Positions 1 through 31,911 of a stretch of 31,911 nucleotides of DNA are shown piece by piece. The number at the start of each line of letters is the position of its first letter. Positions within the stretch are counted from its first letter, which is position 1. A model generated the notes under the pieces. That model did no database searches, had not been told where the DNA came from, and saw nothing but the letters and a program-made list of their open reading frames with translations. The stretch comes from an uncultured Methanosarcinales archaeon (GTDB lineage Archaea; Nanobdellota; Nanobdellia; Woesearchaeales; ARS49), in NCBI GenBank assembly GCA_964445485.1, contig CAYUPS010000009.1:11579-43489 (forward strand), given 5' to 3'. The position numbers were made by a program, and so were the translations under genes.

Positions 1-76
1 CATTAATCAATAGGTGATGCAGGCAGCCCCCATCAGTTGCATCGGTGGGGGCCGCCTTTTGCGCAGGAGGATACAC

Positions 77-379
77 ATGCTCACGCCGCTCAAAGCGCAA
101 CCGACCATGCCAGGGAGGGGGATGACATTCATCGTCTTCTACTTTCCCTACGAGTACTTGCAGGAGCACTTCGGCACTTCCGCATGCCGGCTGCGTATCG
201 ACGGGAAGGATGCGCGCGGCTGGCACCTCCTGCATGATCTGCGCGAGGAATGCCTCATCTACGAGTTCGACGGCGAACCGGACCACATCTGCATCTGGAC
301 GTCCTCTCCCGCCATCGCGCAGCGCGCATTCGAGGATTTCGCTCTCCCCGAGAGCGCAGTCGTCTGGCGGCGGTCTTAG
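77..379 (+). CDS. hypothetical protein (100 aa)
   Basis: ORF in frame with the 14..379 track entry. Start was trimmed to ATG 77 because AGGAGG lies 7 nt upstream. Amino-acid composition is protein-like, not Arg/Ala/Pro junk. Confidence 0.55.
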   Translation: MLTPLKAQPTMPGRGMTFIVFYFPYEYLQEHFGTSACRLRIDGKDARGWHLLHDLREECLIYEFDGEPDHICIWTSSPAIAQRAFEDFALPESAVVWRRS

Positions 380-399
380 CGACACGGAAGGAGCATACC

Positions 400-930
400 A
401 TGGCACGCAAGCAATCAGACCCTCCGCCGCCGCGGGCGCCTTCCAAGAAGACGCCGAGGGAGAAGTTCAACGCCCTCTCTCGGGCGGAGAAGGATGCGCT
501 TCTCGAAGAGGCGCGACGGAAAGGGTTCTACGCAACAATCATCAACTGTCTCGGGCATCGGCGTCCGGACTCGCAGCATGAAGAGGAACTCAAGGATCGC
601 ACATTCGCCTTCCCTAACCAGGAGGGCAAGAGTGTCAGCGTCTCGAGACCGGCGGAGACCGTCATTGTCCGCCATTGGATGTACCGCGAAGCCGGCATCA
701 TGGTACGCCTGATCGCGTTCGACTACATGATGAGCAAGAAACAGGGCATCACGGTCAGTATCAGCATGCGCTCAGAGAACAATAGGAACGAGTATGACTC
801 GGTGTTCTACGCGACAGGCATGCCTGATCGCGAGCTGCGCATCGACATGTACTGGCCTGACAAGAACGGCTGGGAGCGGTACTTCTCCGTGTTTGCTTCC
901 AACAACAGACCTCCCGCACCGCAGTACTGA
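400..930 (+). CDS. hypothetical protein (176 aa), Pro/Lys-rich N-terminus
   Basis: In frame with the 250..930 track ORF. Start trimmed to ATG 400, preceded by GGAAGGAG. The 5' extension of the track ORF is Arg-rich junk. Confidence 0.6.
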   Translation: MARKQSDPPPPRAPSKKTPREKFNALSRAEKDALLEEARRKGFYATIINCLGHRRPDSQHEEELKDRTFAFPNQEGKSVSVSRPAETVIVRHWMYREAGIMVRLIAFDYMMSKKQGITVSISMRSENNRNEYDSVFYATGMPDRELRIDMYWPDKNGWERYFSVFASNNRPPAPQY

Positions 931-960
931 CCGCAACCTCTTTTTGAAGGAGAGCCGACA

Positions 961-2238
961 ATGAATCGCAACATCATTCCCGCAGTGCTCGCCCTCGTGC
1001 TGCTCGCGCTCGCCGGCTGCGGCGGCAAACGCACCCGGACCGCCGCCCCGAAGCAGGAGAGCGTTTCGACCGAGCGCCCCGCTCCTGCCGTGACGCCGCG
1101 GAGACTGCCTGTCAAGGAGCAACCTGCTGCGCAACTGCCCAAGAAGGAACCCACGCCAACGCCTCCCGAGACAATCATCAAGACAGTGGGCGGGGTTGAG
1201 TATACCGCAGTGGTGAGGTCGAAGGGCCACGCGGCGGGCGAAGCGAAAGAGCCGCCTGCGGTCAATGTCATGGCTGACATCGCAGCCGCGAGCGGCAAGC
1301 GCTGGAGCGTTCACTACACGCGCACGGGCTCTGCCATGAAGATGAACGTGATGCAAGATGGTCACGTGATGGTCGTCAGGTGCGACGGGAATATGTGGTC
1401 TGTCAGCAAGGGGCGGTGCATGATCGTGAGCGACCAGGCAGGTATGCGCGTGACGCTCAACGGGCTGCCGACCGAGACGAAGGAGGATGCCGAGGCCGCG
1501 CAGACGATCCTCGCAGGGGCGCAGGATCTCATGAACGTCGTGTATTCCTTGCTTGATGGAAAGGATGGCGGCAGCGTGCGGGAGGAGTTCGAGACGTTCA
1601 AGGATCTCCTGCCGGCGAAAGAGATGCCAAAGACGCAGGAAGAGCCGATGCGGCCCGCAGAGGTCGTGCAGCTCGAGGAGACGCACCCGCCCGCTGAGCG
1701 CGCGGCGAACAATCCGCCGATCATCGAGGTGACAGAACCTGAAGAGACCGTGATGCCCCTGGAGGAAACGCGAGAGACAGCCGTCATCGAGACAGCGCCT
1801 GCGGCGGAACCGATGCGGGAAGAAGAAGCTCCTGCGGCAGTCAGTGATGTGCAGCCGCCAAAAGAAGTCTCTTCTCCCGCTGAACCCGCGCCGACTCCCT
1901 CGGTGCAAGAGACGAAGCAGGCGGATATGGCTCCCGCGGCAGAGACGACCGCTGCGAGCCAGCCCAGCACTCCCTCGGGGAGTGAGCAGGCGGTGCCTGC
2001 GGAAGAGGATGGGCGCTCGCCCTGGTCAGTGGCGCTCATCCTGCTCGGGATCGCAGGGGTGATGTGGGTCGGATACATCGCGTATCGCAGATGGCCCTAC
2101 CTGCAAGAGCACCTCGCTCCCGCGCGAGGCACGCAGATGGAGCAGCACGTCAAGCACATCAATGAGAAGATGCGGGAGCAGAAGAAGGCCATCGTCCTTC
2201 CGGCGCAGCAGGACAGCACGGGACACCCTGCTGATTAG
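961..2238 (+). CDS. putative lipoprotein with a Pro/Glu/Thr-rich low-complexity spacer and a C-terminal transmembrane helix
   Basis: GAAGGAGAG RBS before ATG 961. Signal peptide plus lipobox LALAGC/GG. Globular segment at aa 60-200, then a long E/P/T/A-rich region, then hydrophobic WSVALILLGIAGVMWVGYIAY followed by a basic tail. Confidence 0.75.
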   Translation: MNRNIIPAVLALVLLALAGCGGKRTRTAAPKQESVSTERPAPAVTPRRLPVKEQPAAQLPKKEPTPTPPETIIKTVGGVEYTAVVRSKGHAAGEAKEPPAVNVMADIAAASGKRWSVHYTRTGSAMKMNVMQDGHVMVVRCDGNMWSVSKGRCMIVSDQAGMRVTLNGLPTETKEDAEAAQTILAGAQDLMNVVYSLLDGKDGGSVREEFETFKDLLPAKEMPKTQEEPMRPAEVVQLEETHPPAERAANNPPIIEVTEPEETVMPLEETRETAVIETAPAAEPMREEEAPAAVSDVQPPKEVSSPAEPAPTPSVQETKQADMAPAAETTAASQPSTPSGSEQAVPAEEDGRSPWSVALILLGIAGVMWVGYIAYRRWPYLQEHLAPARGTQMEQHVKHINEKMREQKKAIVLPAQQDSTGHPAD

Positions 2239-2332
2239 ATGCGATAGTGGCGGTTGTGGGAGCGCATGCCGCTGCAGGACGCAGCCGCGCGCCCTCCCGC
2301 AATCGTTACTGCTTTTTGATCGAGGAGAGCGC

Positions 2333-2497
2333 ATGAAGAAACAGCTCAAGGATCTCATCACGCATGCCTGCCGCAAAGAGGGCAGCGTAGAGCGGCAGCA
2401 GCCACCGACCAACAACCCCCCGCCGAAATCTCGCGAGACCAAGAACGGGGAGGGGAAGAAGCACACCATCATCATAAGCCCGGAGACCTGGTGGTAG
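2333..2497 (+). CDS. small basic hypothetical protein (54 aa)
   Basis: ATG 2333 preceded by GAGGAGAG. Lys/Pro-rich hydrophilic peptide. Short, so uncertain. Confidence 0.35.
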   Translation: MKKQLKDLITHACRKEGSVERQQPPTNNPPPKSRETKNGEGKKHTIIISPETWW

Positions 2498-2528
2498 GAA
2501 CGCCACCGCCGGAGAAAGCGAGGCGGTC

Positions 2529-3008
2529 ATGCCGCATGACTCCTTCTTCAGGCGTGCGGCAGCGCTGGCGCGGCGCGCGTACTGGATACTCGCGGCCCTC
2601 ACCTGGCTGCTGTTCTTCTTCCACGCCTGCCGCAGCTGGTACCAAGTATGGACGTGGCCCGAACACATCCCGTACGGCTGGCTCCTGCATATCAGCAGCG
2701 GGATGTATTTCTCGCTCTGCATCGCCATCGCCATAGTGTCGGGAATGATGATGCGTGCGAGAAAGCATCAGAAACGAGAGCCCCTGCCGGCGCGGCGCAT
2801 CGACGTCCTGCCGGTCGCGCTCATCTCGGCGATCTTCTGCGCGCAGATGATGATGAGCAGCCTCTTCAACCTGCTGCACGGTCCAGCCACCGCCGAAACG
2901 TTCTACACGCACATGCTATCCCCCATGTACCTCTGGATCACAGGCTTCTTCGGCCTTGTCGGAGCGCTCGTGCTCACGGCTTCGCTGAAAATCATGCTCG
3001 AAGACTAA
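2529..3008 (+). CDS. integral membrane protein (about 4 TM), hypothetical
   Basis: ORF with several hydrophobic helices (ILAALTWLLFFF, FSLCIAIAIVSGMMM, VLPVALISAIFCAQMMM, LWITGFFGLVGALVLTA). Weak RBS AAAGCGAGG. Confidence 0.6.
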   Translation: MPHDSFFRRAAALARRAYWILAALTWLLFFFHACRSWYQVWTWPEHIPYGWLLHISSGMYFSLCIAIAIVSGMMMRARKHQKREPLPARRIDVLPVALISAIFCAQMMMSSLFNLLHGPATAETFYTHMLSPMYLWITGFFGLVGALVLTASLKIMLED

Positions 3009-3033
3009 GCAATACTCAAGGAGACCCTCCCGC

Positions 3034-3459
3034 ATGTTCCTGACCAACACTGAGAAGCTCACCGTCATCCTCTACACGCTCGGCGCTCCGCTGCGCATCA
3101 GGCAGAACGCGACCTTCACGGATATCATCGATGATGCCGCCCAGCGCTGGCCCGATTTCCTCGGCTGGTTCTGCCGCCCCATCGGCTCGCGCAACACGCC
3201 CCGGCTCGACAAGGCGGTGCATGAGCTGGTCATGGACGGTCTCGCCGAGTACGGAGAGGATGGCACGTTCATCGCGACCAGCCTGCTCTTCAAGAAGGAC
3301 GGCAAAGAAGTGTTCCAGACGCTGACGAAGAAGGAGCGGCACCGGGTAGTCGCCATAGGCCAGCGATTGCGCGCCGCGTTCAGCAAGGCACGGAGGAAAC
3401 GCAGGAGCATAAAAGAAGCGTGCGTCGGCAGGCCCCAGCGCAAGAGAGCCGGCGCGTAG
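3034..3459 (+). CDS. hypothetical cytoplasmic protein (141 aa) with a basic C-terminus
   Basis: AAGGAGA RBS before ATG 3034. Plausible composition. Confidence 0.6.
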   Translation: MFLTNTEKLTVILYTLGAPLRIRQNATFTDIIDDAAQRWPDFLGWFCRPIGSRNTPRLDKAVHELVMDGLAEYGEDGTFIATSLLFKKDGKEVFQTLTKKERHRVVAIGQRLRAAFSKARRKRRSIKEACVGRPQRKRAGA

Positions 3460-3481
3460 GACCTTCAGAAGGAGGAGATCC

Positions 3482-3817
3482 ATGCTTGTCCTGCTCGAAG
3501 TCGCTGCATGCGCAGGGGCCGCGACAGCAGTCATCGTCATCGCCCAGCGCCTCTGGAGCAAGAAACTGGCCGACCTGCCCACCATCGAAGGGACAGTGAA
3601 GCATATCATGCCGGCGGGCAGCCAGCAATACCTATTCGTCAAGGATGACGCGGACAATGCAGTCATCCTCCGCACGGACGCCGAGCACGAATTCAGCGAG
3701 GGCGACCGCATCAAAGCGCAGGTGCGCGAGCGGGACGGCGACGTCCGCCCTATCGTCTCCTTTGAGCGCACACGCCCGGCGCAGAACCCCCCCGCAGGAG
3801 GGCTGAGCAACGACTGA
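3482..3817 (+). CDS. membrane-anchored small protein; the C-terminal beta-rich domain may be an NfeD-like OB-fold (tentative)
   Basis: GAAGGAGGAG RBS. N-terminal TM (LVLLEVAACAGAATAVIVIA), then a segment of about 70 aa with alternating hydrophobic pattern. Confidence 0.6.
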   Translation: MLVLLEVAACAGAATAVIVIAQRLWSKKLADLPTIEGTVKHIMPAGSQQYLFVKDDADNAVILRTDAEHEFSEGDRIKAQVRERDGDVRPIVSFERTRPAQNPPAGGLSND

Positions 3818-3833
3818 ACACGAAAGGGAGACG

Positions 3834-4091
3834 ATGATGTCCTTGACGCTCGCGCTCATCCTCACGCCCGTGCTCCTCGCCTGCATCTACGGGGCGACAC
3901 GGGCAGGGGAGACAGCATGGTTCGCGGCGCTCTTCGGCACGCTGGTGCTCCTGATACCCGCCGCGTCTGTGTGCGGCTGCGTCGGGATCCATCACCCCGC
4001 GTGCGTCGTGTGCGTCTCAGCCATGCTGTCTCTCACCGCATGCCTCATCGGAGCCAAACGCGCGAAGACCGAGGCACGCAAGACCAAGTAG
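3834..4091 (+). CDS. small Cys-rich membrane protein (85 aa)
   Basis: GAAAGGGAGA RBS. Two hydrophobic helices. Cys cluster CGCVGIHHPACVVCV. Confidence 0.55.
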   Translation: MMSLTLALILTPVLLACIYGATRAGETAWFAALFGTLVLLIPAASVCGCVGIHHPACVVCVSAMLSLTACLIGAKRAKTEARKTK

Positions 4092-4147
4092 CACCCTGCG
4101 CCTCCGTGCGGAGACGCGGACAACCCGCTCAACAAGGAGAAGCAACC

Positions 4148-4876
4148 ATGCACCGCATGCTCATCGCGCTCACCCTCGTTACGGCCGCCGTGGCGTTCGC
4201 CGAAGAGAAGAAACCGGAACTCGCGCTCGTGTGCGCCTACGACCACGCCGAAACTGTCACGCCGCGCACCCCCGCCGTGCTCGAGAAGCTCAAGAACGGC
4301 AAGACCGTCGCGCTGTACACCGAGAACCAGCTCACCATGCTGCGCCTGGACGAGAAGGGCATCCTCCGCTCGCTCACCGCTGCATCGACGGACACCGAAG
4401 GCGTGACTCTGTTCGCCATGTACATCGGCAAGATGGGGGAGACTGCCGCGGACGACCGCCAGTACATCTTCGCCATGGGCGCCATGGTCTACGACCCCGC
4501 CAAAGACATGACAGGGCTCCACTTCCAGCAAGACCGAGCAGGCACGCACTCGCTCGCATCCCCTCCCGAAGGCTATAGCGCGGAACAGCTGGCGACCGCC
4601 TACACCGGCATCTTCCGCCAGCTCTTCGAAAGCATGCAGGTCAACGACGTGTGGAACGCCCTCCAGCTATCGATGGACAACGCCAAAGCGAAAGGAGACG
4701 CGCTCCGGAAGAAGCAAGAGCAGGAAGCGAAGGAATCCACCGAAGGCGCGCTCGAAGCGCTCAAGAGCGGCAAGGAGTTCATAGACGCGGAGCAGAAGCG
4801 CATCGAGGAGGAAGGCAAGCTCCTCGAGAAGATCTTCGAGGACATGTTCAAGGATCAGCCCGGCGAGGAAAACTAA
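4148..4876 (+). CDS. secreted protein with one copy of a novel 'C-x-YD ... GKTV-x-LYTEN' domain and a C-terminal coiled-coil-like E/K-rich region
   Basis: AAGGAGAAG RBS before ATG 4148 (start trimmed from track ORF 3917). Signal peptide MHRMLIALTLVTAAVAFA. Motif LVCAYDHAETVTP...NGKTVALYTENQLTMLRL is shared with the 11917..13188 product. Confidence 0.7.
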   Translation: MHRMLIALTLVTAAVAFAEEKKPELALVCAYDHAETVTPRTPAVLEKLKNGKTVALYTENQLTMLRLDEKGILRSLTAASTDTEGVTLFAMYIGKMGETAADDRQYIFAMGAMVYDPAKDMTGLHFQQDRAGTHSLASPPEGYSAEQLATAYTGIFRQLFESMQVNDVWNALQLSMDNAKAKGDALRKKQEQEAKESTEGALEALKSGKEFIDAEQKRIEEEGKLLEKIFEDMFKDQPGEEN

Positions 4877-4909
4877 CGCAGCACTGTGCTCTGCCGACGT
4901 AAACCCCTC

Positions 4910-4947
4910 AAGCGCGCCTCGTGCAGTCACGGCGAGGCGCGCTTTTT
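4910..4947 (+). terminator. rho-independent terminator
   Basis: Perfect 12-bp stem AAGCGCGCCTCG / CGAGGCGCGCTT, 11-nt loop, followed by TTTTT. Confidence 0.8.
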
Positions 4948-4965
4948 CCCAAGGAGACGTGCACC

Positions 4966-6462
4966 ATGAAAAAGGTAACCGGACGGCCCGACGAGAGGCT
5001 CGTCAACAAGATCAAACAGCAGTGGTATCAGTGGCCCGCCGCCCACTTCATCGGCAACGAGTGGGTGTCACCTTCAAACTTCATTAAGCTCATCCCCATC
5101 ATCAATCCAGCAACCGAAGAAAAAATCACCACGACCGTAGGCGGCCTGAAGGACGACATCGACCGCGCCGTCAGCGCTGCACGACATGCCTTCGAGCATG
5201 GCCAGTACCACGGCTGGAGCGGCAGGGACCGCGGCAACTTCCTCCGCAAACTCGCCGACCTGGTCGAAGAGCGCAGCGAAGAGCTCGCCATCCTCGAGTG
5301 CCTCAACAACGGCAAGCCCATCAACGAGCTGCGCGCCGTCGACCTGCCCATGACCATCAGCGTGCTCCGCTACTACGCAGGCATCGCCGAGAACATCCGC
5401 GGCGAGACCATCGACGTCCCCGGCCACCATGTGTACACGCGGCGCGAACCCATGGGCGTCGTCGGCAGCATCACCGCCTGGAACTTCCCGCTCCTGCTGC
5501 TCAGCTGGAAGTTCGGGCCCGCCATCGCCTGCGGCAACACCATGGTCCACAAGCCGCCCGAGCAGGCGCCCATGACGTCACTGCGCTTCGCAGAGCTGTG
5601 CCGTGAAGCAGGCCTGCCCGACGGCGTCTTCAATGTTGTCACCGGCGACCACGTTGCAGGATCGGCGCTCACGCACCACACGGGCGTCGACAAGGTCGGC
5701 TTCACCGGCCACTACAGCACCGGCCAGCTCGTCATGGAAGCCGCCGCCAAGAGCAATCTCAAGCGCGTCAGCCTGGAACTCGGCGGCAAGTCGCCGAACA
5801 TCATCCTCGACGATGCCGACATCGACGAAGCAGTGCAGGGCACCATCACCGGCATCTTCTTCAACCAGGGCCAGGTGTGCTGCGCCGGCTCGCGCCTGTT
5901 CCTGCCTAAGAAGATGAAGCAGAAATTCCTCACCAAACTCGCCAGCGCCGCCAACGCGCGCATCGTCGGCAACCCGCTCGACACCAACACCGAGCAAGGG
6001 GCGCAGATCAACCAAGAGCAGTTCGAGAAGATCCTCGGCTACATCGAGGCAGGCAAGAAGGAAGGCGCCAAGGCGCTCACCGGCGGCGAGCGCGCAGGGA
6101 ACCGCGGCTACTTCATCAAGCCCACCGTCTTCACCAACGTCGACGACAGCATGACCATCGCCCGCGAAGAGATCTTCGGACCGGTCGTCTGCGCCATGCC
6201 CTACGAGACGCTCGACGAAGTCGCCGCCCGCGCCAACGACACGCAGTACGGCCTCGGCGCAGCCATCTTCACCAAGGACATCCGCAAAGCCCACACCCTC
6301 GCCGCGAAGATCAAGGCGGGAACCGTGTGGATCAACTGCTACAACGCCTTCGACGCAACCGTCCCCTTCGGCGGGTACAAGATGAGCGGCTTTGGGCGAG
6401 AACTCGGCCGCAGCGCCATCGAACTGTACACGCAGGAGAAAGCAGTCTGGGTCAAGCTGTAA
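4966..6462 (+). CDS. NAD(P)-dependent aldehyde dehydrogenase family protein (498 aa)
   Basis: AAGGAGA RBS before ATG 4966. ALDH motifs ELGGKSP (catalytic Glu) and FFNQGQVCCAGSR (catalytic Cys), plus GSTxVG-like NAD-binding region. Full ALDH length. Confidence 0.9.
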   Translation: MKKVTGRPDERLVNKIKQQWYQWPAAHFIGNEWVSPSNFIKLIPIINPATEEKITTTVGGLKDDIDRAVSAARHAFEHGQYHGWSGRDRGNFLRKLADLVEERSEELAILECLNNGKPINELRAVDLPMTISVLRYYAGIAENIRGETIDVPGHHVYTRREPMGVVGSITAWNFPLLLLSWKFGPAIACGNTMVHKPPEQAPMTSLRFAELCREAGLPDGVFNVVTGDHVAGSALTHHTGVDKVGFTGHYSTGQLVMEAAAKSNLKRVSLELGGKSPNIILDDADIDEAVQGTITGIFFNQGQVCCAGSRLFLPKKMKQKFLTKLASAANARIVGNPLDTNTEQGAQINQEQFEKILGYIEAGKKEGAKALTGGERAGNRGYFIKPTVFTNVDDSMTIAREEIFGPVVCAMPYETLDEVAARANDTQYGLGAAIFTKDIRKAHTLAAKIKAGTVWINCYNAFDATVPFGGYKMSGFGRELGRSAIELYTQEKAVWVKL

Positions 6463-6547
6463 ACCACTGAACGACGCCGCCCGCGCCAGCCCAAGAAGCG
6501 GCGGGCGGCACTATCAGTACTGACCGCACCCTAGAAAGGAGCATACA

Positions 6548-6883
6548 GTGCTCACATCCCTCCTGCTTCACGCGTTTGCCAGCCTGCTGGGAATCGCCAT
6601 CATGATCTTCGGGTTCTTCGTCATCATCGGCATCATCGGACTGCCCTCCTCGAACCGCAACCGCAGGCGCACCATCCAGACACTCGCGTGCTCCCTGATA
6701 ATCATCCAGGGGACCATCATCCTCGACATGGGCCTCCTCGGCCTGTTCGAGACGTTACGTCTGCCGCTCACTGCACTCGTCGCAGTGCTCCTGGCAGTTC
6801 TGTTCCTGGTGCTGCACGGCAGGTGGCTGATCAGCTCCAGAAACGCATACGACAGCCGCCTGCATTCCGACCGAAAGGACTGA
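6548..6883 (+). CDS. small integral membrane protein (about 3 TM), GTG start
   Basis: GTG 6548 preceded by TAGAAAGGAG. Hydrophobic helices throughout. Confidence 0.6.
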   Translation: MLTSLLLHAFASLLGIAIMIFGFFVIIGIIGLPSSNRNRRRTIQTLACSLIIIQGTIILDMGLLGLFETLRLPLTALVAVLLAVLFLVLHGRWLISSRNAYDSRLHSDRKD

Positions 6884-6887
6884 CCTT

Positions 6888-7160
6888 ATGGCGCAGCACA
6901 TCATCACAGTCCCCTGCAAGGGACGCGACGCCGCAGGACAAGAAGTCTTAGCAGAACCGGTTCTCGCGGAGGTCAGCGTGTCTCACCGCACAGGCAGCAG
7001 CATCATCTCCCTCGATGTGCGCTGCCCCCACAACACCGGCAGCCACGGCCAGCGCTGCAAGGCCTCGCATCCGGGCAAGGACAAAGTGGGCGACGGCGTC
7101 GCGTGCTGCTACGCCTGCGACCTGCCCTACGCGCTGGAAAATAAATCCTCCAAGAGGTAA
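6888..7160 (+). CDS. small Cys-rich protein (90 aa), possible metal-binding
   Basis: Seven Cys, including CPHNTGSHGQRC and CCYAC. Weak RBS. Starts 5 nt after the previous stop. Confidence 0.45.
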   Translation: MAQHIITVPCKGRDAAGQEVLAEPVLAEVSVSHRTGSSIISLDVRCPHNTGSHGQRCKASHPGKDKVGDGVACCYACDLPYALENKSSKR

Positions 7161-7231
7161 GCAGGCATAAGCCGTGAACGTCCGTGTTAGCCCGAGAAGC
7201 GGAGGGCGGCAAGCACTCCGGAGAGCGACCA

Positions 7232-7477
7232 ATGGCAATCACGAAGACTGGAATCCTTTCGGGAGACGCATGCCCGGAGGAGAACGCACATCACATGTCG
7301 GCACTCGAGAAGGCGCTTGACAGGAAAATCCTGCGGGAATACCGGGGCGAAGGATGCGTAATTACCGTCCCCTTCGATGAGACTTGCAATCCTTCGACCA
7401 TCGGGCTCCTCGCACACATCTACCGACGGAACGGCTGGAGAGTCCATCTGGACACCGACTACCTCCAGATCTCTTGA
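7232..7477 (+). CDS. hypothetical small protein (81 aa)
   Basis: Start trimmed to ATG 7232, preceded by GGAGAGCG. Protein-like composition. Confidence 0.5.
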   Translation: MAITKTGILSGDACPEENAHHMSALEKALDRKILREYRGEGCVITVPFDETCNPSTIGLLAHIYRRNGWRVHLDTDYLQIS

Positions 7478-7497
7478 GAATCAGAAAGGAAGGTTTC

Positions 7498-7725
7498 ATG
7501 GATGCCGTGACGCTCCTGCTCTATGCCGGCGCTGCGCTCTCATTCAGCATGGCCCTATTTTGCATGCTGCGTGTTGCGATCGCGGCGTCTCGCGGCATGG
7601 GCGCGCTCCGCACACTCATAGCGGTGCTCGCGATCGGCGCGATCATCTTCGTCGGCGTCATCAGCTTTGAATGCGCGCACGCACGGCGCAAGACCTTGCT
7701 GTTCCAGCAGAATGGCTCTCCTTAA
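7498..7725 (+). CDS. small membrane protein (75 aa, 2 TM)
   Basis: AGAAAGGAAGG RBS before ATG 7498. Two hydrophobic helices. Confidence 0.55.
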   Translation: MDAVTLLLYAGAALSFSMALFCMLRVAIAASRGMGALRTLIAVLAIGAIIFVGVISFECAHARRKTLLFQQNGSP

Positions 7726-7761
7726 CGCAGTAAAGAGGCTCTACTCGAAAGAAGGTGACAA

Positions 7762-7878
7762 GTGAAAACTATACTGCTTATTCTGGCAGGAGCCATGCTG
7801 CTGTTCCTGGTGCTCGCAGGAATAGTGCTTCTCCTGTTCATTGTCGCTGTAGTTCAGAAAATATGGGAGCTACTCTGA
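7762..7878 (+). CDS. 38-aa hydrophobic micro-protein (single TM) just upstream of the ABC exporter (tentative)
   Basis: Not in the ORF track (too short). GTG 7762 after GAAGGTGA, with an alternative ATG at 7794. Encodes VKTILLILAGAMLLFLVLAGIVLLLFIVAVVQKIWELL. The region is locally AT-richer. Stop lies 8 nt before the ABC gene start. Confidence 0.3.
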   Translation: MKTILLILAGAMLLFLVLAGIVLLLFIVAVVQKIWELL

Positions 7879-7885
7879 GGAAAAC

Positions 7886-10726
7886 GTGACGCAACCCAGT
7901 CGCATCAACCAACGGCGGCAACGCCCGCTGCTTTCTGCGAGGTGTCCCATGAGCATGACAGTGACGACCGGACACGATCGTGCGCTGGTGGAAGCGGCGG
8001 TCGCCAAGGCGCAGGCCGGCGAGGCATTGCGCCGTCTGGGCATCCACACCATCGAGGCCTTCGCGCACAGCGACAGGACGCGCGAGGGCGATTTCGGCAG
8101 CACGGCGCTCATCATCACGCCCTCGGAGCTCATCACGATCAGCATCTCCGGTACACGTGTCGAGACGCGGCTGCCGCGCAAGAGTGTCATCGAGGTCAAG
8201 GAAGAGGAATTGCCCGGCGGAGGCAGCCTCGAAGCGAGGATGTGCGGCGGCGAGAAGGAATACATCATCCGCTACAGCAACAGCCGGCGCAAACTGTTTG
8301 GCAGCATCGCAGCGAGGCTCACCGAACAGGCGAAGTGGTCCGCGACGGGCGCCGGCGTCGAGCCGCCAAATCACTTCGATGATATCCTCGAGCAGGAGCG
8401 CAGGCGGCGCTGCCAGACATGCGACAGGCCCATCGAGAAAGGGGTGCAGCACTGCCCCGTCTGCCTTGATCGCGGCCAGACGTTCAAACGCCTGCTCTCG
8501 CTCGCGAAACCCTACCGCATGCGCCTCCTCACAGTCACGGCGCTCATGCTTCTCCAGACCGCCATCCTCCTCCTGCCGCCGTACCTGATCAAGCTGCTCG
8601 TCGACAGCGTGCTCACGCCGCCCGCGCAGCATCCGGAGTGGCGCTGGCCGCTGCTTGGCGGCGTGGCCGCGTGCTTCATCATCGCCATGGGTGTGCGGCT
8701 CGTGCGCGGCCGCCTGGCAGTGAGCATGGCTCACACCATGACCAAGGACCTGCGTGATACTGTGTTCGGCCACATCAGCGTCATGGACATGGCCTTCTTC
8801 GACCAGCAGAAGGTGGGGAAGCTCATCGCCCGCATCCACAGCGATCCGAGCAGGGTCAACAGCTTCCTCTCGAGCGGTCTGCAGATGGCGCTCGCCAACC
8901 TCCTCATGCTCATCGGTGTGGGGACCATGCTGCTGCTCATGCATCCCCTCATCGGGGGCCTGGCAGTCATGGCTTCCATCGCCGCAGTGACGATCACTAT
9001 GCTGGTGTGGAAGCGCATCGCCATCCGGTACCGCAGGGTGTGGGCAGCCGACTCGCACCAGGTGAGCTACCTGAGCGACAGCATGAGCGGCGTGCGCGTC
9101 ACCAAGACGTTCGGCAGGACCGACGAGGAGAACGCGCGGTTCGGCATGCTCAGCGGCGAGCTCGAGCGGCGCTTCATCGAAGCGGACGTGCTGTGGCTCA
9201 CCGTGCTCCCCGGCCTCATCCTGCTCTTCGAGCTCACCACGTTCCTCGTGTGGTCCTTCGGCTCGGGACAGGTCATGGCGGGCACGATGACCATCGGCAC
9301 GCTCATGGCGTTCATCGCGTACATCAGCATGTTCATCGGTCCGCTGAGCGCGCTGACCGAGATCAGCAACATGCTCATCCAGAGCCTCACCGCGGCAGAG
9401 CGCATCTTCGAGGTGCTCGACCGGCAGCCGCAGATCATGGAAGCCAAGAATCCCACGCGCATCCAGCGCATGCAGGGCCGCATCGAGCTGCGCAACGTCA
9501 CGTTCCGCTATCCCGGCGGCAAGCCCGCGCTCAACGACGTCTCTCTCACCATCCTGCCCGGCGAGACTGTCGGCATCGTCGGAAAATCGGGCGCCGGCAA
9601 GAGCACGCTGGTGGACATCATCACGCGCCTGCGCGACCCGGACAAAGGCATGGTGCTCATCGACGGCATCGATATCAGGGAGGTCTCCATTGAGGACATC
9701 CACCGGCAGATCGGGGTGGTGCAGCAGGAGCCGTTCCTCTTCTCAGGCACCATCGCGCAGAATATCGCCTACTCGCGCCCCGGCGCCACGCGCGAGGAGA
9801 TCATGGCAGCCGCAGCGGCCGCCAAAGGCGAGAAGTTCATCATGCAGAAACCGCAGCAATACCACACGCTCGTCGGAGAGCGAGGACAGGGACTCTCAGG
9901 AGGGGAACGGCAGCGCATCGCCATCGCGCGGGCCATCCTCCAGGACCCCGCCATCCTCATCCTCGATGAAGCCACATCGTCGCTCGACATGGAGACCGAG
10001 CGCGAGATACAGGAAGGCTTCGCCTACCTGACCAAGAACCGCACGACCATCGCCATCGCGCACAGGCTCAGCACGCTCGCCGGCGCCGACCGCCTGATAG
10101 TGATGGACGAAGGGAGCATCGTCGAAGAAGGCACGCACGAAGAGCTGCTGCGCAAGAGAGGCGTGTACGCGGCGCTCGTCGCGGCGCAGGAGCGGGCGCC
10201 CAACCGCGACGTGCCGGCCAAAGAGCTCCTCACGCAGCTCATCCTCCTCGATCCCGCGCACGTCCTGCTCGAGAGGGCATCGGCGCACGCACCCGTCCGC
10301 CTCACCTACCGCGCCGAGGTGCACGAGAAGGTCAAGCTCGTCCGCGCGCTCCCCGACACGGCCAAAGACGAGTGCATCAAGGTGCTCGACCCCGACGATA
10401 AGACCATCGGGCTCATCCACCGCGTAGCGAGCCTCATCCCCGGGCAGCAGGAGCTCGTTAGGCAGGAGCTCGAGCGGCGGCACCTCATCCCCACCATCCT
10501 GCGCATCCACTCCCTCAAGGACGAGCGGTATCATTACAGGATGGACGCGGACACGACCCGAGGAAGGGCAGTCTTCCTCATCGCCAACCCGCCCAACGAC
10601 CACATCAAGCGCATCGACATCGCCAAAGAGGCGTACCGCATCAACGACCTCGCAGGAGACCGCTACACACTCGACGTGAGCGCGCTGGACGCGAAAAGCC
10701 AGGCGCTGCTCGATGAGATCAAGTGA
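7886..10726 (+). CDS. fused ABC exporter (type-I exporter TMD + NBD) with an N-terminal PH-like domain of about 180 aa, a zinc ribbon and a C-terminal extension of about 190 aa
   Basis: GTG 7886 (GAGGAA upstream) or ATG 7949 (GAGGTG upstream); the start is ambiguous. Zinc ribbon [20 protein letters not shown]. Six TM helices. Walker [13 protein letters not shown] signature LSGGERQR, Walker [11 protein letters not shown]-loop IAHRL. About 190 aa follow the NBD. Confidence 0.9.
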
Positions 10727-10743
10727 ATCGGAAGGAGGGAACC

Positions 10744-11076
10744 ATGGCTGATCCGTTTGTCGTCACATCCAAGTGCATCGGCACCCGGGACACTGCCTGC
10801 ATGAAGGTGTGCCCCGTGAACTGCTTCTATGATGTGCCGCTCAAGGACCTCGGCCTGCAGGAGCCGGCCGATGCAACGCCCGAGCTGAAGAAGATGCTCA
10901 TCATCAACCCGGATGAATGCATCGGCTGCAGCGTGTGCGAACCCGAGTGCCCGGTGAACGCCATCTTCGACCTCAATGCGGTTCCGGACGAAGAGACGGC
11001 GTTCATCGACATCAACAAGAACTGGTTCGACGGCAAGAGCGCGGAGGAATTGGACAAGCACCGCATCACGCCGTGA
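10744..11076 (+). CDS. fdxA: 7Fe ferredoxin ([3Fe-4S][4Fe-4S], Azotobacter FdI/FdxA type)
   Basis: GGAAGGAGGG RBS before ATG 10744. Aligns with A. vinelandii FdI: FVVTSKC-x7-C-x3-CPVNCFY ... [22 protein letters not shown]. Confidence 0.85.
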
Positions 11077-11145
11077 GACATCTGCTGCCCGCGGGAGTGC
11101 CGCGCTCACCACGCGGCGCTTCACAAATCGCGACAAGGAGAGCCT

Positions 11146-11850
11146 ATGACATTTAGCATCTACACCATGCAAGAAATCGACGGCATCGTCGAAGTCGGCC
11201 CGAAGCCTGAGACGAGCAACGCCGCAAGAATCGCGCTCATCGATCTCGCGGAACAGCTAAGGAAGTCTGGCTGGATTGAGCAGCACACCCTCGCGGACGG
11301 GCGGGAATTCAAGTTCCCCTTCGAGAAGCCCAACCCTGCAGCGCTACGGGACTTCTTCGGCGGCGAGAAGGACCTCAATATCGTCCAAGCGGAGATCGAC
11401 GAGCTTGAGCGGCAGTGGCGCGCGGAACTCAAGGCTGCCAAGGATATCCTCCAGGACGAAATCGCGAACGCAAAAACGATTGAGGACTTCGATAAGATTC
11501 TGGAGAAGTACCACTACGACAGCCCCGCCAACAAGCAGACATCGGACCGGCACTCCTACAACTGCGATCGAAACCGCTTGCACCGCGAACTCACCCACGA
11601 ACGAGCGGAGGCGGTCAAGATCCTTGAGAGCAATCATTCCAACTGGTGCCGCAGCCACGTCGCCCACCTCTACAACTGCTGTGGTGATGCGATGTTCTAC
11701 GGCGCCGGCTGCTGGATGATGCGCGCCATCCCCGCCAGCGCCGAAGCGAAGGACCTCATCGAGCGATTCTTCACGAGCGCACGCCTGCCGTACCAGACCA
11801 TCGATCTCGCCGCGCTGCGTAAGGACGTGCAGAAGAAGATGCAGCAGTAA
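11146..11850 (+). CDS. hypothetical cytoplasmic protein with a Cys/His cluster (234 aa)
   Basis: AAGGAGAG RBS. Cys/His-rich segment HSYNCDRNRLH...NWCRSHVAHLYNCCGDAMFYGAGCWM. Confidence 0.65.
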   Translation: MTFSIYTMQEIDGIVEVGPKPETSNAARIALIDLAEQLRKSGWIEQHTLADGREFKFPFEKPNPAALRDFFGGEKDLNIVQAEIDELERQWRAELKAAKDILQDEIANAKTIEDFDKILEKYHYDSPANKQTSDRHSYNCDRNRLHRELTHERAEAVKILESNHSNWCRSHVAHLYNCCGDAMFYGAGCWMMRAIPASAEAKDLIERFFTSARLPYQTIDLAALRKDVQKKMQQ

Positions 11851-11916
11851 CCACACACTCCGGATGCGTGCCGCGCGGCACCAACGGACAACGAATACAC
11901 CAGACAAGGAGTCCCC

Positions 11917-13188
11917 ATGAAATACGCACTCGCCCTGCTGCTCGCACTCAACGTCACCATCCTCGCCGCCGAAGCGCCGCCCGTCACGTACATCTGCATG
12001 TACGACCTGAAGGCGACGCCGGACGGCACGGACCTCGACATGGGCTCGTTCAACGCCAAGGTCAAGGAAGGCGGCATCGTCGTCCTCTACACCGAGAACA
12101 GCGCCCTCATCACGCACCAGAAGGACGGCATCGTCTACCAGATGGCCATCGGTCCGGAAGAGGACTGGTTCGACTCCTTCGTGATCAGCTGCAAGTCCGG
12201 CGATCCCGATAGCCAGACGGAGCTGTGCCTCATCAGCGGAAGCGTGCACGGTTCGAAATTCGACGGACCGGATACCGTGCTCGCGCTGAAGGTCCATAAT
12301 ATCGAGATCGGCAGCTACAAGATGTATACCACCAGGAACTTCGCGGATATTCTCCCGGCAGGATACAACCGCGGGCAATTCATGGCAGCGACTGAGAAAT
12401 TGGTCAATCGCGTGTCGAAGATGCTGCGATCGAACGACGTACTCCTCGTCATCGAGCAGGCGAAGGATGCCATCCTCGCCAAGCGGAAAGCATACGTGAA
12501 GCTCGCCATGGAAGTCCAGGAGAAGCACAACGCGAGCCTCGCAGCGCATGAAGAATCGGCGCTGGGAATCCTCAGGAATGCTGCCGTGGCGGGACAGCTC
12601 GGCAATGACGCAGGACGGGTCAACATCTGCGAGTACGACCTGCTCCCCACCGCCGACGGAGAGCTCGTCGCGAGCGATACATACCTCCTTAATCGGCAAG
12701 AAGTCGCGGCGCCGCTCAAGGAAGGGAAGACAGTCGTGACCTACACGGAGAGCAGCATGATCGTCCGGCGCCAAGTCGGCAAGAGAGAGGTCCAAGCCGG
12801 CAGCTTCTCCAACGGGCGGGGAGTCGTGCGCGTCTATGACATCGGCGACAAGGGAGCCACGCTGCTCTTGTCGCTCGAGGGAGAGCTGCAGGTGGGAACC
12901 ACGCTCGATGGAGAGGAGATCGCCGCCATCGACGTGGATTACTGCTGGGTCGCGCCGTGGTCCGGTCTCGACAACCCTCCCAAAGGGATGGGCGCCGAAC
13001 AGGTGAAGCGCAACGCGGCGGCATTCTGCGACAGGGTATTGCGCTCGATGGACTTCTCGGCGAGAGTCCTCGAGTTCCGACGGACACTGCAGAACGACGG
13101 CAAGGAGAAGCTCAAGGGCGCCCAAGAGCGCATGAAGACCCGGCAAGAGAGCATCGACAAGAAAGCGCTGGAGCTGCTCGGGAAGTAA
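11917..13188 (+). CDS. secreted protein with two copies of the 'C-x-YD ... LYTE' domain plus coiled-coil-like regions
   Basis: AAGGAG RBS. Signal peptide MKYALALLLALNVTILAA. Copy 1: YICMYDLKATPDG...EGGIVVLYTENSALI. Copy 2: VNICEYDLLPTADG...EGKTVVTYTESSMIV. Paralogous to the 4148..4876 product. Confidence 0.7.
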   Translation: MKYALALLLALNVTILAAEAPPVTYICMYDLKATPDGTDLDMGSFNAKVKEGGIVVLYTENSALITHQKDGIVYQMAIGPEEDWFDSFVISCKSGDPDSQTELCLISGSVHGSKFDGPDTVLALKVHNIEIGSYKMYTTRNFADILPAGYNRGQFMAATEKLVNRVSKMLRSNDVLLVIEQAKDAILAKRKAYVKLAMEVQEKHNASLAAHEESALGILRNAAVAGQLGNDAGRVNICEYDLLPTADGELVASDTYLLNRQEVAAPLKEGKTVVTYTESSMIVRRQVGKREVQAGSFSNGRGVVRVYDIGDKGATLLLSLEGELQVGTTLDGEEIAAIDVDYCWVAPWSGLDNPPKGMGAEQVKRNAAAFCDRVLRSMDFSARVLEFRRTLQNDGKEKLKGAQERMKTRQESIDKKALELLGK

Positions 13189-13235
13189 ACAACTTGCGCT
13201 CAGGCAGCACCGCGCACCCTAGAAAGGAATGTTCC

Positions 13236-13784
13236 ATGAACGAACCGCAAAAGGCCCCGCAAGACGAAACCCCTGAGAGCGAACCCCTCCAGCCGCAACA
13301 CGCAGGATTTTGGAATTTCTTCTGGACTTGTCTGTTCTTCATCGGCAGCCTCTTCTTCATGGCGCGGCTCTACATCAACTACGAGTTTCTCACCGGCAAT
13401 ATCGCCATGCCCGAGAATGCACCTTTGGAGCTGGCGCAGATCATCACCCACCCCATCCTCAGCGTTGCAGGAAACGCAGGGTTCGTTCTGCTGCTGTCCC
13501 TCCTCATGTACACCCGAGCCCGACTGCTATGGCGAGGTGACGCAAACCCCGCAACCAGAGGTGATTTGATCCTCATGCAGCTCATGGGCATCGGCGCAAT
13601 CAGCGGCAGCGTCTGCGTATCCCTTCTCATCATCGAATCCCTGCGCATGACCGGCGGTCCGTTTTTGGGGGTGCTGTACCTCATCATCACAACTCTCCTC
13701 CTGTGGCGCGGATGCGTCAGCATGACTGCCACGCTCCCACTGATCAAAAACGCACCTCACGAGGATGCCCCTCCCACGGAATAA
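13236..13784 (+). CDS. integral membrane protein (about 4 TM), hypothetical
   Basis: TAGAAAGGAA RBS before ATG 13236 (start trimmed from track ORF 12957). Four hydrophobic helices. Confidence 0.65.
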   Translation: MNEPQKAPQDETPESEPLQPQHAGFWNFFWTCLFFIGSLFFMARLYINYEFLTGNIAMPENAPLELAQIITHPILSVAGNAGFVLLLSLLMYTRARLLWRGDANPATRGDLILMQLMGIGAISGSVCVSLLIIESLRMTGGPFLGVLYLIITTLLLWRGCVSMTATLPLIKNAPHEDAPPTE

Positions 13785-13859
13785 CACGCAGTCACACAAG
13801 AGCGCCGCCGCGGCCTGCGCATGACAGCGCGGCGGCACTCACTCACCACAGGAGGCCCC

Positions 13860-14588
13860 ATGGGCAAGGAATTGCAGAAGGAAGTCGAGCTGCGCTACAC
13901 CGCGCTGCTCGAGCGTCTCGCCGCCGACGCCCTCAAAGGCATGGGCAAGGAAACGATGCGCTGGGCCAAGGACGGTATCGCCTCCGCCCTCGGCAAAGTC
14001 CTGAGCGCGCTCGGTATCACCGGGCTCTACAAGAACTTCGCACTGCTCAGGAGCATCAACACCATCGTCTTCGGCACTGCCGACAACCCGCAGGAGAACC
14101 CGCTCGGCGCCATCGGCATCCCCTTCACCTCACCAAAGGAGCTCGAGCGCAGGATGCGTGAGCTCGAGAAGGTCGTGCGCGAGCGCCTCAGCAAGTCCGA
14201 CACAGCAGTGCCGCCGAATGTCGAAGAAGGTCTCGTCGCGGCGCGCGGCAGGCTCATCGCCCTCAACCGCCGCCACGGCAACGTCGTCAAGAAGCTCACG
14301 ACCATCGCCGATGCGGCCGACATCGACGCCGTCAACGACGAGAGCATGATGGCTGCCATGCGCAAGGAGTACAAGAGCGCCGAGAACCACTACGCCTCCC
14401 TGCGCAATATCACCGGCGCCTTCCGAGACTACACCCTCGCCGTCATCTACCTGCTCGAGTGCGGCGACAAGAGCACCCGCTTGCTTGGCACCGCGGCCCA
14501 CGGCGCGCTGGACGTCGCATGGAAAGGCATCGATCCAGCGGCCGACGGCGTCGCCAAACGCATCAGCAAACGCGTCTTCGGCGAGTAA
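13860..14588 (+). CDS. hypothetical cytoplasmic protein (242 aa)
   Basis: CAGGAGG RBS before ATG 13860. Helical composition. Confidence 0.65.
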   Translation: MGKELQKEVELRYTALLERLAADALKGMGKETMRWAKDGIASALGKVLSALGITGLYKNFALLRSINTIVFGTADNPQENPLGAIGIPFTSPKELERRMRELEKVVRERLSKSDTAVPPNVEEGLVAARGRLIALNRRHGNVVKKLTTIADAADIDAVNDESMMAAMRKEYKSAENHYASLRNITGAFRDYTLAVIYLLECGDKSTRLLGTAAHGALDVAWKGIDPAADGVAKRISKRVFGE

Positions 14589-14617
14589 TCCGTTCCACCA
14601 TCTGTGAAAGGACACCT

Positions 14618-14974
14618 ATGAGCGCCGTTGAAAATGAAGTCCGACCACAAGGTGAAGTTGAACCTGACAACGCAGTATTCACCGAAGCAAACATCCTCTG
14701 GATGAGCGTCAAAGAATGGGCGGAAGCGACTGGGAAGGACCCGCGACAGTACGCGCTGGAAGGCATTATCAGCGCAAAGCATGAAGACATCAGATCCTGC
14801 ATCAGCAGCCTTGTGAAAAAGATAATAAACACAACCATTGACTGTCCGGAGGTAATCCTGCATCTCACAGTCATCAACTATCCCTCGGGGAGTCAATATG
14901 AACACTCCTGTGTCTCTCTCGCAGGCGTCGCCCTCATCCCCAAGAAGAAGGAGGATGCATTCAAGAACGACTAA
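14618..14974 (+). CDS. hypothetical protein (118 aa)
   Basis: GAAAGGA RBS before ATG 14618. The 3' part is locally AT-richer. Confidence 0.55.
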   Translation: MSAVENEVRPQGEVEPDNAVFTEANILWMSVKEWAEATGKDPRQYALEGIISAKHEDIRSCISSLVKKIINTTIDCPEVILHLTVINYPSGSQYEHSCVSLAGVALIPKKKEDAFKND

Positions 14975-14994
14975 CCCCGCGACAAGGAGGCGCC

Positions 14995-15621
14995 ATGAAA
15001 CGGAGCACCGTCGTGAAACTCGTGATCGCCATCAGCGTGGCGCTCGCCACCGTGGCCATCATCGACCTGCGGAGGAAGACGCCAGCGGAACCCGCGCTGC
15101 CGGCGCCCCCGCCGGAACAGACCGCACCGCAAGAGCCCCCTCGGAAGGAGACGCCGAAGCCAATCGACGACTTCGCGCCCTTCGAGACGCTTTTCAAGAA
15201 AGACTACTGGCCATTCCTGACCAAGAAGATCGTGCAGCTGCCCATGACGTACACCCGCGACAACTTGGGCGAAGAGGCCGAGCACGGCGGCATGGAAATG
15301 GACATCCGCGACGACCACATGCAGCGACAGTGGACAGTGGAATACAAATGCCACCTGTTCATATCAACCGGCCCGCTCGAAGTCCTCGAGACGCTCACCA
15401 TCAAGACTGAAGGAAAGACCCTCTCCATACTCCGAGTCGGCGACATGAACAGCGCGGACCTCATCACCGTCAACACACAACAGCTGGAGCTGATGCAGGA
15501 TCAGAACAAACCCCCCACCATCAAACGGAACGGCGGAACCGTATTCACCGCCGAAGAAGCGTCAAAACGCCTCACACAGTGCCGCGAACTGCTCGAGCGC
15601 GTCGCGACAAGCACGAAGTGA
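14995..15621 (+). CDS. membrane-anchored protein (N-terminal TM, Pro-rich linker, globular C-domain); possible partner of the downstream SPFH protein
   Basis: AAGGAGG RBS. TM VVKLVIAISVALATVAIIDL, then a P-rich linker. Sits immediately 5' of the SPFH gene, the usual position of NfeD-like partners. Confidence 0.65.
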   Translation: MKRSTVVKLVIAISVALATVAIIDLRRKTPAEPALPAPPPEQTAPQEPPRKETPKPIDDFAPFETLFKKDYWPFLTKKIVQLPMTYTRDNLGEEAEHGGMEMDIRDDHMQRQWTVEYKCHLFISTGPLEVLETLTIKTEGKTLSILRVGDMNSADLITVNTQQLELMQDQNKPPTIKRNGGTVFTAEEASKRLTQCRELLERVATSTK

Positions 15622-15702
15622 GCGACAGGCATCCGGGATTCTGCGCGTGCGCGCGGACCCTGACCTGCGCAAGCAGTAGACACATCAGAAGGAGGCTTAT
15701 TC

Positions 15703-16632
15703 ATGGAACTCACCACCATCCTGATGATCGCCGGCAGCGCAGTGGCGTTCATCTTCTTCCTCCGCGGCTTCCGTCAGGTCGATCAGACCGAGCGCGGCCT
15801 CATCGAGCGCTGGGGCAAATTCGTCGGCTTCGCCGAGCCCGGCCTGCACTGGATCCTGCCAGTCATGTACCGCATGCGGCGCGTGGATATCACTGAGAAG
15901 ATGGTCGCCTCCGGCACGCAGGACATCATCACCAAGGACAAGCTGAACGCCAGCGTCGACCTCGTCGTGTACTTCCAGGTGCAGAGCGATGAGGAATCCA
16001 TCAAGAAGAGCCAGTACAGCGTCTCCGACTATGAGACGCAGATCGTCAGCCTGGCCCGCACCACGGCGCGCAACATCATCGGCAAGCTGAGCTTCACCGA
16101 GACGAACTGCGAGCGCGAGAAGCTCAACACGCAGCTCGAGGAACATCTCAAGAAGGAAGTGCAGGCGTGGGGCCTGCGCATCGTGCGCGTCGAACTGCAG
16201 GAGATCGACCCGCCCGACATCGTGCAGAACGCGATGAATGAAGTTGTGACTAATGAGCAGAAGAAGCTCGCGGCGACCGACTTCGCGACCGCCAAGGAGA
16301 CCGAAGCGGACGGCGAGCGCAGAGCCGCTGTCAAGAAGGCGCAGGGCGAGGCCGAAGCGGTGCAGGTGCGCGCCAAGGCTGATGCTGAGGCCGTGACGCT
16401 CAAGGCCGAAGCGCATGCGAAGGCAATCGAGCTGGTCAACACCGCCGCCGAGAAGTACTTCAAGGGGAACGCGCAGACGCTCAAGCGCCTCGAATCCATG
16501 GTGGAAGCCACCAAGGCCAACACGAAGATCATCTTCACGAGTGACAATCGCACGCTCGAGACGCTGCTCGCCGCCGCGGCGGGAATCAAGGAAAGCACGC
16601 CGCAGGAGCCCGCCGCCAAACCGGCGACATAG
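15703..16632 (+). CDS. SPFH/band-7 (stomatin/HflKC-like) membrane protein
   Basis: GAAGGAGG RBS. N-terminal TM. SPFH core RGLIERWGKFVGFAEPGLHWILPVMYRMRRVDI ..., followed by an Ala/Glu/Lys-rich coiled-coil tail. Confidence 0.9.
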   Translation: MELTTILMIAGSAVAFIFFLRGFRQVDQTERGLIERWGKFVGFAEPGLHWILPVMYRMRRVDITEKMVASGTQDIITKDKLNASVDLVVYFQVQSDEESIKKSQYSVSDYETQIVSLARTTARNIIGKLSFTETNCEREKLNTQLEEHLKKEVQAWGLRIVRVELQEIDPPDIVQNAMNEVVTNEQKKLAATDFATAKETEADGERRAAVKKAQGEAEAVQVRAKADAEAVTLKAEAHAKAIELVNTAAEKYFKGNAQTLKRLESMVEATKANTKIIFTSDNRTLETLLAAAAGIKESTPQEPAAKPAT

Positions 16633-16639
16633 CATCCTC

Positions 16640-16669
16640 GCCGCCCCTCGTCCGCGTGAGAGGGGCGGC
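16640..16669 (+). terminator. possible attenuator/terminator hairpin (no U-tract)
   Basis: 10-bp perfect stem GCCGCCCCTC / GAGGGGCGGC with a 10-nt loop, directly after the SPFH stop. No T-run follows. Confidence 0.3.
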
Positions 16670-16706
16670 AAACACCCGCATCTCAACAATAGAAAGGAGA
16701 CAGCAC

Positions 16707-17087
16707 GTGAAACGCGGTTTTACCATCATCGAGCTGCTGATCGTGATCGCCATCATCGCGATTCTCGCAGCGATCGTCCTGCCCATGCTCGACAAGAGAC
16801 GGGAGCGGCAGCGCATGCTCAACAACACCGTCTCCCTGATCGAACTGCGCAACGATCTCGGCGAGTGGAGCATCACGAGCATGGACGTCGAAGGAGGCGA
16901 CAAGCATCTGATCACGCTCTCGCGCACAATCAACGCCACCGTCGAGACGAAGAGCGTGTACGTGAGCAAGGAGGCCTTTGAGCTGCTCTGGCCGCGCTGG
17001 GAGCACCATCGCAAGGTCAGCACACTTCTCCAGGACCTCCCTGCGCAAGTGGAGAGGGGCGCAGCGAACGCGGAAGAGGGGATTTAG
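16707..17087 (+). CDS. prepilin-type N-terminal cleavage/methylation domain protein (type IV pilin-like/pseudopilin)
   Basis: GTG 16707 after TAGAAAGGAGA. Sequence VKRG/FTIIELLIVIAIIAILAAIV is a class III signal peptide with Glu at +5. Confidence 0.8.
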   Translation: MKRGFTIIELLIVIAIIAILAAIVLPMLDKRRERQRMLNNTVSLIELRNDLGEWSITSMDVEGGDKHLITLSRTINATVETKSVYVSKEAFELLWPRWEHHRKVSTLLQDLPAQVERGAANAEEGI

Positions 17088-17159
17088 GCGGCGTAAGGAC
17101 GCGGCAGCCCATCCTGTAGAATGGGCGGCGAGAAACACTCATTCATCGCGAGGTGCATT

Positions 17160-18020
17160 ATGCGGGCATTCTGCCTCATCGCGGCATTGCTGGCGGCGAA
17201 CATCGTCGCTGCCGAAGACGAAGCGCTCAACGAAGACCTGCCGCAGGTCACGACGATCCGGCGCTTCATGCAGGACGGCCGGCAGCTGATGGAGCTCACG
17301 CTGCGCCAGGACGGCAAGGACGTGAGCATCTTCATCGACCTGGCCAAGACGCCCGAGGCCCAGCTGCTCCAGCCGGGCGACCGCATCACGGGAGAGTACA
17401 AGAAGGAGAACCGGACGCTCTGGATGACCGCGACGCACATCATCGGCGCGAACGGCCTGCCTATCACGATGGTCACGGAAGACCGCGCGCGGCGGATCAG
17501 GGCCATCGACGCGAGCAAGAACCCCATCGTCGTGACGCTCGATGACGGCACGGTCTACAAGATCGACGGCCTGCTGCATCCCTGGTACGTGCGGCTCAAG
17601 AAGGGGCAGGGCGTGTGCTTCGACTACGTGCAGCGGAGCGAGGACCGCTGGGCGCACGCCGCGACCATCCGGCTCTTCGCGCCGGGCGTCCCTGACACGC
17701 GTCTTGAGACGTGGTCCTTCGGCGTCGAGGACGAAGTCGAGACAGTCGTGTGGGAGAACCAGCACGTCTGCCAGGTAACGACCCGCGGCAAGCGGCGGTT
17801 CTGGATCGACGTGCGGGTCTATCCGGGCTGCCGGCACTTCGTGAGGGGATTCCGCCTGCCGTTCGGCGCCCTTATCTACCAGAACAGGCACTGGCAGCCG
17901 CAGGCATGGTGGGTCAAGCACCATCACCGCCACAGGCACCACATGCGCGATCATCACCGCGGCAAGGGCGATGGCAAGAAGCACCGCGGCGGCAAGCACA
18001 AGGGAGGCAAGAAGAAATAA
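17160..18020 (+). CDS. secreted protein with a C-terminal His/Lys/Gly-rich tail
   Basis: GAGGTG RBS before ATG 17160. Signal peptide MRAFCLIAALLAANIVAA. C-terminus HHHRHRHHMRDHHRGKGDGKKHRGGKHKGGKKK. Confidence 0.65.
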   Translation: MRAFCLIAALLAANIVAAEDEALNEDLPQVTTIRRFMQDGRQLMELTLRQDGKDVSIFIDLAKTPEAQLLQPGDRITGEYKKENRTLWMTATHIIGANGLPITMVTEDRARRIRAIDASKNPIVVTLDDGTVYKIDGLLHPWYVRLKKGQGVCFDYVQRSEDRWAHAATIRLFAPGVPDTRLETWSFGVEDEVETVVWENQHVCQVTTRGKRRFWIDVRVYPGCRHFVRGFRLPFGALIYQNRHWQPQAWWVKHHHRHRHHMRDHHRGKGDGKKHRGGKHKGGKKK

Positions 18021-18112
18021 GCACTGAGCGCCGCGGCTCCGCGTCAGCCACTCATCGTGAGATGGCGGCGGGGCCGCGGCAAAGCATGACACCTCATCTG
18101 AGGTAGACTCGC

Positions 18113-18502
18113 ATGACTCCGCAAGAGATGAAGGACAAGGCGGACGTGAACAAGTTGGGGAACAAAGTCATCACCCTCATCCTCCTCGCCAGCACCGGCA
18201 TTCTTCTCTGCCTCGCGTTGGTGGTCAAAACACACCTGGAAATGATTCCTCGGCCCAAAATCACCACGCTCGAAGAGCTCAAGACGGAATGGGCTGACTG
18301 GCAGTACGACGGCATGAACATGAAAGCGCATCTCGCCACTCATCGCCTCGTGCTGAAACGCGAGACTGCCGAGGGGACGCAGGAGCGGATCGTCATCATC
18401 GACCATGAGACGATGCTCCACCTGCAAAAGAAAGTCGACGCCACGCTCACCATGCGCAGCCTCCTCGAAGAAGCCCCTGCTGAAGAGCAGCCCTCGCCGT
18501 AA
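18113..18502 (+). CDS. membrane-anchored hypothetical protein (129 aa)
   Basis: Single TM VITLILLASTGILLCLALVV. Weak RBS GAGGTAG. Confidence 0.55.
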   Translation: MTPQEMKDKADVNKLGNKVITLILLASTGILLCLALVVKTHLEMIPRPKITTLEELKTEWADWQYDGMNMKAHLATHRLVLKRETAEGTQERIVIIDHETMLHLQKKVDATLTMRSLLEEAPAEEQPSP

Positions 18503-18524
18503 CACTCACTGCGAAAGGAATGCC

Positions 18525-18995
18525 ATGCCCGCACCGCACCAGAACTACAAGCCGCCATGGTGGGCGACACTGATGCTGCCGTACATCATCTGCGGCATCG
18601 CGGCCTGCGCCATCATCCCCGTGCTCCTCACCTTCAGCGTCAGCGCGGGGCGCGTCAGCGAAGAGACTGCAGGTAACATGATGCTCGCAGTCCTCGTCAT
18701 CATGGTGTCGCTGACCGTGCTCAGCATGCTCAGCATCCCCCTGCGGCTCATCCTGCGGCGCGCATGGGTCGCCAAGCAGCCAGCCATGACGCTCGACGAC
18801 CTCATCGACACCCATGAAGGCTGGGTGTTCATGCGGCCCGAACCACTGCTCGACAATGTCTTCGTCATCCGGCTCCAGAAGGAATGGCCGCAGGGCGAGA
18901 GCGTCGAGGTGCGCATCGACAAGGCAGCGTTCGTGCGCATCGACCGGTACTTCCGGCCGGAGCATCGGAGGCTCGGCACGGCGATACAGAAGTGA
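18525..18995 (+). CDS. membrane protein (2 TM) with a C-terminal soluble domain
   Basis: GAAAGGAA RBS before ATG 18525. Two hydrophobic helices. Confidence 0.6.
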   Translation: MPAPHQNYKPPWWATLMLPYIICGIAACAIIPVLLTFSVSAGRVSEETAGNMMLAVLVIMVSLTVLSMLSIPLRLILRRAWVAKQPAMTLDDLIDTHEGWVFMRPEPLLDNVFVIRLQKEWPQGESVEVRIDKAAFVRIDRYFRPEHRRLGTAIQK

Positions 18996-19021
18996 CCCGC
19001 GACACCGGAGGAGGCGCGCAA

Positions 19022-19168
19022 ATGGTTGCGATCATTCTGTTCGTTCTCGCGTTCACCGTGTACATCGCAGGGTGCGTGCTGGTGCGCCGTCGGAGAAAAC
19101 CTCCCGACGCCCGCCAGTTCCGCACGATGGACGAAGTGTACGAGGAGATGAACAGCCCCAGCGACTGA
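19022..19168 (+). CDS. small single-TM protein (48 aa), tentative
   Basis: GGAGGAGG RBS before ATG 19022. Sequence MVAIILFVLAFTVYIAGCVLV. Confidence 0.35.
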   Translation: MVAIILFVLAFTVYIAGCVLVRRRRKPPDARQFRTMDEVYEEMNSPSD

Positions 19169-19340
19169 ACGCATGAGAGGAGGCGAGATGGCGCGAGAAC
19201 CGCCACACATCCCGCAGTTATCCCGCACGTGATTGCCAACCGCGTTGTCAATACTCTTCGGACGGCGCCGGGGCTGCCACCCGTCATCCTGACGGGGGCT
19301 TCGGCGCCGAACCAGCAGTACAATCCCAGGAGACGCACAC

Positions 19341-21395
19341 ATGTCTCGGAATGAATTCGACCGCAGTGGAGGCGGGCAGGGCTTCTTCGAGAAGAATCGG
19401 GGGAAGCTCATCCTCTTCGCCGTCATCGGCATCCTGCTCCTGATCATCAGCTTCGCCACCATCGGCTCCGTTGATCCGGCCCACGGGGAGTTCTACGTGT
19501 GGCGCAACATCATGGGCAAGGAGCTCCCGCCCGGCCAGATCATCGCGGACGAGGGCCAGGCGGGCTTCACGCGCAAGATGCACACGCAGGGCTGGGAGTG
19601 GTACTTCTTCAAGAACATCACGAGGAAGCTCGAAGGACCCTTCACCGTCACCGAGGTCGGCCCCGGCCAGATATGCACGCTGGTCCAGCACACCGGCAAG
19701 CCGCTGCCCGAAGGGATGATTCTCGCGCCCGTGAACCGCAATGAGGACGGCACGCCGAAGCTCAACGAGATGGGCCTGCCCGAATCGGACTACATGGGCA
19801 TGCTGGACGAGATGCTCGGCCCGGGGCAGTACCGCGTGCATCCGAAGATGTACACGCCGCAGCTGTTCGACTGGGTGGATGTGCCGTCGAATCAGATCTG
19901 CATCCTCAAGCAGAACGACGGCATGTCTCTTCCCGAAGGTATGCTGCTCGCGCCTGTCGAGCGCACTGCGGATGGGACGCCGAAGCTCAACGAGATGGGC
20001 ATGCCCTACAGCAAGTACCGCGGCATGCTGGATGAATACCTCACGCCCGGCCAGTACCGCATCCATCCGGGCAAGTACAAATCGCTGCTGGTGAACATGA
20101 GCGAGGTCAAAGCGGGAGAGGTGGGCGTTCTCGTGCGGCGCGCAGGCCTGCCGCTGCCCGACGGCGAATTCATCGCACCCATCGACCGCAATGAGGACGG
20201 ATCCGCGAAGCTGCGCGACAGCATCCCGCAGTCGCGCTACAAGGGCATCCTGGCAGAAGTGCTCAAGCCGGGCCAGTACCGCGTCCATCCGGGCATCTAC
20301 GAGTTCATCACGGAGAAAGCGGTGCGGGTCATGCCTGGCGAGGTCGGCGTCGTGACCGCCCTCACCGGCAAGTCCAAACCGGAGACGCAGCTGCTCGCCA
20401 AGGAGGGCGAGCGCGGCGTGCAGGAGAAAGTTCTCCCTGCCGGCACGTACTACCTCAACCCTCACATGGTCAAGGTGGACAATTTCTCCATCCAGTCCCA
20501 CCTGACCGAATTCTTGCAGGACGACAAAGCGGAGACCTTCGACGAGATCGACTTCCCGTCGAACGAAGGGTTCATGCTCAAACTCGATATCGCTGTCGAG
20601 TGGAGGGGCGACGAGAACAGGATCCCTGAGCTGTTCGTGCGGCTCGGCAACATCAAGGACCTGCAGCACAAGGTCGTCGTGCCCAACACCAGGTCGATCG
20701 CGCGGACGGAAGGCAGCAAGTACGGCGCGAAGCAGTTCATCCAAGGCGCGACGCGCGAGCAGTTCGAGAAGGCGTTCTTCGATGAACTGAAGGAGGTGTG
20801 CGCGGAGAAGGGCGTGCAGATCATGCGGGGCGTGGTGCGCAAGCTCACCGTCCCCGAGCAGATCTCGGAGCCCATCCGCATGGCGGAGATCGCCCGCCAG
20901 GAAGTGCTGCGCAACAAGGAGGAAGTGGAACGGGCAAAGTCTGCTGCGCTCAAGATGGAGGAAGAGACGCGCATCGAGCAGCGCAAACAGCAGATCGACG
21001 CTGAGACGCAGAAGATGGTCGCGGACACCAATGCTCAACAGCGCCTCTCCGTCGCCAAGGTCGAGCTGGACACCGCAAAGCAGGAGGCAGAGGCGACCAA
21101 GACGCGCGGCGATGCCGAAGCGCATGTCATCTTCGCCAAGAAGAAGGCGGAGGCGGACGGCGTGAGGGTCATGACCGAGGCATTCGGCGGGGGCGAGAGC
21201 CTGGCGCGGTACGAGATGGCGAAGGCCGTGTCGGCCAACACGACGTTCGTGTGGCTGCCGTCGAACGAAGGGACGTTCTGGGGCGGCGGTGGTACTGAAG
21301 GGCTGCTGGGTGACATGACCAAGTGGCTCGTCAAGGACGCCCGCAAGAGCAATACTGACGGCACGGAGAAGCCTGTGCCGCTCAAGAGCCGCTAA
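19341..21395 (+). CDS. membrane-anchored SPFH/band-7 domain protein preceded by three (about 3.5) tandem 75-aa repeats
   Basis: CAGGAGA RBS. TM LILFAVIGILLLIISFATIG. Three repeats at aa 101-325 (consensus V-x-PG-x-I/V ... LPEGM-LAPV-R-EDGTPKLNEMG-P-S-Y-GMLDE-L-PGQYRVHP-x-Y). SPFH core from aa 330 (MPGEVGVVTALTGKS...LPAGTYYLNPHMVKV). Ala/Glu/Lys-rich coiled-coil tail. Confidence 0.85.
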   Translation: MSRNEFDRSGGGQGFFEKNRGKLILFAVIGILLLIISFATIGSVDPAHGEFYVWRNIMGKELPPGQIIADEGQAGFTRKMHTQGWEWYFFKNITRKLEGPFTVTEVGPGQICTLVQHTGKPLPEGMILAPVNRNEDGTPKLNEMGLPESDYMGMLDEMLGPGQYRVHPKMYTPQLFDWVDVPSNQICILKQNDGMSLPEGMLLAPVERTADGTPKLNEMGMPYSKYRGMLDEYLTPGQYRIHPGKYKSLLVNMSEVKAGEVGVLVRRAGLPLPDGEFIAPIDRNEDGSAKLRDSIPQSRYKGILAEVLKPGQYRVHPGIYEFITEKAVRVMPGEVGVVTALTGKSKPETQLLAKEGERGVQEKVLPAGTYYLNPHMVKVDNFSIQSHLTEFLQDDKAETFDEIDFPSNEGFMLKLDIAVEWRGDENRIPELFVRLGNIKDLQHKVVVPNTRSIARTEGSKYGAKQFIQGATREQFEKAFFDELKEVCAEKGVQIMRGVVRKLTVPEQISEPIRMAEIARQEVLRNKEEVERAKSAALKMEEETRIEQRKQQIDAETQKMVADTNAQQRLSVAKVELDTAKQEAEATKTRGDAEAHVIFAKKKAEADGVRVMTEAFGGGESLARYEMAKAVSANTTFVWLPSNEGTFWGGGGTEGLLGDMTKWLVKDARKSNTDGTEKPVPLKSR
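19641..20315 (+). repeat. 3 x 225-bp in-frame tandem repeat inside the SPFH-repeat gene
   Basis: Period 225 nt, e.g. CCGAAGCTCAACGAGATGGGC at 19755 and 19980 and GCGAAGCTG at about 20205. Copies are diverged at the DNA level. Confidence 0.8.
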
Positions 21396-21549
21396 GAGCC
21401 AATCAGGCCTGAGGAGACAATACCATGGCCACTCTGATGGCCCGCAACCGCGATCCTCCCGCCCCCGAATGCTGCGGGGGCGGAGTGATGATCCTGATGT
21501 GCATAGTGCCGTGTCGTACGAGGATGAACCGCGAACAAGGAGGTGTCTC

Positions 21550-22119
21550 ATGAAGTTCACTGCGTTGCTGCTGTGCTGCGTGGCGATGGTCTTCGCGCCG
21601 ATGGCGTTCTGCGCCGACGCGCTGCCGACCATGCCCGAGGAGGAGCTGCTGCAGAAGTTCGGCGACCACACCATCGCGTGCCCGATCCGCTCGGAGAAGA
21701 ACGAGTGGTACGCGCTGACGCTCCAGAAGGGCGAGACGGGCATGAGCATGTTCGTCACGCAGGAGATGTACGGGCGCGTCGTGGTCGGCATGGCGCACTC
21801 GGCGCCGACACTGGGCGAGCTCCTGCCGGAGGAGGCGAAGGCGGCGGAGAAGGCGCTCGAGAGCGCGCACGGCCCTCTCGAGAGGGTGCGTGCGTTCATG
21901 CACGTCGAAACGATGAAGCTGAAGGTCCTGGGCACGCATCCGAGCGGCAAGGAGTGGTGCGCCGTGCTGGCGTTCATCCATCCGAATGGCGTGGGGTTCA
22001 TCGAGAACCCGCTCACGCAGGAGGAAGCGGAGACGCTCGGGAAGGCGCTCGAGAGCAAGCGCGTGACGCTCACGGCGGCCCTCAAGGCGCAGAAGGCGCT
22101 GGTGGAGAAGAAGGAATAG
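21550..22119 (+). CDS. secreted protein with an internal duplication (189 aa)
   Basis: AAGGAGGTG RBS before ATG 21550. Signal peptide MKFTALLLCCVAMVFAPMAFCA. Internal halves: KNEWYALTL...LPEEAKAAEKALES versus GKEWCAVLA...LTQEEAETLGKALES. Confidence 0.7.
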   Translation: MKFTALLLCCVAMVFAPMAFCADALPTMPEEELLQKFGDHTIACPIRSEKNEWYALTLQKGETGMSMFVTQEMYGRVVVGMAHSAPTLGELLPEEAKAAEKALESAHGPLERVRAFMHVETMKLKVLGTHPSGKEWCAVLAFIHPNGVGFIENPLTQEEAETLGKALESKRVTLTAALKAQKALVEKKE

Positions 22120-22159
22120 CTCCGGCACGGAAGTCGGAGCGAAGAGTGTGACAAAGGGG

Positions 22160-22195
22160 GCGTCCTGCCGCTCATCACGGCAGGACGCTCTTTTT
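22160..22195 (+). terminator. rho-independent terminator
   Basis: 11-bp perfect stem GCGTCCTGCCG / CGGCAGGACGC, 7-nt loop, then TCTTTTT. Confidence 0.8.
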
Positions 22196-22213
22196 CATGA
22201 AAGGAGGCCGCGC

Positions 22214-22567
22214 ATGGCCGCAGTATTGCTGGGGTTCGTGATCGGCATCGTCGTGGTTGTCGCAGGGGTGTGGATCGCGTGTTCCCTCTCGCGGAGGTTC
22301 GCCGATGAGGAGGTGTCGAGCACAGTCTTCGGCGGGTGGTTCTGCATGGCGGTGCTGTCGAATGTGTCCGTGGTGCCGCTGTTGTCAGTCAGGCTGGCGG
22401 AGTGGTGGGGGTTGGAGCTCGCAGGGGGCGCGGGGATGGGGCCGCTCCTGGTGGGGGCGACCGTCCTTCTCGGGTTCCTGTGGCGCAGAGGTGAGCTGTT
22501 GCGGCACACCTATGCAAAGTGGGGGTTGCGCAAGGAGTTGCAGGGGAAGGATCCGCCGCGTACCTGA
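22214..22567 (+). CDS. integral membrane protein (117 aa, 3 TM)
   Basis: GAAAGGAGG RBS before ATG 22214. Hydrophobic helices. Confidence 0.6.
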   Translation: MAAVLLGFVIGIVVVVAGVWIACSLSRRFADEEVSSTVFGGWFCMAVLSNVSVVPLLSVRLAEWWGLELAGGAGMGPLLVGATVLLGFLWRRGELLRHTYAKWGLRKELQGKDPPRT

Positions 22568-22592
22568 TCGTCCTGCGTCTGTTGCAGGACAA

Positions 22593-22623
22593 GCCGTCTT
22601 CCTTCGGGAGGGCGGCTTTTTTT
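22593..22623 (+). terminator. rho-independent terminator with UUCG tetraloop
   Basis: Stem GCCGTCTTCC / GGAGGGCGGC (10 bp, two G-U wobbles), TTCG loop, then T7. It ends the + strand block; an AT-rich spacer follows before the convergent vapC. Confidence 0.75.
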
Positions 22624-22653
22624 ATGCAGAATTATCTTCTATATTAAAATAAA

Positions 22654-23037
22654 TCAGTACCGCTGCGTCTTCAAACCGCGCACCGTCAAGAGCGCCTCGT
22701 TGCGCGTGAGCACCTGCTCATTGTGGTGCAGGGCGAACCCCGCGATCATCGCATCGTCCCACGAGAGCATCCTGCTCGCCGCGCGCGCCTCGGCAGCGAC
22801 TGCGGCAGCGCGCCGCGCGCACTCCGCATCGAGCGGCAGCGTCGTGAGCGCGTCGAGCAATTCATGCACGAGCGCGCGCTTGTGCGCAGGGAGCGAATGC
22901 GTCGCGGCCTGGATCTGGAACACCGACGGGGCGGTCGCCCGCACAGGCGTGCCGGCGCGCTCTATCTCCTGCGCCATCATGACAGCATGGCTCTCGCCGC
23001 GCAAAAGGTCGATGAGGAACTGCGTATCGAGTATCAT
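22654..23037 (-). CDS. vapC: PIN-domain toxin VapC
   Basis: N-terminus MILDTQFLIDLLRG typical of VapC. Acidic PIN residues. 4-nt ATGA overlap with the upstream antitoxin gene. Confidence 0.85.
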   Translation of the reverse strand: MILDTQFLIDLLRGESHAVMMAQEIERAGTPVRATAPSVFQIQAATHSLPAHKRALVHELLDALTTLPLDAECARRAAAVAAEARAASRMLSWDDAMIAGFALHHNEQVLTRNEALLTVRGLKTQRY

Positions 23038-23267
23038 AAGTGGTAGAGGTCTCCGCGCAGGGAGTGCATCTTCTCCTTCTTGCGCATCGTCTCGGCGACA
23101 TGCTCGAGGTCCTGGGCCTCCATGGCGGAGAGGATGCCGGCGAATTCGGTGATGCGGGATGCGCCGGTGAGCCGCATGATCGCCTGGCTGAACGATTCAT
23201 TCTGCCGCTTGAGGCCCGAGAGGCGGTCGTAGGCCTCTGTGGTGATAGTGATGGTCTTTGTCGCCAT
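23034..23267 (-). CDS. vapB: antitoxin VapB (COG1753/PF02697-type, ribbon-helix-helix-like)
   Basis: MATKTITITTEAYDRLSGLKRQNESFSQAIMRL matches the putative-antitoxin family found upstream of PIN toxins. Start chosen at the internal ATG (track ORF 23034..23288). No clear SD, so the start is uncertain. Confidence 0.75.
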   Translation of the reverse strand: MATKTITITTEAYDRLSGLKRQNESFSQAIMRLTGASRITEFAGILSAMEAQDLEHVAETMRKKEKMHSLRGDLYHL

Positions 23268-23351
23268 AGTAAATACACATACATACACTTAGGTATAAGT
23301 CATTTTAGAACCACTACGGAGTGCTCAACATGCCAATATATAGTGAAAGAC
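23268..23351 (-). promoter_or_regulatory. AT-rich putative vapBC promoter/operator region
   Basis: GC drops sharply here. Contains the (CATA)-like direct repeat ACACATACATACAC and A/T tracts between the dtdA stop and the vapB start. Confidence 0.3.
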
Positions 23352-24158
23352 CTACTTGAGCTTCACGACCTTGATCCCTCGCGCGTCCAGCAGCGCGAGG
23401 ATCGGCGCGCGCTGCTCCGCAGAGCCGCACGACTTATCAAAGAGCGCAACATCTACCGGCTCGGCGCTGCGCTCGAGCGCCTGCGCCACGACCTCAGCCG
23501 ACAATCCTTTCTCCACAGCATACTTGGAGAACATGTGCGAGAACGCGTACTCTCCCGACAACGCCCTGCGCGTGAAGCGGTCCGGATAATGCCCGCCGCC
23601 AAAACCCAGCGCCACCGGCAGCTTCGCAGGAGCGGAGCGCATGAAACGCAGCACCGCCTGCGCGATGGCAGCGCCGCGCGACGCATCCGACCATTGCGCC
23701 TCGGTCGAACCGAGCTCCAGGAAGAGAAGCGGCGTCCTCACCGATGTCGGTCCGTGATGCGTCGCCTCGTACGTGACCTGCACCCCATCAGACGCGACCT
23801 CCTTGAGGCAGCGCAGCATGTGCGCGGCGAACGACGGATGCGCCACACCCAACGCCTCGGGATCGCCCGAACCCCACACCTCAGCGGTAGGATTGCCCAC
23901 AAAATGCACTGAATACGACACGACAGACTTCTCCGAGCGGTGGCGGTAGCAGAACACGAAACACTGCGCATCGAAGAGCGCATCAAGGGACGTCGCCTTC
24001 ACCAACTCCTCATCATGCCAGTACAGGTAATCCTTGCCGGCGCAGAAGAGGTTGTCCGCGACGCGCGAGAACGCGCCCGTTCGGAGCAGCGCATCGCCGA
24101 TAGTCGCCGACGCCATCTCCTTGCGCGTCACGACGAACACCACGCGGGCCTTGTGCAT
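23352..24158 (-). CDS. dtdA: D-aminoacyl-tRNA deacylase, archaeal/plant type (DTD2)
   Basis: Conserved DTD2 blocks VTYEATHHGPT, LGFGGGHYP and AFSHMFSKYA align with Pyrococcus DtdA (CYEATHHGPT, LGIGGGHYAP, FGHILPKYA). Length is about 268 aa. Confidence 0.8.
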   Translation of the reverse strand: MHKARVVFVVTRKEMASATIGDALLRTGAFSRVADNLFCAGKDYLYWHDEELVKATSLDALFDAQCFVFCYRHRSEKSVVSYSVHFVGNPTAEVWGSGDPEALGVAHPSFAAHMLRCLKEVASDGVQVTYEATHHGPTSVRTPLLFLELGSTEAQWSDASRGAAIAQAVLRFMRSAPAKLPVALGFGGGHYPDRFTRRALSGEYAFSHMFSKYAVEKGLSAEVVAQALERSAEPVDVALFDKSCGSAEQRAPILALLDARGIKVVKLK

Positions 24159-24226
24159 GCAGCGGCCAACGCCCAGTCACAATAAAAATGTTTGTGAGGG
24201 AATGTTTATAACCCGCCCGCAGCTCA

Positions 24227-24739
24227 ATGCGTCAGATGATGCTCACGCGCAGCGAGATCCTCAAGGAGATCACCGCAGGACGCATCCGCATCGTCCCCTT
24301 CTCTGACGCGAACCTCGGCCCGGCAAGCTATGACGTGACGCTCGGCGACGAATTCCGCATCATCACCGCGAAGAAGCCCATCCTGCTCACCGATGACGCG
24401 GACGTCACGGCGCACAGCAAGAAGATCACCGCAGAGCAATACACTCTCAAGCCCGGCGAGAGCGTGCTCGGCATCACGCGCGAGCGCATCACGCTCCCCA
24501 GCGACATCTGCGCCGAGGTGCAGGGCCGCTCGCGCTTCGCCCGCTTCGGCCTCGCCGTCCACATCACAGCCTCATTCATCCAGCCGGGCGTGTCCAACAG
24601 GACAGTCCTTGAGATCTGCAACACGGGACCCGCGACGCTCATCCTCACTCCAGGCACGCGCATCGCGCAGATCATCTTCGCCCGCTGCGAAGGCACTGCG
24701 ACATACGCAGGCGCGTTCCAATCGCAGGAGGCGCTCTGA
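24227..24739 (+). CDS. dcd: dCTP deaminase (Dcd family, possibly bifunctional dCTP deaminase/dUTPase)
   Basis: dUTPase-fold Dcd motifs: VTLGDEF, GESVLGITRERITLP, EVQGRSRFARFGL, FIQPGVSNRTVLEICNTGP. Start could be at one of the nearby in-frame ATGs. Confidence 0.8.
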   Translation: MRQMMLTRSEILKEITAGRIRIVPFSDANLGPASYDVTLGDEFRIITAKKPILLTDDADVTAHSKKITAEQYTLKPGESVLGITRERITLPSDICAEVQGRSRFARFGLAVHITASFIQPGVSNRTVLEICNTGPATLILTPGTRIAQIIFARCEGTATYAGAFQSQEAL

Positions 24740-25119
24740 TGGGCGTCGAGGACAAGATAGACCCATTGCTCAGGTACGGCTTCCTCCGGCACGCGGACCT
24801 CATCGACACCACCATCATCTGCGACAGCACCCAGTTCTGCTTCGGCAAGTTCTACACCGCATACCAGCGCGCCGCGGACGAAGAAGCGCGCGAGCGCATC
24901 ATCGCGCTCAGGACGCACCATCTGCGGCGCGCCATGCGCGGACCGCTCGAGTACCTGCGTCGGGAAGGCGTCGCATACCTCACGCCAGAAGGCGTCGCGG
25001 CTCCCGAAGCGCACTACGCTGTCGGCGCGATCATGGCCCCGCTCACGCGGGCGCAGGCCAGAGCCATCGCAGCGCTGCCCGCCGTGCGCTGCCTCCTGCG
25101 CACCAATGAAGAGCTCTAG
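24739..25119 (+). CDS. hypothetical protein (126 aa), translationally coupled to dcd
   Basis: TGATG stop/start overlap with dcd. CAGGAGG lies 8 nt upstream. Confidence 0.6.
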   Translation: MGVEDKIDPLLRYGFLRHADLIDTTIICDSTQFCFGKFYTAYQRAADEEARERIIALRTHHLRRAMRGPLEYLRREGVAYLTPEGVAAPEAHYAVGAIMAPLTRAQARAIAALPAVRCLLRTNEEL

Positions 25120-25934
25120 ATCATCCTGTCGCCGAAGAATGTGTAGCCCGCGACAGCGCCGTTCTCTATGAGGTAGCGGTCGGGTTTGCGGTGCCGCAGG
25201 CGCGAGAACAGCGTCATGCTGTTTGTTTGATCGTCGATGCCGTGCGCAGCGCCGCCCACGTGCAGCACCCTGCCGCGCGTCTTGAGTTCGCGCTCGATGG
25301 CGGCGGCCATGCCAGCATCGCGCTCGCCGAAGACGAACCCCAACCCTTCGGCAAAGGCGCATGCGAGGAATTCCTGGATAGCCGGGTGCGAGTAGCCCGC
25401 ATAGGAGGCCCGTGCGATGCCCGCGACGTCAAGGCCCGGCACTTCCTTGCCGCCGGCGAGCGCGATTTCTAAATCAGTGAGCAGCTGCTTGATCGGGACG
25501 CCCCTCGCGAGATGCCTGTCGACCATTGCGAGGCAGTGGGCATGCCAGCGCTCATGCGTCAATGCATCATCTGCGAACACCACGGGCAACCCCTTCTCTT
25601 TGGCGATGCTTTCGAGGGCCTCTTTGTCGTGAAAGCGCCTCTCCTTGGTGAAGCAGCGCACCGTCGACTCGAGCCCGTTGATGCCCATCGTCATCAGGAG
25701 GACATAGGACTCGAGCCTCTCCCGCCCGTGCTTGGCAAAGAGCGAGTGATAGTCGTTCTCGCGCTCGCCGCACAGGCGGTCGAAGAAGCCGCCGCAGGGC
25801 ACTGCAGCGCTGTACTCGAGCGTCACGCAGGAGGGGCGGGAGTGGTCGATGACGCGGCGCAATGCGTCCGCGTTGCCCTCGGCGTCATGGTAGAGGCCTG
25901 CGATGGAGAGCTGCATGGCGCGCGAAGAGCGCAA
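25116..25934 (-). CDS. hypothetical protein, possibly TraB/GumN-family-like (tentative)
   Basis: 272-aa ORF with protein-like composition. C-terminal LHVGGAAHGID resembles the GxxH motif of the TraB/GumN family. No clear SD. Confidence 0.5.
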   Translation of the reverse strand: MRSSRAMQLSIAGLYHDAEGNADALRRVIDHSRPSCVTLEYSAAVPCGGFFDRLCGERENDYHSLFAKHGRERLESYVLLMTMGINGLESTVRCFTKERRFHDKEALESIAKEKGLPVVFADDALTHERWHAHCLAMVDRHLARGVPIKQLLTDLEIALAGGKEVPGLDVAGIARASYAGYSHPAIQEFLACAFAEGLGFVFGERDAGMAAAIERELKTRGRVLHVGGAAHGIDDQTNSMTLFSRLRHRKPDRYLIENGAVAGYTFFGDRMI

Positions 25935-26162
25935 GCAGCATATAAGGTTTCCCCACTCCGCAGTGGCGTGAAAAATTCTTATACGCCCCGCGAATCGAGG
26001 GGTGAATACATCCCCGAGAGCGCACGGTCGGGGCTGACCATCAACCGCTGGGGGAGGCAGTTAGCGAGCTCAGTGAACCGGCGGGCGGCCATGCTGCCTG
26101 ACGACTGCACAAGGGACTCCAACAACCCCAGCATCTACATGCCTCCCCCGCGGATCTTTCTT

Positions 26163-26456
26163 TCAGGACTTAGCATCCTGCACGCGCAGGCAGCAGGACT
26201 TTCCCTGATACGACAGCGTCAGGACGTCGCCTTTCTTGAGGAGAACGCGCTCCTGCCGCCCAATGGGGTGTTCCTTGTCATCGCGCGTGTAGCTCGCCGA
26301 CACGATATCGCTCAGGTGCTTGTAGTAGGAGTGCGCGCTGCCGTTCTCGATCGTGCCCACGCGGGGGCCTTCTTGCAGCAGGAGGAGCGCCGCATCGCCG
26401 CCCAAATTCCGCACTCTCAATTCAAGGAGCATACGCTGGAAATGCGCCGACGGCAT
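26163..26456 (-). CDS. hypothetical small protein downstream of lhr (97 aa)
   Basis: Starts 11 nt after the Lhr stop. Reasonable composition (SAHSYYKHLSDIVSASYTRDDKEHPIG...). Weak RBS. Confidence 0.4.
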   Translation of the reverse strand: MPSAHFQRMLLELRVRNLGGDAALLLLQEGPRVGTIENGSAHSYYKHLSDIVSASYTRDDKEHPIGRQERVLLKKGDVLTLSYQGKSCCLRVQDAKS

Positions 26457-26467
26457 AAAAACTCATC

Positions 26468-29380
26468 TCACACGAGCAGGTCTTCGGCTGCCCGCAGCAC
26501 GAACGCGGCAAGCTCCGGCGGCCACGTCTTGAACACGTGCTGCCGATCGCCCACGAGCCGCTCGAGCACGTCCGTGCGCACATCCGCCCGGTCGCCCTCG
26601 ATGAGTTTCGCCACCTCATCCTTGACATAGCCGTCGATCCCATGGAGCTCGGCGAGCTGGACGCGCAGGAACACGCGCTGCTCCTCGTCCTGCCGCCGCG
26701 CCTCGTCCGCCTGCCTCTCCCAGAACGCCTTGTAGTCGAACACGCGGCGCTCGGCCCCCTCGGGCGATCCGGCATCGCTGACGCGGCGCTCCTTGGGCAG
26801 TTTCAGCTTGGCCAGGACCATCTCGTGCATGCGGCGCAGGAACTCATGCTTGTCCTCGATGCGCAGCACGTCCATGTAGCCCTGCAGCGCGAGATTGAAC
26901 GCGAAGGGCGAAGGGATCGTCGTCTCGAGCTCGATGAGCTGTACCGTGCCCGCCTCGAGGCCCGCCAGAACGCGCTCAGCATTGCGGATGTCCATGAGGT
27001 CCTCGAGGCATTCGCGCCGCGCCTCCTTGAGGACGGAGAAGTCCGGATTGATGCGCTTGAGCGCCGAGCAGAGGATCTGCGCGCTCACCTGCTGCGTGCC
27101 AACGCGCTTGGAATGGCCCATGAAGTTGCGCAGGATCATCAGGGCGCGCGTCGCGCAGTGGCGGAAGCGGCGCTTGAAGACCTCCGAGCGCTCGATGGCG
27201 ACGCGCATGACGCGCTCGAGCTTGTCAGACTTGAGCAGGCGCAGCGCGTCCGCGGCAGGGATGCGTTTGGGCGCGACAAGGTAGAAGCCGTTGTCGTTAA
27301 TGCCTATCTCGACATCCTTGTGCCATGTGCGGCTGATGGCGAACGCGATGGCCCGCGAGAGGCAGTCGTTGACGCGGCGGCCGAAGAGCGCGTGGAACAC
27401 CATCTTGGTGTCCCTCTCATCCTCGTAGTACTCGAGGAGTATCTGGCGGTCGTTGGGGATCCTGCCGCAGAAGTCGAACTGCTCGCGGAAGTATGCGTAG
27501 ATGGCGCGCGCCGCGTTCTCATCGACGCACAGATGCGAATGGATGAATGAGAGCACCTCCTGCTCGGGCTGCTTGGCGCTGAGGCGCTCGAGCATCATGC
27601 GGCGGAAGCGGCCGATGTCGCTCGCCAGATCGAAGGAGAGCGGGAGCATCTCGCTCACCCAGTGCGGGACTGTCGGCGGCCTGTTGCTGGAGGCGGAGAC
27701 CTGCGCGACGGTGCCGCGCGAGAACTTGAACACGTACGTGTTGCCGCCGAGCACGAACACATCGCCCGGCTTGAGCCGCTCGAGGAACCCTTCGTCGATC
27801 GTGCCGATGGGCTCGGTGCCGACCTTCACCGTCACGAAGGACTCGTCGGGGATGGTGCCGATGTTGCTCATGTAGATGGGCCGCGAGAGCCTGCCGCGCT
27901 TGCCCAGCCTGCCGCCCTCGCGCCAGATGCGGGCGTAGATGTGGCGGTCTTCCAAATCAGTGAACGAGCCGCTGAGGTATTCGAGGATCTCGCTGAACTC
28001 CTCGCGCTTGAGATCGGCGTAGCAGAAGCTCCGGCGCATAAGGTCGAAGAGCTCCTTCTCGTCCCACTCCTGGGCCATGGCGGCGCCGACGACCTGCTGG
28101 GCGAGCACATCGAGGCAGTTGGTGGGGATGTGCAGGCGGTCGATGCGCTTCTCGCGGGCGGCCTTGACGAGGCATGCGCATTCGACGAGGTCGTCGCGGT
28201 CCATGACGATGATGCGCGCCTTGACGGTCTGGTGCAGGCGGTGGCCTGCCCTGCCCGCGCGCTGCAGGAAGCGCGCGACGCTCTTGGGGCTGCCGAGGCA
28301 GATGACGAGGTCGATGTAGCCGATGTCGATGCCGAGCTCCAGCGAGGTGGACGATGCGCAGACCTTGAGCTCGCCCTCGCGCAGGCGCCGCTCGATCTCG
28401 TGCCGCATCTCCTTGGAGAGCGAGCCGTGGTGGGCGCCGATGTTGCCTTCGTATCTCGAGGGCCAGCGGTTCTTGAGGTGGTCGACGACGCGCTCGGTGG
28501 CGGCGCGCGTGTTGGTGAAGATGAGGGTGGTGCGGTGCTCCTGCACGAGCCTGTCGATGAGCTCGTACATCTTGCCGTGCAGCAGCGCATGGGGCGTGTC
28601 GATGAGGTTGTCGACGGGCGAGATGACCTGGAGGTCGAGCTGCTTGAGGAACTGGACGTCGATGACTTTGCAGGGCCGGCCTGCGCCGACGAGGAAGCGC
28701 GCGACGTCCTGGATGGGGGCGACGGTGGCGGAGAGGCCGACGCGGCAGGTGTGCGCGCTCATGTGCTGCAGGCGCTCGAGGGAGATGGAGAGGTGGACGC
28801 CGCGCTTGTTCTCGGCGAGGGCGTGGATCTCGTCGATGATGACCCATTCGACGCTGCGCAGGTGGTCCTTGAATTTGGTGGATGCGAGGACGATGGCGAG
28901 CGATTCGGGCGTGGTGATGAGGATGTGCGGGGGTTTGGCGAGCATCGCGGCTTTCTCTTTCGGGGTGGTGTCGCCGGTGCGCACACCCACGCGGATGCCG
29001 AGATTTCTGCCTGCGATCTTCTCGATCTCGGCGAGCGGCTCGACGAGGTTCTTGTGGATGTCGTTGTTGAGGGCCTTGAGGGGGCTGATGTAGACGCAGT
29101 GGACTTTGTCCTCGAGGATTCCTTTCTCGGCGCTGTCGACGAGCTCGTTGAGGATGGCGAGGAAGCCGGTGAGGGTCTTGGTCGCGCCGGTGGGCGCGCT
29201 GACGAGGATGTTCTCGCGCTGGTGGATGGGGATGACGCCGAAGCGCTGGGGGAGGCTGAAGTCTTTGAAGCGGGAGAAGAACCATTGCTTGACCGTGGGG
29301 TTGAGGATCCGGAGGAGGGCTTCCGCGGGGTGCGGCTCGTCGACGCGTTCGATGCCCGGGGGCCAGTTCTCGTCGGTCAT
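26468..29380 (-). CDS. lhr: Lhr-family ATP-dependent DNA helicase (superfamily 2, DExH)
   Basis: Motif I SAPTGATKT, motif II VIIDEIHALAE, later motifs TATLxN and QRAGRAGH. 970 aa with a long C-terminal Lhr-specific region. GAGGAC RBS. AT-rich promoter region upstream. Confidence 0.9.
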   Translation of the reverse strand: MTDENWPPGIERVDEPHPAEALLRILNPTVKQWFFSRFKDFSLPQRFGVIPIHQRENILVSAPTGATKTLTGFLAILNELVDSAEKGILEDKVHCVYISPLKALNNDIHKNLVEPLAEIEKIAGRNLGIRVGVRTGDTTPKEKAAMLAKPPHILITTPESLAIVLASTKFKDHLRSVEWVIIDEIHALAENKRGVHLSISLERLQHMSAHTCRVGLSATVAPIQDVARFLVGAGRPCKVIDVQFLKQLDLQVISPVDNLIDTPHALLHGKMYELIDRLVQEHRTTLIFTNTRAATERVVDHLKNRWPSRYEGNIGAHHGSLSKEMRHEIERRLREGELKVCASSTSLELGIDIGYIDLVICLGSPKSVARFLQRAGRAGHRLHQTVKARIIVMDRDDLVECACLVKAAREKRIDRLHIPTNCLDVLAQQVVGAAMAQEWDEKELFDLMRRSFCYADLKREEFSEILEYLSGSFTDLEDRHIYARIWREGGRLGKRGRLSRPIYMSNIGTIPDESFVTVKVGTEPIGTIDEGFLERLKPGDVFVLGGNTYVFKFSRGTVAQVSASSNRPPTVPHWVSEMLPLSFDLASDIGRFRRMMLERLSAKQPEQEVLSFIHSHLCVDENAARAIYAYFREQFDFCGRIPNDRQILLEYYEDERDTKMVFHALFGRRVNDCLSRAIAFAISRTWHKDVEIGINDNGFYLVAPKRIPAADALRLLKSDKLERVMRVAIERSEVFKRRFRHCATRALMILRNFMGHSKRVGTQQVSAQILCSALKRINPDFSVLKEARRECLEDLMDIRNAERVLAGLEAGTVQLIELETTIPSPFAFNLALQGYMDVLRIEDKHEFLRRMHEMVLAKLKLPKERRVSDAGSPEGAERRVFDYKAFWERQADEARRQDEEQRVFLRVQLAELHGIDGYVKDEVAKLIEGDRADVRTDVLERLVGDRQHVFKTWPPELAAFVLRAAEDLLV

Positions 29381-29480
29381 TTTTTGTCCTCAATTAGTTT
29401 CAATATCTAAATTAATTGCGGCGTAGCGCACTAGCACCACACTCAACAACCAGCCGCTATAAAAACATTCGGTAAGAGAA
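29381..29480. promoter_or_regulatory. AT-rich upstream region of lhr (putative promoter)
   Basis: The most AT-rich 100 bp of the window (TTTTTTGTCCTCAATTAGTTTCAATATCTAAATTAATTG...), immediately 5' of lhr on the minus strand. Confidence 0.3.
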
Positions 29481-29481
29481 T

Positions 29482-29859
29482 TCAGACCTTCACGTACAGA
29501 TTCGTCCACAGAAGCGAATCATGCCGGATGCGCAGCGCGCCGAGGATATCATCCAACTCAGCCCGCGCATCCTGCGCATCAACATCAGCCCACACCAGCG
29601 TGCCCTTCTCCTTCTGCCCGCAGTTCTTCACCAGCGCGAAATACCTGCCCGACGGCATCTGGCACAGCGCCGCACGAAGACGCCCCGACGGATGCGCCAC
29701 ATCCTCGAACCCCACACGGCACAGACGCTCGAGCTGCGCAGGCTCATACCCGAGGATCGCGAGCTGCCAGTGCAAGCGCTCAGGCCAGCGCGACGCATCG
29801 ACCTGCAGATAGGACATACACCGAACGAGCAGCGCGCAGCATAAAAAACCACCCATCAC
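29482..29859 (-). CDS. hypothetical protein (125 aa), GTG start, tentative
   Basis: Lies in the divergent region between lhr and the DEAD-box gene. Composition is more protein-like than the overlapping + ORFs. No RBS. Confidence 0.3.
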   Translation of the reverse strand: MMGGFLCCALLVRCMSYLQVDASRWPERLHWQLAILGYEPAQLERLCRVGFEDVAHPSGRLRAALCQMPSGRYFALVKNCGQKEKGTLVWADVDAQDARAELDDILGALRIRHDSLLWTNLYVKV

Positions 29860-29938
29860 GAACCTTTATAAAGCGTCCGTGCATAGGCAGAACATCCACT
29901 TCTCCTCAACCGGAGCAGTCCGGAAGGAAACAACACAC

Positions 29939-31135
29939 ATGTCATTCGACGCATTCAACCTACCAGAGCCAGTCATGCGCGCCGTGCGCGACATGCACTA
30001 CACGCAGCCAACGCCCATCCAAGAAAAAGCCATCCCGCTCATCCTCGAAGGCAAAGACGTCGTCGGCCAATCCGAGACGGGATCGGGCAAGACCGCCGCA
30101 TTCGGCCTCCCGCTCCTCGGCAGACTCCAGCCGCAGGGCACGCAGATGCTCGTCCTCACGCCCACGCGCGAGCTGTGCATGCAGGTCAAGCAATCGCTCA
30201 CCCACTTCGCCCGCCACCTGCGCATCAACGTCGCCGCAGTCTACGGCGGCGTCGGCATGGGCCCGCAGATCCACGCGCTCCGCACCGCCCACATCATCGT
30301 CGCATGCCCCGGACGCCTGCTCGACCACTGCGAGCGCGGCACGGCAAACCTCTCCCGCATCAAGTACCTCATCCTCGACGAAGCCGACCGCATGTTCGAC
30401 ATGGGCTTCATCCGCGACATCGAACGCATCCTCCGCGCCCTGCCCAAAGAGCGCCAGACCCTCCTCTTCAGCGCCACCATGCCCCGCGAAGTCAAAGCGC
30501 TGGTCCAGCGCTACATGCGCAACCCCCATTTCGTCGAGACCACAGTCCACGTCGACAAAGACAAACTCCACGAATACTACTACGAAGTGCGGCAGGACGA
30601 CAAGTTCTCGCTCCTCGTGCACCTGCTCAAGCACGAGACGCCCGGCACAGCGCTGGTCTTCTGCGGCACGCGCCGCATCGTCGACAAGATCACGCGCAAC
30701 CTCCGGCGCCTCGAGATCAAGGCGCTCGCCATCCACGGCGGCCTCTCCCAGAGCAAGCGCGACATGGCGATCGACATGCTGCACCGCGGCAAGACACCCG
30801 TGCTCGTCGCGACAGACATCGCAGCGCGCGGCCTCCACATCAAGAGCATCACGCACGTCTACAACTACGACCTGCCGAACGTCGCCGAAGACTACACGCA
30901 CCGCATCGGCCGCACAGCGCGCGCCGGCGCAGAAGGCGACGCCATCACCATTTTGTCTGACCGCGACCGCCCGCTCATGCGCCCCATCCTGCGGCTCGGC
31001 CACAACATCATCCGCAGGGAACTGCCGCGCTTCGAGCGCGTCGTCCCCCCGCAAGGCCAGCAAGAGACGCCCGAGCGCGAAGGCCACAAGCACCGCGGCT
31101 TCCGCCACAAAGGCAAGAAGCAGTGGCGACGCTAA
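29939..31135 (+). CDS. DEAD-box ATP-dependent RNA helicase
   Basis: GGAAGGAAA RBS. Q motif F-x16-TQPTPIQ, motif I GQSETGSGKT, Ia PTRELC, II DEAD, III SAT, VI HRIGRTARAG. Basic C-terminal tail. Confidence 0.92.
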   Translation: MSFDAFNLPEPVMRAVRDMHYTQPTPIQEKAIPLILEGKDVVGQSETGSGKTAAFGLPLLGRLQPQGTQMLVLTPTRELCMQVKQSLTHFARHLRINVAAVYGGVGMGPQIHALRTAHIIVACPGRLLDHCERGTANLSRIKYLILDEADRMFDMGFIRDIERILRALPKERQTLLFSATMPREVKALVQRYMRNPHFVETTVHVDKDKLHEYYYEVRQDDKFSLLVHLLKHETPGTALVFCGTRRIVDKITRNLRRLEIKALAIHGGLSQSKRDMAIDMLHRGKTPVLVATDIAARGLHIKSITHVYNYDLPNVAEDYTHRIGRTARAGAEGDAITILSDRDRPLMRPILRLGHNIIRRELPRFERVVPPQGQQETPEREGHKHRGFRHKGKKQWRR

Positions 31136-31143
31136 AGCAAGAA

Positions 31144-31226
31144 CGCCATCGGCAGGATTTGAACCTGCAATCCCGTAAGGGATCGGTTTTCAAGACCGAC
31201 GCACTACCAGGTTATGCGACGATGGC
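31144..31226 (-). tRNA. tRNA-Ser (anticodon UGA), class II with long variable arm; CCA not encoded
   Basis: Reverse complement reads GCCATCG-TC-GCATAACCTGGTAGTGC-G-TCGGT-CTTGAAA-ACCGA-TCCCTTACGGGATTGC-AGGTTCAAATCCTGC-CGATGGC-G. It has a 7-bp acceptor stem, D-arm, anticodon loop CU-UGA-AA, a 16-nt variable arm, T-arm GGTTCAAATCC and discriminator G. Confidence 0.9.
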
Positions 31227-31315
31227 AGATATCCCCTCTCCATTCACAGGTGTCTTTTAAATCTTGCCCGGCGACAAAATTTAAATACTCCGAGGGCTCC
31301 CGTCGTCGGAGAACG

Positions 31316-31597
31316 ATGAGACCCGCACCGCTCTCCGTCAGCTCCTTCGCCACCGCAGGCGCGCTGCTCTGCGGCGCGAACTGCTTCTTGCACGCGTTCT
31401 TGGGTTTTGTCGGCATCCGGATCCTCTGGTACAACCCGTTCACGCTCGGCATCGTCATGACGATGTTCCCCGGCGCAGGACCGACACCGACGGGCATCGC
31501 TCTCGCGGCGGCGTGGGGCGCGTTCACCGGCGCGCTCATCATGGGCGCGTTCTCGCTGCTGCACAACTGGGCGCAGCGCGCATTCAAGTTCCGCTAA
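31316..31597 (+). CDS. small membrane protein (93 aa) with FPG-x3-PTPTGIA-x4-WGA motif
   Basis: GGAGAACG RBS before ATG 31316 (start trimmed from track ORF 31214). Hydrophobic helices. Confidence 0.55.
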   Translation: MRPAPLSVSSFATAGALLCGANCFLHAFLGFVGIRILWYNPFTLGIVMTMFPGAGPTPTGIALAAAWGAFTGALIMGAFSLLHNWAQRAFKFR

Positions 31598-31618
31598 CAC
31601 ACGAGGTATCGACACACA

Positions 31619-31911
31619 ATGGCAAAACGCAAAGTGACTCGAGAAGGTTCTGCGATGGTCATCAATCTCGGCCCGTCCCACACGCACCCGCTGAGCCCGA
31701 TGAAGTTCGGCAAGGCGTTCGGTTTCCTCTACGGCGTGTGGCTGCTCTCATACGGCGTCGTGGCCTGGCAGTTCGGGTACGGCACGCAGATCGTCAGCAT
31801 GCTCGCGGACATCTTCCCCGGCATCAGCATGTCGCCGACGGGCATCGCGGCGCTGACCGGCTGGGGCGCGCTGCAGGGCTTCGTCTTCGGCTACCTGCTC
31901 GCGTGGCTGTA
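31619..31911 (+). CDS. paralogous small membrane protein, 3' partial (runs off the window)
   Basis: ATG 31619. Translation MAKRKVTREGSAMVINLG...ADIFPGISMSPTGIAALTGWGALQGFVFGYLLAWL shares the FPG...PTGIA...WGA motif with the preceding gene. No stop before the window end. Confidence 0.5.
   Translation, partial: MAKRKVTREGSAMVINLGPSHTHPLSPMKFGKAFGFLYGVWLLSYGVVAWQFGYGTQIVSMLADIFPGISMSPTGIAALTGWGALQGFVFGYLLAWL

Follow-up and report, generated by a model that had tools for sequence, protein, structure and literature searches.

What is an ABC half-transporter that carries extra domains at both of its ends, and might those domains recruit its cargo or control its activity? This question is raised by an open reading frame (ORF) in the window, by which we mean the whole 31,911-nucleotide (31.9-kb) stretch of DNA that was analyzed. 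An initial annotation had placed this ORF at 7886-10726 and had viewed its product as a half-transporter of uncommon architecture, perhaps gated by a ligand or by the product of an adjacent gene. The ORF is real, and the domains listed for it, its six TM helices, and its NBD motifs have been borne out by Pfam, structure prediction, hydropathy analysis, and motif searches. The features encoded by the gene are as follows.

7886-10726, plus strand: whole ORF, with PH-like domain, zinc ribbon, ABC exporter, and DUF1854 on a single chain
7970-8347, plus strand: cytoplasmic N-terminal domain, in which a leading helix precedes a PH-like beta-sandwich of seven strands that is capped by a long helix (predicted structure)
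8411-8464, plus strand: four-Cys zinc ribbon, C176-x2-C179-x10-C190-x2-C193, about 17 residues before TM1
8516-9367, plus strand: TMD of a type IV (ABCB/MsbA-like) exporter with six TM helices (Pfam ABC_membrane, hydropathy, structure alignments)
9482-10189, plus strand: NBD with the complete set of catalytic motifs (Pfam ABC_tran, motif positions)
10190-10231, plus strand: short linker of 14 residues, replacing the stop codon and intergenic gap found in the common two-gene form (alignments A1 and A4)
10232-10723, plus strand: DUF1854 domain (PF08909), two beta-rich lobes with a helix after each, fused here

Two start codons can be considered for this gene, which ends with a TGA at 10724-10726. 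A GTG at 7886 opens an ORF of 946 aa, and an ATG at 7949 gives a protein of 925 aa. The ATG is the likelier start because the public database entry P0001, which is 100% identical to the 925-aa form, begins there and because a Shine-Dalgarno-like site (GAGGTG) is located 6 nt upstream. The exact protein is present in the database as a single copy only.

The N-terminal region (aa 1-165) has no Pfam match at E ≤ 1 and hence cannot be assigned by sequence to a named PH, GRAM, or bPH family. Structure prediction yields a confident PH-like model for this domain, in which a seven-stranded beta-sandwich is capped by a C-terminal helix, as expected for the PH-like superfold. This model agrees with the PH-like domain that had been proposed at the outset. 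The concern that the region might simply be a PCAT-type peptidase can be set aside, since no Peptidase_C39 or C39-like domain is found by Pfam in the ORF and the predicted fold is PH-like rather than papain-like. We also considered whether the N-terminal domain and DUF1854 represent a duplicated domain, and this idea was rejected given an hhalign homology probability of 0.4%.

Two conserved CxxC knuckles precede TM1 and conform to the sequence pattern of a zinc ribbon, a putative zinc site. The four-Cys motif and its position had been recognized correctly in the initial annotation, with the exception of the central spacing, which is x10 rather than x11. Residues C176, C179, C190, and C193 are nearly invariant among the 43 aligned relatives in alignment A5, and the motif is carried by 118 of the 123 family representatives. 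Matches to named ribbons are weak, both for the Pfam model Zn_ribbon_15 (E = 0.041) and for profiles of the Nop10, eIF2-gamma, L32, and L37 zinc ribbons.

The core of the protein has the organization of a type IV ABC exporter, with a six-helix TMD followed by one NBD on the same chain and with all catalytic motifs present. ABC_membrane (PF00664) matches aa 216-487 with 98.4 bits, and hydropathy segments spanning aa 211-494 fit six TM helices. ABC_tran (PF00005) matches aa 549-698 with 120.9 bits, and the NBD includes Walker A (GKSGAGKS, 566), the Q-loop (611), the signature (LSGGERQ, 670), Walker B (ILILDE, 690-695) with its catalytic Glu, and the H-loop (AHR, 725). Comparison of the core with solved half-transporters gives E-values down to 1e-103. 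Sav1866, TM287/288, MsbA, and ABCB1 align to aa ~165-755 of the 925-aa form, and no solved chain among these covers either the PH-like/zinc-ribbon region or DUF1854. There is no second half-transporter gene adjacent to the ORF, and we infer from knowledge of the family that the protein assembles as a homodimer to carry out ATP-driven export.

The extension beyond the NBD comprises ~175-178 residues. It had been described as a structured C-terminal extension of 190 aa, and it is indeed a structured domain, albeit one with a length closer to 178 residues. A search for a DUF known from the C-termini of ABC proteins had been suggested, and Pfam identifies exactly such a domain: DUF1854 matches aa 813-944 with 83.6 bits (cut-off 26.8) and extends over positions 1-129 of the 130-position profile. 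The residues that are invariant among the 42 sequences of alignment A4 (P, TD.G, D..G.RY, and L) are all preserved, and the terminal YW/YY motif known from some DUF1854 clades is missing. Used by themselves in a word-indexed search, the C-terminal 173 aa returned no matches, and DUF1854 homologues were retrieved with a profile built from four fused C-termini. Structure searches revealed no solved structural relative of the DUF1854 fold. At the linker, which is where the ABC gene stops in unfused relatives, a 13-residue segment can be aligned to the first residues of standalone DUF1854 proteins (alignments A1 and A4).

These domains occur together well beyond this one gene. At least 1,134 cluster representatives (50%-identity clusters) carry the N-terminal PH-like/zinc-ribbon module, and DUF1854 is fused to the exporter in 9 of 29 near-full-length family representatives and in 7 of 40 GTDB genomes. 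In all 40 of these genomes the pair is either adjacent or fused. Standalone DUF1854 proteins are 155-200 aa in length and are encoded directly after ABC exporters of 711-771 aa, often with a 4-nt overlap. Indeed, an ABC exporter adjoins or joins DUF1854 in every related locus for which DNA upstream of DUF1854 was recovered, and these exporters bear the N-terminal domain wherever the N-terminus was recovered. Thus, the architecture cannot be called uncommon, as was initially proposed, because both termini are ordinary accessory domains of the family. The extra domains at the two ends are typical of a widespread bacterial cassette and are no oddity of this gene, which very probably encodes a divergent member of a known family: an ABC exporter that has a PH-like domain and a zinc ribbon and is joined to DUF1854. 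As a separate observation, exporters of the PH-like/zinc-ribbon family are common in Planctomycetota.

It has already been noted that DUF1854 is sometimes fused to an ABC exporter (Price et al., bioRxiv 10.1101/072470). The fused proteins from Planctomycetota, Chloroflexota, and metagenomes (for example, P0026-P0028, P0055, and those of loci L042-L048) have a domain order identical to that of the window protein. With the latter included, they range from 925 to 1013 aa, and they are 34-36% identical to it. Its ABC part is 39% identical to the unfused P0024 and P0031 versus 34-35% to the fused P0026-P0028, and its DUF1854 groups with the unfused P0183, away from the other fused clades, in a neighbor-joining (NJ) tree that carries no support values. 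Because each part is nearer to unfused relatives, the sequences suggest that the window protein arose by a separate, independent fusion event. Fused forms thus recur, and the joining to DUF1854 probably happened on more than one occasion. When GTDB genomes were scanned with the single protein, no relatives emerged, and a scan of JGI metagenomes recovered only distant, generic ABC transporters with 29-37% identity over the core. Since neither scan gave a closer relative, the nearest homologues stay at 35-39% identity.

Outside the ABC/DUF1854 pair, the surroundings of these genes are not conserved. Among 45 related loci, no neighboring gene family is present in more than four. One neighbor group at nine loci proved to consist of sequences contained entirely within the ABC genes and read in a different frame. 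The proposal that the adjacent ferredoxin or an upstream micro-protein might be a partner of the exporter has consequently found no support. In the window, the start codon (ATG) for an FdxA-like 7Fe-type ferredoxin is located at 10744, 17 nt past the ABC stop codon. We rejected this protein as a partner, given that its gene has its own strong Shine-Dalgarno sequence (GGAAGGAGG) and that no ferredoxin gene is conserved beside the module elsewhere. Immediately upstream of the exporter gene, two small ORFs on the same strand (7498-7725 and 7763-7879) each have a Shine-Dalgarno-like site, and their hydrophobic products resemble TM helices and lack a double-glycine leader. It appears that no adjacent gene, those for the ferredoxin and the micro-proteins included, is part of the system.

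How might such a protein function? We modestly favor the view that it is a single-chain form of a two-gene exporter plus DUF1854 cassette, in which the accessory domains handle cargo or a partner. The cassette encodes an MsbA/ABCB-type half-transporter with a cytoplasmic PH-like domain and zinc ribbon at its N-terminus, and the gene for a small cytoplasmic DUF1854 protein comes next downstream. In the window, loss of the stop codon and the gap has tethered DUF1854 to the C-terminus of the NBD. Recurrent fusion of this kind is Rosetta-stone evidence that DUF1854 is a cytoplasmic pump subunit present in a 1:1 ratio. DUF1854 would act on the cytoplasmic face, and a homodimer with an intact ATPase site would power export. 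Perhaps the PH-like domain and DUF1854 recruit a substrate made in the cytoplasm and hand it over to the inward-open TMD.

This recruitment step is modeled on HlyB-type type I secretion systems and PCAT exporters, in which an N-terminal C39 or C39-like accessory domain binds cargo. As in the window protein, a type IV core in those exporters follows a cytoplasmic N-terminal accessory domain. In contrast, the N-terminus here is PH-like with no peptidase match, and the surroundings contain no conserved gene for a membrane-fusion or outer-membrane partner. Because ligands of many kinds are bound by PH-like folds, cargo recognition does not follow from the fold alone. By analogy, then, we raise only tentatively the possibility that the PH-like domain and DUF1854 are cargo-handling modules.

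A rather unlikely though serious alternative is that the PH-like domain, DUF1854, or both sense a cytoplasmic ligand or partner and switch the ATPase on or off, with no role in cargo handling. In all fused forms DUF1854 is attached immediately after the NBD, which is the position occupied by regulatory domains in importer NBDs. MalK, MetN, and ModC are importer ATPases with C-terminal regulatory domains, and they too carry a beta-rich domain at this place. Furthermore, the conserved charged residues within TD.G and D..G.RY could form a ligand site, and an entry containing MalK (2r6g) is among the non-significant Foldseek matches of DUF1854. However, no sequence or significant structural likeness was found between DUF1854 and the domains of MalK, MetN, and ModC, or between DUF1854 and TOBE, ACT-like, or other known NBD regulatory domains. 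Likewise, the 45 loci offer no conserved neighbor that could serve as a partner. The fitness data of Price et al. (bioRxiv 10.1101/072470), in which DUF1854, the ABC exporter, and cphA/cphA' are cofit, fit an obligatory subunit as well as they fit a regulator.

That same cofitness raises the matter of cyanophycin. It is improbable, but worth considering, that the window protein is a true cyanophycin-metabolism exporter of the poly-amino-acid made by CphA/CphA', with the synthetase genes located elsewhere in the genome. The best named family for the protein is NCBIfam NF052233, "cyanophycin metabolism-associated ABC transporter" (CphA_assoc_ABC, an equivalog), which aligns over aa 56-778 and thus includes the N-terminal domain. 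The best-scoring family for the C-terminus is its partner NF052234, "cyanophycin metabolism-associated DUF1854 family protein" (CphA_assoc_prot, likewise an equivalog). In addition, genes for two cyanophycin synthetases flank the exporter/DUF1854 module at one related locus (L007). However, both scores are far under their curated cut-offs (564.7 bits versus 880 for NF052233 and 65.1 bits versus 150 for NF052234), no CphA homologue is encoded in the 31.9-kb window (7.9 kb upstream and 21 kb downstream of the gene), and cphA is absent within 8-9 kb at the 44 related loci other than L007. Moreover, the cphA-linked exporter at L007 lacks the zinc ribbon that is present in the window protein and matches the N-terminal domain weakly, and in the NJ tree its DUF1854 (155 aa) falls in another clade than the DUF1854 of the window protein.

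The module described by NF052233/NF052234 in Acidovorax and Cupriavidus (Price et al., bioRxiv 10.1101/072470) shares with the window protein a PH-like N-terminal domain, an MsbA-like half-transporter, and DUF1854, and differs in that the window protein is fused, scores under the cut-offs, has no cphA in its window, and carries a DUF1854 of another clade. In one beta-proteobacterial clade the substrate is thought to be the polymer made by CphA/CphA'. Because most family members have neither a nearby cyanophycin synthetase nor any other conserved neighbor, the "cyanophycin-associated" label should not be extended to them. The cargo in the lineage of the window protein is probably not related to cyanophycin.

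We think it very improbable that the fusion was created by faulty assembly or sequencing, for instance by an indel erasing the stop codon of a two-gene cassette. A single error could join the two genes, given that DUF1854 in unfused relatives starts anywhere from 4 nt before to 22 nt past the end of the ABC gene (-4 to +22 nt), these assemblies do contain errors of this kind, as an apparently split ABC gene at locus L005 shows, and the exact protein has only its one database entry. However, the join is in frame, the 14-residue linker is plausible, nothing is missing from the N-terminal segment that standalone DUF1854 proteins have, and the same fusion is found independently in many other assemblies. 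Least credible of all is a PCAT- or NHLP-type exporter for peptides or bacteriocins with one of the two small upstream ORFs as its cargo, an idea prompted by the position, strand, and Shine-Dalgarno-like sites of those ORFs and by NHLM and bacteriocin ABC families among the lower-ranked NCBIfam matches to the core, and countered by the N-terminal fold and missing Peptidase_C39 match, by the TM-like character of the leaderless small ORFs, and by the fact that no small ORF or other neighbor is conserved in the 45 loci.

We return to the preferred reading of a single-chain exporter cassette whose accessory domains handle cargo or a partner. A suitable annotation for the gene is an ABC exporter with a PH-like domain, a zinc ribbon, and a fused DUF1854, and its interpretation as an unusual, double-regulated half-transporter can be dropped. 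The window's own copy is nothing special beyond the case for the family, and the finding has little importance for the window itself. What is added is modest and lies at the level of the family, whose N-terminal domain falls outside any Pfam model and is predicted to adopt a PH-like fold, with a conserved zinc ribbon after it. It is more doubtful, but perhaps worth proposing, that the exporters not belonging to the cphA-linked clade of beta-proteobacteria constitute a large and self-contained family that is independent of cyanophycin synthetase and recruits cytoplasmic macromolecular cargo by means of two accessory domains, with the window protein as a divergent, independently fused member. 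If this is true, these proteins would represent a new class of substrate-recruiting ABC exporter whose accessory domains are without parallel among solved ABC transporters and come from families that have no structurally characterized member. This large family has been the subject of one fitness study and of no other experiments, and it is therefore a reasonable target for structural and genetic work.

The ORF under study is real and encodes an intact homodimer-type ABC exporter core, the half-transporter that the initial annotation had described; all of the catalytic motifs are present, and the hydropathy profile fits six TM helices lying within residues 211-494. A cytoplasmic PH-like domain and a zinc ribbon lead into TM1, and a DUF1854 domain is tethered to the NBD. 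Thus, the features listed in that annotation are all present, apart from the exact spacing of the ribbon cysteines. The public database copy (P0001; 925 aa, 100% identical to the query) begins with an ATG at 7949, and this codon appears to be the likelier start because a GAGGTG site lies 6 nt upstream. Residue numbers refer to the 946-aa form unless the 925-aa form is named.

Features of the query exporter
7886-10726, + strand: query ORF, 946 aa from a GTG codon
C176, C179, C190, C193: zinc-ribbon cysteines, CxxC-x10-CxxC, about 17 residues ahead of TM1
aa 216-487: ABC_membrane (Pfam)
aa 549-698: ABC_tran (Pfam)
aa 566, 611, 670, 690-695 and 725: Walker A, Q-loop, LSGGERQ, Walker B with its Glu, and H-loop (complete set)
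aa 813-944: DUF1854 (PF08909), Pfam score 83.6 bits (threshold 26.8)

Solved ABC exporters align to the query only over its core (aa ~165-755 of the 925-aa form), and no Pfam family covers residues 1-165. The best NCBIfam match is NF052233, "cyanophycin metabolism-associated ABC transporter", whose profile positions 33-753 of 766 align from residue 56 onward, and therefore the N-terminal domain belongs to that family's model. The zinc ribbon sits before TM1 as proposed, although its spacer is x10, one residue shorter than the x11 originally given, and its four cysteines are nearly invariant in an alignment of 43 sequences. A profile built from the first 185-205 residues of seven proteins, the query among them, was compared with 1.84 billion cluster representatives, yielding 1,134 proteins at E≤1e-3 (602 at E≤1e-10). 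Among the best 150 of these 1,134, the aligned segment sits at the N-terminus or close to it, and CxxC...CxxC is found in 118 of the 123 proteins with a complete N-terminal region. The same 150 include 29 near full-length proteins (at least 700 aa), nine of which have a C-terminal DUF1854.

The extension past the NBD is likewise real, and Pfam identifies it as DUF1854. The family-invariant residues (P, TD.G, D..G.RY and L) are all kept in the query, as is the N-terminal segment of standalone DUF1854 proteins, and some 14 linker residues form the junction. The predicted structure is confident (pLDDT 91.6) and has two beta-rich lobes with a helix after each. This model has no significant match among solved structures (Foldseek E at least 0.065), nor does the domain profile among PDB sequences (E at least 0.98), and homology between DUF1854 and the N-terminal domain is not detectable (hhalign probability 0.4%).

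The usual form of this system is a pair of adjacent genes. Searching with a profile of the fused C-termini gave 92 DUF1854 proteins, none of which reaches 300 aa and most of which have 155-200 aa. In all contexts examined (loci L001, L003, L005, L006, L007 and L008), the standalone gene lies directly 3′ of an ABC exporter of 711-771 aa, the two genes overlapping by 4 nt at one extreme and standing 22 nt apart at the other. On the 1-Mb contig of L005, the exporter (5640-8004) is called as two genes of 601 aa and 178 aa, which is probably an assembly frameshift and shows that an apparent join or split of these genes may be an artefact. Running a DUF1854 clade profile over GTDB species representatives gave 40 loci, mostly from Planctomycetota (Phycisphaerae, Planctomycetaceae, Tepidisphaerales) with two labelled Anaerolineales, which were analysed by ORF/BLAST and an HMM of the N-domain. 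DUF1854 adjoins or is fused to an ABC exporter in 39 of the 40, which is every locus with upstream DNA recovered; at the remaining one, L017, the contig stops just upstream of DUF1854. The N-domain is present wherever the exporter N-terminus was recovered, and seven of the 40 loci (L042-L048) carry the fused form, which measures 949-1007 aa in those with a complete ORF. The claim that extra domains at both ends are uncommon therefore fails by the refutation criterion given with it, as the N-domain is widespread and the DUF1854 fusion recurrent. Two proteins annotated as "DUF1854, partial" (P0125 and P0126, 274-287 aa) cluster with fused P0026 and P0028 in an NJ tree and are probably C-terminal pieces of fused exporters on short contigs; thus, metagenome counts of "standalone" DUF1854 overestimate the unfused form.

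The closest relatives of the query share only 35-39% identity with it, and no closer relative was found among GTDB representatives or JGI metagenomes. The query's lineage is therefore poorly sampled. An NJ tree, which has no support values, places the query's DUF1854 beside unfused P0183 (from L001), apart from the other fused clades, and its ABC part is closer to unfused P0024 and P0031 than to fused P0026-28. Because both parts lie nearer to unfused relatives, these comparisons suggest that the fusion in this lineage arose separately.

Within the literature searched, DUF1854 is mentioned only by Price et al. (bioRxiv 10.1101/072470), who found that a DUF1854 gene of Acidovorax and Cupriavidus is cofit with the adjacent ABC exporter and two cyanophycin-synthetase-like genes, and proposed DUF1854 as a subunit of an amino-acid polymer exporter. 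An ABC-DUF1854 fusion also appears in that work, and therefore the fusion as such was already known. The query falls well below both NCBIfam equivalog cut-offs (564.7 versus 880 for NF052233, 65.1 versus 150 for the DUF1854 partner). No CphA homologue lies within 8 kb at any of the 40 GTDB loci (0/40) or in the 31,911-nt window. In a clade of 155-aa DUF1854 proteins (L007), two cyanophycin synthetase genes flank the cassette. The exporter there (6869-9004) matches the N-domain profile weakly (29 bits) and has no CxxC...CxxC ribbon, whereas all relatives without cphA linkage score 170-220 bits; thus, the zinc ribbon divides the two sub-families. Carrying the cyanophycin label over to the query is not justified.

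The query's neighbours in the window are an aldehyde dehydrogenase, a ferredoxin and a run of ORFs without a family match.

Other features of the window
4921-6462, +: aldehyde dehydrogenase
7498-7725, +: small hydrophobic ORF, 75 aa, about two TM segments, Shine-Dalgarno-like site, directly upstream of the ABC gene
7763-7879, +: small hydrophobic ORF, 38 aa, one TM segment, GTG start, Shine-Dalgarno-like site, directly upstream of the ABC gene
10744-11076, +: FdxA-like ferredoxin, starting 17 nt past the ABC stop codon, own strong SD (GGAAGGAGG)
15703-16632, +: SPFH/Band-7 protein
19341-21395, +: SPFH/Band-7 protein, unusually long (684 aa), SPFH domain in C-terminal half
24227-24739, +: dCTP deaminase
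26468-29380, -: Lhr-type large helicase
29879-31135, +: DEAD-box helicase
31143-31227, -: tRNA-Ser(TGA)

This is a chromosomal context with housekeeping genes framing the region and no obvious mobile element. The two SPFH/Band-7 genes lie less than 6 kb apart. In a sequence of 59-65% GC, long same-strand runs of ORFs (90-425 aa) at 250-4876, 11146-15621, 17121-18995 and 21469-23912 have no Pfam or NCBIfam match and, with the lack of close ABC homologues, also point to a poorly sampled lineage. Long antisense shadow ORFs are numerous because GC is high, e.g., 7838-9703 (-) and 19284-22178 (-).

When flanking ORFs of 45 loci were clustered all against all, nothing was conserved beyond the ABC/DUF1854 pair and its shadow ORFs. 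One further ORF group, at nine loci, lies wholly within ABC genes in another reading frame, and no neighbouring gene family recurs in more than four of the 45. The cassette is self-contained. The ferredoxin has a 7Fe-type pattern (Cx7Cx3CP ... CxxCxxCxxxCP) and scores below NCBIfam cut-offs. Its match falls into two parts, suggestive of a roughly 20-residue insertion separating the cluster motifs. Co-transcription with the ABC gene is probable. Its suggested role as a partner is unsupported: it has its own SD, starts after the ABC stop codon and is not conserved beside the module elsewhere. The proposed micro-protein partner fares no better, as the two small upstream ORFs have no family match and no counterparts at related loci.

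We place the query, as a divergent and probably independently fused protein, in a known but uncharacterised ABC exporter/DUF1854 family. Because the fusion recurs and unfused relatives are tightly translationally coupled, we argue that DUF1854 would be a stoichiometric cytoplasmic subunit of the pump. It is rather unlikely that the accessory domains serve to gate the ATPase in a regulatory role. Somewhat less doubtful, though tentative, is that both handle cargo and do not merely gate the ATPase, a role modelled on the C39-like domain of HlyB-type exporters. If they do handle cargo, the PH-like domain and DUF1854 would recruit or present cytoplasmic cargo to the exporter as that domain does.

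Follow-up and report, generated by a model that had tools for sequence, protein, structure and literature searches.

The gene at 19341..21395 on the + strand of the window, the whole stretch of 31,911 nucleotides analyzed herein, codes for an SPFH-family protein of 684 aa, as judged from the ORF list, the Pfam Band_7 match, and the full-length AF2 model. Its product is laid out as a TM anchor, unit 0, the repeats R1, R2, and R3, SPFH1, SPFH2, a long helix, and a C-terminal tail, all of them given here in + strand coordinates. The N-terminal transmembrane helix (aa 19-39; 19395..19457), which is an AF2 helix (19-39) and is supported by hydropathy, is followed by unit 0 (aa 45-105; 19473..19655), a degenerate, membrane-proximal, and aromatic-rich copy (GWEWYFF) recognized by the unit HMM, by its z-score against shuffles, and by its beta fold in AF2. 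R1 (aa 106-180; 19656..19880) is a long unit of the "A-type," defined by self-comparison and by its identity to unit A of the relatives; R2 (aa 181-255; 19881..20105) is a second A-type unit, marked as the extra copy by identities and by alignment with relatives; and R3 (aa 256-329; 20106..20327) is a long unit of the "B-type," orthologous to the relatives' unit B according to identities and to an HMM of the SPFH N-terminal segment (the SPFH-own HMM, see below). SPFH1 (aa 330-388; 20328..20504), placed by the start of Band_7 and by HMMs, is the SPFH domain's own N-terminal beta subdomain and the template of the repeats, and it leads into the SPFH2 alpha/beta core (aa 389-505; 20505..20855). 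The remainder comprises a long continuous helix (aa 506-614; 20856..21182), seen in the AF2 secondary structure (H506-614) and aligned by the family profile with the coiled-coil region of flotillin-1, and two short helices (aa 618-633 and 655-667) that, with the conserved C-terminal motif FVWLPSNEGTFWGG, form the presumed CC2/CT cap region (21183..21392; AF2 and invariant alignment columns). The window has a GC content of 62% and contains long spurious antisense ORFs, e.g., 19284..22178 on the minus strand.

The product of the gene crosses the membrane once and belongs to the SPFH (stomatin/prohibitin/flotillin/HflK-C) superfamily. Pfam Band_7 (PF01145) matches aa 329-534 at 69.4 bits (E 5.3e-19; gathering cut-off 23.6) over profile positions 2-174 of 176; the SPFH alpha/beta fold by which members of the SPFH/Band 7 superfamily are recognized is present in the product, and so is the superfamily's layout of a membrane anchor and then SPFH1-SPFH2-CC1-CC2-CT (AF2; hydropathy). 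When compared with PDB sequences, the family profile matched PHB1 (1.6e-8) and flotillin-1 (2.5e-6), and also QmcA and stomatin, with E values of 0.029 for HflK and 0.069 for HflC, and with the major vault protein (MVP) absent. Assignment to HflK/HflC was rejected for lack of an adjacent paralogue, the nearest SPFH gene (15703..16632) lying 2.7 kb upstream with three ORFs between. The bacterial flotillin FloT/YqiK was likewise rejected, as NCBIfam FloT gave 13.2 bits against a cut-off of 700 and the neighboring ORFs had no NfeD Pfam match; NCBIfam returned only noise for this protein.

Four K/R residues flank the transmembrane helix on its N-terminal side and one on its C-terminal side, and this charge bias suggests an N-in orientation, with the bulk of the protein outside the cytoplasmic membrane; the positive-inside signal is weak across the family (2.0 vs 1.6 K/R), so the side of the membrane is uncertain. 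On the same strand and after short gaps lie an ORF with a signal-peptide-like N-terminus (21469..22119, +) and an ORF for a multi-TM protein (22148..22567, +), and the + strand has a single strong hairpin resembling a terminator, at 22591-22618. These two ORFs are possibly co-transcribed with the SPFH gene, and their membership in a common system is uncertain: neither has a Pfam match, and only a weak match (E 0.08) connects them to a small membrane protein conserved downstream of the gene in relatives. The gene neighborhood was not conserved in seven relatives, none of which shared a partner with the window, and the neighborhood includes no functional partner such as NfeD or FtsH. PADLOC gave no defense-system match for the gene or its neighbors, and Rfam gave one tRNA only. 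The Lhr helicase, used to place the DNA taxonomically, unexpectedly had best matches with archaeal names and pointed to no clear bacterial lineage.

An earlier note on this DNA had described three tandem 75-aa repeats in an SPFH protein and had proposed a self dot-plot as a check. A self-comparison with BLOSUM62 bore this out, the best diagonal being at an offset of 75 aa (score 313, aa 101-218), with offsets 74, 150, and 149 ranked next. R1, R2, and R3 are 74-75 aa each, with pairwise identities of 60% (R1-R2), 49% (R1-R3), and 39% (R2-R3), and their local alignment scores lie 31-38 sd above shuffles (0/1000 as high). The degenerate fourth copy that had been proposed ahead of the three is also real: at aa ~45-105, unit 0 is matched by the unit HMM at E 3e-9, aligns with the SPFH N-terminus at z 8.7 (0/1000 shuffles as high), and has the fold of the other units in AF2. 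Some details had to be amended. The repeat motifs that had been quoted are present, although R2 begins with VPSN and not with V-x-PG; there is an insertion between the strands, but its net length relative to the SPFH N-terminus and the relatives' 57-aa units is ~16-18 aa and not 35; and "triplicated" describes the three long repeats but oversimplifies their history, as the family baseline already has two extra units. At the DNA level, R1 and R2 are 67% identical, with 56% identity at third codon positions; the copies have diverged too far for Tandem Repeats Finder to report anything here. These are old copies, and the array is therefore neither an assembly artefact nor the result of recent slippage.

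The origin of the repeats was addressed with an HMM built solely from the SPFH N-terminal segment of distant family members, from which the window protein and its close relatives were left out. This SPFH-own HMM matches R1 and R2, both at E 6e-6, the whole length of R3 at E 4.6e-10 with a single insertion of 16 aa, and the start of the protein's own SPFH domain at E 3.6e-24. In the other direction, the unit HMM matches the protein's SPFH1 at E 5e-23 and also the window's ordinary stomatin-like SPFH protein at its PGLHWILP hairpin, while hhalign of the upstream-unit profile with the SPFH-own-unit profile gave a probability of 99.4% (E 1.6e-21, 55 columns). The idea that the repeats arose by internal duplication of the N-terminal strands of SPFH is thus corroborated by a non-circular HMM and by profile-profile alignment. 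The opposite outcome, repeats lacking SPFH likeness and belonging to an unrelated repeat family, was looked for and is not what we found, since neither the single repeats nor the whole repeat region had a Pfam match at E≤10. The unit profile found nothing significant among PDB sequences, the best relevant match being the SPFH1 hairpin of prohibitin-1 (E 0.48). Very probably, the N-terminal SPFH1 subdomain was duplicated in tandem to give four extra copies with a vault-like fold. The protein has five SPFH1 units in all, its own and the four extra ones, three of which carry a 16-18 aa insertion; the ancestral unit was ~57 aa long, and the middle units in the window's clade gained the insertion at one loop.

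The author of the earlier note knew of no such architecture in stomatin, flotillin, or HflKC proteins, but such proteins are not rare. A search with the unit profile yielded 2137 clusters (at 50% identity); each of the top 150 has 3-15 matched units, and the architecture is widespread in bacteria, with 3-15 units, in proteins annotated merely as "SPFH domain-containing," "HflC," or "YqiK." Among 15 multi-repeat relatives checked by Pfam, 13 have Band_7 after the array (12 above the cut-off and one just below it), one is cut off part-way through the Band_7 domain, and one is without a match. A TM helix is found in 246/288 family proteins, at a median of 9 aa ahead of the first unit, and first units are rich in Trp across the family (5% vs 1%). 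Some members of ~840 aa with seven units, e.g., P0134 and P0136 from Microseira, have no TM helix, and in giant relatives 13-15 units occur together with a C-terminal VWA domain or a peptidoglycan-binding domain. The insertion loop is a hot spot at which different clades carry unrelated insertions of 10-25 aa. Full-length homologues of the ORF are 57-61% identical to it, and profile scans of the genome contigs found no close relative and only one distant Flavobacterium SPFH protein. The nearest relatives have unit 0 and two long units (A and B), whereas the window protein has A, A', and B, i.e., one extra A-type copy: R2 is an exact 75-aa insertion in the alignment with P0002-P0005. R1 is 59-64% identical to unit A of P0001, P0003, and P0006; R2 is 56-59% identical to the relatives' unit A and 60% to R1; and R3 is 54-66% identical to the relatives' unit B. 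R1 and R2 go back to an old duplication of a single unit type. Our literature searches turned up no bacterial SPFH protein described as having SPFH1 or MVP repeats in tandem.

The AF2 model of the repeats alone had a pLDDT of 92.1 and a pTM of 0.82, and in the full-length model R2 and the linkers were of low confidence (pLDDT ~50-70). The AlphaFold model shows the four extra units as small beta modules stacked end to end in a straight line, and for this stack Foldseek returned MVP entries as all of the top 15 matches (probability ~1), the next matches having probabilities of ≤0.05. The sole solved-structure match to the modeled stack is the R1-R9 repeat array of MVP, a counterpart that the earlier note had not considered; single units also resemble SPFH1 of prohibitin, erlin, and HflK/C. 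The window protein thus has tandem modules of the MVP-repeat fold N-terminal to an SPFH-like domain, as MVP does. At the sequence level, hhalign of the unit profile gave a probability of 0.5% with human MVP 1-547 and of ≤1.8% with each of the tetrapod profiles of MVP R1-R9 and the shoulder N-terminus, MVP profiles that are shallow, as the homologue search gave tetrapod sequences only (at least 67% identity). The unit HMM finds nothing in MVP, and Pfam Vault (PF01505, PF17794-6) and MVP_shoulder (PF11978), which all genuine MVPs carry, were matched neither in the window protein (E≤1) nor in its repeats (E≤10) nor in the 15 multi-repeat relatives. MVP is a soluble protein that forms closed 39-mer half shells; in the window protein, a TM helix is predicted at aa 19-39.

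Every SPFH assembly solved so far is a ring or dome with the order TM-SPFH1-SPFH2-CC1-CC2-CT, and aromatic residues of SPFH1 touch the membrane (PMC12624060). By analogy, protomers of the window protein would stand side by side in a ring or dome, and the stacked units would add tiers to the wall that rises from the membrane to the SPFH2/coiled-coil dome, as the repeats of the vault barrel do, with the aromatic-rich unit 0 making the contacts to the membrane that fall to SPFH1 in ordinary SPFH cages. Such an assembly would enclose a taller space above the membrane patch that it covers. We give about an even chance to the view that the repeats add height to the wall of a membrane-bound oligomeric SPFH cage, and the statement as a whole, i.e., a tandem SPFH1 array with a vault-like fold and a cage-wall role, we regard as rather probable. 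Counting against the cage-wall role is the possibility that a normal periplasm leaves too little room for a tall cage.

The repeats could instead be a spacer that keeps the SPFH/coiled-coil ring at a fixed distance from the membrane, or their 16-18 aa insertions could bind a periplasmic or cell-envelope ligand or partner. Unrelated insertions at the same loop across clades are expected of a variable binding surface, the VWA or peptidoglycan-binding domains of the 13-15-unit giants suggest interaction functions, and the charge bias around the TM helix puts the bulk of the window protein outside the cytoplasmic membrane. This explanation is nevertheless somewhat doubtful, because the one solved structure that the array resembles, MVP R1-R9, forms a wall, the units match no known binding-domain family, and SPFH1, from which the units derive, is the wall and membrane-contact element of solved cages (PMC12624060). 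Descent of the array from a common ancestor with MVP, in a protein that would form vault-like particles, is unlikely. The SPFH domain is nearest to prohibitin and flotillin by sequence, with MVP absent from the PDB matches; there is no sequence signal to MVP, albeit against an MVP profile of little diversity built from tetrapods alone, and neither Pfam Vault nor MVP_shoulder is matched; and the protein has a TM anchor. Although the order of the parts (beta repeats, SPFH-like shoulder, long helix) is that of MVP, the seven-unit Microseira proteins are without a TM helix, and prokaryotic MVP-like proteins are already in the literature (PMC3762200, PMC12962969), the likeness of unit to unit shows expansion of the array inside the bacterial family, and convergence is at least as likely.

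The two other explanations concern whether the repeats are what they seem, and both were rejected. Chance likeness of an unrelated beta-repeat family (e.g., adhesin-type) to the SPFH N-terminus is highly improbable, being effectively refuted by the significant non-circular HMM matches, the profile-profile probability of 99.4% with the SPFH-own unit, Pfam, and the structural comparison; large relatives do have sub-threshold, summed matches to CshA_repeat (PF19076), such as the 51.6 bits of P0122, in which no single stretch is significant, but the window protein and its repeats have no such Pfam match at E≤10. A collapsed or expanded repeat in the assembly, or a spurious ORF, might be suspected in GC-rich DNA with long antisense ORFs, yet the chance of such an artefact is negligible, as it is refuted by copies just 67% identical in DNA, by homologues along the full length of the ORF, and by the confident AF2 fold.

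Structural work on SPFH cages (HflK/C, prohibitin, erlin, flotillin, and stomatin) and on the vault is active, and the origin of the vault is debated, with Asgard, pan-archaeal, and bacterial roots proposed. A large unannotated bacterial family in which the duplication of SPFH1 is still legible, at 3-15 repeats, suggests concretely, and in a form open to testing, how an ordinary SPFH protein could give rise to a vault-like wall. It also supplies a natural series in which to ask if the height of a cage depends on the number of repeats. Approximately 290 of the 684 residues of the window protein, and more than 1000 residues in some relatives, are without any annotation, which is a reason for adding a repeat model to domain databases. 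It is conceivable, although we advance it only tentatively, that the TM-anchored bacterial proteins with 3-15 copies of SPFH1 build tall vault-like cages on membranes and are living intermediates of the origin of the vault barrel, R1-R9 of MVP being ancient SPFH1 copies changed beyond recognition. If so, the MVP repeats arose by the same route of tandem duplication that can still be read in this bacterial family.

Within the family, the three-unit SPFH proteins of PVC bacteria (Lentisphaerae, Kiritimatiellia, Verrucomicrobiota, and Phycisphaerae; e.g., P0016, P0037, and P0046) are 22-41% identical overall to the window protein and resemble it in having a TM anchor, 57-aa units in tandem, and an SPFH domain with a coiled coil. 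Upstream of the SPFH domain these proteins carry just two units, both short, against four in the window protein, and their genes often form an overlapping pair with a three-unit paralogue, whereas the window gene is solitary. The canonical cages (prohibitin PHB1/2, HflK/C, erlin1/2, stomatin, QmcA, and flotillin) have the same TM-SPFH1-SPFH2-CC1-CC2-CT layout and Band_7, but a single SPFH1 each against five in the window protein, in which the helix at aa 506-614 is the counterpart of CC1 of these cages and of the vault cap helix.

Prokaryotic MVP-like proteins have been reported (Daly 2013, PMC3762200; Sokolskyi 2019, bioRxiv 10.1101/872010), among them an Asgard MVP with five repeats (PMC12962969) and archaeal "MVP repeat + SPFH" proteins (PMC13607799). 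In an ECOD-based survey, the N-terminal subdomain of ordinary archaeal SPFH proteins was classed as an "MVP repeat," and the vault was described as 8 tandem MVP-repeat copies plus an SPFH shoulder (PMC13607799). Like the window protein, the reported proteins combine one to several MVP-type repeats with Band 7/SPFH and a helical tail; unlike it, they were found through their likeness to MVP or have a single repeat, the ordinary SPFH1, and TM-anchored bacterial proteins with 3-15 sequence-similar SPFH1 copies are absent from the searchable MVP-like papers. MVP itself, the shell of the vault (PDB 3GF5, 4V60, 6BP7, and 9BW6), shares with the window protein the order of a beta-module array, an SPFH-type "shoulder," and a very long helix. 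It has nine repeats against four extra units, is soluble where the window protein has an N-terminal TM anchor, and is eukaryotic, although a few homologues from prokaryotes have been reported, whereas the window protein's family is bacterial; and while the repeats of MVP no longer show such an origin, the units of the window protein are demonstrably copies of its own SPFH1.

The 684-aa product of the ORF at 19341..21395 (+) carries tandem repeats of about 75 aa, as the earlier note had proposed: in a BLOSUM62 self-comparison the strongest diagonal (score 313) lay at an offset of 75 aa, and the next ones at 74, 150 and 149. The three long repeats, R1 (aa 106-180), R2 (aa 181-255) and R3 (aa 256-329), share 60% (R1-R2), 49% (R1-R3) and 39% (R2-R3) protein identity, with alignment scores 31-38 sd higher than those of shuffled controls. 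The degenerate copy also described ahead of them was recovered as unit 0, at aa ~45-105 (unit HMM E 3e-9; z 8.7 against the SPFH start). Since the Pfam Band_7 match (aa 329-534) begins at aa 329 from profile position 2, the repeats abut the start of the true SPFH domain. R1 and R2 are only 67% identical at the DNA level (56% at third codon positions) and Tandem Repeats Finder reported nothing at this locus, so the copies must be old, and their divergence rules out slippage or an assembly artefact as the source. A 964-aa antisense ORF spanning the entire gene (19284..22178, -) is of the kind typical in GC-rich DNA and is without support as a gene.

All relatives matched by the N-terminal 388 aa of the protein contain Band_7, and those with names are PVC-group bacteria. 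Their N-termini consist of tandem 57-aa units with the pattern V.aG.vGVvt..G..LP.G.iLA.eGerGvq..vL.PGtYylNP..y.v, the last of which is the start of the Band_7 domain itself. Relative to this unit, our units of 74-75 aa bear an insertion of 16-18 aa following the 'LAP' position, and not one of 35 aa between the strand segments, as had been estimated. An HMM built only from the SPFH domain's own N-terminal segment in distant members, with the protein and its close relatives excluded, matched R1 and R2 (6e-6 each), the protein's own SPFH start (3.6e-24) and, over its full length, R3 (4.6e-10). A profile-profile comparison of the upstream units with the SPFH-own unit gave a probability of 99.4% (E 1.6e-21). 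As both profile tests were positive and no Pfam family matched the repeats at E<=10, the proposal of internal duplications of the SPFH N-terminus is supported, and at the level of sequence profiles the repeats are shown to derive from SPFH1, the N-terminal beta subdomain. An ordinary stomatin-like SPFH protein with a single SPFH1 (309 aa, 15703..16632; Band_7 E 1e-34) is encoded 2.7 kb upstream, likewise on the + strand; the unit HMM matches it solely at the canonical PGLHWILP hairpin, and no NfeD-type partner was detected beside its gene.

Among 121 proteins (this one and the 120 hits of the first search), 97 have three units, 19 have four and three have five (the present protein, P0008 and P0083), and the two remaining counts are wrong: P0021 reached 5 because one of its units was split in two, and P0011 was given 2. 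In the nearest relatives (57-61% identity), unit 0 precedes two long units, A and B, which are followed by the SPFH domain. Because R1 and R2 both resemble unit A (56-64%), R3 resembles unit B (54-66%) and the alignment with these relatives reveals an exact 75-aa insertion, the reported triplication amounts to inherited units A and B and one additional old A-type copy; what sets this protein apart is a single extra long unit. P0001, the closest relative (529 aa; 8001..9789 of its locus, L001), looks frameshifted, and a 74-aa ORF after its gene bears the conserved C-terminus of the family (FGGGESLA...FVWLPANEGTFWGG).

A profile of the upstream units only (alignment A3) matched 2137 clusters at E<=1e-3 among 1.84 billion representative proteins; the number falls to 1174 at <=1e-10 and to 314 at <=1e-30. 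The best 150 of the 2137 have 3-15 matched stretches each and reach 1802 aa; repeat number thus varies across the family. Band_7 followed the array in 13 of 15 relatives checked by Pfam (once just below the cut-off); of the other two, P0127 ends inside the Band_7 domain and P0139 had no Pfam hit. In some of the 15 a VWA domain or a zinc ribbon is present at the C-terminus, and none has Vault or MVP_shoulder. A TM helix is present in 246/288 members, a median of 9 aa ahead of the first unit, and the Trp content of first units is 5% vs 1%. The source records call these proteins only 'SPFH domain-containing', 'VWA domain-containing', 'HflC' or 'YqiK', and the organisms include Symploca, Okeania, Microseira, Geomonas and Desulfococcaceae, among others. 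The protein belongs to a bacterial SPFH subfamily that is large and unannotated and has vault-like SPFH1 repeats in tandem; in the literature searched, with subscription journals sparsely covered, we came across no account of TM-anchored proteins from bacteria in which SPFH1 copies of similar sequence stand in tandem. Three giant cyanobacterial relatives (P0121, P0122 and P0123; 1638-1802 aa) carry 13-15 tandem units, Band_7 and a C-terminal VWA domain, P0122, from Symploca sp., being annotated only as 'VWA domain-containing protein'. [quoted passage not shown] The vault barrel and all SPFH assemblies solved to date suggest, by analogy, that protomers would join laterally into a dome, each repeat unit adding one tier to its wall, and that the aromatic unit 0 would rest on the membrane. 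The K/R distribution around the TM helix (4 on the N-side, 1 on the C-side) suggests that the bulk of the protein lies outside the cytoplasmic membrane, this bias being weak family-wide. The main alternative to a tiered dome is that the repeats form a spacer or binding array; the insertion loop, which is hypervariable, and the VWA and PG-binding domains added in the giant relatives speak for it.

Genes around the repeat protein are ordinary chromosomal ones and GC content is uniform (59-65%). Two small ORFs (21469..22119 and 22148..22567, both +) follow on the same strand, ahead of a strong terminator-like hairpin (22591-22618). No adjacent paralogue was found, and three-unit relatives often occur as overlapping paralogue pairs, reminiscent of HflK/HflC (4-bp overlaps at L005 6430..9785, L007 3544..6617 and L008 5001..8296; the L005 partner likewise has three units). 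In three relatives a small 2-TM protein with a winged-helix (wHTH)-like C-terminus is encoded directly 3' of the SPFH gene (L002 4738..5253, L004 4233..4637, L007 6614..7030; mutual E 1e-10 to 6e-7), of which the window has no clear counterpart. Upstream lie genes for a prepilin-type N-methylation-motif protein (16656..17087, +; GFTIIELLIVIAIIAILAA) and a 299-aa protein that looks secreted and whose tail is rich in His, Lys and Arg (17121..18020, +; HHHRHRHHMRDHHRGKGDGKKHRGGKHKGGKKK). Downstream are a VapC (PIN)/VapB (PF02697) toxin-antitoxin pair (22654..23288, -), adjoining a PF04414-type D-aminoacyl-tRNA deacylase gene (23352..24158, -; E 3.7e-55), a type typical of archaea and plants, and a 970-aa Lhr-type helicase (26468..29380, -). 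Most of the best helicase matches, which share 62-72% identity with it, bear the names 'Candidatus Woesearchaeota archaeon', 'Nanoarchaeota archaeon' or 'uncultured archaeon', whereas the window is uniformly ~62% GC and otherwise bacterial-looking; inter-domain transfer or mis-binned MAG labels are possible explanations.

SPFH proteins share a TM-SPFH1-SPFH2-CC1-CC2-CT layout in which SPFH1 aromatics touch the membrane, and the vault is regarded as an SPFH assembly unusual in having no membrane association (PMC12624060). A 2026 study reports vaults on membranes in situ (PMC13100048). In an ECOD-based survey, ordinary SPFH proteins of archaea have an N-terminal subdomain that is classed as an 'MVP repeat', and the vault is described as 8 tandem copies followed by an SPFH shoulder (PMC13607799); MVP homologues with five repeats are on record from Asgard archaea, and bacterial homologues are said to be few (PMC12962969; PMC3762200; bioRxiv 10.1101/872010). 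By hhalign, the unit profile gave 0.5% against human MVP (a query identical to residues 1-850 of PDB chain 11dr_A) and <=1.8% against each of the MVP repeats R1-R9 (profiles from 20 tetrapod MVPs), and the unit HMM had no match on MVP. Among PDB sequences the family profile matched prohibitin-1 (1.6e-8), flotillin-1, QmcA and stomatin, with MVP absent. As far as these comparisons detect, there is no sequence link between the family and MVP. The array resembles MVP confidently in predicted structure, the top 15 Foldseek matches all being MVP entries with a probability of about 1 and the next ones at <=0.05.

Follow-up and report, generated by a model that had tools for sequence, protein, structure and literature searches.

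The deacylase gene in the 31,911-nucleotide stretch of DNA that we analysed (hereafter the window) codes for what is, judged by its sequence, a real, though divergent, D-aminoacyl-tRNA deacylase of the archaeal type (DTD2). Most probably it is an ordinary gene native to a little-sampled archaeon, and not an archaeal gene that a bacterium has captured. The original prediction had treated this gene, together with a neighbouring vapBC pair, as a 1.5-kb archaeal islet in a bacterial context. The assignment to DTD2 and the mixture of bacterial and archaeal features in the window both hold up, but the islet does not, as archaeal affinity extends over at least 22.65-31.3 kb and includes an Lhr-type helicase, a DEAD-box RNA helicase and a tRNA-Ser (Table 1). 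The contig is therefore probably archaeal, at least in the neighbourhood of DTD2.

Table 1. Coordinates of the features discussed in the text (window positions).
Feature	Position	Strand	Remarks
Bacterial-like block	961..22119	+	all genes on +; GGAGG SD sites before nearly all
ALDH	4921-6462	+	in bacterial-like block
Prepilin	16656-17087	+	TIGR02532, 33.9 bits against a cut-off of 16.3
12-pair hairpin, then T7, then AT-rich tract	22591..22659		putative termination region
vapC, PIN-domain toxin	22654..23037	-	127 aa; PF01850
vapB antitoxin	23034..23267	-	77 aa from ATG 23267 (likely start); PF02697
DTD2-type D-aminoacyl-tRNA deacylase	23352..24158	-	268 aa, divergent; PF04414
TATA-like box TTTTTATT	24181..24188	-	22 nt upstream of DTD2 ATG; putative leaderless-mRNA promoter
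TATA-like box TTTATAA of divergent dcd	24205..24211	+	24-27 nt before ATG 24236 or 24239
dCTP deaminase, dcd	24239..24739	+	ORF opens at 24227; divergent from DTD2
Lhr-type helicase	26468..29380	-	970 aa; NF010338, 1134 bits, above cut-off of 849
DEAD-box RNA helicase	29939..31135	+	398 aa with the start of the NCBI-sourced entry P0073
tRNA-Ser(UGA)	31143..31227	-	TTTAAAA box upstream
TTTAAAA box of tRNA-Ser	31255-31261		28 nt before tRNA 5' end

Several lines of evidence confirm that the predicted deacylase is DTD2. A profile search with the translated ORF gave a full-length match to the tRNA_deacylase family PF04414 (E=3.7e-55, 187.1 bits against a cut-off of 33.6) covering profile positions 4-204 of 205. 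When aligned with homologues (n=22), the window protein retains 15/15 invariant columns, with the motifs RHRS, GN, EATHHGP and GFGGGHY and with residues that include H73, H85, G88, E131, T133, H134, H135, P137, G187, H190 and Y191. Significant sequence matches were also obtained to two solved structures of archaeal DTD2, 2gfq (Pyrococcus horikoshii PH0006; E=1.4e-32) and 1yqe (Archaeoglobus AF0625), with which the window protein shares a single-domain form of ~270 aa and all of the family-invariant His, Glu and Gly motifs. However, the window protein is very divergent from these archaeal DTD2/DtdA proteins and falls under every NCBIfam equivalog cut-off, the best model being NF003072 (cut-off 272 bits), on which it scores 187 bits. 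In a set of 5.8 billion proteins, the nearest relative has 36% identity to it, and it forms a singleton cluster. In a neighbour-joining tree, which is the phylogenetic check that the original prediction had proposed, the protein is sister to a group of one Pacearchaeota protein (L002) and two further relatives (P0002 and P0003) in 169/200 bootstraps. The members of this small subgroup share a VKLK motif at the end, and the contig that carries P0003 also codes for Ribosomal_L15e. Moreover, when 185,579 species genomes were scanned, the best 80 DTD2 loci were all archaeal (80/80); the genome of the window itself is not among these 80.

DTD2 has been reported to be exclusive to Archaea and Streptophyta (PMC7857688), and the archaeal and plant enzymes are known to deacylate D-aminoacyl-tRNA as well as N-alkylated D-aminoacyl-tRNA (PMC7857688, PMC10942605). 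Going by its family, the window protein would hydrolyse D-aminoacyl-tRNAs and aldehyde-modified D-aminoacyl-tRNAs, thereby returning free tRNA to translation. The ALDH that had been mentioned in this connection, with the remark that it may be coincidental, is indeed present in the window, but 17 kb separates it from DTD2, it belongs to the bacterial-like block, and no ALDH is seen near DTD2 in the other loci, so we rejected a functional link as unsupported.

The three co-oriented minus-strand ORFs of the original prediction are present, with DTD2 followed by vapB and vapC. Specifically, the ORF at 23034-23288 matches PF02697 (VAPB_antitox; E=4.8e-15) and, under the cut-off of that model, NF010249 (PRK13696; E=1.9e-14), while the downstream gene matches the PIN family PF01850 (E=3e-14). 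As in type II VapBC systems, a small antitoxin gene lies upstream of a PIN toxin gene and overlaps it by 4 nt, here as ATGA. The pair differs from known systems with a PIN toxin and a PF02697-type antitoxin in that the toxin has only weak matches to NF047959 VapC and the other NCBIfam VapC models. The acidic residues D4 and D93/D94 are visible in the VapC sequence as candidates for two of the four catalytic positions of the PIN domain. A conserved association of DTD2 with vapBC was considered and rejected, as 0/86 other loci have a VapB or VapC relative beside DTD2 (E<1e-5). In our reading, vapBC would form a separate two-gene toxin-antitoxin operon downstream of DTD2, driven from an AT-rich promoter region of its own, and would neighbour DTD2 by coincidence.

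The divergent dcd gene matches PF22769 (E=2.6e-44) and TIGR02274 (121.9 bits, above the cut-off of 92.8), its N-terminus MLTRSEIL agreeing with the start listed in Table 1. Archaeal affinity continues well beyond DTD2. The closest relative of the Lhr-type helicase (60% identity) adjoins genes for the split archaeal RNA polymerase (RpoB', RpoA' and RpoA'') together with a short NusA and S12, and another relative (50% identity) is flanked by aIF6. DTD2 and Lhr are adjacent in three other archaeal loci and lie within ~4 kb of each other in two more, a proximity that recurs across several archaeal phyla. Regarding the DEAD-box helicase, all named matches among the best 120 listed are from DPANN archaea, and relatives with 65-72% identity adjoin genes for aEF-1beta, S15 with an S13_N domain, aIF2-gamma, ZPR1, ATP-dependent DNA ligase and Hel308. 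For DTD2, Lhr and the DEAD-box helicase alike, the closest relatives are thus found on contigs that carry archaeal hallmark genes, and every placeable gene from 22.6 kb to the window end is, as judged from such relatives, archaeal in affinity. An exact-match metagenome scan with a 32-nt stretch of the tRNA-Ser returned no matches. We also considered A57 in the T-loop as an archaeal tRNA marker and rejected it, as most tRNAs of the fetched archaeal loci have G57.

The signals for gene expression change at the same place. From 22.6 kb to the window end, the first genes lack SD sites and have TATA-like boxes instead, which end 22-28 nt before DTD2, dcd, an unnamed ORF (start 25916), Lhr and tRNA-Ser, five units in all. 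These A/T-rich octamers, known from sequence and spacing alone, resemble the TTTAWAWA of archaeal BRE/TATA promoters of leaderless mRNAs. Archaeal contigs with orthologous genes have the same TATA-box spacing, plus GGAGG sites on internal genes, and the box of the tRNA-Ser with its spacing equals that of the tRNA promoters in three archaeal loci. DTD2 would thus be transcribed as a leaderless mRNA, divergently from dcd. The original prediction had also taken AT-rich spacers as the borders of the islet. These spacers are real: of the five 30-mers with the lowest GC in the window, three fall there (22630-22659, GC 0.13; 24181-24210, 0.23; and 23266-23295, 0.27). They are not unique to the 1.5-kb block, however, since similar ones occur at 29387-29416 (GC 0.20, upstream of Lhr), 14810-14839, 29457-29486 and 31255-31284. 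Their positions match promoters and terminators, and archaeal relatives have the same layout. The hairpin-T7 site near 22.6 kb is the strongest terminator-like site in 12000-31911, and we infer that it belongs to a termination region common to the convergent genes 22148-22567 (+) and vapC (-). By position and motif, then, the AT-rich spacers are putative promoters and terminators, not island borders, and the three at the block would correspond to the DTD2/dcd promoters, the vapBC promoter and the shared T-rich terminator.

The left part of the window has a quite different character. The claim that the gene signals of the window are bacterial is correct for about 1-22.6 kb, where SD sites, a lipobox and a prepilin are found, but not to the right of it. 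The left block contains a lipobox protein, the ALDH, an ABC transporter fused to DUF1854, an FdxA-like ferredoxin, two SPFH proteins and the prepilin. The prepilin has a canonical bacterial leader (KRG followed by FTIIELLIVIAIIAILAA) and weakly matches a Verrucomicrobia cassette protein. The 684-aa SPFH protein has its nearest relative (58% identity) on a contig that is bacterial and carries an rpsO-pnp operon. The ABC-DUF1854 protein has no relative above 39% identity in our homologue search, its distant matches are of mixed origin, and no domain-diagnostic genes were found around its DUF1854-bearing relatives. No TATA-like box scoring at least 7/8 occurs within 60 nt of any gene start in the left block. 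The prepilin, the lipobox, the FdxA-like ferredoxin, the bacterial SPFH relative and this lack of TATA-like boxes were counted against an archaeal reading of the window.

Universal markers (rRNA, ribosomal proteins, RNA polymerase) are absent from the 31.9-kb window, and because of this the call of its domain is indirect. We consider that the window probably represents an archaeal, DPANN-like genome with a native DTD2 and a neighbouring bacterial-like accessory block. Specifically, it would come from one genome, that of a poorly sampled archaeon, unusually rich in GC and allied to DPANN (Woesearchaeota/Pacearchaeota) lineages, and DTD2 would be one of its native, vertically inherited housekeeping genes. 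The block with the housekeeping genes and the tRNA is taken to be the native one. The bacterial-looking features would belong to the adjoining block of at least 22 kb, whose surface, transport and redox accessory genes of bacterial affinity are probably old acquisitions from bacteria that have adapted to the composition of the host over time. Many DPANN genes are known to have been acquired from Bacteria (PMC8407392).

The composition of the window is consistent with long residence of both halves in one genome. Their GC is 0.62-0.63 with a shared GC3, their codon fit is 0.454 (left) and 0.495 (right), and their RSCU values correlate at 0.944. The left-right correlation of TETRA z-scores is 0.77, above the 0.32-0.67 of all 27 high-GC control loci and under the 0.83-0.87 of the within-left control. 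The compositionally closest contig, L089, whose DEAD-box gene has 69% identity to that of the window, correlates about equally with both halves (0.748 and 0.744), and no domain-diagnostic gene or RNA was found on it. The closest relatives have 50-58% GC as compared to 62% in the window, a value that is unusual for DPANN, and a halophilic (acidic) proteome is not seen. The GC content and the shortfall of the left-right TETRA correlation relative to the within-left control were likewise counted against the archaeal reading.

An alternative that we regard as unlikely is a PVC-like bacterial host that stably keeps an archaeal block of at least 9 kb (vapBC, a working DTD2, dcd, an archaeal-type Lhr, the DEAD-box gene and tRNA-Ser under an archaeal-style promoter), acquired from a DPANN-like archaeon and since adjusted to the composition of the host, which would make this a rare bacterial DTD2. 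The prepilin leader passing TIGR02532, the Verrucomicrobia match, the bacterial SPFH relative, the strong GGAGG sites before almost every gene of the left block, the hairpin-T7 terminator at the junction and the uniform composition all favour such a host. However, the supposed island consists of housekeeping genes and an intact tRNA, which is atypical cargo. Integrase and transposase families are absent from the scanned window ORFs, and no tRNA-derived direct repeat was found near 22.6 kb, which led us to reject integration of an island at tRNA-Ser. Furthermore, over a long residence in a bacterium the fixed-spacing TATA boxes of the five units should have decayed, but they are intact and match those of archaeal relatives, and SD sites, so heavily used in the left block, are lacking from the first genes of the right block. 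A sigma-70 promoter scan of 12000-31911 gave only 2 matches as compared to 3.2 expected, with no intergenic sigma-70-like promoters in 12-31.9 kb.

About equally unlikely is a chimeric contig, in which an assembly or binning artefact would have joined bacterial DNA (1-22.6 kb) to archaeal DNA (22.6-31.9 kb) at an AT-rich low-complexity stretch, with DTD2 simply native to the archaeal part. This would explain the sharp switch in gene affinity and expression signals at ~22.6 kb as well as the TETRA correlation under that within the left half. In addition, the bacterial contig with the SPFH relative (L168) and an archaeal contig with a DEAD-box relative (L085) are both from the ENA sample ERZ27247320; such organisms therefore do co-occur. 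Against a chimera, the halves are alike in GC, GC3, codon fit and RSCU, their TETRA correlation exceeds that of every high-GC control, L089 fits both of them equally well, and no repeat that could mislead an assembler is seen at the junction.

With regard to the 1.5-kb block itself, the composition check of the original prediction did not set it apart. GC3 of its genes is 0.80-0.85 as compared to 0.76-0.92 in the flanks, and the codon-usage fit of the three genes (0.28, 0.45 and 0.58) is within ~1.1 sd of the window mean (0.47, sd 0.17). DTD2 and vapC do favour G3 over C3 (C3/(C3+G3) of ~0.4) as compared to 0.65-0.71 in dcd, Lhr and the DEAD-box gene, a difference that was also counted against the archaeal reading; this mild preference is common to the left-block genes 961-2238 and 21469-22119. 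That this block alone is foreign and was inserted into a bacterial region is thus very improbable. Its orientation opposite to that of the left block, its AT-rich flanks and the G-ending codons favoured in DTD2 and vapC do speak for such an insertion. Against it, the Lhr, DEAD-box and tRNA genes over 24.2-31.3 kb are also archaeal in affinity, which contradicts this reading, GC3 and codon fit are in the window range, two left-block genes share the codon preference, TATA-like boxes are present in the spacers at the distance expected of promoters, and no repeats or integrase were found. As for what had been observed at the outset, the ORFs, DTD2, the ALDH and the AT-rich spacers are all confirmed, while neither the uniqueness of the spacers nor the window-wide extent of the bacterial signals is.

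A bacterial capture of DTD2, if true, would have provided a bona fide bacterial DTD2 and challenged the reported restriction of this family to Archaea and Streptophyta. The evidence points instead to a DTD2 that is ordinary, albeit very divergent, and that sits where one would expect it, among archaeal genes, and the capture claim therefore loses most of its interest. What the contig does present, under the reading that we favour of a DPANN-like archaeal genome with a native DTD2, is a sharp inter-domain mosaic, in which a block of archaeal housekeeping genes borders on at least 22 kb of surface and transport genes of bacterial type, the two having a common nucleotide signature. Unless the contig is chimeric, this mosaic would represent a large and old transfer from bacteria to archaea in a GC-rich, DPANN-like lineage that has almost no sequenced relatives.

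Three ORFs of the DTD2 region lie on the minus strand in the same orientation and code for DTD2, VapB and VapC. That the first of these is a DTD2-type deacylase, as the original prediction stated, is confirmed by its full-length PF04414 match, by retention of 15 of 15 invariant columns in an alignment with 21 homologues and by matches to both solved archaeal DTD2 structures, 2gfq and 1yqe. The protein reaches none of the NCBIfam equivalog cut-offs and forms a cluster of its own in a set of 5.8 billion clustered proteins, where the next relative is 36% identical; it is a divergent representative of a known family, found in the domain where that family is expected. With one genome scanned for each of 185,579 species, at least 594 DTD2 relatives came up, the best 80 of which are all archaeal and led by a Pacearchaeota MAG. 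The proposed check for nesting within archaeal sequences, made by neighbour joining on 89 DTD2 sequences, placed the window protein with this Pacearchaeota sequence and two other DTD2 sequences, P0002 and P0003 (169 of 200 bootstraps); ribosomal protein L15e is encoded on the P0003 contig. DTD2 is probably an ordinary, vertically inherited archaeal gene, which agrees with its reported distribution in Archaea and Streptophyta (PMC7857688, PMC10942605).

Features of the window and distances from TATA-like boxes to start sites
Feature	Position	Strand	Details	Distance from box
ABC exporter with C-terminal DUF1854	7886-10726	+	resembles cyanophycin-associated ABC family, 564 bits, below cut-off of 880	
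Type IV pilin/pseudopilin leader, canonical bacterial	16656-17087	+	KRG/FTIIELLIVIAIIAILAA (also KRG/FTIIELLIVIAIIAILAAIVLP); passes PF07963 and TIGR02532	
SPFH protein, 684 aa	19341-21395	+	relative 58% identical	
VapC, PIN-domain	22654-23037	-	downstream of DTD2	
VapB antitoxin	ORF 23034-23288, likely start ATG 23267	-	PF02697; downstream of DTD2	
DTD2-type D-aminoacyl-tRNA deacylase, 268 aa	23352-24158	-	full-length PF04414, E=3.7e-55, 187 bits against cut-off of 33.6	22 nt to ATG
dcd (dCTP deaminase gene)			box at 24205-24211; N-terminus MLTRSEIL	24-27 nt to internal ATG 24236 or 24239
ORF with ATG 25916				23 nt to ATG
Lhr helicase	26468-29380		NF010338, 1134 bits	23 nt to ATG
DEAD-box helicase	29939-31135			
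tRNA-Ser				28 nt to 5' end

Every placeable gene between 22.65 kb and the right end of the window has archaeal affinity; since universal marker genes are absent from the window, the assignment to a domain is indirect. For the DEAD-box helicase, all named matches among the best 120 listed are from DPANN (Woesearchaeota at 68%, Nanoarchaeia, Aenigmarchaeota and Naiadarchaeales). Most contigs with its 65-72% identical relatives also carry archaeal/eukaryotic-type genes (aEF-1beta, S15 with an S13_N domain, aIF2-gamma, ZPR1, ATP-dependent DNA ligase, XPD and Hel308 with archaeal domain 4), the exception being contig L089, which has no domain-diagnostic gene. The closest metagenomic relative of Lhr (60% identity) adjoins RpoB', split RpoA'/RpoA'', a 140-aa NusA and S12, and aIF6 adjoins a 50% identical Lhr relative. 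DTD2 and Lhr-type helicase genes are recurrently close in Micrarchaeota, Marsarchaeota, Undinarchaeota and Hecatellales loci as well as in the window, where 2.3 kb separates them; elsewhere, the two are immediate neighbours in three archaeal loci (L049, L071, L015) and lie within ~4 kb in two more (L013, L043). We know of no functional link between them.

In this right-hand block, each unit is preceded at a fixed spacing by an A/T-rich TATA-like octamer. Archaeal contigs with DEAD-box relatives have a like layout, with a TTTATAA or TTTAAAA box followed after ~20-27 nt by an ATG or a tRNA, and with GGAGG on internal operon genes. As read from the sequence, the box spacing appears to fit archaeal TATA-directed, leaderless transcription and not a bacterial -10 box. 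For dcd, divergent from DTD2 with an ORF that opens at 24227, the box and the MLTRSEIL terminus suggest a leaderless start at either internal ATG, and ORF 25116-25934, called with a TTG start, probably begins at ATG 25916. The AT-rich spacers of the original prediction do exist: among the five 30-mers of lowest GC in the window, three flank the DTD2/vapBC genes. Similar spacers occur at 29387-29416 (upstream of Lhr), 29457-29486, 31255-31284 (upstream of the tRNA) and 14810-14839. The spacer at 22617-22659, between convergent genes, is best read as a putative terminator region because it has a hairpin, a T7 run and T-rich tracts on both strands. Given the promoter-spaced boxes and terminator features, the three spacers resemble normal regulatory stretches between genes rather than the island borders they had been taken for.

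The vapB and vapC genes overlap at ATGA. Their position beside DTD2 is incidental since the pairing is absent from the 86 other loci examined, and a link floated between DTD2 and the ALDH gene was dropped, as the latter is 17 kb away and judged unrelated. The 1.5-kb block is also not foreign in composition. Specifically, the suggested comparison with the flanks revealed no departure in GC3 (0.80-0.85 versus 0.76-0.92 in other genes) or codon-usage fit (DTD2 0.28, vapC 0.45 and vapB 0.58; window mean 0.47, sd 0.17). DTD2 and vapC prefer G-ending to C-ending codons, in contrast to dcd, Lhr and the DEAD-box gene, but G-ending codons are likewise favoured in two left-block genes.

The bacterial context claimed for the DTD2 gene holds for the left ~1-22.6 kb and fails for its own neighbourhood. 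Left-block genes are all on the plus strand, with GGAGG at SD spacing before nearly every one, and include a lipobox protein, an FdxA-like ferredoxin, an HflK-like SPFH protein, ALDH and an ABC transporter fused to DUF1854. No relative of this fusion protein above 39% identity was found among 5.8 billion proteins. On the contig of the 58% SPFH relative, a gene for an 88-aa S15 precedes that for PNPase, which is how rpsO-pnp is arranged in bacteria. The HflK-like gene (15703-16632, 309 aa, plus strand) and the larger SPFH/Band-7 gene flank a cluster of small secreted/membrane proteins, prepilin included, that lack a family match. No motif resembling the prepilin leader was found in 86 loci checked, mostly archaeal; this canonical bacterial leader shares its contig with informational genes of archaeal affinity.

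The window forms an inter-domain mosaic whose sharp boundary lies near 22.6 kb. At ~22570-22660 both gene affinity and expression signals switch, from bacterial-affinity, SD-led genes to archaeal-affinity genes with TATA-like boxes; GC, codon usage and tetranucleotide signature are the same on both sides. The archaeal block would be the native part of the genome, because housekeeping genes and a tRNA make it up, because five units keep archaeal promoter architecture although composition has fully equilibrated, and because the left genes are of the accessory surface, transport and redox type that DPANN archaea reportedly acquire from Bacteria (PMC8407392). Operon-internal SD-led translation signals are present in archaeal relatives too. 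The first two of these points also count against the reading in which a bacterium hosts an ancient block of archaeal genes at least 9 kb long, which we consider unlikely.

A chimeric contig is about as unlikely. The left-right tetranucleotide z-score correlation of 0.77 is slightly under the within-left control (0.83-0.87), but it exceeds all 27 high-GC control loci (0.32-0.67), and the halves share GC, codon fit (0.454 left, 0.495 right) and RSCU (r=0.944). In addition, L089, with a 69% identical DEAD-box gene, correlates at 0.75 with each half. This composition argues for a single genome but is not proof. L089 (Logan SRR22808074, 14 kb) is alone among the contigs compared in coming close to the window in tetranucleotide signature; the T-arm of its tRNA-Leu is identical to that of the window tRNA-Ser (GCAGGTTCAAATCCTGC), and the T-loop of its tRNA-Thr (GGGCGCACATCCC) is atypical. 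One metagenome sample, ENA ERZ27247320, contains both L085 (archaeal, with a DEAD-box relative) and L168 (bacterial, with an SPFH relative), and thus relatives of both halves co-occur in one environment. Finally, that DTD2 and vapBC form a 1.5-kb horizontally acquired islet, as originally proposed, is very improbable given the archaeal affinity up to the window end, the regulatory look of the spacers and the unremarkable composition. What stands out on this contig is its mosaic structure, more than the DTD2 finding as first stated.
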